From positions 70,592 to 121,383 of the forward strand of contig JBAYKL010000001.1 of the NCBI GenBank assembly GCA_041664585.1: a DNA stretch of 50,792 nt, read 5' to 3'. The notes under the pieces were generated by a model that saw only the letters and a list, made by a program, of their open reading frames with translations, was not told the DNA's origin and ran no database searches. The position numbers and the translations under genes were made by a program. How positions within the stretch are numbered: position 1 is the stretch's first letter; each line of letters begins with the position of its first letter. This document shows, one piece after another, positions 1 through 50,792 of this stretch. Origin of the DNA: Minisyncoccota bacterium. GTDB lineage: Bacteria > Patescibacteriota > Minisyncoccia > Phycocordibacterales > GWA1-40-21.

Positions 1-508
1 TAGCTAGTTCTCTTGTAGGAACAATAATCAAAACTTGTTCTTGTCTGTTTAACAAAACTTTGTTTATAAGAGGAATAAGAAAAGCTGCTGTTTTACCAGT
101 ACCAGTATTTGCTACTCCTACAATATCATTACCCATAAGTATTTGTGGGATTGTTCTATCCTGAATCGGAGTTGGCAAAAGATATCCTTTTACTCTTATA
201 GATTCTTTCAAAGCGTCGACAATCTTAAAATCTTGAAAAGTGTGTTCAGGTTTAAATACTGCGACTTCTTCTGTCATTTGAACTTTATTTATAAATTTAG
301 AAAAATTTATTTTTTCAGTTTTTTGTCTGCTACCTCCACCACGTGATCCTCCACGGAATCCACCTCTACTTGGTCCTCCTCTGAATCCTCCGTTTGAGGC
401 GCCACGAAAACCACCACCGCTTCTGCGAGGACCACTACCAAATCCGCTAGATTGCGGAGCTCTAGATGGACCGCTTTTACGAGGTCCGTTAAAACTTCTT
501 TTTATCAT
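1..508 (-). CDS. DEAD-box ATP-dependent RNA helicase, N-terminal part (rest of gene lies beyond the window start)
   Basis: Absent from the ORF track because it runs off the edge. Hand translation from ATG (comp. 506-508) gives MIKRSFNGPRKSG..GGFRGG..TFQDFKIVDAL..LPTPIQDRTIP..GVANTGTGKTAAFLIPLI..VLIIVPTRELA. This covers the Q-motif, motif I and motif Ia of the DEAD-box family. Confidence 0.85.
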   Translation of the reverse strand, partial: MIKRSFNGPRKSGPSRAPQSSGFGSGPRRSGGGFRGASNGGFRGGPSRGGFRGGSRGGGSRQKTEKINFSKFINKVQMTEEVAVFKPEHTFQDFKIVDALKESIRVKGYLLPTPIQDRTIPQILMGNDIVGVANTGTGKTAAFLIPLINKVLLNRQEQVLIIVPTRELA

Positions 509-748
509 CTTTTTAATAGCGTAAAAATACGCTTTTGTCCGCTACGTCTGAATATACAGAACTGCCTATCGAAGGCTTAAGCGGAAATTAGTACGAATTA
601 TTTAATTAAATCACTACTGGTGTAGTGAATAAATAATTCCCCGCCTTTCTACATAGCCATTCATTCGAACAATTCGTTGGTTCGTATGTTTACCTAGAGA
701 CTCATTTACCTACACAGAATAGCTTATTTTTGATTATTTGTCAACAGC

Positions 749-2545
749 TTAACAAGTAAAGTCTTTTTCTTGTTGTTTATATAGACAGGCGTAAGCACCA
801 TTCAATTTCATTAATTCTGTGTGTGTTCCCTCTTCTAATATTTTCCCATGTTCCATTAATATAATTCTATCTGCTGATTTTATTGTGCCAAAATTATGAG
901 AAATAAACATAGCTGATTTTTCCTTTGCCATATTTCTAAGATTTTCAAAAATTATAGATGCTGAATGAGCGTCAACCGAGGCTGTCGGTTCATCTAAAAT
1001 AGTAAAGTTTGAATTTCGATATAGAACCCTTGCGAGAGCCATTTTTTGTCTTTCTCCTTTTGAAAGTTCTTCTCCACCAAATTCTACACCAATTACTGAA
1101 TCATATTTTTCTTTCCATCTTTCAATAAAATCACTCGCTGTGCTTAGCTCTGCTGATTTTTTAACCAAATCAATATCTAATGGTCTATTTATATTTCCCG
1201 AAGCAATGGTTTCTTTTGTTTTAAAACATAATGTTGAGAAATCCTGTGGTAAAACAGCAATTTTCTCCCACCATTCTTTATAATCTAGTTCTTTTAAATT
1301 AATTCCATTTATTAATATTTCTCCCTCACTCGGATCGTGGATTCTAAGTAGTAATCTCACAATGGTAGTTTTTCCAGCTCCGTTATGTCCAACCAAACCT
1401 ATTTTTTCTCCCGGCGCTATTTTAAAAGAAATATTTTCTAATATGTAGTTATCTTTTCCAGGGTATTTAAAATATATATTTTTAAACTCTATTTCAGGTG
1501 TTCTATTTGCTATCTCTTTAGGGTTTTTTGTATTTATAATTACCGGCCTAACATTTATTACTTCCAAGATGCCACTAACATATAGATTTCTCTCTACTCC
1601 TCTAGCGATATTAATTAACAAATTCGATATAGCACTTTCTAAATTTCCAACGATAGTAAAAAGAAAAACAATAGTACCAACACTTATTGAACCTATGGCT
1701 GATCCTTTGATTGCAAGAAAAATAGAAAAAGTAATACCAAGAGCAGAAATTAATTCAGCAAGAATACGAAGCGTTGTGGTTTTTTTCTCCTCCATTGTCT
1801 GCCTGTTAACAAATTTCGTTAATATATCTTTAATTTTTATTAGAAAATCATTTTGAATACCTAAAAGTTTCGCCTCTATTAAAGGGTATTTTGCAGTGAA
1901 GAATTGTCTTAGGTATTGGTGCTCTCTTTGTTCTCTACTACTTTCTTGAAAAATATTCCAGATTCTTTTACCATATTTTGATTCTATTAAAAAAGATGGT
2001 GTAGAAAAAAATAAAATTATAATTAATATTCTCCAATCTATAAGCAAAATAGCTGTGGAAGAAGCTAATATTAAAAATATGTTCTTAATATTTTGAATAC
2101 CCACATCGAGTAAGTTCATAATCGGAAAAGTACCATTATTAAAAGCAGCCATGATTTTGTCTTGAAATGCAGAGTTCTCTACGTGGGCGATATCAAACTC
2201 TGCTCTTTTTCCAAGTACATAAATATCTATAAAATTTTGAAACTTTAAAAACCAAAATCTAAAAGATACGTTCCTGATTGTATCGATCAGTGAAGGAACT
2301 GTCCTTACTATTACATAGACAACTAATGCTACCCACATAGCTGATTCATTTTTTGTTTGAATCGCATTTACTATTTCATCTATTAATTTTCCAAAATATT
2401 TTGAAACAACAATAGGTAAAATACCACCAAAAATAGTTGTGGTTAAAAGCATTGAAAAAACAAAGGGACTATTTTTAAAAGATAGTCCGCAGAAATACCA
2501 GAAGTTTTTAATAGAACTCCAAACACCCGTTTTTTTATTTTGCAT
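749..2545 (-). CDS. ABC exporter, fused permease/ATPase (MsbA-like type I exporter)
   Basis: 598-aa ORF with an N-terminal multi-TM domain followed by an NBD. Walker A GHNGAGKTT, signature LSKGERQ, Walker B FTILDEPT. ATG at comp. 2543-2545. Confidence 0.85.
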   Translation of the reverse strand: MQNKKTGVWSSIKNFWYFCGLSFKNSPFVFSMLLTTTIFGGILPIVVSKYFGKLIDEIVNAIQTKNESAMWVALVVYVIVRTVPSLIDTIRNVSFRFWFLKFQNFIDIYVLGKRAEFDIAHVENSAFQDKIMAAFNNGTFPIMNLLDVGIQNIKNIFLILASSTAILLIDWRILIIILFFSTPSFLIESKYGKRIWNIFQESSREQREHQYLRQFFTAKYPLIEAKLLGIQNDFLIKIKDILTKFVNRQTMEEKKTTTLRILAELISALGITFSIFLAIKGSAIGSISVGTIVFLFTIVGNLESAISNLLINIARGVERNLYVSGILEVINVRPVIINTKNPKEIANRTPEIEFKNIYFKYPGKDNYILENISFKIAPGEKIGLVGHNGAGKTTIVRLLLRIHDPSEGEILINGINLKELDYKEWWEKIAVLPQDFSTLCFKTKETIASGNINRPLDIDLVKKSAELSTASDFIERWKEKYDSVIGVEFGGEELSKGERQKMALARVLYRNSNFTILDEPTASVDAHSASIIFENLRNMAKEKSAMFISHNFGTIKSADRIILMEHGKILEEGTHTELMKLNGAYACLYKQQEKDFTC

Positions 2546-2585
2546 TTTTTATTTATTACAAAAAGCCCCTATACTAAATACCAAC

Positions 2586-3578
2586 TTAGTAAATCTTCAC
2601 CCCTACCAATTTTCTTACTTCTTCCATTTTCTTTTCGGCCCTCATAGAAGCTCTTTTACCGCCCTCCTTTAGAATATCAAATACAGTATCTAAATCATTA
2701 GCTAGCATAGCTCTTTTCTCTCTAAGTGGCTTTATAAAGGCCTCTAAGGCCGCTATAAGGCCCTCCTTAGCTTCTTTATAGCCCATTCCGCCCTTTGTAT
2801 ATCTTTCTGCCAAAGCATGCTTTTCAGCCTCATTTAAGAACAATTTATGAATTGCAAAAATATTTGATTCTTCTGGATTCTTTGGTTCATCTACACCTTT
2901 AGAATCTGTAGGGATACTCATTACAGCTTTTTTGATTTCTTCATAAGTAGCAAAAAGTGGAATCACATTACCATAGCTTTTGCTCATTTTTCTCCCATCA
3001 GTACCTGGTACTGTTTCTACATGAGGAAGGATAAGATGATCTGGTAGTTTAAATACTTCTTCTCCTTTTCCAAATACTCTGTTGAATTTTTCAGCAGTAT
3101 CCCTAGCATATTCCACATGTTGTTTTTGATCTTGCCCTACTGGTACCAAATCTGCATCCTGTATCAAAATATCTGAAGCCATGAGTAAGGGATAATCAAA
3201 AAGACCAACATTGATTTCTTTGTTTTTTGCTTCTGCGTCTTTATATGCATGTGCACGCATGAGATACGGCATTGTAGTAAGACAATTAAAAATCCAAGTG
3301 AGTTCGTGTACTTGGGGTACATCAGACTGTTTAAAAAGCACCACCTTCTTTGGATCAAGACCGATAGCGAGGTAATCGAGAGCGACGTCTATAATACCTT
3401 TCTCCATCTCTTCTTTATTCTGCACTGTAGTCATCGCATGATAGTCAGCAATAAAAATATGATTTTCATATTCATCTTGTAGGTCTACAAATTGCTTAAT
3501 CGCACCAAAATAATTACCAATGTGCACTTGGCCCGTTGGTTTTACTCCAGACAATAATATTTTCTTGTTGTTTGACAT
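2586..3578 (-). CDS. trpS: tryptophanyl-tRNA synthetase
   Basis: Class I aaRS motifs HIGNY (HIGH) and KMSKS, with TrpRS-like length and layout. The track start at 3584 is GTG; I used the first ATG at comp. 3576-3578. Confidence 0.9.
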   Translation of the reverse strand: MSNNKKILLSGVKPTGQVHIGNYFGAIKQFVDLQDEYENHIFIADYHAMTTVQNKEEMEKGIIDVALDYLAIGLDPKKVVLFKQSDVPQVHELTWIFNCLTTMPYLMRAHAYKDAEAKNKEINVGLFDYPLLMASDILIQDADLVPVGQDQKQHVEYARDTAEKFNRVFGKGEEVFKLPDHLILPHVETVPGTDGRKMSKSYGNVIPLFATYEEIKKAVMSIPTDSKGVDEPKNPEESNIFAIHKLFLNEAEKHALAERYTKGGMGYKEAKEGLIAALEAFIKPLREKRAMLANDLDTVFDILKEGGKRASMRAEKKMEEVRKLVGVKIY

Positions 3579-3617
3579 TTGCACTATAATACCAAAATAG
3601 CAGGTTTTATGGAAGGG

Positions 3618-4082
3618 TTACCTTTTATTAATCCTAGCTCCTGTTTCATAAACTTGCCAATTAGAATTTTCTTTAACTACAATCCAGTCAACTGGCTCAT
3701 CCCACACTTCTTTTTTAAGTTTAGATAAGGAAAATTTAGAGTTATCAATAACACCGATCCTCACCCAATCACTGGGTATTTTTTCTAAAAAACGATCATA
3801 CCACCCCCTGCCGTGTCCATGTCGTGTGCCGTAAATATCAAACTTTTTACCAGGAATTAAAATGTAGGCCATTTCCTCCTGACACTGTTTCCTGCAACTA
3901 GCTGCCCAGATATATGGATCGCTATCCTTATCTTTTGGTAAAATGATAGTCTTTTGGAGACTATCATTTTTAAACGGTATAGTCGCACAGTCTATTTCAC
4001 ATAACAAAGGGCTGTAAATGATGGAAATATCACAATAACCAATAACTTCATTAATTTTTTTGAATATCTCGTTATTATCCAT
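3618..4082 (-). CDS. 5-formyltetrahydrofolate cyclo-ligase family protein (short)
   Basis: ILIPGKKFDIYGTRHGHGRGWYDRFL matches the conserved PG-x-aFD..G.R.G.G.GyYDRfL block of the family. At 154 aa it is shorter than typical members. Confidence 0.65.
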   Translation of the reverse strand: MDNNEIFKKINEVIGYCDISIIYSPLLCEIDCATIPFKNDSLQKTIILPKDKDSDPYIWAASCRKQCQEEMAYILIPGKKFDIYGTRHGHGRGWYDRFLEKIPSDWVRIGVIDNSKFSLSKLKKEVWDEPVDWIVVKENSNWQVYETGARINKR

Positions 4083-4211
4083 AGTGTAAATTATATGAAA
4101 AGTCTGTTTTTTCTTGTCATCTTGACAAGGTATTATATCAGAGTATTCTAAGAACTAGAATATTTGACATTCGTCAGATTTGTTCATAACCTAAAGCAAA
4201 GGAGGAAAAAA

Positions 4212-5216
4212 ATGAAAAAGAAAACAGTAACGCCTCTTTTGGGGCAAGTATTACAGAAAATTGCTCATAAAATAGGGGCCACTGTGGTGATGGAACCTGA
4301 GTGGAATATCGTTGGTCAGATCATTTTTAAGAGTGGTCGCAAGCGATATTTCAGATACTCTAGTCTGGATATTAACAGGCTTGGTTCTTCAGATATCGCC
4401 AAAGATAAAGGTTTTTCTACCTTCTTTATGAAAAGTATGGGATACAAAGTTATCCCTGGTAAGACTTTTTATTCTGCTGACTGGGCCAAGGCTATTCACT
4501 CACGTGAAAATATCGATGCTGGATATCTATTTGCTCAAAAGTTGGGCTTTCCAGTTATCGTAAAGCCAAACAGTGGCAGTCAGGGTACGGGGGTAGCTTT
4601 GGTTTATAACAAAAGCCAGTTCTATCGAGCCATGAGGTTTATCTTCAAGCGAGATCGAGTAGCTTTGGTCCAAAAGCTGGTTCAGGGTCGGGACTACCGA
4701 GTGGTGGTTCTTGATAATGACGTGATCTCAGCTTATGAGCGTATTCCTTTGAATGTTGTTGCTGACGGAGTGTCCACAATAAATCGTCTGCTTCAGAAAA
4801 AGCAAAAGCAGTTTGTGGCTTCCAGTCGGGATACAAAAATCAAGATGGATGATGCTCGTATTTCTGAAAAACTAGCTCGTCAAGGACTCAGTCTGCTGTC
4901 TGTGCCAAAGAAAGGAGAGCGTATCTATTTACTAGACAATGCAAATCTTTCTACAGGTGGTGATTCAGTAGATGTAACAAAAAAAATCCATCCGGAATTT
5001 CGCAAGCTGGCTATCAAGCTGACCAAAGATATGGGCCTTCGCCTATGTGGTGTTGACCTTATGGTTAGTGGAGATATCACCAGCAAGCCAGAGACCTACT
5101 GGATTTTGGAGATTAATGCCGCTCCTGGATTGGATCATTACGCACAGATGGGACGGGCTCAAGAAAAAGTTGTCGAAGCCTTATATCTCAAAGTCCTAAA
5201 AAGTATGGAAAAATAA
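4212..5216 (+). CDS. stand-alone ATP-grasp ligase, cyanophycin-synthetase / GshF-type module
   Basis: NLSTGGDSVDVTKKIHPEF and VVADGVSTINRLL blocks are typical of the CphA N-terminal ATP-grasp. GGAGG (4201-4205) lies 6 nt before ATG 4212; the track start 4164 is TTG. G+C is clearly above the flanking genes. Confidence 0.7.
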   Translation: MKKKTVTPLLGQVLQKIAHKIGATVVMEPEWNIVGQIIFKSGRKRYFRYSSLDINRLGSSDIAKDKGFSTFFMKSMGYKVIPGKTFYSADWAKAIHSRENIDAGYLFAQKLGFPVIVKPNSGSQGTGVALVYNKSQFYRAMRFIFKRDRVALVQKLVQGRDYRVVVLDNDVISAYERIPLNVVADGVSTINRLLQKKQKQFVASSRDTKIKMDDARISEKLARQGLSLLSVPKKGERIYLLDNANLSTGGDSVDVTKKIHPEFRKLAIKLTKDMGLRLCGVDLMVSGDITSKPETYWILEINAAPGLDHYAQMGRAQEKVVEALYLKVLKSMEK

Positions 5217-5232
5217 GACACGAGTAACGGAT

Positions 5233-5267
5233 AGTGCTGAAGTATACCTTCAGCACTATTTTTTATT
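5233..5267. terminator. Rho-independent terminator between convergent genes
   Basis: Stem agtgctgaag (5233-5242) pairs with cttcagcact (5248-5257), followed by a T-run (5259-5264). It overlaps the stop codon of the minus-strand gene. Confidence 0.6.
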
Positions 5268-5975
5268 ACCTTTAGTTTTAATGTCTTTGTATATATAAGA
5301 GTAAATATCATCTTCTGGTAAGATATCCAATTTTATGCTTTTTTTATTAATATTATTTCTTGCAATAAATTTTATTGGAGCATTCTTAATGACAGCCAGT
5401 GGTATCTGCTCAGCTCCCTCACCCATATTCATAACAGCAGCTGCAGACAATGCATCGGCTATGTTACTTTTTGTAAAACGACTTTTCTTACCAAATAAAT
5501 CTTTTTTGCCGATATAATTTTTAAAAGGTTCAAAACCGGCAAAACCTACTGCTCGGCCAACAGTTCCCATTCGAAGAGGAAGACTTTTCGTGTCAGTTAT
5601 TAATATCCCAATATTTTTTAATTTAAAATGCTTGCTAATTTTATTTCTCAATAGCTCAGCTGTCTTAAAAATATTATTTGGTAATAAAATAATTTTATGA
5701 TCAGCGTTTGATTCGTCGACTCCAGCATTAATGCACCAGCCACCATTGGTTAATGTTAATAGGGCCCATGGGGTTTTTATTATTTTTTGGGAATTTTTAA
5801 TAATTACTTCCTCTTTGTTTTTTATATTTTCAGTCCTACCTTGAGAGAGAGCAACTACCTTTGATGTTATAACAATAATATAACCTTCTTCTACAACAGG
5901 AATATTATCAATAATAAATTGAAATAAATTTTCATTTTCTTTAAATAATCTTGTTTTAATTGAAATTATTTCCAT
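5256..5975 (-). CDS. CofE/FbiB-like gamma-glutamyl ligase family protein
   Basis: VITSKVVALSQGR and ITDTKSLPLRMGTVGRAVGFAGF...NIADALSAAAVMNMGEGAEQIPLAVIKN resemble the conserved blocks of F420-0:gamma-glutamyl ligase. Confidence 0.55.
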   Translation of the reverse strand: MEIISIKTRLFKENENLFQFIIDNIPVVEEGYIIVITSKVVALSQGRTENIKNKEEVIIKNSQKIIKTPWALLTLTNGGWCINAGVDESNADHKIILLPNNIFKTAELLRNKISKHFKLKNIGILITDTKSLPLRMGTVGRAVGFAGFEPFKNYIGKKDLFGKKSRFTKSNIADALSAAAVMNMGEGAEQIPLAVIKNAPIKFIARNNINKKSIKLDILPEDDIYSYIYKDIKTKGNKK

Positions 5976-6020
5976 TTATTACATGTTATAAGGATATCTT
6001 TACCAAACTCAAGGACTCAA

Positions 6021-6521
6021 CTACCCCTCCATCTCTTTAAGCAACACTAGGGCCCTCTCCATTATCCAATCACCTATCTCTCCCCAATCAAAATATTGTT
6101 TATAATCTTTTGGATCAATTAATTTAATTTCAGTGATATCTCCGTCTGGATCTTTCACAAATGGTCCGTACGGTTTGACTATACAAACTGATCTTGTTTG
6201 AATCATTTTGCCTTGTGGTTCTTCAACTTCAATAAAGCCGATAAACTTATGCTTCAGAACCTCCATATTTGTTTCTTCCTTTACTTCCCTTATTACAGCT
6301 CCTTCCGCATTTTCTCCCAATTCTGCATGCCCGCCAGGAGGAGTCCATCTATTTTTCTCAGGATCAAATACCAAGACTAATTTACTATCACAAAAACAAA
6401 AAGCATGAACACAATGCAATTTTATGTCACCAAGCTCTTCTATACTATCTATATCTCTATAAGTATATGGCACATCACCACAACTCCTCATCTTCATTAT
6501 TGAGTGTATTACTTTTTTCAT
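6021..6521 (-). CDS. NUDIX hydrolase
   Basis: Nudix box GGHAELGENAEGAVIREVKEETNMEV (GX5EX7REUXEEXGU). Confidence 0.8.
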   Translation of the reverse strand: MKKVIHSIMKMRSCGDVPYTYRDIDSIEELGDIKLHCVHAFCFCDSKLVLVFDPEKNRWTPPGGHAELGENAEGAVIREVKEETNMEVLKHKFIGFIEVEEPQGKMIQTRSVCIVKPYGPFVKDPDGDITEIKLIDPKDYKQYFDWGEIGDWIMERALVLLKEMEG

Positions 6522-6645
6522 ATTAGAAGTTATTATAAGTATTTTTGTTTCTTTTGTCTATTTTAAGTATCTCTATATTTTTCTAAAGTTATAATTATTT
6601 TTATTTCTTCTATCCACATAAGTTTAGCAAGAAATCTTTTTATTA

Positions 6646-6654
6646 TGATATAAT
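6646..6654 (+). promoter_or_regulatory. extended -10 element (TGATATAAT), hexamer ends 6 nt before ATG 6661; possible leaderless start
   Basis: tgatataat at 6646-6654. There is no SD between it and the ATG. Confidence 0.35.
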
Positions 6655-6660
6655 TTTTAA

Positions 6661-7359
6661 ATGCAAATAAAAACTAAAAAGTTAATTTTAGTTGACAAAA
6701 AATATGAGGCTGAAAATATTGTTTCTTTAATTTTTAAAACCAGCAACAAAGATCCATATATTTATCTCGCTGGTCAATATGTAAGTGTTTATCTTTTTGG
6801 ACTTACCTATCCAAAATCGTATACTATCTCTAGTTCTCCTAAAGAAAAACTTGTCACACTTACTATAAAGAAGATTGGTAATTTTTCAACAGCTCTTTAT
6901 TATTTAAATATTGGTGATTCTATAAAAGTAGAGGGTCCCTATGGGGATTTTTATCCAAAGATTGAGGATAATTGTGTTTTCTTAGCCTCTGGTATTGGAG
7001 TAACGCCTTTCATTAGTATTATTAAAGACAGGTTAGAGAAAACTGGTGCTGAGCGTACATCTTTATTTTATAGCAATAAGACATTTCTAGATATAGCTTT
7101 TTTCGATTTGTTAAACAAAATTAAATCAGATGGAGGATTATCGACATTAGTATATTTTTTAACCCAACAAGAAAAAACAAACCCTTTAGTTAAAGAATAT
7201 AACAGAATGAATACTGGTCTTATAAAAAAATACATAAAATCATTTAAGAATAAAAGTTTTTATATATGCGGTTCAATATCTTTCGTAAATGATATGTTGA
7301 AGAACCTCAAAGAAAGTGGCGTACCTGAAAATTTTATTTTTACGGAATCTTTTTATTAA
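6661..7359 (+). CDS. ferredoxin/flavodoxin-NAD(P)+ reductase-like oxidoreductase (FAD/NAD-binding)
   Basis: Putative FAD-binding KSYTISS (RxYS-like) motif, then GPYGDF, then the NAD(P) motif LASGIGVTPFISI. Confidence 0.7.
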   Translation: MQIKTKKLILVDKKYEAENIVSLIFKTSNKDPYIYLAGQYVSVYLFGLTYPKSYTISSSPKEKLVTLTIKKIGNFSTALYYLNIGDSIKVEGPYGDFYPKIEDNCVFLASGIGVTPFISIIKDRLEKTGAERTSLFYSNKTFLDIAFFDLLNKIKSDGGLSTLVYFLTQQEKTNPLVKEYNRMNTGLIKKYIKSFKNKSFYICGSISFVNDMLKNLKESGVPENFIFTESFY

Positions 7360-7366
7360 AAATTTG

Positions 7367-8464
7367 ATGAAAGATTTTTCTATAATAATATTATCTTATA
7401 AAAGTGTTGAGGTTATCAAAAAGAATATTGATAGTATTTTATCTCAGAAAATGCCAAGTCAAAATTATGAATTGATTCTAGTAGATGATGGCAGTCGTGA
7501 TGGTACAGATAAAGTTTTGCAATTAATTGCATCAACAAATAATAATATCCGTGTATTTGCTTTAAAAAAAAGACATGGAAATGGTTACTGTAAAAATCTT
7601 GCAATTAAAATGAGTGAAGGTAAAATTTTGTTCTTCCTAGACGATCATTTATTTTTGCCAAATAAAAATAGCATACTAATGATGTATGACGCACTAGCTA
7701 AAGATAAAAGTCTCGTTGGTGTTTGTGGTAATTACATTTCAGAAAATGAAAGTGACTATAATCTTTGTAGAGATATTAGACGGTTTATGATTTATGGAAA
7801 AAATAGTCAAGATTTATATTTAAATCCAAATAAGTTTATTCCATTCTCGATAGTGATTAGTGCTATTCGGAAGGATCATTTAAACAAGTCTAGAACTTTT
7901 CCAGAAGAATTTACTCCAAATGCATCTGAGGATATTTGTTTTCAGATAAATCAGCACAAAAAAATGAAAAGTTTTTTATATCTTTCGAGTGTTTTTGGGT
8001 ATCATTCACACAATGCTAATTTTTTTGATGCTGTTATAAAAATAAAAAGGGAGCTGGTTGGTTATATTCTTATTCTCAAAAAATTTTCAAATGATGTGCA
8101 TTTTAACAACTGGTATTTGCCTTCATTTTTTAGTTTTCCACTTCTTTTTTATTTTACATTAACTATTGTTTTTCTTAATAAATATCTTTGGCCGGTGTTG
8201 TTTCTAACCATACTACTTGAGATTTTGTTGTTATACCCTATTGCTTACTATAAAATTAGTTTAAAGGTTAAAATTAAAGTCTTTACATATTGTCTATTGA
8301 ATGAAGCATTGAAATTACCTGCTGTACTGTATATAATAACTAGACATCCTAGTTGTATGTTTTCCATACTGAGACAATTATTTTTTTGGGAAATTAAAAA
8401 AATAAAATATATTTATGAAAATAGATTTAAAAAACCCTGGGCATATAAAATTACTTCTTCTTAG
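7367..8464 (+). CDS. family 2 glycosyltransferase with C-terminal multi-TM region
   Basis: FSIIILSYKS...ELILVDDGSRDGT and FLDDH (DXD-like) match the GT-A fold. The C-terminal third is hydrophobic. First ATG at 7367; the track start 7316 overlaps the upstream gene. Confidence 0.8.
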   Translation: MKDFSIIILSYKSVEVIKKNIDSILSQKMPSQNYELILVDDGSRDGTDKVLQLIASTNNNIRVFALKKRHGNGYCKNLAIKMSEGKILFFLDDHLFLPNKNSILMMYDALAKDKSLVGVCGNYISENESDYNLCRDIRRFMIYGKNSQDLYLNPNKFIPFSIVISAIRKDHLNKSRTFPEEFTPNASEDICFQINQHKKMKSFLYLSSVFGYHSHNANFFDAVIKIKRELVGYILILKKFSNDVHFNNWYLPSFFSFPLLFYFTLTIVFLNKYLWPVLFLTILLEILLLYPIAYYKISLKVKIKVFTYCLLNEALKLPAVLYIITRHPSCMFSILRQLFFWEIKKIKYIYENRFKKPWAYKITSS

Positions 8465-9560
8465 TGAAGGGGTTAACTTTAACGAACATGTCCTTCTTGG
8501 TGTTGGAAAACAGTTCTCTGAGAACCGTTATTACTATAATGTTTCAAATGATCCAGAATTATTTAAGTATAATCTTCCTTCAGAAATACTTTTGCCACAG
8601 AATATAGAGTCGAGCATTTATTACAATAAAGATTCAAGATTGTCGTTACGTATTCAGGGTGATATTCTCCATCTTTTTTACGAAGAAAAAATTTTATTTC
8701 CCGTGTCCTTCAATGATAGACCTAATTTTTTTAGTAAAGATTTAAAAAATGGTATAGAATGTAAAAAAGTAATTTCAATGTATGGAAGATATGTTCTGGC
8801 CTTTTTTACTGATTCATCTTGTATATACTTTGAAAAAGGAATGCCATGTAAATTTTGTTCTCTTAAACCGTCTCGTAGAACCTTTGGAAAAGATAATGAA
8901 AAAGTGATAACCCCAGAGATGGCTAAAGAAGCTAGTGAAATAGCTGTGCAGACTGATACCGAAAGAATTAAATATGTTATGTATACAGCTGGAACTCCAG
9001 GTAATATAGATAAGGGATATGAACAGCAAATAGAAATGATTGAAAAAGTGAAGCCTTCGTTTTCTAATGATGTAAAGCATCACCTCACAATAATACCCAC
9101 AACAAACAAAAAACTTTTAGAAAAAATTAACAAAGCGGGGCTTGATTCAATAGCTTTTGATATTGAGGTTTTTGATAAAAAACTTTTTACCAAGTATTGT
9201 CCTGGAAAGTCTACTTTTATTGGACACGATGGTTTTATTGAAAGTCTAAAATTGGCGAGAAGTGTATTTGGGCATAGTAATGTTAAAGTCGGTTTTGTTG
9301 GAGGATTAGAGCCAATCGAATCGCTAAAAGAAGGAATGGAGTTTTTTGGAAAATTAGGCATTAGTATTGCGATTAATGTATTCCACCCAGACAAAAATAC
9401 TGAACTAGAGTATAAAACAAGACCGAGTATTGATTTTCTATTTGAAATGGTTAAGTTTCAATCTGAGGTGTATAAAAAGTATAATCTGATACCCGTTTTC
9501 CCATTTGGCGGCAGACGAAGTTCTTTGGACACAGAAGTGTACAGGGGTTTCTTTGACTAA
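8415..9560 (+). CDS. radical-SAM-like enzyme with non-canonical Cys triad (C-X8-C-X2-C)
   Basis: C136, C145 and C148 lie in DSSCIYFEKGMPCKFCSL. Downstream blocks are TIM-barrel-like (YTAGTPG, GLDSIAFDIEVFD, VGFVGGLEP). The ~130-aa N-terminal domain is of unknown type. Confidence 0.5.
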   Translation: MKIDLKNPGHIKLLLLSEGVNFNEHVLLGVGKQFSENRYYYNVSNDPELFKYNLPSEILLPQNIESSIYYNKDSRLSLRIQGDILHLFYEEKILFPVSFNDRPNFFSKDLKNGIECKKVISMYGRYVLAFFTDSSCIYFEKGMPCKFCSLKPSRRTFGKDNEKVITPEMAKEASEIAVQTDTERIKYVMYTAGTPGNIDKGYEQQIEMIEKVKPSFSNDVKHHLTIIPTTNKKLLEKINKAGLDSIAFDIEVFDKKLFTKYCPGKSTFIGHDGFIESLKLARSVFGHSNVKVGFVGGLEPIESLKEGMEFFGKLGISIAINVFHPDKNTELEYKTRPSIDFLFEMVKFQSEVYKKYNLIPVFPFGGRRSSLDTEVYRGFFD

Positions 9561-9561
9561 T

Positions 9562-10047
9562 ATGAAAAAATCAAGATTAACCGACCATTGTACTTGTGAA
9601 TGCTTTGCTAAATTTGACAATCAAGGTAAAGATATAATAAGGCTTTATCAGCACTGGGTTCTATACCTCAATTTTAATCAGGGTTTCGTAGGTAGAAGTC
9701 TTGTTATATTAAAGAAACATAAAAAGGATATTACAGAAATAACAGACGAAGAAAACTCGGAGCTTCTTTTGGTAATTAAAAAGTTTAAATTAGCTTTAGG
9801 TAAGATTGTAAGCTTATATAATTTAAATATTGTTATATCAAATACTGAATCTCATATTCATAATAACCATTTACACATACATCTGATTCCTCGCTATGAC
9901 AAACCTGTAAAAATTGGAAACGCAATCTTCCCCCATGATTCAGAAGTGGATAAAAGAGTTTTTTACAATAAACTCAATAGGGATATAATATTAGGTGGTA
10001 TTATTAGAGAAAATATTTTATCTAAATTAAGAAAATTACTTTCCTAA
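9562..10047 (+). CDS. HIT (histidine triad) family nucleotide hydrolase/transferase
   Basis: Histidine triad HLHIHLIPRY. ATG at 9562 directly follows the upstream stop; the track start 9505 is an overlap extension. Confidence 0.75.
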   Translation: MKKSRLTDHCTCECFAKFDNQGKDIIRLYQHWVLYLNFNQGFVGRSLVILKKHKKDITEITDEENSELLLVIKKFKLALGKIVSLYNLNIVISNTESHIHNNHLHIHLIPRYDKPVKIGNAIFPHDSEVDKRVFYNKLNRDIILGGIIRENILSKLRKLLS

Positions 10048-10980
10048 TAGAATTTCAAATTTCCCCAGTAGGTCTTTAGAAGAAGATATATCCATATTAA
10101 GCATATTATCAACTATTTTTTTAAGATTGTTTTTATTTAAATTATTTGATGTTTCATATCTATTTTTTGTACATAAACGATAGTAAATTGTTGCCAAAAC
10201 TATCTTTACTAAAATAGGTTCTTCATACTTTGATATTTTATAGTTGCTGTAAAAAATCTTTAATAATGTAGATAGACGGGTAAGATTGTTTAAATAGTGA
10301 AGAGATAAGTGACCTAAGAAGAAACCGACATCAAAAATCTTGTTTCCTATATGCATAGTCTCCAAATCGTAAATACATAGTTTGTCGTCTCTAATTGTCA
10401 TGTTGTGAGGATTAAAATCACCATATATTGTTTGTTTCTTTTCCTTTTTTAAGTCTGATACTATTTGATTTAAAACTTTATGATTCCAAATTCCATATCT
10501 CCAATATAAGTAAGACTCATACTGTGCGAGTTCTTTTCTCTCTTCTCTAATTGGTTTTTTGTAATTTGCCAACCTCTTATGAAAATTAGCCATACTCGCC
10601 GCAATTTCCCCACAGTGTTTACTTGTTAGAACTTGTTTAAATAATAGTTCGTAAACACTTGTTCCAGCTATATATTCAAGTAAGAGAAAATTGTTCCCAC
10701 TAAGTATTATTTTGGGAACAAAATTTTTTATTTTTTGACCAACAATAATGAGAGCGTCTTTTTCAATCTCAATATCAGTGGGTACTATCTTTATTTTTTT
10801 ATCAGACTTGAAATGATCTAACCTAATTTTTAATACGTAATTTTTACCATCAGTATTAATTTTATACACCTCATGGACTAGTCCTAAACCAACTTTTTCT
10901 ATTTTACAATATTTACTAACGATTCCTTTTTTTATAAGAAAACCAATTTCTTTTTTTTTCGTATAGGAATTAGTTGTCAT
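10036..10980 (-). CDS. aminoglycoside/choline-kinase-like phosphotransferase (APH fold)
   Basis: The catalytic-loop-like IYGDFNPHNMTI and the metal-binding-like IYDLETMHIG match the order of APH/ChoK family motifs. Overlaps the lysS stop by 11 nt. Confidence 0.65.
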   Translation of the reverse strand: MTTNSYTKKKEIGFLIKKGIVSKYCKIEKVGLGLVHEVYKINTDGKNYVLKIRLDHFKSDKKIKIVPTDIEIEKDALIIVGQKIKNFVPKIILSGNNFLLLEYIAGTSVYELLFKQVLTSKHCGEIAASMANFHKRLANYKKPIREERKELAQYESYLYWRYGIWNHKVLNQIVSDLKKEKKQTIYGDFNPHNMTIRDDKLCIYDLETMHIGNKIFDVGFFLGHLSLHYLNNLTRLSTLLKIFYSNYKISKYEEPILVKIVLATIYYRLCTKNRYETSNNLNKNNLKKIVDNMLNMDISSSKDLLGKFEILLGK

Positions 10981-12463
10981 TTTCTGGTTTTAATAAAGGA
11001 AACATCACTACATCTCTTAGGTTTGATTGCTCTGTTAGTAAAGCAACAATTCTTTCTATACCCATACCCCAACCAGAGACTGGGGGCATTCCATACTCTA
11101 AGGCTTCTATATATTCATCATCTTTTAGCATAGCTTCTGTATCTCCTTTGTCGCGAAAATTAGTCTGCTGTTCAAAACGCTCCTTTTGATCTATTGGGTC
11201 AACCAATTCACTATATGCATTTAGAATCTCCCACCCATTTATAATCAATTGGAAACGATCGGTAATCTGTCCATTGATGTCATTTTTTCTTGCGAGAGGT
11301 GATATGTCTAAGGGGTGTTGGGTAAGAAAAGTGGGATTAACTAATTTTGGTCTTGATACTTTTTTATAAAGAGCATCAATTAGGTTTCCACGACCTAATT
11401 TCCCTATATCATCAATCTGTATTCCCTTTCTTTTGATTTCATTTTTTAAGTCGTCTCCATTTGGAAATTTATCAATATCTATTTCACAATCTTTAATGAG
11501 GATTTCTCTAAAAGAAACTTTATTCCACGGAAGCGAAAAATCTACTTCAATAAGCTCTTCATTTCTATTCAAAATATTAAATTTCAAAGAACCCTTAAGT
11601 TTCTTAATAATACTTGTTAGCATATTCTCAGTAAATTCCATATTCTTTTCATAGTCCCAATAAGCACAATAGTGTTCAACCATGGTAAAATCCTGTAGAT
11701 GGCTTGGGTCCATACCTTCATTCCTGAAAACTCTAGCAACTTCAAATATTTTTTCATATCCACCTATTATTGCTTCTTTTAGATATATTTCTGGAGCTAT
11801 TCTCAAAAAAACATCCATGTCGAGTGCATTATAGTGAGTAATGAATGGTTTTGCTAATGCTCCAGATGCATTATTACAAATCACAGGTGTATCTATCTCT
11901 GTAAAGCCATTCTGCTGGTAGTAATTTCTTAATTCCCAAACAAATTTACTTTTAAAATCAAATCTATCTTTTGTAGATTGATTCATTATTAAATCTAGAT
12001 ATCTTTTTCGGTATTTTAATTCGGTATCTTGTATGCCGTGCCATTTTTCAGGTAGAGGTGATATTGCTTTACTTAAAAAGGTATACGAACGAACAAGGAT
12101 AGACATCTCACCTTTTTGAGTGAAAAAAATCTCACCTTTAACACCTATAAAGTCACCTCGATCAAGAATATTTATAAATTGTTTGTATGATTTCTCCTCC
12201 AATTCTCCGACTCTAAATATTATTTGCATTTTACCCGTGCTGTCTTGTAACTGAGCAAAAGTTACCTTCCCCATTTTTCTCAATAAAACAATTCTACCAG
12301 CAGTGCTTACTTCTTCTCCTGCGGTTTTACCTCTTGCGCTAGATATAGAGTGTGTCTTGTCATATTTACCAGAATAAGGGAGCATCCCTAGTTGCTTAAT
12401 AGTATCTATTTTTTTGATACGATCTTGTCTTTCGCTATATGAATTTTCTTTTTTTTCTTCCAT
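10970..12463 (-). CDS. lysS: lysyl-tRNA synthetase, class II
   Basis: N-terminal OB-fold region, motif 2 VFRNEGMDPSHLQDFTMVE, motif 3 GWGMGIERIVALL. 497 aa. Confidence 0.92.
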   Translation of the reverse strand: MEEKKENSYSERQDRIKKIDTIKQLGMLPYSGKYDKTHSISSARGKTAGEEVSTAGRIVLLRKMGKVTFAQLQDSTGKMQIIFRVGELEEKSYKQFINILDRGDFIGVKGEIFFTQKGEMSILVRSYTFLSKAISPLPEKWHGIQDTELKYRKRYLDLIMNQSTKDRFDFKSKFVWELRNYYQQNGFTEIDTPVICNNASGALAKPFITHYNALDMDVFLRIAPEIYLKEAIIGGYEKIFEVARVFRNEGMDPSHLQDFTMVEHYCAYWDYEKNMEFTENMLTSIIKKLKGSLKFNILNRNEELIEVDFSLPWNKVSFREILIKDCEIDIDKFPNGDDLKNEIKRKGIQIDDIGKLGRGNLIDALYKKVSRPKLVNPTFLTQHPLDISPLARKNDINGQITDRFQLIINGWEILNAYSELVDPIDQKERFEQQTNFRDKGDTEAMLKDDEYIEALEYGMPPVSGWGMGIERIVALLTEQSNLRDVVMFPLLKPENDN

Positions 12464-12629
12464 AAAATTATATCGTTATATTAATAATGAATCGTATAAA
12501 AATCAATATCAAACAAAAAAGTTACCACATTCTAAGCCTGCTTTTGGCTACTCCTCTTCATCGTTTGTTATTTGTTTATTATAGGATATTTAGAATAATA
12601 AATCCAATATTTGTATATGCAACCTTTTT

Positions 12630-12665
12630 TTTAAAATAAATAAAAAGCACTGGTTTTAACCATGC
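12630..12665 (-). terminator. possible terminator after the 267-aa histidine kinase
   Basis: Imperfect hairpin gcactggtt/aaccatgc (12647-12665), followed on the minus strand by a U-rich run. Confidence 0.35.
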
Positions 12666-12681
12666 CTATGACCATAATATT

Positions 12682-13485
12682 TTATTGATTCTTTACGAGC
12701 TCGAGTTCTACATAGAACTGTGAGCCCTTACCCTCACCATCTGATGTTGCCCAGATTCGCCCCTTTTGTGCTTCTACCATCTTCTTAGCTACGTATAGTC
12801 CTAAACCTGTTCCTATTATATTTGATTTCCCTGCTTCTTTAGCTCTACTAAACTTTTGAAAGAGCAGAGGCATAGTCTCTTCACTTATTCCTATACCACT
12901 ATCTTTTACATAGAATAAGACTTTATTATTAACATTCTTTTTTAAACCTATCTCAACAAAGCCAGATTGCGTATATTTAATTGAATTATCAATTAAATTC
13001 ACTAAAACGTTTTTCATTTTTGCCTTATCATCGTGCACGAAGCAAGAACCTTTTGTTATATGGAGCTTCAATTCAAGACCTTTGTTTTTTATATTAATCC
13101 TAAATTCATCCACAACCTCAAGTACCAAGTCATGCATATCGAAGTCTTTCATATAATATCTCATCATCCCTTGTTCTATACGAGACACGTCTAGAAAATC
13201 ATTTACTGTTTTATTTAAAGAGTCGGTGGATTTTAAAATAATATTTAATGGCTCAAGAAGTTTCTCTGGTATTTCACCATAATCCCCATCGAGTAGAAGT
13301 GAAGTATAGCCACGAATAGCACCTAATGGGCTTCTTATCTGATGTGTAGCTAAAGATATGAACTCATTTTTAAGTTCCCCATTTATTCTAAGTTTATCAT
13401 TATTCTTTTCCAAAAAAGAAACCGTTTTCTGCAGTTCTCTTATTTTGTCATTTGCTTCTTTTATATCGTTTATTTGATTTGGCAT
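12682..13485 (-). CDS. soluble histidine kinase (coiled coil + HisKA + HATPase_c)
   Basis: H-box LATHQIRSPL, N-box LIDNSIKYT, G-boxes DSGIGI and GTGLGL. No TM segment. Confidence 0.85.
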   Translation of the reverse strand: MPNQINDIKEANDKIRELQKTVSFLEKNNDKLRINGELKNEFISLATHQIRSPLGAIRGYTSLLLDGDYGEIPEKLLEPLNIILKSTDSLNKTVNDFLDVSRIEQGMMRYYMKDFDMHDLVLEVVDEFRINIKNKGLELKLHITKGSCFVHDDKAKMKNVLVNLIDNSIKYTQSGFVEIGLKKNVNNKVLFYVKDSGIGISEETMPLLFQKFSRAKEAGKSNIIGTGLGLYVAKKMVEAQKGRIWATSDGEGKGSQFYVELELVKNQ

Positions 13486-13558
13486 TTTTATTATTTATTA
13501 AAAACAAAAATCAACCCCTAACTTTCAAAAGAAAATTAGGGGTTGATTTAAATATCTT

Positions 13559-15169
13559 TTATTTAATCATTCCTAATTCCACATAGAATCTTGAGCCCAT
13601 GCCACGACCGTCAGACTCTGCCCAGATTTTTCCGCCGTGATTTTCTACAATTTTCTTAACAATATAAAGTCCATAACCAGTGCTGTTTACATTTACTTTG
13701 AGAGATTCGTCTCCTTTTCCTCCCTCAGTAAACAATTTGTTTTTATCACTCTCAGAAAGACCTATACCTGTATCTTTTATTACTAGTAGTACTTTGTCCT
13801 TTCCGTCTTTCTTTTCTGAACCTAAAGAAACTTCAACACTTCCCTTCGGAGTATACTTGAGAGAGTTATCTATGAGGTTTTTTACAACCTGATCTATTTG
13901 AGTAGAATCTGCAAGAATTTTCATTGGGATCTCTGGAACATTACATTTAAGTTCAAGCCCTTTGGTCTCAACATCCTTTGTAAAACCGCTACAAATCTTT
14001 TTTACAATTTGAGTAAAATCGATTTCTTTCATATTGTATGTAGTTGTTCCCTTCTTTAAATTAGATGCTCCTAGAATATCTTGAATCATGGACACTGCGT
14101 TGTCATCTGACAAAAGCCCTTCTTTAGCAGCTTCTTTTAATTCGTATGATGTTTGCCCGAAATCATCTTCAACAATTCCAGAAAAAATCATCTTACTCTT
14201 AGTAAAGAATCCTTTAAGTTGATGAGAAATGAAGTGGATAAGAGACTCTTGATTTCTGTTTGCGATTTCTAGATGTTCTCTTAGAGCAATTTCTCTTTTT
14301 ACACTCCTAACTATCAAAAGTCCAGAAACGGAAGAAATTATTAATGTAGCACCAACTAATATTTGGTTAATTAAACTTTCAACAAAGAAAAATTCTGAAC
14401 CAACCAAAACAATCAGCGCCCATACTAGTGCTTGAGATCCGATTAGTTTTATGTCAAAGGCTTTGAATTTGACAATTAAAAAAGCTAAGTATGCAATAAA
14501 GACAACCATACCAAACAAACCATACTGCTCTAAATTAAAATTATCAAAATAACTGGCAAAAAAACCTGCGATAAAAAAACTAATTAAAAAAGCAGACATA
14601 CCAAAGGTCAGATAAAAAATTTGCTGTTTTTCTTCTTTAATTTTTGTCTTAAAATATTTATGGAATGAAAAAATTAAAATCCAAACAAAAGAAAGTAGAC
14701 CAATGAAATAGTAGTAATAGGTGTAAAGTGAATCTTCGATAACTTCACAATTTGGCATATCAAAATCTGATACTGACCTTTTTATAAATAAAATTAGAGG
14801 TAGTAATAAAATTAACCATATCAATTTAGTTAATAAATTAACATCTTTTTTTGTAATATAAACTTGTGTAAAATATATACTGAATAAAAATAATAATGCA
14901 GTAATTATCCCAAAAAATGACCACACAAAAGAAATAAGTACCGAGTTTATGTTAGTCCACACAATCAAACTTAGAAACACCCATACCGAAAACAGAATTG
15001 AAATAGTAAATAAAATTTTTGCAGATAATTCTTTTTTGTCTCTTAAAAAAACGAACCAACCAAGTAATAGAGCAATTACACTAGTTGGTATATGTGAGTA
15101 GTATAACAATTGTGGAACTGTATTTGAAAAAATTAAAAAAAATGGAGCTACTATATCTGAACAAAACAT
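13559..15169 (-). CDS. membrane histidine kinase with polytopic N-terminal sensor domain
   Basis: The ~280-aa hydrophobic N-terminus has multiple TM segments. It is followed by H-box FISHQLKG, then DTGIGL and STGYGL. Confidence 0.85.
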   Translation of the reverse strand: MFCSDIVAPFFLIFSNTVPQLLYYSHIPTSVIALLLGWFVFLRDKKELSAKILFTISILFSVWVFLSLIVWTNINSVLISFVWSFFGIITALLFLFSIYFTQVYITKKDVNLLTKLIWLILLLPLILFIKRSVSDFDMPNCEVIEDSLYTYYYYFIGLLSFVWILIFSFHKYFKTKIKEEKQQIFYLTFGMSAFLISFFIAGFFASYFDNFNLEQYGLFGMVVFIAYLAFLIVKFKAFDIKLIGSQALVWALIVLVGSEFFFVESLINQILVGATLIISSVSGLLIVRSVKREIALREHLEIANRNQESLIHFISHQLKGFFTKSKMIFSGIVEDDFGQTSYELKEAAKEGLLSDDNAVSMIQDILGASNLKKGTTTYNMKEIDFTQIVKKICSGFTKDVETKGLELKCNVPEIPMKILADSTQIDQVVKNLIDNSLKYTPKGSVEVSLGSEKKDGKDKVLLVIKDTGIGLSESDKNKLFTEGGKGDESLKVNVNSTGYGLYIVKKIVENHGGKIWAESDGRGMGSRFYVELGMIK

Positions 15170-15170
15170 A

Positions 15171-15680
15171 TTATTTATATTGTATCTTATTTATCTTTTC
15201 TTGTAAAAAAAACTGAAAATAACCCTTATACCTTTTTTGTAGGTCTTTAATCTTCCAATCATTACTCGTGATAGATTTCCTACAGTTTTTATCCCCACAC
15301 ACACAATCAAAAACGTAATCTGGTTTTTCTGTTTTTGAGTATAAACACATGGCATAATCAAAACAAATTTCTTCTCCCTTTTTAATTTCTCTTGTACTAA
15401 CTAAAAAAATTTGTCCTTTGATTCCAGCATTTGGATTACAAGAGTGATTCACATAATCTGTCGGCTCCTTGTGATCCAATGAAGTCAAAACAAGATCATC
15501 ATGAATCTGTATGCCAGAATCTACTTTTTCCTCTATTAAAGTAACAATATATCCACCAAAAATACACAGGGTTTCCCCTTTGTTAATTTTTCTTTTGGCA
15601 AAAACTCCTTTTGACTTTCCTTTTGTTTCCTTGATTTCTAAGTTGTGGTTTATCCAGGAAAACATTCTTTTTTTATTCAT
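15171..15680 (-). CDS. SET-domain protein-lysine methyltransferase with post-SET Cys cluster
   Basis: GKGVFAKRKINKGE, NHSCNPNA, EICFDY and post-SET CVCGDKNCR. The stop lies 1 nt from the start of the downstream kinase gene. Confidence 0.85.
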   Translation of the reverse strand: MNKKRMFSWINHNLEIKETKGKSKGVFAKRKINKGETLCIFGGYIVTLIEEKVDSGIQIHDDLVLTSLDHKEPTDYVNHSCNPNAGIKGQIFLVSTREIKKGEEICFDYAMCLYSKTEKPDYVFDCVCGDKNCRKSITSNDWKIKDLQKRYKGYFQFFLQEKINKIQYK

Positions 15681-15736
15681 AAATATATTATATAATATTT
15701 CTTTTAAAATTAAAAATATCTTTTATAGTTATCTAC

Positions 15737-16651
15737 CTAAAGACTGACCAAACAACCTCCTAAAATTATAATTAAAATAGAAATCGTTTTCTGTATTAAA
15801 TGTTTCTTTGATATCTTCTCTTTACAAATCTTAGGAAAAAATATAGTTAAAAATATTCCAATTATAAATACGAAAATAGGTTGTACACCAGATATCGTCA
15901 GGGTTAAAGCCACAGGAGCAAGAAGTAAGGCAAAATTAACAGCAAAATTTCCAATAATGGTTAATGATTCATTGGCTATGTTTAAAGAAATTATCTTTCC
16001 ACCTTTGGTTTTGAGTAAATTAAGAAAACTTAATTTATATTTCTTTATAAAAAGATAAAACAATATTCCCATTGAGAATACTCCTAAGTATTCCCAGAAA
16101 GAAGAAACAACAAAACCAACATCTACCGCCACAAACTTAAATAACGTCTCATAAAGAGCAAAAAGAATCGTCGACAACAACATCAATAAAATTATCCTCT
16201 TCTTGAATTTTATTTTTTTCTCTTCATCAAACTCTAAGGTTATTATGGCTGATCCACCAATAATTAGTAGACATCCTACTAGCTGCATCCAGGTTAGTGT
16301 TTCTCCCAAAATAAAATAAGAAAACATATATCCCCAGATTGGTATTAATTGAAATAAAGGTATGACTATAGAAGCCTCTTCTTCATCTAAAGCATACATG
16401 TAAGGCATAATAGCAAAGACACTTAGAATACCGACAACTATTAATAAAATAATATTCTCCACCGAAAGATTAAAAATATCATTATTAATGAAATACAAAA
16501 TTGGCAATAGTAAACCACACTGAAGAGTGGAGAATATCATTAAGGCACCGACATTACTACCCTCAAACCTATCTGAAAGCAAAAACTTATCAATATGATT
16601 GACTATAGCCCAAAGTATCGGTCCAATTAATGCAATTAAAAACCAGCTCAT
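15737..16651 (-). CDS. EamA/DMT-family transporter
   Basis: 304 aa, about 10 TM segments arranged as two repeats, which is typical of the drug/metabolite transporter superfamily. Confidence 0.75.
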   Translation of the reverse strand: MSWFLIALIGPILWAIVNHIDKFLLSDRFEGSNVGALMIFSTLQCGLLLPILYFINNDIFNLSVENIILLIVVGILSVFAIMPYMYALDEEEASIVIPLFQLIPIWGYMFSYFILGETLTWMQLVGCLLIIGGSAIITLEFDEEKKIKFKKRIILLMLLSTILFALYETLFKFVAVDVGFVVSSFWEYLGVFSMGILFYLFIKKYKLSFLNLLKTKGGKIISLNIANESLTIIGNFAVNFALLLAPVALTLTISGVQPIFVFIIGIFLTIFFPKICKEKISKKHLIQKTISILIIILGGCLVSL

Positions 16652-16694
16652 TTGTATCTATATTACAATAGTTTGTTAGGAAAGTAAAAATAAT

Positions 16695-17219
16695 CTATTT
16701 TTTATTCTTTTTATATAAACTATTTTTTCTAAAGGATCTTCTAATTTTTTTATAATATTCATTAAAACTACCCAGACCAACGCTCTTCCTCCTATAAGAT
16801 AGCTTTTTAAGGTTATATATCGGTCGTGGTTCAAGTTCCCCACTAGTTCCAATATAAAACTGTGTTCCATATAATTGCTTCCTACCCTCAGATATTCTTA
16901 TTCTATCTTCTAAGTAAGCCGTAAGCTTTTTATTACCAGATTCTTTTTTCATTAATAAAAGAGAATCCTTTTGAAAAAGTTGGTCTGGAGAATGCTGAAC
17001 AACTAGCCATGCATATTTTTCGCACATAGCACCAACCTTTTTTGCAGATGGCCAACCTATTTCTAAAATAATTTTCTTTATTTTACTAGAATTTATTTTA
17101 TCAATTTTTTTATTCCATTTAATTTTACCATCTCTAAAATCTTTCCTCATCTTCTGATCAGATTCAGCCATTTCTTTTAATATGTTCCTGTAATCTTCTA
17201 TATCAATTTTATTTATCAT
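16695..17219 (-). CDS. hypothetical protein
   Basis: 174-aa ORF with an ATG start. Blocks GWPSAKKVG...WLVVQHS...YLEDRI...QLYGTQF recall an uncharacterised bacterial family. No function assignable. Confidence 0.45.
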   Translation of the reverse strand: MINKIDIEDYRNILKEMAESDQKMRKDFRDGKIKWNKKIDKINSSKIKKIILEIGWPSAKKVGAMCEKYAWLVVQHSPDQLFQKDSLLLMKKESGNKKLTAYLEDRIRISEGRKQLYGTQFYIGTSGELEPRPIYNLKKLSYRRKSVGLGSFNEYYKKIRRSFRKNSLYKKNKK

Positions 17220-17223
17220 ATTT

Positions 17224-17270
17224 ATATAAAATAAAAGGTGTGTTATTACTCATAATAATAACACACCTTT
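17224..17270 (-). terminator. Rho-independent terminator after the precursor peptide gene
   Basis: Perfect 15-bp stem: 17234-17248 (aaaggtgtgttatta) pairs with 17256-17270 (taataacacaccttt). A U-rich tract follows on the minus strand. Confidence 0.7.
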
Positions 17271-17289
17271 GTAACCACCCAAAGGGATT

Positions 17290-17409
17290 TCAATCGCTGT
17301 CGAAATCCCAGTCTTTACCAGTAATAAACTGGGTGGAATCGCCACAATCTGCAGAAGAAACCATCTCCGGTGTCTCAGCAAATTGAACACCAAACGGCTG
17401 TTTTTTCAT
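17290..17409 (-). CDS. graspetide (microviridin-like RiPP) precursor peptide, 39 aa
   Basis: Not in the ORF track. GGAGGTGA (comp. 17416-17423) lies 6 nt before the ATG (comp. 17407-17409). Encodes MKKQPFGVQFAETPEMVSSADCGDSTQFITGKDWDFDSD, ending at TGA (comp. 17290-17292). Sits 30 nt downstream of the ATP-grasp maturase. Leader is PFxxxF-type; the core is rich in Thr, Lys and Asp. Confidence 0.7.
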   Translation of the reverse strand: MKKQPFGVQFAETPEMVSSADCGDSTQFITGKDWDFDSD

Positions 17410-17439
17410 ATTTTATCACCTCCTTTCTATATCTTTAAT

Positions 17440-18414
17440 TTATGAACTACGATGTCCTTTTACAAGAACAGAAGCAATTGATTTACTTATTGGTAAACCT
17501 AGAATTCTTTCAATCCAGAGCCATTGACCATTAGGATTAATTTCTAAAAATATATATCCTAATTTTTTATTAAATATCAGATCAATAGCACCGAAAGACA
17601 GGCCGAGATTTTTGACTAAACCCAAACACTTATCAGAAATGTCCTTGGGTAAAGTCTCAATTTCGTGACGAAGCAATGTAGGATCTCGTCTCCAGTCTAT
17701 CTCAGTTACTGAAGAATTCTGTGAAAATATTTTCTCAGCAAAAATCTGATCGCCAACAACTGTAACACGCACCTCGTAAACCTTTTCTATATATTCTTGA
17801 AATAAACAAGGTGCAATAGTTATCTGACTCAGATCTTGTAGGTGTTTTTCTTCAACGATATTTGTAAAAAACACATGAAAGTCATCAATGGTTTTCCCTT
17901 TCTTTTTTGGCTGATGAAGAACTTTATAAATAACCCTTTTGTGTTTTTCCACAAAAGCAGCTACATCGTTCGGGCTGTTTGTAACGAGAAAATTTGGAAT
18001 TTGAAACCCCATATTTCTCGCAAAGTTAAGCTGAAAAATTTTATTTCCAGCAACCCTATTAAGAAAGGGGTGGTTTAAGAAAAAAACCTTTTCTCTTAAA
18101 CTCAACCAAATACCATCCCACGTTTCCCGTTCTTCACCTTCAGCAAACTCTTTTTGCCAAGGTACAGACACATCGTCTCCCCCAGATTTAAATACTGGAC
18201 GACGATACCATATACTTGATACATCTTCAAAAGACATGGTGTCTTTATTGCCGTTGACAATATTAATGCCACCACTATCAACAACAACAGAAAACTTTTC
18301 CCCATTTTCTTTTATATCAAGTATAACTGGGCAACCCCCCATTAATTTTATCTGTTCTACTACCGGATGCACATGTTGATCAATCTCCGCCGATAATATA
18401 ATAATATTTTTCAT
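17440..18414 (-). CDS. RiPP ATP-grasp maturase (MdnB/MdnC / MvdD family)
   Basis: 324 aa. Blocks VSSIWYRR, NKIFQLNFARNMGFQIP, FQEYIEKVYEVRVTVVGDQIF, DWR and FGAIDLIF..YIFLEINPNGQWLWIE match my recollection of the microviridin ligases. AGGTGG lies 5 nt before ATG at comp. 18412-18414; the track start is GTG. Confidence 0.85.
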   Translation of the reverse strand: MKNIIILSAEIDQHVHPVVEQIKLMGGCPVILDIKENGEKFSVVVDSGGINIVNGNKDTMSFEDVSSIWYRRPVFKSGGDDVSVPWQKEFAEGEERETWDGIWLSLREKVFFLNHPFLNRVAGNKIFQLNFARNMGFQIPNFLVTNSPNDVAAFVEKHKRVIYKVLHQPKKKGKTIDDFHVFFTNIVEEKHLQDLSQITIAPCLFQEYIEKVYEVRVTVVGDQIFAEKIFSQNSSVTEIDWRRDPTLLRHEIETLPKDISDKCLGLVKNLGLSFGAIDLIFNKKLGYIFLEINPNGQWLWIERILGLPISKSIASVLVKGHRSS

Positions 18415-18597
18415 ATCAACCACCTTCTTGTTAAAGACCTCGTTATCCCAACACCATGTTGGAATTTCTGCATTAATGGTCGCACAGACTTGATTTTAAG
18501 TCAAAACAGTTGTAAACAGATAGTTTTTTGCTAAAAATTATTAAAAACTAGCTGGCACATTGTTTTAAAAGGTTTTTTGTATTATGATTTATATGTA

Positions 18598-19899
18598 ATG
18601 AATATTTTGTTTATATCAAGAGAGTGTATAGCTGGTAACCTAGCTATTTTGCTTAAAAAAGAAGGACATAATGTAAAACTTTTTATTAATGCTAAACATG
18701 ATAGGCAAAATTTTGATAACCTCGTAGAAAAAACAAACTCCTGGAGAAAAGAGCTGAATTGGGTAGGAAAAGAAGGTTTAATTGTATTTGATGACGTTGG
18801 ATATGGAAAAACACAAGACTCACTTAGAAAAAAAGGTTACAAAGTATTTGGTGGATGTGAGCTTGGCGATAAATTAGAAAAAGATCGTGAATTTGGACAA
18901 GAAATATTTAAGAAATACGGATTAAAAACAGTTGAGCTTAAGGATTTCCACGACATCGAAGATGCCATACATTTTATAAAGAAAAATCCAAAAAAATGGG
19001 TTATAAAATGTAACGACCATAGCAGTAAATTTCTTACCTATGTTGGAGAATATGAATGCGGAAAGGATACTATTAGCGTTTTGAAAAATTATTTTAATAA
19101 TAGACACATAAAGAGAGACAGGATAACTTTACATGAGAGAATCGAGGGTATAGAAATGGGAGTCGGAAGATACTTTAATGGTAAAGATTGGGTTGGACCT
19201 ATTGAAATAAATTTTGAACACACAAAAATGTTCCCGGATGATGTTGGTCCCATTACAAGCGAAATGGGTACATTAGCTTGGTATGAGGAAGATGAAAGCA
19301 ACAAACTTTTCGTTGAAGTACTCGAAAGACTTAAACCATATTTGCAAGAAATAAACTTCAGGGGAGATTTCGAAGTAAATTGTATCGTAAATGAAAAAGG
19401 ATGCTTCCCTCTTGAAGCCACAGCCAGATTAGGCACACCGATAATTCACTTACACAGTGAACTACATACATCTCCATGGGGTGAATTTATGTATGCAATT
19501 GCTAATGGAGATAAATACGATTTAAAATACAAGAAAGGTTTTGGAATCGTAAACTTAATTGCAACTCCTCCATTTCCTTACGGAAAAAAGCATAGCAAAG
19601 AAACTCTGTATGGAATCAATATATATTTAGATAAGCTTACAAATAATGAGCTCGAGAGTTTCCATTTTGAAGGAATATCTATGAGAGTTGGTAAACATGA
19701 CGGACAATATTTCATTTCTACAGATGAAGGCTATATTGCATATACGACATCAGTAGCTAGTACAGTAGAAAAAGCTAGACAAAACAGTTTGGATATCATT
19801 AAAAAAACAGTTATACCAAAATCCTTCTACAGAAACGACATTGGAAAAGATTTCGAAAAAAGACTTCCAGATCTTAGAAAATGGGGATATATAAAATAA
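18598..19899 (+). CDS. PurD-like ATP-grasp protein (divergent phosphoribosylamine-glycine ligase family)
   Basis: The order of blocks matches PurD: EHTKMFPDDVGPITSEMGT (cf. HKR..D.D.GPNTGGMG), LEATARLGTPI (cf. EFNCRFGDPE), and C-terminal FYRNDIG. The N-terminal GGREHA motif is absent. ATG at 18598; the track start is TTG. Confidence 0.6.
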   Translation: MNILFISRECIAGNLAILLKKEGHNVKLFINAKHDRQNFDNLVEKTNSWRKELNWVGKEGLIVFDDVGYGKTQDSLRKKGYKVFGGCELGDKLEKDREFGQEIFKKYGLKTVELKDFHDIEDAIHFIKKNPKKWVIKCNDHSSKFLTYVGEYECGKDTISVLKNYFNNRHIKRDRITLHERIEGIEMGVGRYFNGKDWVGPIEINFEHTKMFPDDVGPITSEMGTLAWYEEDESNKLFVEVLERLKPYLQEINFRGDFEVNCIVNEKGCFPLEATARLGTPIIHLHSELHTSPWGEFMYAIANGDKYDLKYKKGFGIVNLIATPPFPYGKKHSKETLYGINIYLDKLTNNELESFHFEGISMRVGKHDGQYFISTDEGYIAYTTSVASTVEKARQNSLDIIKKTVIPKSFYRNDIGKDFEKRLPDLRKWGYIK

Positions 19900-19905
19900 A
19901 CATAT

Positions 19906-19937
19906 AAAAACAACCCTTATAATAAGGGTTGTTTTTA
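19906..19937. terminator. bidirectional Rho-independent terminator
   Basis: Stem aacaaccctta (19909-19919) pairs with taagggttgtt (19923-19933). Flanked by an A-run and a T-run, between convergent genes. Confidence 0.65.
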
Positions 19938-20408
19938 TATGTTTTCTAAAGTTGAACTAGCTATAGTCGTAGTTGCCTCCAAAACTTCAGGAGCTGGCTT
20001 TTCTGAACACACTTCCCCTTCAGATAGATTCTCTGGATCACAATATGTGTATGAACAATCTTCTTCATTTTCTAAACAAGAGAGTTCTTCATTGCAACCA
20101 AGCTTTTCTGAAGTCTTTTCACATTCATAAATACTAACAGCTTTTTTGCTGATCATTTTATAATCATAAGGTTCTTCTGCAGGTGCTGACAAACATTCTG
20201 TATCATCTGTAGCGCAAGGTTCTGGTGCATAATAGAAACAAGCTTCTGTAGCAGGATCACAAGAAGTTTCTGCAACGATTTGATAATCTTTCAAAATAAC
20301 AATTCTATAGAAAGTAAAACCAACTGAGCCAAGAATAAGCAAAGCAAAAACAATATAAAAAATCCTATTCCCCCAAATATTCTTTTTATTATTCCCTTCT
20401 TCGTTCAT
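19935..20408 (-). CDS. hypothetical membrane-anchored, acidic, Cys-rich exported protein
   Basis: One N-terminal TM segment (IFYIVFALLILGSVGFTFYRIVIL), followed by a ~115-aa Glu/Asp/Cys-rich ectodomain. Confidence 0.5.
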   Translation of the reverse strand: MNEEGNNKKNIWGNRIFYIVFALLILGSVGFTFYRIVILKDYQIVAETSCDPATEACFYYAPEPCATDDTECLSAPAEEPYDYKMISKKAVSIYECEKTSEKLGCNEELSCLENEEDCSYTYCDPENLSEGEVCSEKPAPEVLEATTTIASSTLENI

Positions 20409-20573
20409 AGATATATTATATATTGTTTTGAAATGAATGCAAAAACACTTATCCCTTTATTTTTAAGGTGTTTTTAATTTTATAAATGAATATCTTATAA
20501 CTTTTTTACACTTAATATAAAACACTGCCATGACTAGCACAGCAGTGTTACGCTTCCTCTTATGAGATGAGTA

Positions 20574-20906
20574 CTATAATTTCTCAATCGACATCTCTGG
20601 TAAACCGATACTACACACCTTCAATTTGACAGGCGCCCCATCTTTCTGAGCGCTAACCACAATGGAATCAAGCGCTGGAAGAAAAGGCACGCCACTGCTA
20701 TGGCTTCTAGCTGGTGCAGTGATATAGTTGCTATCAATAACTTTAATGTCACTGTACCCTTCATTCTGAAGGAGCAAAATTGCTGCCGTATCCGTGCCTA
20801 CGCCTTGTTTACCAAGACAGTACACTGACGCCAGAAGAATGACAACAACAAATAACTTACCAGCCAGAACTAACTTTTTCATCTTCTTTCTTTCTAACTT
20901 TCTCAT
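20574..20906 (-). CDS. hypothetical small membrane-anchored/secreted protein
   Basis: GGAGG (comp. 20913-20917) lies 6 nt before ATG at comp. 20904-20906. Basic N-terminus plus a hydrophobic segment (LFVVVILLASVYC). High G+C relative to the flanks. Confidence 0.5.
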   Translation of the reverse strand: MRKLERKKMKKLVLAGKLFVVVILLASVYCLGKQGVGTDTAAILLLQNEGYSDIKVIDSNYITAPARSHSSGVPFLPALDSIVVSAQKDGAPVKLKVCSIGLPEMSIEKL

Positions 20907-21053
20907 AATCTTCCTCCCTATTTTTTTACGAGAACACACCTACCTAAGGATACAATAAAAGCATAATTTCTTCAATCTAATGTAGTAATGTCCAAATACA
21001 TTTAGCACTTTTTAGTAGCGTTAATAAATGTGTATAAACATTACTCACTGGCA

Positions 21054-21082
21054 TTGACACAACATATATAATAATATATTGT
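21054..21082 (+). promoter_or_regulatory. candidate sigma70-type promoter for the RlmN/Cfr-like gene
   Basis: TTGACA at 21054-21059, followed by AT-rich -10-like hexamers (tatatt) 15-17 nt downstream. Confidence 0.3.
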
Positions 21083-21113
21083 ATGTTTAGTAAAGAGATC
21101 TTTGAAAGGAGAC

Positions 21114-22028
21114 ATGAAAATGAAGATTGTAAGATTAAAATGTTTTTCCTACTCAGACACGGAAAAGACTGAGTGGGAAAGTGCCCTTTTTCATCCAATT
21201 AAAGACTACAAATTTTCTGTGATGACAAAGGATGGTTTAACAATTGAGTGCGCTACATTTGAACTAATAGAGGGTGGCAAACACGAAGTGCACGCTTGCG
21301 TATCCTCTCAGGCTGGGTGTAAGTTTGGATGTAAGTTTTGTACTTCGGGTAAACACGGTTTTGTTAGAAACTTGAGTGCAGAAGAGATAGAAGAACAAAT
21401 ACATCTAATGGCAAAACACTTTGGCATACAAAGTTTTGACCATGTGGTGTATATGGGAATAGGAGAACCATTGGATAATCTTGAAAATGTAGGGCAAAGT
21501 ATTAGCTCTATAGTCAAAGCCAACCCATGGTACTCTGGTAAGATATCTTTATGCACCGCTGGGGTAACAGATAGTTTTAACCGCTTACTTGAGCTCAAGC
21601 TACCTCTGCGATACATGTGGTTATCTTTACATGCAGCGACTGACAATAAACGTCGTTTGATAATGCCGATCGCAAAATTAAACGGCATCGACCAATTAAT
21701 TAATACTGTGGGTGATTTTTCAGATAAATCTGGAATACCAACATGTGTTAATTACATGATACTGCATGGGTTTAATGACCTAGATGAAGATGTGATATCA
21801 CTCACTAAACTACTGGGTCAAACCACTAGCAGATTAAAATTAATGATAACCATTCCTAATGGAAGTATTGAGGGTTACAAATCTGGAACAAAAGAGGATA
21901 CAAAAAACTTCCAACAAAGACTTGTTGAAGCTGGGATAAAAAATCGGATTGTCCGTTTTTTGTCTGCGGGTAGACCAGTCAATGCTGGGTGTGGCGAACT
22001 TATCTTCATACCACAAAATCACAAGTAG
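21114..22028 (+). CDS. RlmN/Cfr-family radical SAM rRNA/tRNA adenine methyltransferase, lacking the N-terminal accessory domain
   Basis: ACVSSQAGCKFGCKFCTSGKHGFVRNL (C-X3-C-X2-C plus the upstream mechanistic Cys), YMGIGEPLDNLENV, LSLHAATD, and C-terminal NAGCGEL (second mechanistic Cys). The start is ATG 21114 or 21120; the track start is TTG. Confidence 0.8.
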   Translation: MKMKIVRLKCFSYSDTEKTEWESALFHPIKDYKFSVMTKDGLTIECATFELIEGGKHEVHACVSSQAGCKFGCKFCTSGKHGFVRNLSAEEIEEQIHLMAKHFGIQSFDHVVYMGIGEPLDNLENVGQSISSIVKANPWYSGKISLCTAGVTDSFNRLLELKLPLRYMWLSLHAATDNKRRLIMPIAKLNGIDQLINTVGDFSDKSGIPTCVNYMILHGFNDLDEDVISLTKLLGQTTSRLKLMITIPNGSIEGYKSGTKEDTKNFQQRLVEAGIKNRIVRFLSAGRPVNAGCGELIFIPQNHK

Positions 22029-22057
22029 ATTGGATAATTCTTGTCTGATTGTGATTC

Positions 22058-22088
22058 GCACCAGGGTTAAAACCCTGGTGTTTTTTAT
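22058..22088 (+). terminator. Rho-independent terminator
   Basis: caccaggg (22059-22066) pairs with ccctggtg (22073-22080), followed by tttttt (22081-22086). Confidence 0.7.
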
Positions 22089-22125
22089 TTGAAACGACAA
22101 ACCCAACTGAATAAAATAATCTATT

Positions 22126-23244
22126 TTAAGGATAGGTAATGTTATTTTTTAGTCTTGGATAAATAATGGCGTCTCTTATATTATCGCGACAAAGTGCCCA
22201 AGTAATAAGTCTCTCTACTCCAAGCCCAAAACCTGATGTTATTTGATAGTTCGGCAATTTACGTAGATCAATATACCAATCATAAGATTTTGAAGGTATG
22301 TTTTGCCTTTTAAGTGACTCAAGCATTTCTTGGTCATTATCTTGACGCTGACCACAACCAACAATCTCACCACCAAATGATCCGTCAATCAGAGGGGGAA
22401 ATATTAAATCAGCATTTATGGCCTTGTCCTTATTGTAAGAATCTGGTTTTTGATAAAAAGGAACTCTATCTCTATCATAATTTTTAATCCAAAGTGGTAT
22501 TTTCAAACCCAATATCTTCATAACCTCGATCTCTCCCCCAGAACTTATATCCCTACCAGACTCTGTAACTCTAACTAAATCACCCTTACCATTTTTTAAA
22601 AGAAGATCAACAGCCTCATCAAAAGTTATCTGAGGAAACTCTTTAGCTATAGAGATATTTCTAAAAGCGTCAAGAGAAACTTTAGAATCTAAACTAAGAC
22701 ACTTGATTATGTTCGGCATAGATAAAAATAGTTTGGACACTGTTTTTATATAACCCTCTATTATTGGTAACAATTTATTAATATCGCCTTTTATTTCGGC
22801 TTCACAGTGGAAAAACTGATTAAGATGTCTTTTGTCTGGATTTTCACCCCTCATCGAAGGTAAATAACAATATACTATGTCTAGACCATTCATTAATAAC
22901 GGCTCAAATCCAAACTGAGAAGAATCAACCAAAAAAGAATCTACTTCACCAAATTTTATAGGGATAACCTCCGAATCAGAACCTGGGCCCATAGGGGAAG
23001 ATACGCTAGATGTAATCATAAAAAGATCCACATTCTTTGCTTTGTTTTCTACCCCAAAATAATAATCAGAAATGACTTTAAAATAATGTCTCAATACTAT
23101 AAGTGCCTGAAAATACTTACTTCTTGTTAATTCCTTATAATGAGTGCTGGAGTTATATTCAGGTAATAAAAAATCTTCTTTTAATTTTTTATTAAATATT
23201 TTATCATCATTCTTAATTTGTTTTAATATATTTTTATTTATCAT
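22126..23244 (-). CDS. AsnRS/AspRS-like class IIb catalytic-core paralog without anticodon-binding domain (archaeal-type AsnA-like candidate)
   Basis: PSMRGENPDKRHLNQFFHCEAEI (motif 2), PLWIKNYDRDRVPFYQKP, DLIF..GGEIVGCGQRQ, YDWYIDLRKL, and GFGLGVERLITWAL (motif 3). No N-terminal OB fold. Confidence 0.7.
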   Translation of the reverse strand: MINKNILKQIKNDDKIFNKKLKEDFLLPEYNSSTHYKELTRSKYFQALIVLRHYFKVISDYYFGVENKAKNVDLFMITSSVSSPMGPGSDSEVIPIKFGEVDSFLVDSSQFGFEPLLMNGLDIVYCYLPSMRGENPDKRHLNQFFHCEAEIKGDINKLLPIIEGYIKTVSKLFLSMPNIIKCLSLDSKVSLDAFRNISIAKEFPQITFDEAVDLLLKNGKGDLVRVTESGRDISSGGEIEVMKILGLKIPLWIKNYDRDRVPFYQKPDSYNKDKAINADLIFPPLIDGSFGGEIVGCGQRQDNDQEMLESLKRQNIPSKSYDWYIDLRKLPNYQITSGFGLGVERLITWALCRDNIRDAIIYPRLKNNITYP

Positions 23245-23699
23245 TTTTTATAATCTATTTTAGACACACGACGGCAGTATCTTTTTTTATTTAAAAATTT
23301 TGTTTTTAAAAACAAATCAATTATATCAAACAAATCTTTCTTATCAATAAAACGTGATGCGATTGCCAAAGAATTAATGTCGTCATGCTCCCTATAATTT
23401 TTAACTATATTCTTATTACCTCCATACCAAATACCGCAACGAATTCTTTTGTATCTATTTAAAACAATTGATTCCCCCATACCTGAGCCACCAAAAATTA
23501 GAGCTCTGTTATTAATATTTTTAGAAAATTTGGATGCAAGCGGATGGAAAAAATCTGGAAAATCATCATCTTTATCATAAGATAACGCACCAAAATCTAG
23601 AACAGAGTAGCCACTATTAACTAAATATTTTTTAACTTTCTCTTTTAAATAAAATCCAGCGTGGTCTGCTCCTAAATAAATTATTATTTTTTTATCCAT
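23241..23699 (-). CDS. RpiB/LacA/LacB-family sugar-phosphate isomerase
   Basis: IIIYLGADHAGFYLKEKVKKYL and FGGSGMGESIVLNRY resemble ribose-5-phosphate isomerase B. ATGA overlap with the downstream gene. Confidence 0.7.
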   Translation of the reverse strand: MDKKIIIYLGADHAGFYLKEKVKKYLVNSGYSVLDFGALSYDKDDDFPDFFHPLASKFSKNINNRALIFGGSGMGESIVLNRYKRIRCGIWYGGNKNIVKNYREHDDINSLAIASRFIDKKDLFDIIDLFLKTKFLNKKRYCRRVSKIDYKK

Positions 23700-23710
23700 T
23701 GTATAAAAGA

Positions 23711-24916
23711 TTATTTTTTAAAATTATTTAATACTAATTCTAGACCAAAACAGCTACCAAAAAATCTTTCTTTCGTATCTGATGTTAGTTTAGAAACCCA
23801 ATCAGATGACCCGCCGTCGGCCAAACTCATCTCTTGACCTTCTGGATTAGTCCCTTTTATTTTAAAACAAACTCCGTTGTAATAGCCAACCCCAGCAGGT
23901 CTAGATAAGTCATACATGAAATCAATATTGGGAAACTTACCTCTTAATACAGAAATATAATTTGCATCTAATCTTTTTAATGTATTGATAGAAGTAATAA
24001 TATCCCTATTCGACCCATCATACTTAACATCTTTAATTGACTTTACCTTACCAGGTAATCCAACATTTACCGTCTCAAACATTTCTAGACTTTTCCCTCT
24101 TATATTATCCGTTATAATATTCCTATCAAAAACACCAGAATTAACAAGACTCTCTACTATTTTAATATCAGAAAGATAAACTTTTATGTTTTTTATTTCA
24201 AAACCTAGGTTATCCATTTTCCCTAAAATACCTAACCAGTAATCTAAATGTGTGTGCATCGCCTGTTCCTCAAAACCCTGTTGCCCTATATTCCTTCCAG
24301 AAGAAGTTAGATTGAAAGCAGAAAAATGCTGACAAAGATGTTTCTGGTAAAATTTTTGAAGTCTTAATACCCTACACGAATTAGCCAATTTTATATCACC
24401 GATATCTTTTCTTTCAGAAGTCTCCCAGCGACTATCCTCCATTTTTCTCCTTGCAGATTCTAATGACATAGAAATAGTTGAGTCACTAACAACCTCGGTA
24501 CTTCTTATGGTTTGTAATGCAGTTTTTGAGTTTATGTTTGTTAAAACACTACTTGAACCAACTGGAACAATAGGAGAAATTTCAACTAGGTCAAAGCCTT
24601 CTGGAAGATTACTCATTAAAAACAATTCTACTCTTTTAAGCTCTACTACATCTATCTTTGATGGTACAGTAAACCTATTTCCATTATAATTTTCCATTAA
24701 ATCTCTAGGTGTTAATTTCCCAATCCTTTTATTACAAATTCCCATTAACACACTACCCAATTCAGAAGAATTCAACTTCTCGGTCATCACATTGGAAAAT
24801 TTATCCGACTGGTCTCCCAAGTACTTTCTAACAAAATCGATTCCCTCTTCATCTTCTTTCACGATATTATTGGGTGATTTTAAATTATCGTCCTCTGATG
24901 AGTATGGGCGGGTCAT
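23711..24916 (-). CDS. HisRS/HisZ-like class II aaRS-fold paralog (degenerate motifs, no anticodon-binding domain)
   Basis: GVGYYNGVCFKI (cf. HisRS GLDYYTGxVFE) and LADGGSSDWVSKL...FFGSCFGLELV (cf. GGGRYDxL...GFaxGxERl). The motif 2 region is degenerate. Confidence 0.45.
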   Translation of the reverse strand: MTRPYSSEDDNLKSPNNIVKEDEEGIDFVRKYLGDQSDKFSNVMTEKLNSSELGSVLMGICNKRIGKLTPRDLMENYNGNRFTVPSKIDVVELKRVELFLMSNLPEGFDLVEISPIVPVGSSSVLTNINSKTALQTIRSTEVVSDSTISMSLESARRKMEDSRWETSERKDIGDIKLANSCRVLRLQKFYQKHLCQHFSAFNLTSSGRNIGQQGFEEQAMHTHLDYWLGILGKMDNLGFEIKNIKVYLSDIKIVESLVNSGVFDRNIITDNIRGKSLEMFETVNVGLPGKVKSIKDVKYDGSNRDIITSINTLKRLDANYISVLRGKFPNIDFMYDLSRPAGVGYYNGVCFKIKGTNPEGQEMSLADGGSSDWVSKLTSDTKERFFGSCFGLELVLNNFKK

Positions 24917-26157
24917 ATTATTTTATATTTTATCAACTTATTAACAGTATCTATTACATTATTAATCTCATTTAAATCTTTAGAAAAAATAGAATATTCA
25001 AAAAGAGGTGTCGGTAAATCAGGATAAGTTTTTAACTCCATCCCAATTTCTGAAATTATTTTTACATTACATAAGTTTTTAATATTTTTCAGAGAATCTA
25101 AACCAGAGATTTCTTTTAAAATACCCGAATGTTTAATCTGTGGGTAAAATAATTCATGATAATTAATACCTTTAGAGAAATAGTTTAACGGTATTGAATT
25201 ACCCAGCCAACAATCGTACATTAAATTAAGCATGTCAATACCATACACTCTATCATAGGTTTCGTGTATTAAAGCTCCGGCCATTCTACCTGCAATTTCA
25301 ACCAAATAAGGTTCCCCATCCTTGATCCTAAATTCAGCATGAAATGGAGAATTTATAAAGCCAAGCGTTTCTATTATACTTTTCAAATATTTATTAATAA
25401 CTTCTTGTTCCTTCTCTGTTAGTCTTGCAGGTATATAACTTGCTACCTGTGTAAAATAAGGTTCCTTACCCATTATAAATTCAATAGAACCAATAACTGA
25501 AATTTGTCCTCCGACAACAAAACCATCTAACGATATCATCTTTCCTGGAACATACTCTTCTATAAGCATGTTTCCATGGAAACGTTTAAATGATTCTCTA
25601 TGTTCTTGATTTACAGTTGCTCTAATAGTTTCAGATATTTTTTTATAATCAAAAAAATCACTCTCAATCAACAAGACGCCGTGGCTTGACGTTCCAAAGA
25701 TTGGTTTAATTACGCAAGGTTTAGGAAAAGCTCTTAGAATTTTTTCATTGTCATCAAAAATATTAAAAATATCGAAATCAGGCTGTCTAATTTTACTTTC
25801 TCTTAGTTTCACCCTCATAGCAAGTTTGTTACTTGAAGTAACCCTTGAAGAAATCTGTCCTATACTTTTGCAACCTAACAAACTAGCGATATCAGAAGTA
25901 GCCACAACTAAATCTTCACTAAAGGTACCGACAGCATCAATTTTAAGATTATTTTTTTCACAAAAGAAAATGGTTTCTTCAGTTATTGTTTGCAGATTAA
26001 AAACATCTGTTATTAAAATATCTTCCCGAGGTAAGTATTTTAAAAACATCTCATTAAATTTATTTGCAACCATTATTATACGATAGTTTTTTTCTCGAGC
26101 CTTCTTTAAAAGAAATTCCTTTGGACTATTGTGCTCTATAATAATTATTGTTTTCAT
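24913..26157 (-). CDS. ATP-grasp carboxylate-amine ligase (L-amino-acid-ligase / D-Asp-ligase-like size class)
   Basis: PCVIKPIFGTSSHGVLLI, MLIEEYVPGKMISLDGF and HAEFRIKDGEPYLVEIAGRMAG. 414 aa. ATGA overlap with the downstream gene. Confidence 0.75.
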   Translation of the reverse strand: MKTIIIIEHNSPKEFLLKKAREKNYRIIMVANKFNEMFLKYLPREDILITDVFNLQTITEETIFFCEKNNLKIDAVGTFSEDLVVATSDIASLLGCKSIGQISSRVTSSNKLAMRVKLRESKIRQPDFDIFNIFDDNEKILRAFPKPCVIKPIFGTSSHGVLLIESDFFDYKKISETIRATVNQEHRESFKRFHGNMLIEEYVPGKMISLDGFVVGGQISVIGSIEFIMGKEPYFTQVASYIPARLTEKEQEVINKYLKSIIETLGFINSPFHAEFRIKDGEPYLVEIAGRMAGALIHETYDRVYGIDMLNLMYDCWLGNSIPLNYFSKGINYHELFYPQIKHSGILKEISGLDSLKNIKNLCNVKIISEIGMELKTYPDLPTPLFEYSIFSKDLNEINNVIDTVNKLIKYKII

Positions 26158-26171
26158 ACAATTTAGTTTGT

Positions 26172-27179
26172 TTATTGAACGGCAGCTTCTTTAATAAAAA
26201 TCTTTTTATTCTTTGTATCTATTCCGACCTCAACACCTAATGGAAAAGTAAGTAAAGGTTTTGTATGCCCACAATCGATATTTGCCAAAATCGGTAAATT
26301 GTATTTTTTTGAGATTTCTTTTAAGAGTTTTCCCAAAGACCTCTTTGCTCCGCCAGATTCTTTAAACCCTCCAGAAACATTACCAAAAATTAGTCCATTA
26401 ATTTTTTCAAAAACACTATTTCTCTCCAATTCAATTATATATCTCTCATACCAGTCCGTCGACAACCCAGATTCTTCAAGAAATAAAATAGCACCGTTTA
26501 AATTGAAAAAACTCTCTTCTTTCATCAACATTACAAAAGTCTGTAAATTTCCACCAAAAAGACTCCCGGAAAAAGTCCCTTTTGGACCAAAAGAAACAAT
26601 CTTAGGTGATTCAACCATTTTCAACTTCTTATTATCTTGTTTTTCCCAATACTGATTATCAATTGAATATTTTTTAGCTTTCGGCAACAAGCCTACGCCT
26701 TTCTTAGAACTAATCAACTTCTCAAACTGATCAAAAGTAAAGGAAACAGAACCTTCAAATTCCCCGAAACTCGGCAAAAGTGTCGGTCCATGAAATGTTA
26801 CTATTTTGCTTTTTGACGTAATCATCAAAAGTAATGTCGTAATGTCTGAGTAACCACAAAAGATCTTCGGATTACTAGCTATCAATTTATAATTAATATA
26901 AGGCAAAACAGCATTAGCAGTAAGACCACCGGTTGAACATAAGATAGCGTCTATCTTTTTATCAGCAAAAGCGTTGTTTATATCTAAAGCTCTGTCTTTG
27001 GCTTTTCCACCGCTATAACCATCCGTTTTTAAAGCGCTTGGCATCATCTTAATCTTATAACCTCTTTTTTCTAAGAAGGCCACAGCTCTTCTCGTTCTTT
27101 TAGGAAACCTAGATATATCAGAAGAGGGACTAATGATAGCAATCGTGTCTCCCCTTTTTAAAGCTTTTGGTTTTAACAT
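26172..27179 (-). CDS. S66 peptidase (LD-carboxypeptidase LdcA / microcin C immunity MccF family)
   Basis: Catalytic-triad contexts: FCGYSDITTL (Ser), FLEESG (Glu), DCGHTKPLLTFPLG (His). Confidence 0.85.
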   Translation of the reverse strand: MLKPKALKRGDTIAIISPSSDISRFPKRTRRAVAFLEKRGYKIKMMPSALKTDGYSGGKAKDRALDINNAFADKKIDAILCSTGGLTANAVLPYINYKLIASNPKIFCGYSDITTLLLMITSKSKIVTFHGPTLLPSFGEFEGSVSFTFDQFEKLISSKKGVGLLPKAKKYSIDNQYWEKQDNKKLKMVESPKIVSFGPKGTFSGSLFGGNLQTFVMLMKEESFFNLNGAILFLEESGLSTDWYERYIIELERNSVFEKINGLIFGNVSGGFKESGGAKRSLGKLLKEISKKYNLPILANIDCGHTKPLLTFPLGVEVGIDTKNKKIFIKEAAVQ

Positions 27180-27189
27180 TTTAAAAAAA

Positions 27190-28002
27190 TTAAATACCTA
27201 TCTTCCTTGTTTTAAATAATTCCATTTCGTCTTTTTGCGATCTTTTTTGAAATAAAAAAATGGAATATTGAGCATACTTCAAATTTTGATTAAATAATTC
27301 AATAAACTTACTGTATTCTTTTTTTAGAACGTCTCTCTCTTTCTCGGGCAACTCCTGAAGATGTTTCTTACTAAAAATTTCTTCCACATAATTATTAATC
27401 TCTTTCTTTTTATCTTCATAACGGTAGGAAGACTCATATACCAACTCTAAACTTAAACCCGAATCTAGAGACATTTTCCTTACTAAATTTAACCAATAAT
27501 TCTTATCCCAAACTTGTATTTTTGAACCTATAGCGTTTGATATTTTATTAACAATAGATACTGGAGGTTTTTTAAAATAATAAATTGGAATAATTATTAA
27601 AATTCCACCCATTTTTAAAACTCGTAAATACTCAGAAAGGGCTTTTTCTTTATCATCAATAAATGATGTTACGTTACTTGCCCAGACAAAATCAAATGAT
27701 TCGTTCTCAAATGGAAGATTTAAAGCGCTTGCCTTAATAAAAGAAACTTTATTTTCTACCCCATTTGCTTTTGCATATTTCCTAGCCTCATCAATAGATT
27801 CGTCAACCATGTCTATACCAACAACCTGACCACCCGTGAGTAAACTTATATTTACACTCGTAAAACCAGTATTTGACCCGATCTCTAAAAGACGATGTTT
27901 TGGTGAAATAAAAGCATTCTTTACAACTTCATGCACTGTTTTTATACCGCCAGATGGACGGTTCCTTTCTTTAACTACACCAACAATTTCTGAGTAATTC
28001 AT
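27190..28002 (-). CDS. class I SAM-dependent methyltransferase
   Basis: Motif I LLEIGSNTGFTS, GIDMVDESI, and FDFVWASNV...LKMGGILII. Confidence 0.8.
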   Translation of the reverse strand: MNYSEIVGVVKERNRPSGGIKTVHEVVKNAFISPKHRLLEIGSNTGFTSVNISLLTGGQVVGIDMVDESIDEARKYAKANGVENKVSFIKASALNLPFENESFDFVWASNVTSFIDDKEKALSEYLRVLKMGGILIIIPIYYFKKPPVSIVNKISNAIGSKIQVWDKNYWLNLVRKMSLDSGLSLELVYESSYRYEDKKKEINNYVEEIFSKKHLQELPEKERDVLKKEYSKFIELFNQNLKYAQYSIFLFQKRSQKDEMELFKTRKIGI

Positions 28003-28082
28003 TATATTTTATATGTATAAAACTATATTAAACATATCAAGAGAAATGATAAAAAGCAAGATATATAAAATTAAAATTATGA

Positions 28083-28088
28083 TATAGT
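28083..28088 (+). promoter_or_regulatory. -10-like hexamer TATAGT 6 nt before ATG 28095; possible leaderless start
   Basis: tatagt at 28083-28088. No SD before the ATG. Confidence 0.3.
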
Positions 28089-28094
28089 ATCCTA

Positions 28095-28832
28095 ATGAAA
28101 GATACATTTGGTAAACAACTTTTTGCTCAGTACAAAAACAGAAAACTCTTAACCGAAATAGTGGAAAGAGATGATGGATTTATAGAAGAAAGTTCTTATG
28201 CCAGTCGTTATTTTAATAGTTATAAAAAATGGAGTCGCATAGAAAAAGAGGCAATGAAATTAATAAAAGGACCAACTTTAGATATAGGTTGCGGTGCTGG
28301 TAGGCATGCCTTGTATTTACAGAAAAAGGGTGTAGATGTTGTTGGAATTGATAATTCTCCACTGGCAATTAAGATCTGCAAACTTAGAGGTCTAAAAAAT
28401 ACAAAAATATTATCTATTGATGAAGTGGAAAAAATAGAAGAACGTCATTTTAATTCCATACTAATGTTAGGAAATAACTTTGGATTATTTGGCAGTTCTA
28501 GAAAAATAAAAACTATTTTAAAAAAGCTAGACAAAATAACCACAAAAAAATGTAAGATAATTGCTGAATGTGTAGATCCCTACAACACAAAAAACCCAGT
28601 CCACCTTAAATATCATAAATTCAATAAAAAAAGAAATAGGATGCCAGGCCAATTAAGACTGAGAATTAATTACAATAATATTAAAGGTGAATGGTTTGAT
28701 TATCTATTTGTTTCTATAAAAGAAATAGACAATTTATTAAAACACACGAACTGGAAAATCAGTGAAGTACTTGAAGAAAATAAATCTATCTATATAGTGA
28801 TTTTAGAAAAAAATAATTTTATGTTACTCTAA
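28095..28832 (+). CDS. class I SAM-dependent methyltransferase
   Basis: Motif I LDIGCGAGRHALYL, GIDNSPLAI, and LMLGNNFG. Its 3' end overlaps the alaS stop by 9 nt (convergent). Confidence 0.75.
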   Translation: MKDTFGKQLFAQYKNRKLLTEIVERDDGFIEESSYASRYFNSYKKWSRIEKEAMKLIKGPTLDIGCGAGRHALYLQKKGVDVVGIDNSPLAIKICKLRGLKNTKILSIDEVEKIEERHFNSILMLGNNFGLFGSSRKIKTILKKLDKITTKKCKIIAECVDPYNTKNPVHLKYHKFNKKRNRMPGQLRLRINYNNIKGEWFDYLFVSIKEIDNLLKHTNWKISEVLEENKSIYIVILEKNNFMLL

Positions 28833-30668
28833 AACAGCTTTTATACGTCTAACCCCAGCACTTGAAGCTTCTTCTTTAGAAATTTTAAAATGTCCAAGTT
28901 CAGATGTATTTGATACATGAGGTCCGCCACAGAATTCTGTACTAAAATCCCCAATTTTATAAACCTTCACGACATCTCCATATTTTGATAAATCAAAAGA
29001 AAGAGTTGTAACAATTTTCTTTGCTTCTTCTTTTGGCAATTCAAGCATTTCTACTACAATATTTTCTTGTATTTTTTGATTTACTAAATCTTCAACTGCT
29101 TTTAATTGATCTGTAGTAAGTTTCTCGGCCCAATTGAAATCAAAGCGCATTCTTTCTGCTGTAATATTGCTTCCTTTCTGTACAATTTCTCCACCAAGGA
29201 CTTTTCTAAGTGCCGCGAGTAATAAGTGTGTAGCTGTGTGATACTTAATTGTAATCTCACTATCATCCGCCAATCCCCCCTTAAATAATCCTGCCGAGGC
29301 AGTTCTTGAAAGATTCTGATGCCTTTTCAATTCTTCCTCAAATTCTTTTTTATCAACTACAACACTTTTCTCCTTTGCAAGTTCATTAGTCATCTCAAAA
29401 GGAAATCCGTATGATTGGTATAAATAAAATGCATCCTTTCCAGTAACTTTTGCAAGTTTGTCAAATTCCTTTAAGCCTTTTCCTAGTGTCTCACGAAACT
29501 TATTCTCCTCTTTTTCCAATTCATCAAAAATTATTCCCTTGTTTTTTTCTAATTCTGCATATTGATTTTTATACATTCCGATAACAACTTCTGCAATAAA
29601 TTTGGTAAAATTATTTTCTATTCCTAATAGATGTCCAAAACGAATCGCACGTCTAATTAAGCGGCGCAAAACATAACCGCCTTGAACATTGCTCGGCACG
29701 ATTCCGTCAGCAATTAAAAAAGTAGCGGCTTTTAAATGATCCGCAATCACGCGCATATCATAAGCGCTAGCCGATTCCTCGTATCTTTTACCGGATATTT
29801 CCTCAATTTTTTGAATAATAGGTACAAATAGATCTGTTTTGAAAATATCTCGGTCTCCATTCTTTGCCGCTAGAATTCTTTCTAATCCACCACCAAAATC
29901 GATGTTACCATTTGTAAGTAATTCAAAACCCCTTTCCGTTTTTACATATTGCATAAAAACATTATTACCAATTTCCAAAAACCTACCACAATCACAATTC
30001 ACATGGCATGGCTGATCCTTAAATTCTGAGCTTTCGTGCAAATGAAACTCTGAACCAAAATCCCAAAACATTTCACTGTCTGGTCCACCTGGCTCACCTA
30101 AAGGCATACTATTCGGAACACCAGAACGTGACCACCAATTTTTCTGAACATCATAATAAAAAATTCTGCCATCTTTCATCCCATTTTTTTCTGAATAATC
30201 AATTACTTCTGCATTAACACCCACACACCTAAATAATTCTTTCCAGGTATTAACAGCATCATCATCTCGCGAGATTTTTAATGTCTTATCTCCTCGAAAA
30301 ACTGTGACATAAAGATTTCTTGGATCAAGCCGAATCTCTTTAATCAAAAATTCAAACATCCAAGTAATCTGCTCTTTTTTAAAATAATCACCAAAAGACC
30401 AATTACCGAGCATCTCAAACATTGTCGTGTGCCTATTGTCGCCAACCTCTTCAATATCTACAGCTCTAAAACATTTTTGCGAATCAACAATTCTAGTTCC
30501 CATGGGATGTTTTTCCCCCAATAAATATGGCACCATTGGTTGCATACCGGAACTGGTAAAAAGTGTAGTTGGGTCATTTTCTGGAACCAAAGACGCTGAG
30601 GGAGTAATTATATGCCCCTTAGATTCAAAAAATTTTAGGTATTTTTCACGTAGTTCATCTGCCTTCAT
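28824..30668 (-). CDS. alaS: alanyl-tRNA synthetase, short form (catalytic + tRNA-recognition + editing domains, no C-Ala domain)
   Basis: N-terminus ELREKYLKFFESKGH...FTSSGMQPMVPYL. Editing-domain motifs HTATHLL and CGGPHV. 614 aa. Confidence 0.9.
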   Translation of the reverse strand: MKADELREKYLKFFESKGHIITPSASLVPENDPTTLFTSSGMQPMVPYLLGEKHPMGTRIVDSQKCFRAVDIEEVGDNRHTTMFEMLGNWSFGDYFKKEQITWMFEFLIKEIRLDPRNLYVTVFRGDKTLKISRDDDAVNTWKELFRCVGVNAEVIDYSEKNGMKDGRIFYYDVQKNWWSRSGVPNSMPLGEPGGPDSEMFWDFGSEFHLHESSEFKDQPCHVNCDCGRFLEIGNNVFMQYVKTERGFELLTNGNIDFGGGLERILAAKNGDRDIFKTDLFVPIIQKIEEISGKRYEESASAYDMRVIADHLKAATFLIADGIVPSNVQGGYVLRRLIRRAIRFGHLLGIENNFTKFIAEVVIGMYKNQYAELEKNKGIIFDELEKEENKFRETLGKGLKEFDKLAKVTGKDAFYLYQSYGFPFEMTNELAKEKSVVVDKKEFEEELKRHQNLSRTASAGLFKGGLADDSEITIKYHTATHLLLAALRKVLGGEIVQKGSNITAERMRFDFNWAEKLTTDQLKAVEDLVNQKIQENIVVEMLELPKEEAKKIVTTLSFDLSKYGDVVKVYKIGDFSTEFCGGPHVSNTSELGHFKISKEEASSAGVRRIKAVLE

Positions 30669-30700
30669 AATGTTTAATTATTATATCTTAACTTCTTTTG

Positions 30701-30758
30701 GCTCACTTAGCAAGTTATATAAAGTGATTACTTATATACCAAATTTATCTAGGTGAGC
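30701..30758. promoter_or_regulatory. imperfect 58-nt palindrome in the alaS upstream region
   Basis: gctcacttag (30701-30710) versus ctaggtgagc (30749-30758) match at 9/10 positions as an inverted repeat. A nested ttatata element lies inside. Confidence 0.3.
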
Positions 30759-30779
30759 ATATATTTAGCAAATCTTAAT

Positions 30780-31301
30780 TTATTTACATAAATATTTATC
30801 CAAATACACTCTAGCCTCTTTCAAAAAAGTCTGATCTCTCTGCGCTATGTATGTACCACCGACAAAATTAGTCGTGTTGATTTTGTTTAGAGCACGAGTT
30901 GCATCTTCATAAGAAAGCCAAACCTCTCTAAACCCATTTTTGATTTCATCTTCAGTAAAACTTGGTTTACCTTTCTTCCCATTAACCTTCACTAAATAAC
31001 AATATGAAATTTGTTTTAGTTTAGATTTGTTTCTATATTCTGTAATTAAACCAATTTCATTAACAACATCAACATTACAGCCTATCTCTTCCAAACATTC
31101 TCTTTTTAGTGCCACTATTTTGTCTTCTGTATCTTCTATCCCGCCACCTGGCAATTTATAATAATCATCTTTTGATGCAAATAATAAAGCAATCATCCCA
31201 TTTTCATCAAACACAACCGCACGTGCCGCCTCGCGTAATTTAAAGCTTTCTGCTTCAAAATCAGAAATATTATCTGGATTTATTAATTTAATTTGCTTCA
31301 T
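30780..31301 (-). CDS. NUDIX hydrolase
   Basis: Nudix box GGGIEDTEDKIVALKRECLEEIGCNV. Confidence 0.8.
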   Translation of the reverse strand: MKQIKLINPDNISDFEAESFKLREAARAVVFDENGMIALLFASKDDYYKLPGGGIEDTEDKIVALKRECLEEIGCNVDVVNEIGLITEYRNKSKLKQISYCYLVKVNGKKGKPSFTEDEIKNGFREVWLSYEDATRALNKINTTNFVGGTYIAQRDQTFLKEARVYLDKYLCK

Positions 31302-31651
31302 ATTTTTATTACCTCAATCGCCCAGACCCCATATTTTGGAATATTTTCTTTATATTCGTGAAAGGTATCAAATCTTTCAACGGCTTTTTCTATGCTTAAA
31401 ACACTCGAAAGAGCATTCCTTGTACCTTCGGCTTCTAGAAGTTCTCTAAAATCCTTGTAATGTCTTATACCCAAGATATTAACAACCATTACTTCATTGG
31501 TAACATTGTTTGTAAAAGTTATTGTATCCCCTATTTTAAAATCACTGTAGAGAAAATCGTAGTGACTATTTTGCACCCTGTTTTCTATTTTCTTTGTACC
31601 CGCCTTTATTGCCTTAAAAGGAACGTCATTTAGATCTAAATTGTAATTCAT
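31298..31651 (-). CDS. ASCH-domain protein
   Basis: 117 aa. FKAIKAGTKKIENRV...GDTITF...VNILGIRHYKDFRELL fits the ASCH beta-barrel pattern. ATGA overlap with the downstream NUDIX gene. Confidence 0.55.
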   Translation of the reverse strand: MNYNLDLNDVPFKAIKAGTKKIENRVQNSHYDFLYSDFKIGDTITFTNNVTNEVMVVNILGIRHYKDFRELLEAEGTRNALSSVLSIEKAVERFDTFHEYKENIPKYGVWAIEVIKI

Positions 31652-31653
31652 AA

Positions 31654-32157
31654 TTATTTATACACAGCAATTAATTGTCTTATTACAAGTTCTTCTGGTT
31701 TTATATTCTCTCCAGTGAAATCAAACCAGACTTTCATAAAGTCTTCTCTCATAATTTTCCTTTCTTTTCCTATCTCTGGGTCTTGGAGATAGATATAATC
31801 ATCATCAAGCCCTATTACCACAGAATAGTGCCCGTCAGCCACCTCTGAATCATTATAATCGCTTCTTCCTCTAGTAAACCAATCCACGATAACTGGAACT
31901 CCTTTATTAAGCCATAATTCTACATCCTCAAATGTACTATCGTTTTTTACTTCCGTACTAAAACCAAGTATTTTAGCTGCTTCAATAATATCTTTATCAA
32001 TAACTCCAATTCCAGGTGTAAGATTAGTTAACTTCGCCAATTCATTTTCACTTTTGTTTACACCATAATAATCCATTACTATTTTAAGAGAAGCTGGGCC
32101 ACACATATCTGCATGAAGAGTTTCTTGAAATGGTTTTGCGTCTAATTTTATATTCAT
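31654..32157 (-). CDS. stand-alone C39-like papain-fold cysteine peptidase
   Basis: Candidate catalytic Cys in MCGPASLKIVMDYYG, candidate His in DGHYSVVIG, and Asp in LQDPE. Confidence 0.55.
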   Translation of the reverse strand: MNIKLDAKPFQETLHADMCGPASLKIVMDYYGVNKSENELAKLTNLTPGIGVIDKDIIEAAKILGFSTEVKNDSTFEDVELWLNKGVPVIVDWFTRGRSDYNDSEVADGHYSVVIGLDDDYIYLQDPEIGKERKIMREDFMKVWFDFTGENIKPEELVIRQLIAVYK

Positions 32158-32633
32158 AATATTTTTCTTAAAATTATCTCCGTAGTCTCTTCTGGAGTTT
32201 GTTCAGAATTATCAATTATTTCTCCAAAAGATGGGTTATTTATCCCAATATCATAGTGATGTTTTATTCTCTCTCTTTCCCAGTCATTTAATTCTCTGGT
32301 CCCCCTATTTGTAAGTGTTTTTTCTATTTTAGGCGAAAGAGTGAAAAAGTAAATTTTAGTATCAATGTCCTTTAAACAATTCATTATGTAATCATAGTTT
32401 TTTTGAGATACTGGGTACGGAACAATCACATTCAAACCTCTATTTGAGAAATTCTTGATTACAGAAATGGCATTTTCTAGATTTATTGGTACAGCCTGAT
32501 CGATCGGCATCCACTCAGTCATTGTATGAAATACATCGATTTCTAATAAAGCTGAATTAGAAAGCTTAGTTGATAAGATCTTAGCAACTGTAGTTTTACC
32601 GGCATTTATTGACCCATTAATGAAAATTACCAT
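32154..32633 (-). CDS. P-loop NTPase/kinase (TmrB-like / AAA_33-type small kinase)
   Basis: The Walker A motif INGSINAGKTT sits at the extreme N-terminus. 159 aa. ATGA overlap with the downstream gene. Confidence 0.55.
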   Translation of the reverse strand: MVIFINGSINAGKTTVAKILSTKLSNSALLEIDVFHTMTEWMPIDQAVPINLENAISVIKNFSNRGLNVIVPYPVSQKNYDYIMNCLKDIDTKIYFFTLSPKIEKTLTNRGTRELNDWERERIKHHYDIGINNPSFGEIIDNSEQTPEETTEIILRKIL

Positions 32634-32673
32634 AACAATATGTTATCAAATATTCTACTCATTGACCATCTTG

Positions 32674-32682
32674 TGATATAAT
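32674..32682 (+). promoter_or_regulatory. extended -10 element (TGATATAAT), hexamer ends 6 nt before ATG 32689; possible leaderless start
   Basis: tgatataat at 32674-32682. No SD. Confidence 0.35.
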
Positions 32683-32688
32683 TTTTAT

Positions 32689-33042
32689 ATGGAAAATTAT
32701 CACGGTATCCTGATAAATGTAAGCCAAAAAGATGAAACTATCTTTAGTAAACTAAAAATTCTTGGGCAAAAAGAAGACGATGGATGGATTCTATATAGAG
32801 TTGAAATTAACCAAGAAGAATTAAATCAAAAGATTGTTGAACTGCAAAATAATCTAAATGACGGTTTCTATTTTCATTTTTATAAAGACGGCGAACTCAT
32901 CGTAGTTTTTAAAGAAAAAATATTTATTGTAAAAACAGACAAATCAACATGGGAAGGCATAATGGAGTATGGTAAATCGTTAAATATACCTCCGGAACAA
33001 CTAGATTTTTACCCGTGCAAAATTGAAGATGAAAAGTATTAA
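32689..33042 (+). CDS. hypothetical protein
   Basis: 117-aa ORF with an ATG start. I recognised no motif. Confidence 0.4.
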   Translation: MENYHGILINVSQKDETIFSKLKILGQKEDDGWILYRVEINQEELNQKIVELQNNLNDGFYFHFYKDGELIVVFKEKIFIVKTDKSTWEGIMEYGKSLNIPPEQLDFYPCKIEDEKY

Positions 33043-33049
33043 TCATTAA

Positions 33050-33055
33050 TATAAT
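33050..33055 (+). promoter_or_regulatory. TATAAT hexamer 6 nt before ATG 33062
   Basis: tataat at 33050-33055. No SD. This gene may alternatively be co-transcribed with the upstream ORF. Confidence 0.25.
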
Positions 33056-33061
33056 AAACAC

Positions 33062-33697
33062 ATGAAATTATTCTTATCTGGCGGTGGAGGAGCTGAAGAT
33101 TCAATCTTGTTAGACAAAAAGTTTGTTGAAGCCGTCGGCAAAGACAAACCGCTTTTATATATTCCTATTGCAATAAATACTGACAAATATCCATATCCAA
33201 GCTGTTATAATTGGATAAATAACACACTCAATCCTTTAGGTATAACAAATATTGAAATGTGGACCGAAAAGGAAGTTTGGGAGAAAAGCGAGGAAGAATT
33301 ACAAAAATTTGGCGGAGTATATATAGGTGGTGGAAACACCCCATATCTTTTAAAAGAATTGAAAGATTCTGGTTTCTTTCTAAAACTAGAAAAACTCATA
33401 AAAAATAACATACCTATTTACGGTGGAAGCGCCGGAGCAATAATATTCGCAAGAACTATTATTCCTTCCCTATCAGCTGACGCAAATGATGTGGGGCTAA
33501 CAGATTTCAGTGGAATGAATCTGGTTAAAGGTTACGATATATGGTGCCATTTTACTCCTGAGATGGATAATCAAATTATGGAATACAAAAATAAATATGG
33601 GCTTAATAAAATTGCAATACTACCAGAAAATGCTGGATTATATGTAACAGATGATAAAATAGAAGAAATTGGTTTAGGGAAAGTTAAATATATATAA
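33062..33697 (+). CDS. S51 peptidase (dipeptidase E / cyanophycinase family)
   Basis: LFLSGGGG, VYIGGGNTPYLL, and the nucleophile context IYGGSAGAII. Confidence 0.75.
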   Translation: MKLFLSGGGGAEDSILLDKKFVEAVGKDKPLLYIPIAINTDKYPYPSCYNWINNTLNPLGITNIEMWTEKEVWEKSEEELQKFGGVYIGGGNTPYLLKELKDSGFFLKLEKLIKNNIPIYGGSAGAIIFARTIIPSLSADANDVGLTDFSGMNLVKGYDIWCHFTPEMDNQIMEYKNKYGLNKIAILPENAGLYVTDDKIEEIGLGKVKYI

Positions 33698-33706
33698 AAT
33701 ATATAA

Positions 33707-35194
33707 CTAATACGCCTTTCCAAGCAGAACTTTTCTATTAGCCTCCTTACCACAGTAAATACATTTACCTTTGTTGTTTAAACCTCCATCTAGTGGGATA
33801 CATCGAGTACTTGCTCCTGTTTCTTCTTTTATCTTTTCTTCGCAAGCCTTATCTTCACATAAGTGAGTATAAACGAAACCGATTTTACTTTCTATCGTAG
33901 ATTTAAATTCTTCATAATTTGATACTTCATAAGTATGTCCTTCTCTAAAATTCTTGGAATTTTCAAATAGTGTTTTATGCATTCCCTCAAGAGCTGATTT
34001 TATAAACGAAATCAAATTAGCATCTTCTACAAAATCCTTTTTACCTTGTAGTCTTTCTACTATCACAACAGAATTCTTAGCTACATCTTTTGGACCAATC
34101 TCAAGTCTTAGGGGTACACCCTTTCTTTCCCATTCGAAAAACTTAAAGCCTGGGCGACCTTCTCTATCATCTACTTTATATGAAATATTTTCCTTATCTA
34201 AATCAGCTTTAATTTTTTCTACTTTTTCAAATACAACTTTTTTCTCTTCATCACTTCCACAGATAGGTATAATCACAACTTGATATTGAGCAATCTTAGG
34301 TGGTAATACAAGACCCTTGTCGTCTGAATGAGCCATAATAAGGGCACCAATAATTCTAGTGCTCATTCCCCAGCTTGTTTGCCATACATACTGCTTTTCT
34401 TGATTTTGATCCAAGAATGATACGTCAAAAGATTTTGAGAAGTTCTGTCCAAGCATGTGAGAAGTACCAGATTGTAGAGCTTTTCCATCTTGCATCATTG
34501 CTTCTATTGTAGCTGTATAATCTGCACCGGCAAATTTTTCTGATTCTGTCTTTATTCCTTTAACTACAGAAATCGCTAAATATTCTTCTGCAAATTTTCT
34601 GTAAACCTCAATCATATCCAAAGTATTCTTCTCTGCTCCTTCTTTTGTATCATATGCAGTATGTCCTTCTTGCCAAAGAAATTCTACGGTACGGAGGAAT
34701 GGTCTTGTACGAAGCTCCCAACGCATAACATTACACCACTGGTTTACTAAGACCGGTAAATCTCTATAGGAACGAATCCATTTTGAAAATGCATCATAAA
34801 TAATAGTTTCAGATGTAGGACGAATAACAAAAGGTTCTTCAAGCTCACCGCTTGGAATTAATTTGCCATCTTTTTCTTCCAATCTATGATGCGTGACAAC
34901 GGCACATTCTTTTGCAAAACCTTCTACATGCTCTGCCTCTTTCTCTAAAAAGCTTACTGGAATAAGAAGCGGAAAGTATGCATTTTGTGCGCCAACCTTT
35001 TTAAATTCTGGATTTAATATTGATTGTATTTTTTCCCAAATAGCATAACCATACGGCTTAATAACCATACAACCACGTACTGGAGACGAATCTGATAAAT
35101 CAGCTTCTTTTATTACATCTAGGTACCATTGAGAAAAGTCTTCGCTTCTGCTAGTTATTTTATTTTCTACCTTTTTATCTGAATTGTTTGACAT
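33707..35194 (-). CDS. proS: prolyl-tRNA synthetase, archaeal/eukaryote-like type (no INS editing domain, C-terminal Zn-binding-like domain)
   Basis: The class IIa core includes LRTVEFLWQEGHTAY. Cys-rich C-terminal domain (CEDKACEEK...CIYCGK), ending in Tyr. 495 aa. Confidence 0.9.
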   Translation of the reverse strand: MSNNSDKKVENKITSRSEDFSQWYLDVIKEADLSDSSPVRGCMVIKPYGYAIWEKIQSILNPEFKKVGAQNAYFPLLIPVSFLEKEAEHVEGFAKECAVVTHHRLEEKDGKLIPSGELEEPFVIRPTSETIIYDAFSKWIRSYRDLPVLVNQWCNVMRWELRTRPFLRTVEFLWQEGHTAYDTKEGAEKNTLDMIEVYRKFAEEYLAISVVKGIKTESEKFAGADYTATIEAMMQDGKALQSGTSHMLGQNFSKSFDVSFLDQNQEKQYVWQTSWGMSTRIIGALIMAHSDDKGLVLPPKIAQYQVVIIPICGSDEEKKVVFEKVEKIKADLDKENISYKVDDREGRPGFKFFEWERKGVPLRLEIGPKDVAKNSVVIVERLQGKKDFVEDANLISFIKSALEGMHKTLFENSKNFREGHTYEVSNYEEFKSTIESKIGFVYTHLCEDKACEEKIKEETGASTRCIPLDGGLNNKGKCIYCGKEANRKVLLGKAY

Positions 35195-35235
35195 GAGTAT
35201 AAGTTTAATATAAAAGACTGTTTAATTCAACCGAT

Positions 35236-35787
35236 TTAAATTTTAATATTTAACTGAAAAATCTGAGTATCATACCCCCTAGTTTCTTCATCCTCTTTTG
35301 ATAAGCCCAGTATTTTAACTTTATTAAATAATTCTTCTCTAACAATCTCTGGATTAGAATCATCCTCTACCATCTTTTCTATTTCCATAAAATCGCCAAG
35401 TTTTTCCACCTTATCAAGACATATTTCATATTCATCCCATTTCCCTTTCTTACGCATTTTTTTAACCTCCACCTGAGGTACCCAATTCAAAAGCTTCAAT
35501 ATTTTATCCATTTCATCTGGATTACTAATTTGTGTCTCATGCTCTATATTATCTGATTCGCCAGAACATTGTTTTTTAATATTAAATTCAGATTTTCCAT
35601 CCTGTCTTCTTATTCTAAGCATAACATCCCCCTCTTTTGCACATGTATAATCTAAGTCACTATTTTTTTGTGAATAAGTAATATCATGCTGGCTTATTGA
35701 ATCAGAAAAAATGCAACCTTGTTTTATAAGATTATTTTCCAAAAATTTCAAATCTTTCACTTTAAATTTAATTTCTATTTCTCTCAT
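35236..35787 (-). CDS. CYTH-domain protein (CyaB class IV adenylyl cyclase / triphosphate tunnel metalloenzyme)
   Basis: N-terminal EIEIKFKV (ExExK signature), MLRIRR, EHETQI, and LDKVEKLGDFMEIE. Confidence 0.75.
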   Translation of the reverse strand: MREIEIKFKVKDLKFLENNLIKQGCIFSDSISQHDITYSQKNSDLDYTCAKEGDVMLRIRRQDGKSEFNIKKQCSGESDNIEHETQISNPDEMDKILKLLNWVPQVEVKKMRKKGKWDEYEICLDKVEKLGDFMEIEKMVEDDSNPEIVREELFNKVKILGLSKEDEETRGYDTQIFQLNIKI

Positions 35788-36353
35788 TTTGTATTTTGTA
35801 AAAAATCCTCAAAATCTTTAATGGATTTACATTCCTGTTCCAATACAGCTTTATAAATTACTTGTCCAGGAACATCCAAATCTTTGTCTTTTCTATATTT
35901 TTTGAATAAAAGAATTAATTCTTTTTCTTCATCAGTTAATTGTACCTTGTCTATCGAAAATGACTTACTTCTTTCTATAAAATCCTCACGGGAAACAAAC
36001 CAGATGTCAATTTTCCATTTTTCATTACCAACTCTATATTTTAAACCGACGTAATATCCATTTGGGAATTCATTCCCCATTCTTGGATCATTCCAACCAC
36101 CTTTAATAAAATAGCTTCTGAACTTTCCTTCAAAATATAAGCCTTTTAAAACCTCAAAAATTTCATCTTTTGAATATGGCTCGTCTCTAACAACTGTAAT
36201 ATCAATATCACCATGCATCATTACATTTCCAGCGTAAGCACCCGTGAAATATACTTCGCCATATTTATGCAAGTTATTAGTTAAATCTGTTTTTGCAAGT
36301 AACTCGTCTGCCTGTTCTTTAAATTTTTTACTTATTTCAAATAATTCTGACAT
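35784..36353 (-). CDS. nucleotidyltransferase-fold protein (pol-beta superfamily)
   Basis: TGAYAGNVMMHGDIDITVV (G-x-x-x-G...DxD) plus a third acidic residue in KIDIWF. ATGA overlap with the CYTH gene. ATG at comp. 36351-36353; the track start is TTG. Confidence 0.6.
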   Translation of the reverse strand: MSELFEISKKFKEQADELLAKTDLTNNLHKYGEVYFTGAYAGNVMMHGDIDITVVRDEPYSKDEIFEVLKGLYFEGKFRSYFIKGGWNDPRMGNEFPNGYYVGLKYRVGNEKWKIDIWFVSREDFIERSKSFSIDKVQLTDEEKELILLFKKYRKDKDLDVPGQVIYKAVLEQECKSIKDFEDFLQNTK

Positions 36354-36371
36354 AAACAAATTATATCATTT

Positions 36372-37184
36372 TTAATTACCAAAAGTCATAAAGTTTGAGC
36401 TTTCATATTTTTTAACCGCTTTATTGAAAATTTTTATTGAAATAAACATCCAAATAAATGAAAACAAACCAATAGCAGACAATTTTAATATAGACATATC
36501 CTTAACAGTCTCTACCGGCAACGTACCTACCAAAAGGGATGGTAATATAAAAGTAAATATAAATCTCATAATCCCCTGAAAAGACCCTCCATGAAAAAGT
36601 GACGGTGTTAAAAACAATTCAAATAATCCTGAACTAACAGCATTCGAATCCATAAAGAAAAAACTTGTAGAGAAAATGATAATAGAAAGAGCTAAGAATA
36701 TAATAGTTGAAAAGATAAGAAGAATTAATATAGCTATTATTTGATAAAAAGTGACATGAATCAAAAAAGCGTAGGTAACTAAACATATTATACCAAATGC
36801 CATATCACCGATCGCAGAAGCATTAAACGAAGCTGTGGCTATTCTGACTAAAAGATTTTTTGGTGACAACATAAATCTATCGAAACCACCGGAAGAAACA
36901 TACTCAGGAAGTTTTCTAATACCATTACCGAATGAAAAAATAATACCAAAAGCCAAAGCAAGGAAACCCTGCAATCCAACAATATCTGCTGGGTTCCAAC
37001 CGCCAATGACACCAACGGACTTGATAAAATATACCCAGAGAATAATAAAGGCGGAATTATTGATCATCATACCAAAGACGTTCATCAAGAAACTCGTTCT
37101 TAATTCTGCACTGCTTTGAATATTCTTTTTTATTGCATACAATGCAAATTTAATTTCTTTTAACATATATTTATTATCCGCCAT
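36372..37184 (-). CDS. ABC-2-type transporter permease
   Basis: 270 aa with about 6 TM segments. Overlaps the upstream permease gene by 11 nt. Confidence 0.7.
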   Translation of the reverse strand: MADNKYMLKEIKFALYAIKKNIQSSAELRTSFLMNVFGMMINNSAFIILWVYFIKSVGVIGGWNPADIVGLQGFLALAFGIIFSFGNGIRKLPEYVSSGGFDRFMLSPKNLLVRIATASFNASAIGDMAFGIICLVTYAFLIHVTFYQIIAILILLIFSTIIFLALSIIIFSTSFFFMDSNAVSSGLFELFLTPSLFHGGSFQGIMRFIFTFILPSLLVGTLPVETVKDMSILKLSAIGLFSFIWMFISIKIFNKAVKKYESSNFMTFGN

Positions 37185-37974
37185 TAACCGAGATTCTCTT
37201 TCTTGCCTTTAAAAAGATAACATAAGCCACAATACCCAAAACAATTATCCAAAATAACTGGATCAACAAAAGAATATACCAATTTGTTTTCCATGAGTCA
37301 TAGACAGTATGGGTAATAAATTGAGATGCACCGAAGGGGCTGTATAAAGCAATTTTATACATAAAAGAAGGAAAAAGTGCTACGGGTAAATATGAACCCC
37401 CAAGAATCATAACCATCTTATCAACCATCCAAAATATAGGGTTTATATCTTCAATCCAAAAAGCCATAAAACCGACAATAGAATACAATATTAAAGACAA
37501 AATCATTGCGCCTATAAAAACCAGAAATAATGTAGGTAAAAATATACCCAATGTCATAGTATCTGGTATACCAACTATTGAAAACATAGCAATTGCTCCC
37601 ACAATAATTATTACTAAAAATGGATACAGGCCAGAACCAATCTGCCACCAGATTTTATACCAAAAATAGGACACTGGCTTACTTAACAAAGTCTCTACAC
37701 TGCCAGACTGTACATCTTTCATTATTTCTCTTGAAATATTTCTTAAATTTAGGACAGAAAAAGTAAAATAAAAAAACATACTCCACGCTACGGTGATATA
37801 CGTAACCCCGTTCACAAGCCCATTATTTAATCTAAATACGTACCAATATAAAATTAGGAGTATTCCACATCTGGCAAAAATAGAAAGGGAGTCGGCAATA
37901 AGACGTCCGGTATACTGGATTCTATCTTTTACAAGTGTAAGAATTATTTTTTTAGCAAGTCTAATTTCTCTCAT
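37174..37974 (-). CDS. ABC-2-type transporter permease
   Basis: 266 aa with about 6 TM segments. Overlaps the ATPase gene by 14 nt. Confidence 0.7.
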
Positions 37975-38947
37975 ATATATGTCTGATAACGGTTTCTAGG
38001 TCAGCGTTATATACATCAACGTCTTCTACTTCAAAAATCTCTAATAGTTTTTTTAGTGATTTTTGAACACTAATTTTATTTGAATCAACTGTAATCGTTA
38101 TTTTATTATTATCCTTTAATATATACTTCATACCCTCTGGCAATTCATGAAATGATTCAAATTTCGTCATCGGTATTAAATCAATATATTTTTCAAACAC
38201 AAAACAGGTAGCCAAATCTTCAGTCGGCATATCTTTTATAACAATCCCGTGATTAATTATTATCGTTCTATCACAAAGAGATTCTATATCACCAACATCG
38301 TGAGATGTTAAGAATATCGTAGTTCCCTCTTCTTTATTTATTTTGAGTAATAAATCTCGGAGAGTTTTCTTAGCGACCACATCCAATCCAATAGTCGGTT
38401 CATCCAAAAGGATTATTTTTGGCTTGTGTATTAAAGAAGCTGCGACCTCCGCCCTCATTCTTTGTCCTAAAGATAACTTACGTACAGGCTGATCTATAAA
38501 ACTTTCAAGTTCAAATAATTTTGTAAGCTCAATGATACGATTTTGAATTTGCTCATCTGTCATATCATACATAACACCAAAGAATTCAAGCGAATCTGTA
38601 AGGGGAAGGTTCGGCAACAACTGTGACCTTTGCCCAAAAACAGTACCTATTTGATATGCGAGTTTCTTTCTATCTTTTACTGGATCCAATCCAAGAACAC
38701 TAGCCTTACCAGATGTTGGATATAGAATACCAGTGAGCATTTTGATAGTTGTAGATTTACCAGCACCATTGGGACCAATAAAAGCGATCCTTTCCCCACT
38801 TTTAACGGAAAATGAAATGTCGTTCACAGCGGCAACTTCACGTATCTCTGGCTTAAATAAATTCTTAATCCAACTATTAGATTTATTTTTAACTGGAAAA
38901 GTAAACTTCTTTGATAAATTAGAAATTATTATTGATTCTGATTTCAT
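37961..38947 (-). CDS. ABC transporter ATP-binding protein
   Basis: Walker [10 protein letters not shown], signature LSLGQRM, Walker [14 protein letters not shown]-loop TSHD. Confidence 0.9.
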
Positions 38948-39930
38948 TTTATATGTTTAATAATTACAATACTCTTCTTTTTGGTATCTATCTCTACTTC
39001 CCCACCAATAGGAAAAGTTATTATCGGACTTGTATGCCCAAAGTCTACATTGGCAATAACAGGTATATTATTTAATTCTTTCTTACTTTTTACTATCTTC
39101 ATTAATTTTTCTTTAGTGATCTTACTAGCATTTTGAAATCTACCAATCACAATACCTTTTACACCACAAAAAGATGGTAGATGAATAAGAGACTGCAAAT
39201 CTCTATCAAACAGTTTTGAATCAGAAGTATCATCGTCTTCCAAAAATAAAATTGAGTTTTTTAAACTTGGAAAATATTCTGTACCTTGAAGTAGATTAAA
39301 TGTGCAAAGATTTGCACCGAGTAATGTTCCAGATGCTTTACCACTATTTATCACTAGCCATCCATCATTTTTAATGAGTTTCCTGTCATTCTGATCTTTG
39401 TACCAAGCATCATCACTCCAAGATTCTGAAGGTTTGATTTCAAATAAATCATTAGAAAAAAGACATTTCTTAAAATAATCTAAAGTATAATCAAAATATA
39501 ATTTTTGACCAAAAGTGGACCACGCCGGGCCAGAATATGTCACTAAACCAGTTTTTGCAAAAATAGCATTTTGTAAAGCTGTAGTATCAGAATAACCAAT
39601 AAATATTTTGGGATTATTTCTAATAATGTTCCAATCAATATATTTTAAAAGCTGATTGCAATTAAAACCGCCAATTACAGCAAAAACGGCTTTAACTTTT
39701 TTATCAGAAAAAGCTTTATGTAAATCAGCAACTCTAGATTTAATCGAGGATGAACCAAACTCATCAGACTCTTCAACATTTTTGCCAAAAGTTATTTCTA
39801 ACCCTAAATCTGAAAGACGTTTATTGGCGATTTCTCTGATAGGTTGAGAAATAAGTGAAATTGAACAAGATGGAGCAATTACCCTTATATCATCACCTTC
39901 CTTTAATTTTTGAGGATATATCTTTTTCAT
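38944..39930 (-). CDS. S66 peptidase (LD-carboxypeptidase LdcA / MccF family), second paralog
   Basis: [10 protein letters not shown] (Ser), FLEDDD (Glu), [14 protein letters not shown] (His). ATGA overlap with the ABC ATPase gene. Confidence 0.85.
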
Positions 39931-40030
39931 ATTAATTATATGGTATCACATAATTAATATTATAAAATAGACTTTTTTAGATTGTATGTTAATATACCAA
40001 AGTGACTAACAAATCATTAAAACTTAACGG

Positions 40031-40120
40031 CTTACATATCTGCCTCTTGTAGAAGGGGTACATTTTTGATTTCTAATACTATTTATAATCAAACCCCCCT
40101 TCTGCAAGGGGCTTTTTTAT
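40031..40120 (+). promoter_or_regulatory. putative transcription-attenuation leader (terminator/antiterminator) upstream of hisG
   Basis: Terminator: cccctt (40096-40101) pairs with aagggg (40106-40111), followed by cttttttatt. Alternative helix: agaagggg (40051-40058) pairs with ccccttct (40096-40103), extended by tttgatt (40065-40071) with aatcaaa (40087-40093). No upstream plus-strand gene needs terminating here. Confidence 0.45.
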
Positions 40121-40145
40121 TATGTAGAATTAATTAAATTAAAAA

Positions 40146-41024
40146 ATGAAATCAAATAAACTAAAAATAGCGCTGCCTGCCGGCAGTCTAAAAGAATCAA
40201 CCTTTGAACTTTTAAAAAAGGCTGGTTATAAAATAAATGTCAAAGAACGGTCATACTTTCCAATAATAGATGATGAGGAAATCGAATGCATGCTTATACG
40301 CGCTCAAGAAATTCCTAAATATGTAGAACAAGGAAAGTTTGACGTCGGTATTACTGGTAAAGACTGGGTGGAAGAAAGTGGAAACATAACTCAAGAGATA
40401 GGAGAATTAAAATACTCCAAACAAGGTTTTAATTCAGTCAAACTTGTAATCGCAGTGCCAGAATCATCAGACATTAAGACGATTCAAGATCTCGAAGGCA
40501 AAACAATATCAACAGAGCTTGTAAATGTAACAAGAAAATTTCTTGAAAAGAATGAAATAAAAGCAAATGTAGAATTTTCTTGGGGAGCGACTGAGTCAAA
40601 ACCTCCATATTTAGCAGATGCCATAGCCGAACTCTCTGATAGTGGGAGTTCTCTTAGGGCTAACAATCTAAGAGTTATTGGAACTGTGATGGAATCTACA
40701 ACTCGTATTGTTGCAAATAAACAAAGTTATAAAAATAAATGGAAACGTCAAAAATCTGATTTATTCGTGACATTACTTAAAAGTGCTCTCGCTGCTGAAG
40801 GGATGGTTGGACTTAAGATGAACGCACCCAAAGAAAAAACAAGGGAGATAATCGAATGTCTATCAGCACTACGTAAACCAACGATATCAACTCTAACTGA
40901 AAAGAATTGGTGTTCTATCGAAGTAATTTTACCTGAGATGAAAGTTAAAAATATTATTTCAGAAATAAGGAAACTTGGAGCCGAGGGTATTGTTGAATAC
41001 CCTATTAATAAAATAATATATTAA
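40146..41024 (+). CDS. hisG: ATP phosphoribosyltransferase, long form (with C-terminal regulatory domain)
   Basis: LKIALPAGSLKESTFELLKKAGY, DVGITGKDW, and ELSDSGSSLRANNL. The C-terminal HisG_C-like domain (PTISTL...WCSIEVIL...KLGAEGIVEYPINK) is present. 292 aa. Confidence 0.88.
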   Translation: MKSNKLKIALPAGSLKESTFELLKKAGYKINVKERSYFPIIDDEEIECMLIRAQEIPKYVEQGKFDVGITGKDWVEESGNITQEIGELKYSKQGFNSVKLVIAVPESSDIKTIQDLEGKTISTELVNVTRKFLEKNEIKANVEFSWGATESKPPYLADAIAELSDSGSSLRANNLRVIGTVMESTTRIVANKQSYKNKWKRQKSDLFVTLLKSALAAEGMVGLKMNAPKEKTREIIECLSALRKPTISTLTEKNWCSIEVILPEMKVKNIISEIRKLGAEGIVEYPINKIIY

Positions 41025-41026
41025 TT

Positions 41027-41347
41027 ATGAAAATAGAACCAAACTTTGAAAAACGTGGTGGTTTATTACCAGTCATTACTCAAGATGAAAAAAGTGGAGA
41101 AATATTAATGCTCGCTTACGTAAGTAAGGAAGCATACTACCAAACCATAGAGACCGGTCTAGCCACCTACTACTCCACATCACGTAATGAGATATGGGTA
41201 AAAGGAAAGACAAGTGGCGACACACAAATAATAAAAGAAATTTTTATTGATTGTGATGAAGATGCTTTACTCTATAGAGTCGTCCAACTTGGAAAAGGAG
41301 CCTGTCACACAGGAGAAAGGACTTGTTTCTATAGACAAGTGAAATAA
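41027..41347 (+). CDS. hisI: phosphoribosyl-AMP cyclohydrolase (monofunctional)
   Basis: GLLPVITQD, SGDTQIIKEIFIDCDEDALLYRV, and GACHTGERTCFY. 106 aa with no HisE domain. Confidence 0.85.
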   Translation: MKIEPNFEKRGGLLPVITQDEKSGEILMLAYVSKEAYYQTIETGLATYYSTSRNEIWVKGKTSGDTQIIKEIFIDCDEDALLYRVVQLGKGACHTGERTCFYRQVK

Positions 41348-41349
41348 AT

Positions 41350-41382
41350 AAAAAAGACTCTCGATTGAGAGTCTTTTTTATT
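41350..41382. terminator. bidirectional Rho-independent terminator
   Basis: aaaaagactctc (41351-41362) pairs with gagagtcttttt (41367-41378). Lies between the convergent hisI and ABC exporter genes. Confidence 0.7.
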
Positions 41383-43165
41383 TCTGAATAAATCCTCCAG
41401 CCTGTAATTCCCACAAATCTTTATAGAGTCCGCTGTTTTTATTAGCTAATTCATCGTGTGTACCATCTTCAATTATTTTGCCTCCTTTCATGGCAATAAT
41501 TCTATCCATCTTTCTTATTGTAGAAAGTCTGTGAGCTATTACGATAGTTGTACAATTTTTCATAAGATTATCCAAGGCATCCTGAATAAGAGCCTCTGAA
41601 TGAGAATCCAAACTTGAAGTAGCCTCGTCCAGAATAAGTATAGGAGCTCTTTTAAGAATTGCTCTAGCTATTGCGATTCTTTGTCTTTCACCTCCAGAAA
41701 GCTTAATACCTCTTTCACCGACAAAAGTCTCATATTTCAAGGGTAAAACATCTATAAATTCATCACAGTGAGCCAATCTGGCCGCTTCTTTTACTTCTTC
41801 GTCAGTTGCATCCCTTTTTCCATATCTAATATTTTCCATAAGAGTTCTATGAAATAAAACTGGATCTTGGGGTACGAGACTTGTTTTTTCTCTCAAACTA
41901 TCTTGAGTAATTTTCTGGATATCTTGTCCATCAATCATAATCGATCCGGCACTGACATCATGTAATCTCATAAGTAACCTTATAAAGGTTGTCTTTCCAG
42001 CTCCAGATGGACCGATGATAGCAACCTTTTGTCCTGCATTAATTTTTAAATTCAAACTAGTCAAAATTTCACGGGTCTGATTAAAAGCAAAGGTAACGTT
42101 TTTGAATTCTATTTCTCCCTTTTTAACTTCAAGATCTTTTGCTTGATGTGTATCTTGAATTTCATAAGGGGTAGTTAAAATCTCTACCATTTCTTTCGCA
42201 TCGGCCAAACCTTCATAAATCTTTCTTATAAATTTATTAAATCCCCAAAGCTGTTGAGCTAAACCAATAATGTATGTTTGTGCCAACACAAAGGTACCAA
42301 CAGTAGCTAGACCCTGATTCCAATATTTTATAGCGTAAAAGAAAATTGCAAACTCGATTACTGCTATAAGTAAAGTTTGTATCGCATCTACAATATCTGA
42401 TAAAAACCAAGAGAAATTAGTCTTTTTTGCTTGATCATTTGTAACATCTTTAAAACTTTTTGATTCATAAGCCTGACCAGTAAAAAGAGAAACTGCATTA
42501 CTGTTTGTTATAGAGTCAGACAAATAAGCAGTGGTCTTTGAATCAGCCTCAGCTACGGCAATGTCGTACTTTAATTTCCAATGAGAAAAAGTTATGTTGA
42601 AGGAAGCAAAAACTAATACCCATATAAATAATATTATTGAAATGATGGGGGCGACGATCCAGGTAACGACCAATGACCCGACCACTGTAATAATGAGTGG
42701 CATTATACTAAAGACAAAGCTGTCCGCTATGCCATCATAAGCTCTAGCAAATCTGTTTACCCTTTGAACCAAACTTCCAGAAAAATTATTCGTAAAAAAA
42801 GAATGAGAATGGTTCATCATATAATTAAAAGCATTTTGTCTAAGTATCGCCATTGTCTTAGATTGCAAGATGTTGTAAGAAATCATCCCTATACGCCAAA
42901 AAACCCAATTAGTAAATCTTAAACCTAATACAAGCAATATAATTTTAATCAGAAATACACTGGCAAAAGATTTATCTTGAGCTGTATTGAGAGTATCAAA
43001 GAAAAATTTGTAACACAAAGGAACCAAGACACTTACAAGTTGCCCCAGGAAGAGAAATGAGTAGGAAATCCAAAAAAACTTTTTTTGTGGTTTAACTCCT
43101 ATCCAAAACTGTTTTAATATTTGACTGATTTTTATATTTTGACCTGTTTTCATACAAGTTTGCAT
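41378..43165 (-). CDS. ABC exporter, fused permease/ATPase (MsbA-like)
   Basis: 6-TM domain plus an NBD. Walker A GPSGAGKTT, signature LSGGERQR, Walker B ILILDEATSSLD. First ATG at comp. 43163-43165; the track start is TTG. Confidence 0.85.
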   Translation of the reverse strand: MQTCMKTGQNIKISQILKQFWIGVKPQKKFFWISYSFLFLGQLVSVLVPLCYKFFFDTLNTAQDKSFASVFLIKIILLVLGLRFTNWVFWRIGMISYNILQSKTMAILRQNAFNYMMNHSHSFFTNNFSGSLVQRVNRFARAYDGIADSFVFSIMPLIITVVGSLVVTWIVAPIISIILFIWVLVFASFNITFSHWKLKYDIAVAEADSKTTAYLSDSITNSNAVSLFTGQAYESKSFKDVTNDQAKKTNFSWFLSDIVDAIQTLLIAVIEFAIFFYAIKYWNQGLATVGTFVLAQTYIIGLAQQLWGFNKFIRKIYEGLADAKEMVEILTTPYEIQDTHQAKDLEVKKGEIEFKNVTFAFNQTREILTSLNLKINAGQKVAIIGPSGAGKTTFIRLLMRLHDVSAGSIMIDGQDIQKITQDSLREKTSLVPQDPVLFHRTLMENIRYGKRDATDEEVKEAARLAHCDEFIDVLPLKYETFVGERGIKLSGGERQRIAIARAILKRAPILILDEATSSLDSHSEALIQDALDNLMKNCTTIVIAHRLSTIRKMDRIIAMKGGKIIEDGTHDELANKNSGLYKDLWELQAGGFIQK

Positions 43166-43204
43166 ATAATAACACAAAAAATAATGTCTGGAAACGACAT
43201 AAAC

Positions 43205-43236
43205 AAAAACACTCAGATTTTTATCTGAGTGTTTTT
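43205..43236 (-). terminator. Rho-independent terminator after dnaJ
   Basis: aaaaacactcagat (43205-43218) pairs with atctgagtgttttt (43223-43236). Confidence 0.65.
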
Positions 43237-43242
43237 GTTTAT

Positions 43243-44322
43243 CTATAATCCCTCTTTCTGCAATTTCTCTACCGCCTCTTTGGCTTGTCGAGAAATTCTA
43301 TGAGGAATTTTTACATTAATTTTTACAAGTAAGTCTCCCCTTCTTTCACCATCAATTGGAACCCCCCTACCTCTAATACGCAGAATTTCAGCGGACTGAG
43401 TGCCTTCTGGTATCTTAAGCTCTATTTCACCGTCTAGGGTTTTTAGCATCACCTTGGTGCCTAAAATGGCCTCAGAAAGCTTAATATTGAGCTCTGTGAC
43501 GAGATTCTTCCCTTCTTTATCAAATAGATGATCTCCCTTTACATGTATCTTAATGTAGAGATCTCCGGAAGATCCACCTTTGATAGCTTCGCCTCCGCCA
43601 GATAGTCTGATGGTCTCACCATCGTTTATATCTGCTGGGATTTTTACAGAAAGTTCATCCTCTCTTTTTACGGTACCTTTTCCACTACATGTATGACATT
43701 TCTCTTTTGGAATTTGTCCTGAACCATCACAAGTACTACAGATAGTCTCTGTCATGAAGTTTCCAAACATAGATCTCTTTGCTTCACGTACTTTACCATA
43801 CCCATTACAAACACTACATGTTTGCATAGACGTTCCTTTCTTGGCTCCAGAGCCTGCACAATCTTTACACTTAGATATTTTATTTAATCTGATATTTTTC
43901 TCAACACCAAATACAGAATCATGGAATGATAGTTCTAAATCTATAGCAATATCTTTTCCTTTCTTCTGGGTTTTTCTACTACCACCTCCACCAAAGAAAT
44001 CTCCAAAAATATCACCTAGGTCAAATTCAAAACCTTGTCCATTCTGACTATTGAATCCAGAAAAATCAAAACCACCAAAGCCACCGGCTCCTTGATTGAA
44101 TCCTCCGCCACCAGTAGGTCCTGCACTTCCGTATGTATCATACTGAGATCTTTTCGTATCATCAGAAAGCACACTGTAAGCTTCGCTTACCTCTTTAAAT
44201 TTTTCTTGATTTCCACCCTTATCAGGATGATGCTCGTGTGCTAGCTTTCTGAAAGCTTTTTTAATATCTTCCTTACTGGCGCTTTTATCTACGCCGAGAG
44301 TTTTGTAATAATCTTTGGACAT
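43243..44322 (-). CDS. dnaJ: chaperone DnaJ
   Basis: J-domain DYYKTLGV...HPDK, a Gly/Phe-rich linker, and four CxxCxGxG repeats (CKDCAGSG, CSVCNGYG, CSTCDGSG, CHTCSGKG). Confidence 0.93.
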   Translation of the reverse strand: MSKDYYKTLGVDKSASKEDIKKAFRKLAHEHHPDKGGNQEKFKEVSEAYSVLSDDTKRSQYDTYGSAGPTGGGGFNQGAGGFGGFDFSGFNSQNGQGFEFDLGDIFGDFFGGGGSRKTQKKGKDIAIDLELSFHDSVFGVEKNIRLNKISKCKDCAGSGAKKGTSMQTCSVCNGYGKVREAKRSMFGNFMTETICSTCDGSGQIPKEKCHTCSGKGTVKREDELSVKIPADINDGETIRLSGGGEAIKGGSSGDLYIKIHVKGDHLFDKEGKNLVTELNIKLSEAILGTKVMLKTLDGEIELKIPEGTQSAEILRIRGRGVPIDGERRGDLLVKINVKIPHRISRQAKEAVEKLQKEGL

Positions 44323-44330
44323 TGTTTAAT

Positions 44331-46226
44331 TTATTTTCCTTCTTCTTTCTCCTTAAACTCTGCGTCTTTTATATTCTCATCTTTCTTTTCTCCTTCAGGA
44401 GCAGCTTGTCCTGGATTTGCCTGTTGAGCTTTTGACATTGCTTCACCAATCTTTTGCATTTCAGTAGATAAAGCTTCTGTAGCTGTTTTGATGGCTGCAA
44501 TATCGGAACCTTCTTTTGCTTTCTTAAGGTCAGCAATTTTGTCCTCAACACCTTTTACTATTTCTGGTGTGATTTTTGCACCATTATCTTTCACAGCTTT
44601 TTCTGCAGTGTAAATCATTTGTTCTGCAATATTTTTTGCTTCGATTTCTTCTTTCTTTTTTTTGTCTTCTTCAGCATGAAGCTCAGCTTCTTTCTGCATC
44701 TTTTCTATATCTTCTTTCTTTAGACCAGAACTTGCCTCAATTCTAATAGATTGTTCTTTACCAGTTGTCTTGTCTTTTGCTTTTACGCTCAAGATACCAT
44801 TTGCGTCTATATCAAATGTAACTTCAACTTGTGGCATACCTCTTCCTGCTGGTGGAATACCGTCTAGTATAAATCTACCAAGAGATTTGTTGTCGCTTGC
44901 CATTGGTCTTTCACCTTGAACAATGTGAATCTCTACAGAAGTTTGATTGTCTGCGGCAGTAGAAAATACCTGACTTCTTGATGTAGGAATTGTTGTGTTC
45001 TTTTCTACTAGATGTGTTGCTACACCTCCCATAGTTTCTATACCTAAAGAAAGTGGAATAACATCGAGCAAAAGAACGTCTTTTACATCTCCTCTAAGAA
45101 TTCCCCCTTGTACAGCAGCACCCAAAGCCACAACCTCATCTGGGTTTACAGAAAGATTTGGTTCTTTTCCGAACAAAGCTTTTACAGCTTGTACAATAGC
45201 AGGCATTCTTGTTTGCCCTCCGACCATTATAACTTCATTTATTTCTTCAATCTTAAATGGTGAAGCAGCAAGAGCCCTCTTTGAAATTTCAATTGATCTA
45301 TCGATCAAATCCTTTATAAGATTCTCAAGAGCCGCTCTTGTCATTTTGATTAACAAGTGTTTTGGACCACTGGCATCAGAAGTTACGAATGGAATATTTA
45401 TTTCTGTCTCCATCGCTGTAGAAAGTTCTATTTTTGCTTTTTCTGCAGCTTCATCAAGTCTCTGTAATGAAAGGGCATCTTTTCTCAAATCAATTCCATT
45501 TTCTTTCATGAATTGTTCCGCCATCCAATCTACAATTCTTTTATCTATATCGCGACCTCCAAGGTGTGAATCTCCGTCTGTAGAACGAACCTCCACAACA
45601 CTGTCTCCGATTTCTAGAATTGAGATATCAAATGTACCTCCACCGAAGTCATACACGGCGATCTTTTCATTTTTGTTTTTATTTAGACCATATGCAAGAG
45701 CTGCAGCTGTAGGCTCATTTATAATTCTCAAAACATTTAATCCGGCGATCTGACCAGCGTCTTTTGTAGCTTGTCTTTGTGAATCGTTGAAATATGCAGG
45801 TACGGTAATAACAGCATCGGTGATTTTTTCACCAAGTCTTGCTTCTACATCATTCTTCATTTTTTGAAGTATCATTGCTGAAACTTCTTCTGGTCTGTAA
45901 TTTTTACCAGCCATAGCAACCTCAACTCCTCCATTTGAAGCCTTGAGAACATCAAAAGAAACAGAAGCTTTGTCTTTCTGTACTCCAGCATCATCATATT
46001 GATGACCCATAAATCTTTTGATTTGGAAAACTGTATTCTTTGGATTTGTAACAGCTTGTCTTCTTGCTAATAGTCCTGCAAGTCTTTCTCCTGTCTTTGT
46101 AGTAGCTACAATAGAAGGAGTTGTCCTTGCGCCTTCTGCATTTTCAATAATTTTTGGTGAATTTCCTTCCATCACTGCCACAGCAGAAAATGTAGTTCCT
46201 AAGTCTATACCTATAATTTTACTCAT
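44331..46226 (-). CDS. dnaK: chaperone DnaK (Hsp70)
   Basis: [25 protein letters not shown], and the [10 protein letters not shown]-type blocks. 631 aa. Confidence 0.97.
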
Positions 46227-46268
46227 ATTTTATTTTTAATAATTAATTACTTATAAAGAAAATAATTA

Positions 46269-46571
46269 TTAAAAATTAGGAGCACGAGCTGGTTGGCTTT
46301 TTACGAATGATAAGTCTTTTAATAAAGCTTTAATTTCTGAAAAGAAGGGGCTTACTACTGGTTCGATATTTTGTATTTCAAAACAAGCAGGAAGAGCTAA
46401 GCATTCTTCTTTTCCAATAGTCGAAGTTTTCGTAACAAATCTTCCAGAAACAGCTTTAGCGATTATCTTTCCATTAATTTCAACCAATTCAAAAACAACC
46501 AAAGCCCAAGAACCGTTTGGTAATTGTATCTCTTTTTCTATATATTTTGGTTGTGTTTGAAGGGATAACAT
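46269..46571 (-). CDS. hypothetical protein inserted between grpE and dnaK
   Basis: 100-aa ORF with an ATG start. Short intergenic gaps on both sides. I recognised no motif. Confidence 0.4.
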   Translation of the reverse strand: MLSLQTQPKYIEKEIQLPNGSWALVVFELVEINGKIIAKAVSGRFVTKTSTIGKEECLALPACFEIQNIEPVVSPFFSEIKALLKDLSFVKSQPARAPNF

Positions 46572-46588
46572 ATCTATATTATATCAAA

Positions 46589-47167
46589 TTATTTTACAAA
46601 TTCAGCTACTACTACAGATGACGCAACAATAACCCTATCATTTAACATAAATCCTTTTTTCTTTACTTCTACTATAACTCCGTCTTCCTTTTCTTCCTTA
46701 GTTTCTGTATGCCCTTCTGCTACATGGAAGGCTGGATTAAATTTCTCTCCAATAGGATTCATTTCTTTCAAACCATTTTCTGCAAGAATTTTAATAAACT
46801 GAGAATGAATATATTCTACTCCCACTCTCCAGTTTTTATCTACTTTCTCCCAAGCTTCTTTGTTAGAGAAAGCCATTTCAAAACTTTCTATGACAGTAAG
46901 GAGTTCAGCTATAAGATTCTCGTTAGCAAATTTAATAGTCTCAAATTTTTCTGTTTCTACTCTTTTTTTATAATTTACAAAATCTGCTCGCTCTCTTTGC
47001 CAGCCATCCATGTATTCTGTCTTCTCTGATTCTAAAATCTTAATCTTCTCCTTCAGCTTTTTTACTACATTCTCTACTGCATCAGAATCATCTTCTGATA
47101 TAGTTTTTTTGGATTTAGATTCATCCTCATAGATTATTTCCTCTTCATTTTGTGTATTTTTATCCAT
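46589..47167 (-). CDS. grpE: nucleotide exchange factor GrpE
   Basis: Acidic N-terminus, a coiled coil (RERADFVNYKKR), and a C-terminal beta domain (KGFMLNDRVIVASSVVV). ATG at comp. 47165-47167; the track start is TTG. Confidence 0.88.
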   Translation of the reverse strand: MDKNTQNEEEIIYEDESKSKKTISEDDSDAVENVVKKLKEKIKILESEKTEYMDGWQRERADFVNYKKRVETEKFETIKFANENLIAELLTVIESFEMAFSNKEAWEKVDKNWRVGVEYIHSQFIKILAENGLKEMNPIGEKFNPAFHVAEGHTETKEEKEDGVIVEVKKKGFMLNDRVIVASSVVVAEFVK

Positions 47168-47211
47168 ATTTATACTTATTTTAGCATACTTTTTACACAA
47201 TTCAATTATAT

Positions 47212-47239
47212 AAAAACCCGAGGAGAACCTCGGGTTTTT
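47212..47239 (-). terminator. Rho-independent terminator after rpsI
   Basis: aaaaacccgagg (47212-47223) pairs with cctcgggttttt (47228-47239). Confidence 0.7.
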
Positions 47240-47243
47240 AGTA

Positions 47244-47654
47244 TTATCTCTTTGACCACTGAGCAGCCTTTCTTGCTTTCTTCAAACCGAATTTTCTTCT
47301 TTCTTTTGCTCTTTGATCTCTTACTAGGAATCCGAGTTTCTTTACTTCTTTTCTAAGTTCTGGATTTTGCTTGATTATCATTCTTGCAATACCGTGTCTC
47401 ATAGCTTCTGCTTGAGAAGCAATACCTCCTCCAGTAATCATAACTGTGATTGTGAAGAACTCTGTAAGACCAGTAACTTTTGTTATAGCTTCGGTAGCTG
47501 TGATTCTTTGTTTTTCTGTTTTAAAATAATCTTCAACTTTTTTATCTCCATTTATTTCAAAAGAGTTTTTACTAGAAATAACACCTCTAACTCTTGCGAT
47601 AGATGTTTTTCTTCTTCCCACTGCCTCTATGTATTTTGATTTTGTTTCAGTCAT
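47244..47654 (-). CDS. rpsI: 30S ribosomal protein S9
   Basis: GRRKTSIARV and the C-terminal KKARKAAQWSKR. Confidence 0.93.
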   Translation of the reverse strand: MTETKSKYIEAVGRRKTSIARVRGVISSKNSFEINGDKKVEDYFKTEKQRITATEAITKVTGLTEFFTITVMITGGGIASQAEAMRHGIARMIIKQNPELRKEVKKLGFLVRDQRAKERRKFGLKKARKAAQWSKR

Positions 47655-47658
47655 AGTA

Positions 47659-48009
47659 TTATTCAGTAATTACCAAATTCTTAATAATTTTTGCTGTCAA
47701 TTTGTTTTTTGGTAACATACCTTTTACAGCAAGCTTAAGAACTCCTCCTTTACCGTGTTTAGCGATAAGTTGTTCCATACTTTTTATGTGTAAACCTCCT
47801 GGGTATCCAGAAAATCTTGTATAAGGTGTCTTTTGTTTGTTTATAGCAATATCAAGTTTGCTAGCATTTACAACCTTTACTTCTGTATTGAAAGCAACAT
47901 TTCTTGCGAAAGATACTAAGTTCTTACCCATAAGTAAACCGGCTACTTTAGTAGCGATTCTTCCTAGCTTTCCGTCTGTTGCATCTATTGTATAAAATTT
48001 CTTTTCCAT
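47659..48009 (-). CDS. rplM: 50S ribosomal protein L13 (short form)
   Basis: YTIDATDGKLGRIATKVAGLLMGK and AVKGMLPKNKL. At 116 aa it is shorter than E. coli L13. Confidence 0.85.
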   Translation of the reverse strand: MEKKFYTIDATDGKLGRIATKVAGLLMGKNLVSFARNVAFNTEVKVVNASKLDIAINKQKTPYTRFSGYPGGLHIKSMEQLIAKHGKGGVLKLAVKGMLPKNKLTAKIIKNLVITE

Positions 48010-48020
48010 TGTTTTATTTA

Positions 48021-48368
48021 TTAAACAAATTCTATGACAGCCATTCTTGCGCTATCTGATAATCTTGTTTTTATTTTAACGACCCTTAAATATCCACCGT
48101 TTCTTGTTTTGTATTTTGGTGCTATATCTTTAACTATTTTCTTTGCTGATACAGCTCCAATCTTTGCAGCTATAAGTCTCTGTGAAGCCAAAGTATCTGT
48201 CTTACCTTTTGTAATAAGCTTTTCTACAAAAGTCTTTAGGACCTTAGCCTTTATTTCTGTGGTAGTGATTTTCTCATGTTTTACAAGAGATACAGCCATT
48301 GTCTTCAAGAGGGCGTTTCTCTGGTTCATCTTTCTACCTAGCTGTTTGTTTTTGTTACTGTGATTCAT
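48021..48368 (-). CDS. rplQ: 50S ribosomal protein L17
   Basis: LGRKMNQRNALLKTMAVSLVKHEKITTTEIKAK and GGYLRVVK. Confidence 0.9.
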   Translation of the reverse strand: MNHSNKNKQLGRKMNQRNALLKTMAVSLVKHEKITTTEIKAKVLKTFVEKLITKGKTDTLASQRLIAAKIGAVSAKKIVKDIAPKYKTRNGGYLRVVKIKTRLSDSARMAVIEFV

Positions 48369-48377
48369 ATTTGATTC

Positions 48378-49328
48378 TTACTTTAATGTAATCCCGAAAT
48401 TTGACAAGACCTTCTTGATTTCTTGTATACCCTTTGCACCAAGTCCATCAATATCTCCCATGTCTTCTTCTTTCTTTCTTGCTAAACCTCCGACTGTTCT
48501 AATGTTTGCATTTGATAGAGCATTAATTGTTCTTGCTGAAAGGTCTAATGTTTCTATTCTTGTTTTTAGGAATTCTGAATCATCTTCTTTTTCTTCTTCC
48601 TTTTCTGAGACTTCAGGAACCTCAACTTCTGGCTCTTTAAATCCAACAATCGCTTTGAGTTGTTCTATCATAGTAATGATAGATTGTTCTAGAGTTTCTT
48701 TTGCTGTGATTGATCCGTCTGTTTGTATTGAAATCCTAAGTTTGTTGAAATCTGTTCTATCTCCGACTCTCATATTTTCAACTTCGTAGTTTACTCTTCT
48801 TATAGGAGTAAATATTGCGTCCATAGCGATAGTACCAATATCTACTTTTTCTTTTTGGTGGACTTCTCTTGAGACGAAACCTAAACCTTTTTGGATTTTC
48901 ATTTCTATAGAAAGACTTGTTCCTTTGTCTGTAATAGTAGCAATAGGTTGTTCAGAATTCAAAACTTCAACCTGACCAGGAACAGTGATGTCTCCTGCAG
49001 TGACATCTTTTACGCCTTTTACTTTAAGTTCTACTGTTTGAGCTTCATCTGTAAGTATTTTAAATCTTACTTTCTTAAGATTAAGTATTATATTTATAAC
49101 GTCTTCCTTTACTCCATCCATAGTAGAGAATTCGTGTTGAACTCCATCTATTTTGATAGAAGTTATAGCAACACCAGGAATAGAAGAAAGAATGATTCTT
49201 CTTAGAGAATTACCAAGTGTGTGTCCATATCCAGGATAAAGACCATCGATTTCATAAACACCAGAAAACTCCTCCTCAGAGATTATTTTTGGTTTTGATG
49301 GTAATAATATTTTATATTGATCAGACAT
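48378..49328 (-). CDS. rpoA: DNA-directed RNA polymerase alpha subunit
   Basis: GYGHTLGNSLRRIILSSIPG in the N-terminal domain, an acidic linker, and a C-terminal HhH domain (LDLSARTINALSNANIRTVGGL). Confidence 0.95.
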   Translation of the reverse strand: MSDQYKILLPSKPKIISEEEFSGVYEIDGLYPGYGHTLGNSLRRIILSSIPGVAITSIKIDGVQHEFSTMDGVKEDVINIILNLKKVRFKILTDEAQTVELKVKGVKDVTAGDITVPGQVEVLNSEQPIATITDKGTSLSIEMKIQKGLGFVSREVHQKEKVDIGTIAMDAIFTPIRRVNYEVENMRVGDRTDFNKLRISIQTDGSITAKETLEQSIITMIEQLKAIVGFKEPEVEVPEVSEKEEEKEDDSEFLKTRIETLDLSARTINALSNANIRTVGGLARKKEEDMGDIDGLGAKGIQEIKKVLSNFGITLK

Positions 49329-49372
49329 AGTTTTTTATTAAATTAATAATTTATAAATTATAATGGGTCTGA

Positions 49373-49981
49373 CTATCTGTTATAGAACTGAATAATTGCT
49401 TGAATGTCGAAAGCAATTTCAGCTGGAGTTATCTTTGGAGCACCTTGTACTTTAGCTGTTTTCTTGGCTACATCTAATGCAAGCCATGAAGGAACTTTTA
49501 CGTCTTTTAACTTTTCATCAATATCTTTAAAAATTGGCTTCGTCTTACTTCTTTCTCTTATTGTTATAACATCACCTACCTTAACCTGTAGAGATGGGAT
49601 TGTTTCTCTTTTACCATTAACATCAAAATGTCCGTGGTTTACCATTTGTCTTGAAGCCTGTCTTGATTTTGCAAAACCAAGTCTGAAAATAACATTATCC
49701 AATCTCTTTTCTAAAACTTGTATAAGGTCATCAGCTGCAGTTGCACTTTTCTTAGACAAAACTTTACTAACATAGTTTTTGAAGTGTCTTTCACCCAAGC
49801 CATAAGTAACTTTAGCTTTTTGTTTTTCTAAAAGCTGAGTTCCGAATTCTGAAGTAGCCTTTCTCTTTTTAGGAGCAGCTTTATCACTTTGTGATCTTAG
49901 AGCAAACTTTTGAGACTGTGTTTTTTCAAACACAGCTGCACCTAATCTTCTTGCTATTTTATATCTTGGTCCTGTTTTCAT
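49373..49981 (-). CDS. rpsD: 30S ribosomal protein S4
   Basis: GPRYKIARRLG at the N-terminus, plus an S4 RNA-binding domain (RLDNVIFRLGFAKSRQASRQMVNHGHFDVNGK). Confidence 0.93.
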   Translation of the reverse strand: MKTGPRYKIARRLGAAVFEKTQSQKFALRSQSDKAAPKKRKATSEFGTQLLEKQKAKVTYGLGERHFKNYVSKVLSKKSATAADDLIQVLEKRLDNVIFRLGFAKSRQASRQMVNHGHFDVNGKRETIPSLQVKVGDVITIRERSKTKPIFKDIDEKLKDVKVPSWLALDVAKKTAKVQGAPKITPAEIAFDIQAIIQFYNR

Positions 49982-49999
49982 AATTTATTTAAAATTGTT

Positions 50000-50428
50000 T
50001 TATACTCTTCTTGGTTTCTTAGGTTTTGGTCCATTGTGTGGAACTGGAGTCTGGTCTGTAATGGCTGTGATATTGAAACCTTTTGAAATAAAACCTCTTA
50101 TAGCTGATTCTCTACCTGAACCAACCCCTTTTACAACAACGCTAATTTCTTTTAAACCTAAAAGTGCGGCTTTTTCACCAAGTACTTCTCCAACTTTTGC
50201 AGCTGCAAAAGGAGTACCTTTTTTAGCACCCTTAAATCCTAGAGCTCCAGCAGAAGATGCCATAAGAGCATTACCTGATTTATCTGTTAACAATACTAAT
50301 GTATTATTATATGTTGATTGGACACACAAAATACCAGATTCAACTTTTTTCTTTGAACTTGCTTTTGGTGCAGTAGCGCCTTTTGAATCTACTTTATCTT
50401 TTGTTGTTACTATTCTTTTCTTACCCAT
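50000..50428 (-). CDS. rpsK: 30S ribosomal protein S11
   Basis: GILCVQSTYNNTLVLLTDKSGNAL..SSAG..GFKGAKKGTPFAA and ITDQTPVPHNG. Confidence 0.95.
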   Translation of the reverse strand: MGKKRIVTTKDKVDSKGATAPKASSKKKVESGILCVQSTYNNTLVLLTDKSGNALMASSAGALGFKGAKKGTPFAAAKVGEVLGEKAALLGLKEISVVVKGVGSGRESAIRGFISKGFNITAITDQTPVPHNGPKPKKPRRV

Positions 50429-50460
50429 TGTTCGTATTGTATTATTGATTATCTAATAGA

Positions 50461-50792
50461 TTATTTTTTGTCAGCGGCTTTTCTTCCTGTTCCCATGGTC
50501 TTTCTTGTATTACCCCTGAGTGTTCTTGAGTTGGTCTTTGTTCTCTGACCTCTAGATGGAAGCTTTCTTGCGTGTCTATTTCCTCTAAAGCTTTTGATGT
50601 CCTTGAGTCTTTTTACATTTGAAGCGACTTCTCTTTTTAGGTCTCCTTCAATTTTTAGTTTCTCAACGACTAGTTTGATTTTATTCTCTTCATCAGCCGT
50701 AAGTTCACTTACTTTTTTCTCTGGATCAACACCTGCTTCTTTTAAAATCATTTGAGCACGTGATTGAGCGATACCATAAAGTACCGTTAATC
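50461..50792 (-). CDS. rpsM: 30S ribosomal protein S13 (N-terminus beyond the window end)
   Basis: The reading frame stays open to the window edge. Hand translation upstream of the track Met gives LTVLYGIAQSRAQMILKEAGV. The C-terminus is RGQRTKTNSRTLRG. Confidence 0.9.
   Translation of the reverse strand, partial: LTVLYGIAQSRAQMILKEAGVDPEKKVSELTADEENKIKLVVEKLKIEGDLKREVASNVKRLKDIKSFRGNRHARKLPSRGQRTKTNSRTLRGNTRKTMGTGRKAADKK

Follow-up and report, generated by a model that had tools for sequence, protein, structure and literature searches.

A DUF6624-linked graspetide cassette, most probably of three genes, in Patescibacteria DNA

Graspetides are compact, protease-resistant multicyclic peptides, and those that have been characterised are potent protease inhibitors. 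The microviridin system consists of the MdnA precursor, the MdnC ester ligase, the MdnB amide ligase and the GNAT protein MdnD. DUF6624-linked graspetide clusters of candidate-phyla bacteria have already been described by genome mining. In the survey of Makarova 2022 (PMC8939145), a protein family termed cluster 23, which is very probably DUF6624, was among the commonest families in graspetide loci, and no locus of candidate-phyla branch 2 lacked it; group 42 of Carter 2026 comprises 22 clusters, 82% of them with DUF6624, and has a representative from Ca. Komeilibacteria (PMC13097080). The original prediction for the DNA studied here had regarded a graspetide in a reduced-genome bacterium as notable, a point that is superseded by these earlier candidate-phyla cases (PMC8939145, PMC13097080). 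In the literature searched, we found no characterised graspetide from a candidate-phyla bacterium or from a DUF6624 cluster.

The window, by which we mean the whole stretch of 50,792 nucleotides analysed, has a G+C content of 28-38% throughout. On its minus strand, a ligase gene, a precursor gene, a hairpin and a DUF6624 gene follow one another in that order, and in all likelihood they form a three-gene graspetide (omega-ester/omega-amide RiPP) cassette of ~1.7 kb that encodes a 39-aa precursor, one ligase and one DUF6624 protein. The features, in the direction of reading, are as follows.

18420-18427, minus strand: ribosome-binding site of the ligase gene, GAAGGTGG, 5 nt upstream of the ATG
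17440..18414, minus strand: graspetide synthetase, an MdnC/MvdD-type ATP-grasp macrocyclase of 324 aa (HMMs, PDB matches, AF2 model)
17416..17423, minus strand: strong Shine-Dalgarno of the precursor gene, GGAGGTGA (read from the sequence)
17290..17409, minus strand: precursor peptide gene, 39 aa, ATG start, TGA stop, MKKQPFGVQFAETPEMVSSADCGDSTQFITGKDWDFDSD (ORF listing, homologues)
17368..17397, minus strand: leader recognition-type motif PFGVQFAETP, residues 5-14 (family alignment)
17293..17337, minus strand: core STQFITGKDWDFDSD, residues 25-39 (family alignment)
17224..17270, minus strand: hairpin (stem 17234-17270) with U-rich tract, intrinsic-terminator-like or attenuator (terminator scan, fold)
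16695..17219, minus strand: DUF6624 protein, 174 aa, without signal peptide (Pfam PF20329 at 4.7e-14)

The computations establish what the ligase is and show that the precursor, the hairpin and DUF6624 are conserved. The locus had been described as a minimal one ending at 17224, which proved too narrow, as the cassette includes DUF6624 (16695-17219) as a third, conserved gene. The claim that a single ligase is present, with no GNAT, protease or dedicated ABC exporter adjoining it, was borne out by the Pfam domains of the neighbouring genes: transporter and peptidase genes are absent beside the ligase, and DUF6624 (PF20329) lies directly after the precursor. An HMM scan detected no second precursor copy and no second RiPP-type ligase in the whole window, and no protease or exporter gene belongs to the cassette. 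An EamA transporter gene downstream (15737-16651) was considered as a dedicated exporter and was not counted as part of the cassette because its adjacency is not conserved in other organisms. The outer flanking genes differ between the loci of the family, while adjacency to DUF6624 is kept in nearly all of them. The cassette is the smallest version that we found of the DUF6624-linked graspetide type, with a precursor whose recognition motif is almost bare.

To identify the ligase (ATG at 18414, stop codon TAA at 17440-17442), we compared it with profile models, solved structures and related sequences. The sequence blocks on which its prediction had been based, VSSIWYRR, FQEYIEKVYEVRVTVVG, DWR, FGAIDLIF and YIFLEINPNGQWLWIE, are all present. 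Among the NCBIfam models, the best match was TIGR04187, the SAV_5884-type ATP-grasp maturase (E = 8e-62, 209 bits, curated cut-off 350), followed by MvdD (2e-60, 205 bits, equivalog cut-off 475) and MvdC (2e-55, 188 bits, cut-off 425); the RiPP maturase models scored 125-209 bits in all, as compared with 54 bits for RimK (1.6e-14; rimK_fam cut-off 143) and 23-26 bits for GshB (3e-6; cut-offs 272-299). Since the ligase reaches the curated cut-off of none of the NCBIfam maturase models, it falls in none of the named subfamilies. In Pfam, both the MvdD pre-ATP-grasp domain and the RimK ATP-grasp domain matched; the best single match was the generic RimK ATP-grasp domain (1.4e-7), and the pre-ATP-grasp match of 25.4 bits fell just short of the gathering score of 27. 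The best PDB sequence matches were CdnC (2e-37) and MdnC (3e-37), then MdnB and AMdnB. The AF2 model (pLDDT 89.5) aligned with MdnC at a TM of 0.86 in Foldseek, where ranks 1-32 were all graspetide macrocyclases and RimK appeared only from rank 33, at a TM of 0.66-0.70. The ATP-grasp signature residues are invariant among the relatives of the ligase, including D278, E291 and N293 within FLEINPNGQW. In a neighbour-joining tree, the ligases that accompany the window-type precursor family formed one clade, whose sister was a pair of Vogelbacteria ligases, also with DUF6624. NCBIfam, the PDB sequence matches and the Foldseek ranking thus agree in grouping the protein with the RiPP maturases and away from RimK and GshB, as had been proposed, and the ligase is a graspetide macrocyclase.

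The coordinates, start and stop of the 39-codon precursor ORF were confirmed exactly in the sequence, as were its position 30 nt past the ligase stop codon and its strong Shine-Dalgarno, which is followed by a 6 nt TAAAAT spacer and the ATG; an element AAAGGAGGTGA also precedes the precursor in the related locus L001. The ORF had been reported as missing from the ORF track, which was true of the track used for that prediction and not of public gene calls, which list a 39-aa gene on identical contigs (P0128). A small ORF that retains the leader-like and core-like blocks was found directly after every orthologous ligase fetched, in keeping with the prediction; these precursor homologues follow the ligase in loci L001-L012 and L099-L101. 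In a search of 5.8 billion proteins, a profile built from the homologous small ORFs recovered the window peptide with E = 2.8e-13. In three comparisons between close relatives, the ratios of synonymous to non-synonymous codon differences in the precursor were 14:1, 12:4 and 11:3, a pattern that indicates purifying selection on the peptide. Judged from these comparisons of sequence, the ORF is to be taken as a real, conserved graspetide precursor and as more than a chance reading frame. It is the shortest member of its small family.

Alignment of the eight family members delimited two blocks in the precursor. In the leader, with the consensus P[FL]Gx[QHY]FA, residues P5, G7, F10 and P14 are invariant (8/8) and A11 is present in 7/8; the motif resembles the microviridin PFFARFL element as well as the Phhx(1,2)h leader signature (Makarova 2022, PMC8939145), and it probably binds the ligase. 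The core has the consensus [ST][ST][QE]Ω[IL][ST]x(1-4)K[DE]WD[FY]D[QES]D, in which the Lys, the Trp and three Asp are invariant and the length varies only in the stretch that separates the third hydroxyl residue from the Lys. The conserved donors would be S25/T26, T30 and K32, and the conserved acceptors D33, D35, D37 and the C-terminal D39, which we regard as the putative cross-link sites. In its general form, [ST][ST]xΩ[IL][ST]x(1-4)K[DE]WD[FY]DxD, the consensus does not fit the pattern TxKxPSDx(D/E)(D/E), just as the prediction had held. The generalisation that all DUF6624-linked precursors end in Asp was dropped, as a Vogelbacteria candidate ends in Gln; the argument was moreover circular because candidates at other loci had been picked by a filter for acidic, hydroxyl-rich tails.

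Between the precursor and the DUF6624 gene, the predicted hairpin and U-tract at 17234-17270 are present and slightly stronger than described, with a stem of 16-17 bp, a loop of 3 nt and then UUUUAUUUUAU. The hairpin has a free energy of -23.2 kcal/mol (z = -3.9), and 0/200 shuffles folded as well. GC-rich hairpins followed by a T-run occupy the equivalent position in L001, L003-L008 and L010 with differing sequences, and relative to L001 the stem carries a compensatory change from U-A to C-G.

DUF6624 directly follows the precursor in 9/10 distinct loci of the precursor family, the exception being L002, which has the ligase and the precursor and no DUF6624 within the 1.1 kb of contig beyond. 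The gene is kept beside ligase and precursor across 41-66% ligase identity while all other flanking genes change, it also adjoins other candidate-phyla ligases in other orientations, and in L024 and L041 its reading frame overlaps that of the ligase. Neither a ligase nor a precursor lies within 5 kb of two DUF6624 homologues (41-42% identity), so that DUF6624 cannot strictly be regarded as a graspetide protein; such orphan genes are explained by immunity or a general role no less well than by tailoring. In an alignment of 59 homologues, eleven columns are invariant (D21, R25, Q75, H76, L87, A101, L103, D105, R106, G118 and Q120), of which the polar residues are typical of an active or binding site and may form one here. 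Hydrophobic N-termini occur in two of the aligned homologues, and the window protein and its close relatives lack a signal peptide. The AF2 model (pLDDT 95.6) matched nothing in PDB or BFVD at E < 1 in Foldseek (best PDB E = 1.9, TM 0.36), a profile search of PDB sequences gave no match, and scanning the 59 members against Pfam (E up to 1) gave no other significant family.

To determine how widely the precursor family is distributed, we searched several collections. A word-indexed profile search of 5.8e9 proteins gave eight clusters, and an exhaustive search of 1.84 billion representative proteins gave seven, which are the same set under coarser clustering; an extra match of the latter search, P0241, was a false one due to tandem repeats. 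One locus, from Ca. Zambryskibacteria, was found in a scan of one genome per species, and three true loci were found in a scan of JGI metagenomes for K[DE]WD[FY]D[QES]D, a fourth match being spurious, as it lay inside a long ORF. All relatives of the cassette that carry a name belong to the Patescibacteria (Ca. Zambryskibacteria and Ca. Paceibacterota, with Ca. Vogelbacteria as the sister clade), and the family is very rare and apparently uncatalogued.

On this basis, we propose that the 39-aa precursor would be translated efficiently from its strong ribosome-binding site and that its N-terminal P-F-G-x-Q-F-A would dock on the ATP-grasp ligase as the microviridin leader does on MdnC. With ATP, the ligase would phosphorylate the side-chain carboxylates of the C-terminal K-D-W-D-F-D-S-D strand, and the activated carboxylates would be joined to the hydroxyl groups of S25/T26/T30 and perhaps also to the K32 amine. 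The product would be a multicyclic peptide lacking two to four waters, and its likeliest shape is a hairpin with nested rings, given that every donor is N-terminal to every acceptor and the sole segment that tolerates indels lies between them. The hairpin after the precursor gene would stabilise or terminate most transcripts, and DUF6624 would therefore be made at a lower level, by read-through. Following the ligase, DUF6624 would act on the acidic peptide once it is cross-linked.

For DUF6624 we favour, tentatively, a role as a cofactor-independent processing or tailoring enzyme, for example in leader removal. Ranked second, and rather doubtful, is a role in self-protection, in which the protein would bind or inactivate the mature acidic macrocycle, for example by opening its ester rings, and would be dispensable for synthesis. 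Such immunity would fit the DUF6624 genes that stand by themselves in other genomes, which is common for orphan immunity genes, the location of the gene behind a terminator-like hairpin, and the conserved Arg, His and Gln, which could bind a poly-Asp tail; it would also fit the two hydrophobic N-termini in the alignment and the lipoprotein signal peptides of many cluster 23 members, which recall LanI-type immunity lipoproteins (Makarova 2022, PMC8939145). However, such signal peptides are missing from the window protein and its close relatives, and the eleven invariant columns, among them a QH pair and an EDR triad, suggest catalysis more than simple binding. Moreover, characterised graspetides are protease inhibitors and not membrane-active toxins (Carter 2026, PMC13097080), so that a need for immunity is not evident. 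An unlikely role is that of a ligase partner, acting in stability or substrate presentation as MirC assists MirB in the making of rosaritide: graspetide synthetases that depend on a partner are known (Carter 2026, PMC13097080), and the genes are tightly adjacent, even overlapping in L024 and L041, whereas orphan DUF6624 genes occur far from any ligase, L002 lacks DUF6624, and members with signal peptides would be in another compartment than the cytoplasmic ligase. Equal production of DUF6624 and the ligase is also unlikely, because the DUF6624 gene lies downstream of the terminator-like hairpin.

That same hairpin, together with L002 and the occurrence of DUF6624 elsewhere without ligases, would suit a minimal cassette of two genes with DUF6624 as a frequent neighbour of unrelated function, a reading to which we give slightly less weight still, since DUF6624 is retained through ligase divergence in which every other flanking gene changes, is retained beside other candidate-phyla ligases in different orientations, and was found in this association by two independent published surveys (PMC8939145, PMC13097080). 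Finally, the ATP-grasp protein might be a RimK/glutathione-synthetase-type housekeeping ligase and the small ORF a chance or regulatory one. The RimK domain heading the Pfam matches and the pre-ATP-grasp match just under its gathering score point that way, but the best RiPP maturase model scored 150 or more bits above RimK and GshB, 32 graspetide macrocyclase chains outranked any RimK structure, and conservation of the small ORF at the protein level extends to every orthologue. These NCBIfam scores, the Foldseek ranking and the precursor conservation refute the housekeeping reading, which has next to no probability. Returning to DUF6624 as a processing or tailoring enzyme, it is possible, if rather improbable, that DUF6624 represents a new RiPP enzyme class and that the K[DE]WD[FY]DxD peptides are at the same time a new graspetide group. 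If so, a fold absent from solved structures would act on the cross-linked peptide as leader peptidase, ester hydrolase or another tailoring enzyme, three esters and one amide, arranged in a ring topology as yet undescribed, would all be the work of a single ligase, and the product would serve the ultrasmall Patescibacteria that make it in their dealings with hosts or competitors.

Since the cassette is small, it is a convenient system for asking which rings one ligase makes on four donors and four acceptors. It is equally suited to the question of what DUF6624 does, as two surveys rank DUF6624 among the commonest unexplained graspetide-associated proteins, and to the question of why bacteria with very small genomes keep graspetide clusters.

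The solved structures closest to the window ligase are microviridin MdnC (PDB 5ig9; TM 0.86, 32% identity) and chryseoviridin CdnC (PDB 7mgv; TM 0.84, 31% identity). The P-aromatic-x-x-x-F-A element of the window leader is comparable to microviridin PFFARFL, and the window core, in which a Lys and a D-W pair precede acidic residues, is comparable to the microviridin core, which contains ...KYPSDWEE.... Microviridin loci (group 1) have two ligases (MvdD/MdnC and MvdC/MdnB) and a GNAT, whereas the window has one ligase, with no GNAT among its neighbours; all donors of the core precede all acceptors, which suggests nested rather than cage-like rings. In this respect the cassette resembles hairpin-type graspetides such as plesiocin, which have a single ligase (PsnB, PDB 7drm) and donors clustered N-terminal to the acceptors with a turn between them. 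The ring-within-ring connectivity of this type was described by Carter 2026 (PMC13097080). PsnB is more distant from the window ligase (E = 2.9e-11, 22% identity, TM 0.79), and the window core, unlike that of plesiocin, is not repeated and carries a conserved Lys along with four acidic positions that end at the C-terminal residue. Rosaritide MirB/MirC offers a parallel for a non-ligase protein that strictly co-occurs beside ligase and precursor, as DUF6624 does here (PMC13097080), although MirC is a PpiC-type chaperone-domain protein to which DUF6624 bears no relation, and no relatives of known function are detectable for DUF6624.

The closest relatives by gene content are group 42 and branches 1 and 2 of Makarova 2022. 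The precursor of the group 42 representative of Carter 2026 ends ...GFTTHGTPNDPDSGGTD (PMC13097080), and the window precursor differs from it. None of WDFD, WDYD and EWDY occurs in the Makarova 2022 supplements and precursor files, where DWDF is found only in an unrelated Pedobacter peptide (PMC8939145); WDFD and WDYD are also absent from the searchable part of the Carter 2026 supplement, which does not prove their absence from the survey (PMC13097080). Group 27 of the latter, its other group rich in candidate phyla, was rejected as a home for the window cassette, its precursors being unrelated (PMC13097080). With group 42 and both Makarova branches, the cassette shares an architecture of one MdnC-like ligase, a short precursor, DUF6624 and nothing else, and its core fits the loose branch-1 signature TxxxTx(6-10)Dx(1-4)D through T26, T30, D37 and D39 (PMC8939145). 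The cassette is a good experimental entry point, yet not a new type of system.

Re-reading the minus strand from 17100 to 18600 exactly reproduced what the original prediction had described there. The gene that comes next on this strand, coding for a DUF6624 protein, had been overlooked. The cassette comprises the following elements:

18414 to 17440, minus strand: ligase ORF, 324 codons, ATG start (ORF reading)
17409 to 17290, minus strand: precursor ORF, 39 codons, starting 30 nt after the ligase ORF
17234-17270, minus strand: hairpin with a 16-17 bp stem, then a U-rich tract (-23.2 kcal/mol, z = -3.9 versus shuffles)
16695-17219, minus strand: DUF6624 gene (PF20329, 4.7e-14)

The precursor ORF is preceded by GGAGGTGA with a spacer of 6 nt, and its product is MKKQPFGVQFAETPEMVSSADCGDSTQFITGKDWDFDSD. 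The gene had been called unannotated, which holds only for the ORF track behind that prediction; for at least three samples, publicly available gene predictions for identical contigs list it. The proposed minimal two-gene graspetide locus was a real finding, essentially correctly interpreted, but it is better drawn with three genes, as a cassette covering 16695-18414 plus the ribosome-binding sites.

The ligase grouped with RiPP maturases and not with RimK or glutathione synthetases, as had been proposed, and NCBIfam models, sequence matches to solved structures and structural ranking agreed on this. E-values were 8e-62 for TIGR04187 (SAV_5884-type maturase), 2e-60 for MvdD, 2e-55 for MvdC and 3e-36 for grasp-with-spasm, as compared with 1.6e-14 for the RimK family and 3e-6 for glutathione synthase. 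Since every maturase-model score was below its curated NCBIfam cut-off, the ligase belongs to the maturase clade but to no named subfamily. Its best solved relatives by sequence were CdnC (2e-37) and MdnC (3e-37), followed by MdnB and AMdnB, PsnB being a far weaker match. An AlphaFold model built from 16 relatives (pLDDT 89.5) superimposed on MdnC and CdnC with TM scores of 0.86 and 0.84, and in a Foldseek search ranks 1-32 were all graspetide macrocyclases, with RimK appearing from rank 33 (TM 0.66-0.70). The ATP-grasp signature residues were invariant across the relatives, in line with the same assignment.

Conservation of the small ORF beside orthologous ligases was likewise borne out. The six closest ligases among 5.8 billion proteins searched (41-66% identity to that of the window) were each directly followed by a small ORF whose translation aligned with the window peptide. 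In all eight members the leader motif P[FL]Gx[QHY]FA[EK]xP retained P, G, F and P unchanged, and the core followed the consensus [ST][ST][QE]Ω[IL][ST]x(1-4)K[DE]WD[FY]D[QES]D-COOH, in which K, W and three Asp were invariant. In the conserved blocks of closely related pairs, synonymous codon differences dominated (14:1, 12:4 and 11:3). The shortest peptide of the family is that of the window, with the recognition motif almost at the start of its leader. Four donors are conserved in the core (two neighbouring Ser/Thr, one further Ser/Thr and one Lys), together with four acceptors (D/E, D, D and the C-terminal D). Because every donor is N-terminal to every acceptor, with an indel-tolerant segment between the two sets (indels being confined to the stretch between the third hydroxyl residue and Lys), we infer from the alignment that the product would form nested rings in a hairpin and not a cage as in microviridins. 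Use of the Lys is compatible with a single ligase, since the ability to make esters as well as amides is described for some graspetide synthetases (Carter et al. 2026, PMC13097080).

Of all terminator-like sites in a 4-kb scan, the hairpin between the precursor and DUF6624 genes was the strongest, and in an alignment with locus L001 the DUF6624 start (MNKID versus MINKID) fell just past it. A GC-rich hairpin and T-run separated the precursor stop from the DUF6624 start in every interval folded (L001, L003-L008 and L010). The sequences of these hairpins differ; that of L001 is homologous to the window hairpin, with a compensatory change from U-A to C-G. Attenuators or stabilisers are often placed behind RiPP precursor genes, and we read the hairpin as a predicted element of this type.

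The DUF6624 gene followed the precursor in 9 of 10 distinct family loci (L001, L003-L012, L099 and L100), the exception being L002 and its near-identical copy L101. The outer flanks were unrelated between loci (methyltransferases, an HD protein, trigger factor or a TIR protein; in the window, a PurD-like gene and EamA), so that ligase, precursor and DUF6624 form the conserved unit, and an unrelated neighbour is a very improbable reading of the third gene. DUF6624 is not confined to graspetide loci, since two homologues of 41-42% identity (L095 5001-5498 and L097 5001-5519) had no ligase, MvdD-type included, or precursor within 5 kb; a Sec61-beta-like (archaeal-type) neighbour suggests that L097 is from an archaeon. 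A role as ligase partner is improbable.

Across 59 homologues, 11 columns were invariant (D21, R25, Q75, H76, L87, A101, L103, D105, R106, G118 and Q120), making up the motifs DQKMR, WLxxQH, AYLEDR and QLYGTQ. The AlphaFold model (pLDDT 95.6) was mostly helical with a small beta-hairpin; it had no match with E < 1 in the PDB or BFVD, and sequence profiles matched no other Pfam family and no PDB chain. The window protein has no signal peptide. For DUF6624 we slightly favour a post-ligase processing or tailoring enzyme, at less than even odds, with self-protection as a possible role close behind. Behind the cassette in L003 (3342-5549) come a protein weakly matching C39-like peptidases, a methyltransferase and a FeeM/acetyltransferase-like protein, possibly additional genes for tailoring or processing.

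A neighbour-joining tree of ligases from 87 loci placed those with the window-type precursor in one clade, whose sister was two Ca. Vogelbacteria ligases; these are also accompanied by DUF6624, but their gene order and precursor candidate differ and a SPASM-type radical SAM gene is present. One of these loci (L017 2078-5332) consists, in this order, of a candidate precursor with a PLG-type leader and the ending ...TSCTWTGGPDSCEADEDQ, DUF6624 on the opposite strand, the ligase and a gene for a radical SAM protein whose C-terminus is rich in Cys. In other candidate-phyla loci with ligase and DUF6624, small ORFs chosen by a composition filter (L023 3870-3980, L024 2211-2393 and L053 1830-2072) had acidic, Ser/Thr-rich tails (...SWTTGSDTGSDADD, ...GPGSYDTD and ...NDVDQDDDQD) and are candidate precursors. 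Public data contain very few examples of the window-type family: it made up 8 clusters at 90% identity among 5.8e9 proteins, an exhaustive profile search yielded 7 representatives out of 1.84e9, it occurred in 1 of 185,579 species-representative genomes, and the JGI metagenome collection gave three true loci. Its only named members are from Ca. Zambryskibacteria (L012) and Ca. Paceibacterota (L007), and judging by such relatives the window too probably comes from a member of the Patescibacteria.

Uniformly low G+C (28-38%) and the presence of housekeeping genes (among them those for DnaK, DnaJ and several aminoacyl-tRNA synthetases) place the cassette in a chromosome, where it is inconspicuous in base composition. 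Directly downstream of DUF6624 are genes for an EamA-family transporter (15737-16651, minus), a possible exporter of the peptide in this organism that is not conserved beside the cassette elsewhere, and a SET-domain protein (15171-15680, minus; 1e-15). The PurD-like ATP-grasp gene (18577-19899, plus; weak purD match, 93 bits versus a cut-off of 288) is divergently transcribed and adjoins the cassette in same-organism contigs only, not in other family members. A 157-aa ORF (19935-20408, minus), hydrophobic in an N-terminal segment and otherwise rich in Cys, Glu and Asp, had no Pfam match. Two radical SAM proteins (8415-9560 and 21102-22028, plus) do not adjoin the ligase and showed no connection with the cassette of the SPASM type. 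Another ATP-grasp lies in a gene run that may represent a small pathway for amino-acid ligation or for cell-wall peptides:

22126-28002, minus strand, first: 372-aa protein with only a class II aminoacyl-tRNA synthetase core (tRNA-synt_2, 6e-26)
same run, minus strand, then: RpiB, a 401-aa protein without family, and an ATP-grasp_4 protein (414 aa)
same run, minus strand, end: LD-carboxypeptidase (S66) and a methyltransferase

Two ATP-grasp branches composed of candidate-phyla bacteria have been described, with predicted precursors carrying the leader signature Phhx(1,2)h and the core signature TxxxTx(6-10)Dx(1-4)D (Makarova et al. 2022, PMC8939145); the window core matches the latter through T26, T30, D37 and D39. 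The uncharacterised "cluster 23" protein of that study, with conserved His and Arg and present in all branch-2 and many branch-1 loci, is very probably DUF6624, judging by its description. A RODEO survey extended to 43 groups found DUF6624 frequently in groups 18, 20, 23 and 42 (Carter et al. 2026, PMC13097080). Because of these two reports, neither the three-gene architecture nor graspetides in ultrasmall bacteria are new. The motifs of the precursor family were absent from the Makarova precursor files and, provisionally, from the searchable part of the Carter supplement, and the group 42 representative precursor differs from the window family, which is very rare and appears to be new and uncatalogued. 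Taken together, the cassette adds a new member to a cluster type that genome mining has already revealed and that is so far without experimental characterisation; it is useful as a compact test system for ring chemistry and DUF6624 function.

Follow-up and report, generated by a model that had tools for sequence, protein, structure and literature searches.

The antibiotics agrocin 84 and microcin C imitate an amino acid linked to AMP. AgnA of the agrocin 84 system is a truncated asparaginyl-tRNA synthetase (AsnRS) that has been proposed to form the phosphoramidate bond; MccF of the microcin C system is an S66 peptidase in which the adenine stacks on W186 (PMC8323819, PMC4392301). The agrocin 84 pathway itself has been described as unknown (PMC8323819). 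Here, we compare these systems with a six-gene operon of a Minisyncoccota bacterium, located in a window of 50,792 nucleotides (the whole stretch of DNA that was analysed). From sequence comparison, we consider it fairly probable that the operon is a cassette for the biosynthesis of, and self-protection from, a nucleotide antimetabolite that mimics an aminoacyl-adenylate. The best reading, by analogy, is that the product would be of the general kind of agrocin 84 (TM84) and processed microcin C.

Operon layout and encoded proteins

The ORF listing of the window places six ORFs on the minus strand at 22126-28002. A previous sequence-only reading had described them as six coupled genes separated by 10-14 nt or overlapping by ATGA, and both its coordinates and its six domain assignments proved right, the latter by Pfam, NCBIfam, AlphaFold/Foldseek and hhalign. 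The intergenic gaps are 10, 14 and 11 nt long, and the sequence directly shows the two 4-nt ATGA overlaps (24913-24916 and 23241-23244). The operon is preceded by a divergent intergenic region of 92 nt (28003-28094), which is likely its promoter region; we infer this role, because the promoter scanner listed no sigma-70-like site there. The same region contains no MccA-like peptide ORF. Beyond the last gene of the operon, between the convergent AsnRS-core and radical-SAM genes, lies a G+C-rich hairpin with a ten-pair stem (22058-22081) and a T-run on the plus strand only, which probably ends the transcripts of both genes.

The first gene (27190-28002) encodes a 270-residue class I SAM-dependent enzyme of the AgnB1/MccD type, matched by Pfam Methyltransf_11 (2.6e-21). 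Searched against 72,556 plasmids, it finds its top match in AgnB1 of pAgK84 (E 2e-54, with 41% identity at 99% coverage), and it is 31% identical to E. coli MccD over 171 residues (E 2e-26).

The S66 serine peptidase (26172-27179, 335 residues) is composed of the N-terminal (1.9e-36) and C-terminal (4e-25) Peptidase_S66 domains of Pfam. In the PDB sequence search, it matches BaMccF at 7.5e-57 and EcMccF at 1e-55, and LdcA-type entries at about 9e-19 to 6e-9. The identity is 36% to EcMccF over the full length and 30% to the S66 peptidase of pAgK84. The catalytic Ser/Glu/His residues, the contexts of which had been read as intact, align with MccF S118/E243/H311, and both the equivalent of the adenine-stacking Trp186 and the long loop that bears it are kept. 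Judged by these similarities, the peptidase belongs to the MccF clade and not to LdcA. All S66 proteins of the related loci described below (47/47) likewise match MccF better than E. coli LdcA, with scores roughly 1.3- to 4-fold higher. Asn220 and Lys247, which we take to be the Asp-binding positions of MccF, are changed in the alignment of the window peptidase, and its substrate therefore probably differs from processed microcin C.

The ATP-grasp ligase (24913-26157, 414 residues), the stop codon of which overlaps the start of the next gene (ATGA), matches Pfam ATP-grasp_4 (1.6e-22) and, weakly, the NCBIfam models of BacD and DdaF. It reaches 30 bits against Ddl models with cutoffs of about 245. 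By these profiles, it is of the L-amino-acid-ligase type rather than a Ddl or D-Asp ligase. A homologous ATP-grasp gene adjoins a pair of AgnA-like and methyltransferase genes on the Bacillus pseudomycoides plasmid pBTZ_2 (28% identity, 1.7e-29) and in two of the related loci (L001 and L013).

The fourth protein, which we call X401 (23711-24916, 401 residues), is a class II aminoacyl-tRNA synthetase (aaRS)-like core of the HisRS fold without an anticodon-binding domain. Sequence searches of Pfam, NCBIfam and the PDB returned no match. Its AlphaFold model (pLDDT 72, pTM 0.71) matches only HisRS, HisZ and GCN2-HisRS-like structures in Foldseek (E about 1e-10, probability 1.0, TM about 0.5). In the hhalign alignment, residues 329-395, corresponding to the motifs quoted in the sequence-only reading, align to residues 247-312 of E. 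coli HisRS; X401 lies on the RGLDYY / GGRYD / motif 3 region of HisRS, with the motif 3 arginine replaced by leucine. As this arginine is absent, X401 may not adenylate. The X401 family comprises 2097 representative clusters and has no Pfam entry. HisZ pairs with the short form of HisG, and the window encodes a long-form HisG that contains a regulatory domain of its own, which does not support the idea of a HisZ-type protein.

The RpiB-type sugar-phosphate isomerase (23241-23699, 152 residues) matches PF02502 at 1.6e-32 and TIGR00689 with 114 bits (cutoff 88.3). Its GGSGMGE sequence is presumably a Glu-type active-site motif.

The last gene (22126-23244), the start of which overlaps the RpiB stop codon (ATGA), encodes a 372-residue AgnA-like AsnRS catalytic core. 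As had been read from the sequence, class II motifs 2 and 3 are present and the OB fold is lacking: tRNA-synt_2 is the sole Pfam domain detected (6e-26). Among PDB entries, P. horikoshii AsnRS matches best, at residues 173-429. The match to AgnA (30% identity over 341 residues, E 2e-46) is stronger than that to any AsnRS (102 bits) or archaeal AsnA (25 bits) in the PDB, and a homologue on a Bradyrhizobium plasmid is 57% identical. The AgnA-like family keeps motifs 2 and 3 with the signature SSPMGxGSDS, and its pocket has the AsnRS-type Q..xE rather than the Q..KQ of AspRS. This pocket fits an Asn-like substrate that could donate its amide nitrogen, as in microcin C.

Related loci in Patescibacteria and on plasmids

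The 49 independent loci anchored on AgnA-like genes, counted apart from this window, come mostly from Patescibacteria, with the addition of Bradyrhizobium and Calothrix plasmids. In 44 of the 49 loci, the AgnA-like gene has an MccF-like S66 gene no more than 7 kb away, in several gene orders, and the SAM methyltransferase family is present in 28/49. All six genes are found in one locus (L013), and two others (L001 and L002) retain five in the same order. The co-occurrence that the sequence-only reading had proposed to check holds for the S66 linkage, which recurs across dozens of genomes and is more than a chance grouping, and, in one locus, for the complete set. RpiB, which L013 alone among the related loci contains, is an accessory gene outside the conserved core.

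The second class II aaRS-like core of the related loci comes in mutually exclusive forms, which are HisRS-like (16 loci), AlaRS-like (14 loci, most of them labelled Patescibacteria) or LysRS-like with an OB fold (4 loci); AgnC1/ProRS-like cores also occur. The HisRS-like form is the X401 family, and none of its 16 loci has an AlaRS-like partner. The profile of the AlaRS-like core matches AlaRS from the PDB at 6.6e-9.

Accessory genes of the related loci include a PLP-dependent Orn/DAP decarboxylase resembling the N-terminal domain of MccE (L045), AdoMet decarboxylases (L030 and L055), and a RimL-type GNAT resembling the C-terminal domain of MccE (L054). S51 peptidases, the family of which includes MccG, are encoded in L003, L013, L015 and the window, and NUDIX, HD and APH-like kinase genes recur nearby. 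These accessory genes match microcin C chemistry or immunity (PMC9239234).

Three plasmids combine the cassette with further genes. The Xenorhabdus plasmid carries AgnA-like, methyltransferase and S66 genes, followed by LeuRS, a ProRS-like core and an MFS exporter. On the Peribacillus plasmid, genes of an ATP-grasp ligase, an MFS exporter, AlaRS and an AlaRS-like core are divergent from those of the methyltransferase, AgnA-like protein and S66 peptidase. The B. pseudomycoides plasmid contains ATP-grasp, GluRS, methyltransferase and X401-like genes, plus MFS and S66 genes; its methyltransferase/AgnA-like/ATP-grasp group is about 15 kb from the X401-like group. The additional full-length aaRS on each of these plasmids looks like an immunity gene. 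The B. pseudomycoides X401 homologue is located beside GluRS, not HisRS, and the fold therefore cannot tell the acyl group.

Proposed function and alternative explanations

The sequence-only reading had weighed a biosynthetic cluster for a peptide or aminoacyl-nucleotide antimetabolite, with an MccF-like self-immunity gene, against a peptidoglycan module. The likeness to AgnB1/MccD, AgnA and MccF, together with the plasmid clusters, speaks for the former. We hypothesize that the AgnA-like core would bind an Asn-like substrate and ATP and create the bond to AMP, either as acyl-N-P (N-acyl phosphoramidate) or as acyl-adenylate. This core would play the part of the unrelated ThiF-type MccB in microcin C and the part proposed for AgnA in agrocin 84. 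This N-P chemistry is an analogy, because no MccB or MccA was found. The AgnB1/MccD-like SAM enzyme would then decorate the phosphate or acyl part. The HisRS-fold core could activate and install, or exchange, the acyl or amino-acid group deciding which aaRS is inhibited, and the ATP-grasp ligase would attach another amino acid that serves as a handle for uptake (the 'Trojan horse' part). The MccF-like S66 peptidase would cut the carboxamide bond beside the nucleotide, either to protect the producer from the unprocessed warhead or as a processing step. As an accessory enzyme, RpiB might supply ribose 5-phosphate or alter the sugar. A point against this reading is that the operon has neither an adjoining exporter nor a clearly dedicated immunity aaRS.

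An unlikely alternative is that nothing is synthesized and the operon is a resistance island detoxifying aminoacyl-nucleotide antibiotics made by others, for example by the hosts of these episymbionts. The MccF-like S66 peptidase would hydrolyze the antibiotic, and the truncated aaRS cores would be decoys or binders. Such a role is consistent with the resistance conferred by stand-alone MccF homologues (PMC8323819), the recurrence of S51 and GNAT genes close by, the lack of an exporter adjoining the operon, and the frequent fusion of X401-family proteins to GNAT acetyltransferases (6/8 extended members examined). However, AgnA comes from a production locus, by name and literature (PMC4392301). 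Tailoring enzymes have no detoxification role, yet AgnB1/MccD-like enzymes, PLP and AdoMet decarboxylases and ATP-grasp ligases co-occur, and the plasmid versions resemble producer clusters in their exporters and additional aaRS copies.

It is quite unlikely that the operon makes a modified nucleotide or amino-acid conjugate for internal use, for instance as a cofactor, signal or compatible solute, instead of an antibiotic. In favour of this reading, the cassette is widely spread among Patescibacteria with small genomes, genes of the NUDIX, HD and kinase families recur, and no exporter or immunity gene adjoins the window operon. Antibiotic clusters are, however, the sole characterised relatives, and on the plasmids the cassette is accompanied by duplicated aaRS genes and MFS exporters.

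We regard it as very unlikely that these are housekeeping genes that merely adjoin one another, with the AsnRS core as a tRNA-independent asparagine synthetase of the archaeal AsnA type, the S66 protein as an LD-carboxypeptidase of murein recycling, RpiB as a pentose-phosphate isomerase and the rest unrelated. NCBIfam AsnA models match the AsnRS core at 6e-41, RefSeq labels its homologues 'asparagine synthetase A', and RpiB is above its subfamily cutoff. The 372-residue subfamily is 57-69% identical across many Patescibacteria, a strong conservation that could also be compatible with a housekeeping role. Against this, all AsnA/AsnS scores are far under the cutoffs (141 against 389), with archaeal AsnA from the PDB as low as noted above. 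AgnA-like genes are patchily distributed, also on plasmids of Bradyrhizobium, Calothrix, Agrobacterium, Xenorhabdus and Bacillaceae, and the link to the MccF-type S66 and AgnB1-type methyltransferase persists across several gene orders.

Tailoring and recycling of the peptidoglycan stem or cross-bridge, in which the ATP-grasp ligase adds an amino acid, the AsnA-like core amidates and the S66 peptidase trims D-Ala, is highly improbable: the S66 family includes LdcA (PRK11253 matches at 1e-29), and Ddl- and D-Asp-ligase-type ATP-grasp enzymes are established to act on peptidoglycan, but the S66 proteins are much nearer MccF and the ligase is not of these types, no mur, fem or pbp genes were recognised among the listed genes of the 49 loci, in which many neighbours are unannotated, and the HisRS-like or AlaRS-like cores and AgnB1/MccD-like enzyme would be left without a role.

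Comparison with known systems

The proposed antimetabolite cassette resembles the agrocin 84 cluster of pAgK84 from Agrobacterium radiobacter K84, in which the truncated AsnRS AgnA is directly followed by the SAM enzyme AgnB1, the S66 peptidase is part of the agnC operon, and AgnC1 is a second, remote class II aaRS-like protein, related to ProRS (PMC8323819). NUDIX genes on that replicon add to the likeness to the window set. The earlier statement that no described system has this exact gene combination needs qualifying, because pAgK84 combines an S66 gene and another aaRS-like gene with agnA and agnB1 (PMC8323819). The window differs in its HisRS-fold X401, ATP-grasp ligase and RpiB. The window AsnRS core belongs to a 372-residue subclade separate from AgnA. 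The window has no counterparts of the LeuRS immunity gene, the AgnG exporter, or the agn SDR, amidohydrolase, dioxygenase, radical-SAM, agnD and agnE tailoring genes. It also lacks an AgnC1 orthologue, and X401 has no detectable similarity to AgnC1.

The E. coli mcc cluster shares with the window the MccF-type S66 peptidase, including the triad and the Trp186 equivalent, and the MccD-type SAM enzyme. The related loci extend this likeness by an MccE-like decarboxylase, an MccE-like GNAT and S51 peptidases of the MccG family. The MccA precursor peptide, the ThiF-type MccB and the MccC pump are absent from the window, where an aaRS-derived enzyme presumably takes the place of MccB.

The archaeal AsnRS-like asparagine synthetase A (AS-AR) and HisZ, which act without tRNA, are likewise class II aaRS cores without anticodon-binding domains. 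The window cores differ from them in scores far below the family cutoffs and in their genomic partners.

AgnA-like, AgnB1-like methyltransferase and MccF-like S66 genes occur together in uncharacterised plasmid clusters of Peribacillus psychrosaccharolyticus, B. pseudomycoides (pBTZ_2), Xenorhabdus bovienii CS03, Streptomyces sp. NBC_01707 and Bradyrhizobium elkanii; we found no product described for any of these clusters in the literature. Unlike the window, the first three contain an MFS exporter and an extra AlaRS, GluRS or LeuRS, respectively, and the Streptomyces cluster an MFS exporter and a class IIa aaRS-like protein. The Peribacillus cluster additionally shares the ATP-grasp ligase with the window and has the AlaRS-like core common to 14 related loci. 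B. pseudomycoides pBTZ_2 likewise has ATP-grasp ligases, together with an X401 homologue (31% identity).

Operon anatomy and protein families

By their anatomy, the six minus-strand genes at 22126-28002 are a single operon. In order of transcription, they encode a class I SAM methyltransferase (MT, 27190-28002), a two-domain S66 peptidase (26172-27179), an ATP-grasp ligase (24913-26157), X401, a 401-residue protein with a HisRS fold (23711-24916), an RpiB/LacAB-family isomerase (23241-23699), and the AsnRS core, a 372-residue AgnA-like protein (22126-23244). ORF calling placed all six genes exactly where the sequence-only reading had put them, and the close spacing it described is present, with gaps of 10, 14, and 11 nt and two ATGA overlaps seen by direct reading of the sequence. 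Its domain assignments were borne out for all six genes, five by Pfam and NCBIfam and that of X401 by fold search. A G+C-rich hairpin of ten pairs separates the AsnRS core gene, the last of the operon, from a convergent radical-SAM gene. Promoter-like and terminator-like predictions inside the operon are no more frequent than in shuffled sequence. No short ORF fit for the microcin C precursor peptide MccA is present in 28003-28094, and PADLOC returned no defence-system match except a generic methyltransferase hit.

The AsnRS core is 30% identical over 341 aa (E 2e-46) to AgnA, which is needed for agrocin 84 production. Its only Pfam domain is tRNA-synt_2 (PF00152), it aligns to the asnS model from model position 127 onward, and among PDB entries it matches the P. 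horikoshii AsnRS catalytic domain best. The N-terminal OB-fold anticodon-binding domain is missing, which rejects a canonical AsnRS or AspRS. An archaeal-type asparagine synthetase A was rejected on scores (NF005055 140.6 bits versus a cutoff of 389; PDB 3p8t 24.7 bits). In alignment, class II motifs 2 and 3 are retained by the AgnA-like family, which carries the AsnRS-type Q..xE and not the AspRS Q..KQ; its members also share the signature SSPMGxGSDS, which is absent from canonical AsnRS. The best 120 database matches are 346-386 aa long (roughly 370) and 61-69% identical; the few named sources among them are labelled as Patescibacteria lineages or simply as AsnRS. The window, which derives from metagenome contigs, is probably from the candidate phyla radiation, judging from how its nearest homologues are labelled and from a low G+C content. 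AgnA itself is a truncated AsnRS homologue without an anticodon domain, proposed to attach the acyl moiety to AMP via a phosphoramidate bond (PMC8323819, PMC4392301).

Sequence comparison assigns the S66 peptidase to the MccF type. Against PDB sequences, it matches MccF of B. anthracis at 7.5e-57 and of E. coli at 1e-55, and LdcA-type entries at 9e-19 to 6e-9. Its full-length identity to E. coli MccF is 36%, and it scores 189 bits to MccF versus 78 to E. coli LdcA. All S66 proteins of the related loci have an MccF score roughly 1.3- to 4-fold above that to E. coli LdcA. Equivalents of S118, E243, H311, and Trp186 are present in the window enzyme and kept in 42-43 of 43 aligned S66 sequences from the loci, AgnC5, and plasmids. 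W186 of MccF stacks on adenine (PMC8323819). The conserved Trp alone was rejected as a discriminator, since E. coli LdcA aligns a Trp at the same position; loop length and overall scores do separate MccF from LdcA. A murein LD-carboxypeptidase of the LdcA type was rejected (PRK11253 103 bits versus a cutoff of 378; no cell-wall genes recognised among the annotated neighbours). Equivalents of MccF Asn220 and Lys247, which we take to be the positions binding the Asp side chain, are not conserved in the S66 alignment, which makes the aspartyl compound of microcin C an unlikely substrate.

X401 has no match in Pfam, NCBIfam, or PDB sequences, and its family profile found nothing in the PDB; its link to HisRS comes from a fold search and a local hhalign comparison only. 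The AlphaFold model, computed with ten homologues as input (pLDDT 72, pTM 0.71), retrieved only HisRS, HisZ, and the HisRS-like domain of GCN2 in Foldseek (E about 1e-10, probability 1.0, TM about 0.5), with HisZ structures 8oy0, 6ftt, and 5m8h matching at E about 4e-10. In hhalign profile comparison, residues 329-395 align with residues 247-312 of E. coli HisRS, and the motifs first noticed in X401 correspond to the RGLDYY, GGRYD, and motif 3 region of that enzyme. The HisA arginine is retained; the motif 3 arginine is replaced by leucine. HisZ works with a short-form HisG without its own regulatory domain. The window HisG (40146-41024, plus strand) carries a HisG_C domain and is followed directly by HisI, the PR-AMP cyclohydrolase (together 40146-41347), histidine-pathway genes that are unusual in a small-genome organism. 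Because this HisG is the long form, a HisZ partner is unnecessary. The earlier suggestion of a HisZ-type protein is not upheld, as X401 matches no HisZ or HisRS model in Pfam or NCBIfam and its conserved partners are the S66, MT, and AgnA-like genes.

A word-index search found 11 relatives of X401 and a full HMM scan 2097 representative clusters; the family is therefore large, and it has no Pfam entry. Fusion to a GNAT acetyltransferase occurs in six of the eight extended family members examined. Distant members of 300 aa, from Polyangiaceae and Chroococcidiopsis, lie outside such clusters, so the family has other roles too.

Across the whole plasmid collection, no protein matches the MT better than AgnB1, encoded on the agrocin 84 plasmid pAgK84 (41% identity, 99% coverage, E 2e-54); with E. 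coli MccD, the MT shares 31% identity over 171 aa (E 2e-26). It is predicted to be an AgnB1/MccD-type SAM-dependent enzyme; the transferred group could be methyl or aminocarboxypropyl. The MT and AgnA-like genes share an operon in the window without being adjacent, and are adjacent in many related loci. The ATP-grasp ligase matches ATP-grasp_4 (1.6e-22) and, weakly and far below the cutoffs, BacD (38 bits) and DdaF (32 bits). The isomerase exceeds the cutoff of TIGR00689 (114 bits versus 88.3) and falls below those of RpiB-specific models. In a Shapirobacteria locus (L003, 8777-9985), a 63-aa ORF and a 329-aa protein without a Pfam hit lie between the S66 and X401 genes, and may provide a different ligase or a small peptide substrate. 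The 329-aa protein, located in the ATP-grasp slot, is on comparison unrelated to the ATP-grasp ligase.

Related loci and plasmid clusters

A scan of species-representative genomes for the AsnRS core gave 48 loci, in which ORFs were called throughout and clustered, and recurrent families annotated. In 44 of 49 loci, the AsnRS core has an S66 gene no more than 7 kb away; the exceptions are mostly short contigs. A methyltransferase of the same family occurs in 28 of the 49. The six window genes do co-occur elsewhere: all are present in L013, and five, in an order identical to that of the window, in L001 and L002. The RpiB gene is absent from loci other than L013 and is therefore not part of the core. 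The genes are arranged in four recurrent architectures, a sign of selection on linkage and not of shared ancestry alone.

Almost every locus encodes a second class II aaRS-like core, and its several forms exclude one another. The X401 form occurs in 16 loci, an AlaRS-like core of roughly 380 aa in 14 (profile versus PDB AlaRS 6.6e-9), and a divergent LysRS-like protein with a weak OB fold in four; ProRS/AgnC1-like proteins are a further form. The LysRS-like paralogues (L028 12964-15773, L032 13005-14327, L053 7459-8709, and L038 2622-3935) are 416-462 aa long, have an altered ATP/Mg motif besides the weak OB fold, and lie beside the S66 gene. The one in L028 is immediately upstream of a canonical LysRS. 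These paralogues could be a resistant target copy or an acyl-installing enzyme.

Accessory genes of the loci appear, from their family membership, to mirror microcin C tailoring or immunity. A PLP-dependent Orn/DAP decarboxylase resembling the N-terminal domain of MccE is located between the S66 and X401 genes in L045, a RimL-type GNAT resembling the C-terminal domain of MccE is found in L054, and in L030 and L055 the genes of the AgnA-like protein and the MT have an AdoMet decarboxylase gene beside them. S51 peptidases, a family that includes MccG (PMC9239234), are encoded near the AgnA-like gene in L003, L013, L015, L023, and the window. NUDIX, HD, and APH-like kinase genes also recur.

Outside the candidate phyla radiation, the cassette is found on Calothrix parasitica plasmid 2 and on plasmids of Bradyrhizobium elkanii and B. 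barranii (57% identity). In Xenorhabdus bovienii, AgnA-like, MT, S66, nucleoside phosphorylase, and further genes are followed by LeuRS, a ProRS-like core, and an MFS exporter. The Peribacillus psychrosaccharolyticus cluster encodes an ATP-grasp protein, an MFS protein, a 595-aa AlaRS, and an AlaRS-like core that matches the AlaRS-like profile (A2/f4) of the 14 loci at 1e-12; MT, AgnA-like, and S66 genes are divergent from these. Plasmid pBTZ_2 of Bacillus pseudomycoides carries an ATP-grasp gene, an extra GluRS, MT, and an X401 homologue, 31% identical to window X401 and 42% to X401 of other loci, together with MFS and S66 genes; the GluRS/X401 group is about 15 kb from the group of MT, AgnA-like, and ATP-grasp genes. 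Streptomyces sp. NBC_01707 has AgnA-like and MT genes and, farther along, a class IIa aaRS-like protein and S66. The plasmid clusters of cultured bacteria look like complete producer clusters. On Pantoea agglomerans plasmids (L067, 7404-8999), a 531-aa protein combines an N-terminal GNAT acetyltransferase with the AgnA-like core; the fusion gene adjoins an MFS transporter gene, and TonB, ExbBD, and siderophore-receptor genes are nearby.

GluRS is the companion of the Bacillus X401 homologue and LeuRS that of the ProRS-like cores; only the AlaRS-like core accompanies its matching aaRS. The acyl group therefore cannot be read from the fold, and the idea that a HisRS fold implies a histidyl product was dropped.

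Neighboring genes in the window

Just upstream of the operon, on the minus strand, lie a short-form AlaRS of 614 aa and its neighbours (28824-30668 and 30780-32633). Aligned over its full length, the AlaRS shares 47% identity with the additional AlaRS (595 aa) of the Peribacillus cluster; it is preceded on the same strand by NUDIX, ASCH, C39-like peptidase, and P-loop kinase-like genes. It may be the housekeeping AlaRS or an immunity copy. An S51 peptidase (33062-33697, plus strand) is located 5 kb from the operon. Another S66 paralogue of the MccF type (38944-39930, minus strand; 177 bits to B. anthracis MccF versus 97 to E. coli LdcA) overlaps by 4 nt the gene of an ABC ATPase (37961-38947, minus strand), followed by two ABC-2 permease genes (36372-37974, minus strand). 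This group, 8 kb past the upstream end of the operon, could provide export of, and immunity to, the same compound or a related one. No LeuRS or exporter was found in or next to the operon; the short AlaRS and the S66/ABC-2 unit are nearby, and a tie of either to the operon would be conjecture.

On the other side, the convergent gene at 21102-22028 (plus strand) encodes a 308-aa RlmN/Cfr-like radical-SAM protein (TIGR00048 153 bits versus a cutoff of 290), and the AgnA-like gene has the same neighbour in L038 and L053. Judging from its family, the protein might methylate adenine at carbon, either in rRNA or in the nucleotide product; it has no specific similarity to AgnC7. A divergent PurD-like ATP-grasp protein of 440 aa (18577-19899, plus strand; purD model 93 bits versus a cutoff of 288) recurs, at 45% identity, in the corresponding neighbourhood of L053. 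Farther away lies the gene of an MvdD-type ATP-grasp RiPP maturase (17440-18423, minus strand; below the cutoff of TIGR04184, at 1.8e-60). After it comes a 39-aa ORF, MKKQPFGVQFAETPEMVSSADCGDSTQFITGKDWDFDSD, with a graspetide-precursor-like tail rich in Thr, Lys, and Asp. The pair (17290-18423, minus strand) would be a candidate graspetide cluster.

Proposed pathway and comparison with agrocin 84 and microcin C

What is demonstrated of the mechanism is which families the parts belong to and that their linkage is conserved. The AgnA, AgnB1/MccD, and MccF-type matches, together with the linkage, favour one of two proposals of the sequence-only reading, that of an aminoacyl-nucleotide antimetabolite cluster with an MccF-like gene. 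We hypothesize that, from an Asn-like substrate and ATP, the AgnA-like core forms an acyl-N-P or acyl-AMP link, replacing the absent MccB. The AgnB1/MccD-like enzyme would decorate the intermediate, the HisRS-fold core would install the specificity-determining acyl group, and the ATP-grasp ligase would add an amino-acid handle. The MccF-like peptidase would cleave the carboxamide beside the nucleotide, as self-protection or as a processing step.

It is also conceivable, if rather unlikely, that the cassette is a programmable, tRNA-independent route to aminoacyl-adenylate mimics, in which the S66 peptidase is biosynthetic and does not confer immunity. The AgnA-like protein and S66 would then use Asn as a nitrogen donor: its amide would be N-adenylylated and aspartate cleaved off, leaving adenosine 5'-phosphoramidate. 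The swappable HisRS-, AlaRS-, ProRS-, or LysRS-like core would acylate that nitrogen and so set which aaRS is inhibited. If so, Patescibacteria would be a large unrecognised reservoir of inhibitors, perhaps used against hosts.

An island serving resistance only is a less probable explanation, since it leaves the tailoring enzymes and the AgnA homology unexplained. We give little credence to an internal metabolite instead of an antibiotic, which would agree with the window operon being without an adjacent exporter or dedicated immunity aaRS. A housekeeping pair of AsnA and LdcA is very improbable: the scores are far below the family cutoffs, the distribution is patchy and plasmid-borne, and the linkage is conserved. 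Peptidoglycan tailoring, the other proposal of the sequence-only reading, has the S66 family name as its sole support and is most improbable.

In the pAgK84 map, agnA (annotated 'asparagine synthetase A') immediately precedes agnB1 and agnB2, the latter being the LeuRS immunity gene; S66 is the fifth gene of the agnC operon, and two NUDIX genes and an ABC exporter are present. Clusters of this type make an N-acyl phosphoramidate nucleotide inhibiting an aaRS, and the product of the window operon may be similar. The agrocin 84 cluster and the window have in common an AgnA-like AsnRS core without an anticodon domain, an AgnB1-like SAM enzyme (41%), and S66 (30% identity over 334 aa, E 2e-47). 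AgnC1 (ProRS-like), agnC2-C7, agnD, and agnE have no counterparts in the window operon, where the HisRS-fold core takes the slot analogous to AgnC1. AgnC1 and AgnC0 do not match the HisRS-like (X401) and AlaRS-like profiles, and only L054 has an AgnC1-like gene, a weak one (E 4e-4). The agrocin cluster also has AgnB2, a resistant LeuRS, and the exporter AgnG, whereas neither is in or beside the window operon.

Microcin C and the window share the MccF-type S66 (36%, with the triad and the adenine-stacking Trp) and an MccD-type SAM enzyme (31%). The microcin C operon differs in its precursor peptide MccA, which ends in Asn, and the ThiF-type adenylyltransferase MccB. No MccB homologue was found in the window or any locus, nor were equivalents of MccC and MccA. 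Because MccA and MccB, and AgnC1, AgnB2, and AgnG, were not found, the operon is a member of neither named system. It probably belongs, as a variant, among agrocin/microcin-C-type aaRS-inhibitor clusters.

In the literature searched, we found no description of the cassette in Patescibacteria, or of the AgnA, MccF, and AgnB1/MccD core as a shared module. A 2021 review places agn-like clusters only in Ensifer and Actinobacteria, and the agrocin 84 biosynthetic pathway is described as unknown (PMC8323819). Our comparison isolates a minimal conserved core of the AgnA-like gene, MccF-like S66, and AgnB1/MccD-like SAM enzyme, plus a swappable second aaRS-like module, which together provide a testable scheme for acyl-phosphoramidate warhead formation and reprogramming of the target aaRS. 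Experiments are easy in culturable Bacillaceae, Xenorhabdus, and Bradyrhizobium, which also have cassette plasmids. The HisRS-fold family adds about 2100 representative clusters. Small genomes of the candidate phyla radiation are thought to hold few biosynthetic clusters; the analysis indicates that aaRS-inhibitor-type cassettes are common in these bacteria. Agrocin and microcin C systems, treated as separate classes, are linked by their shared MccD/AgnB1-type and MccF-type enzymes.
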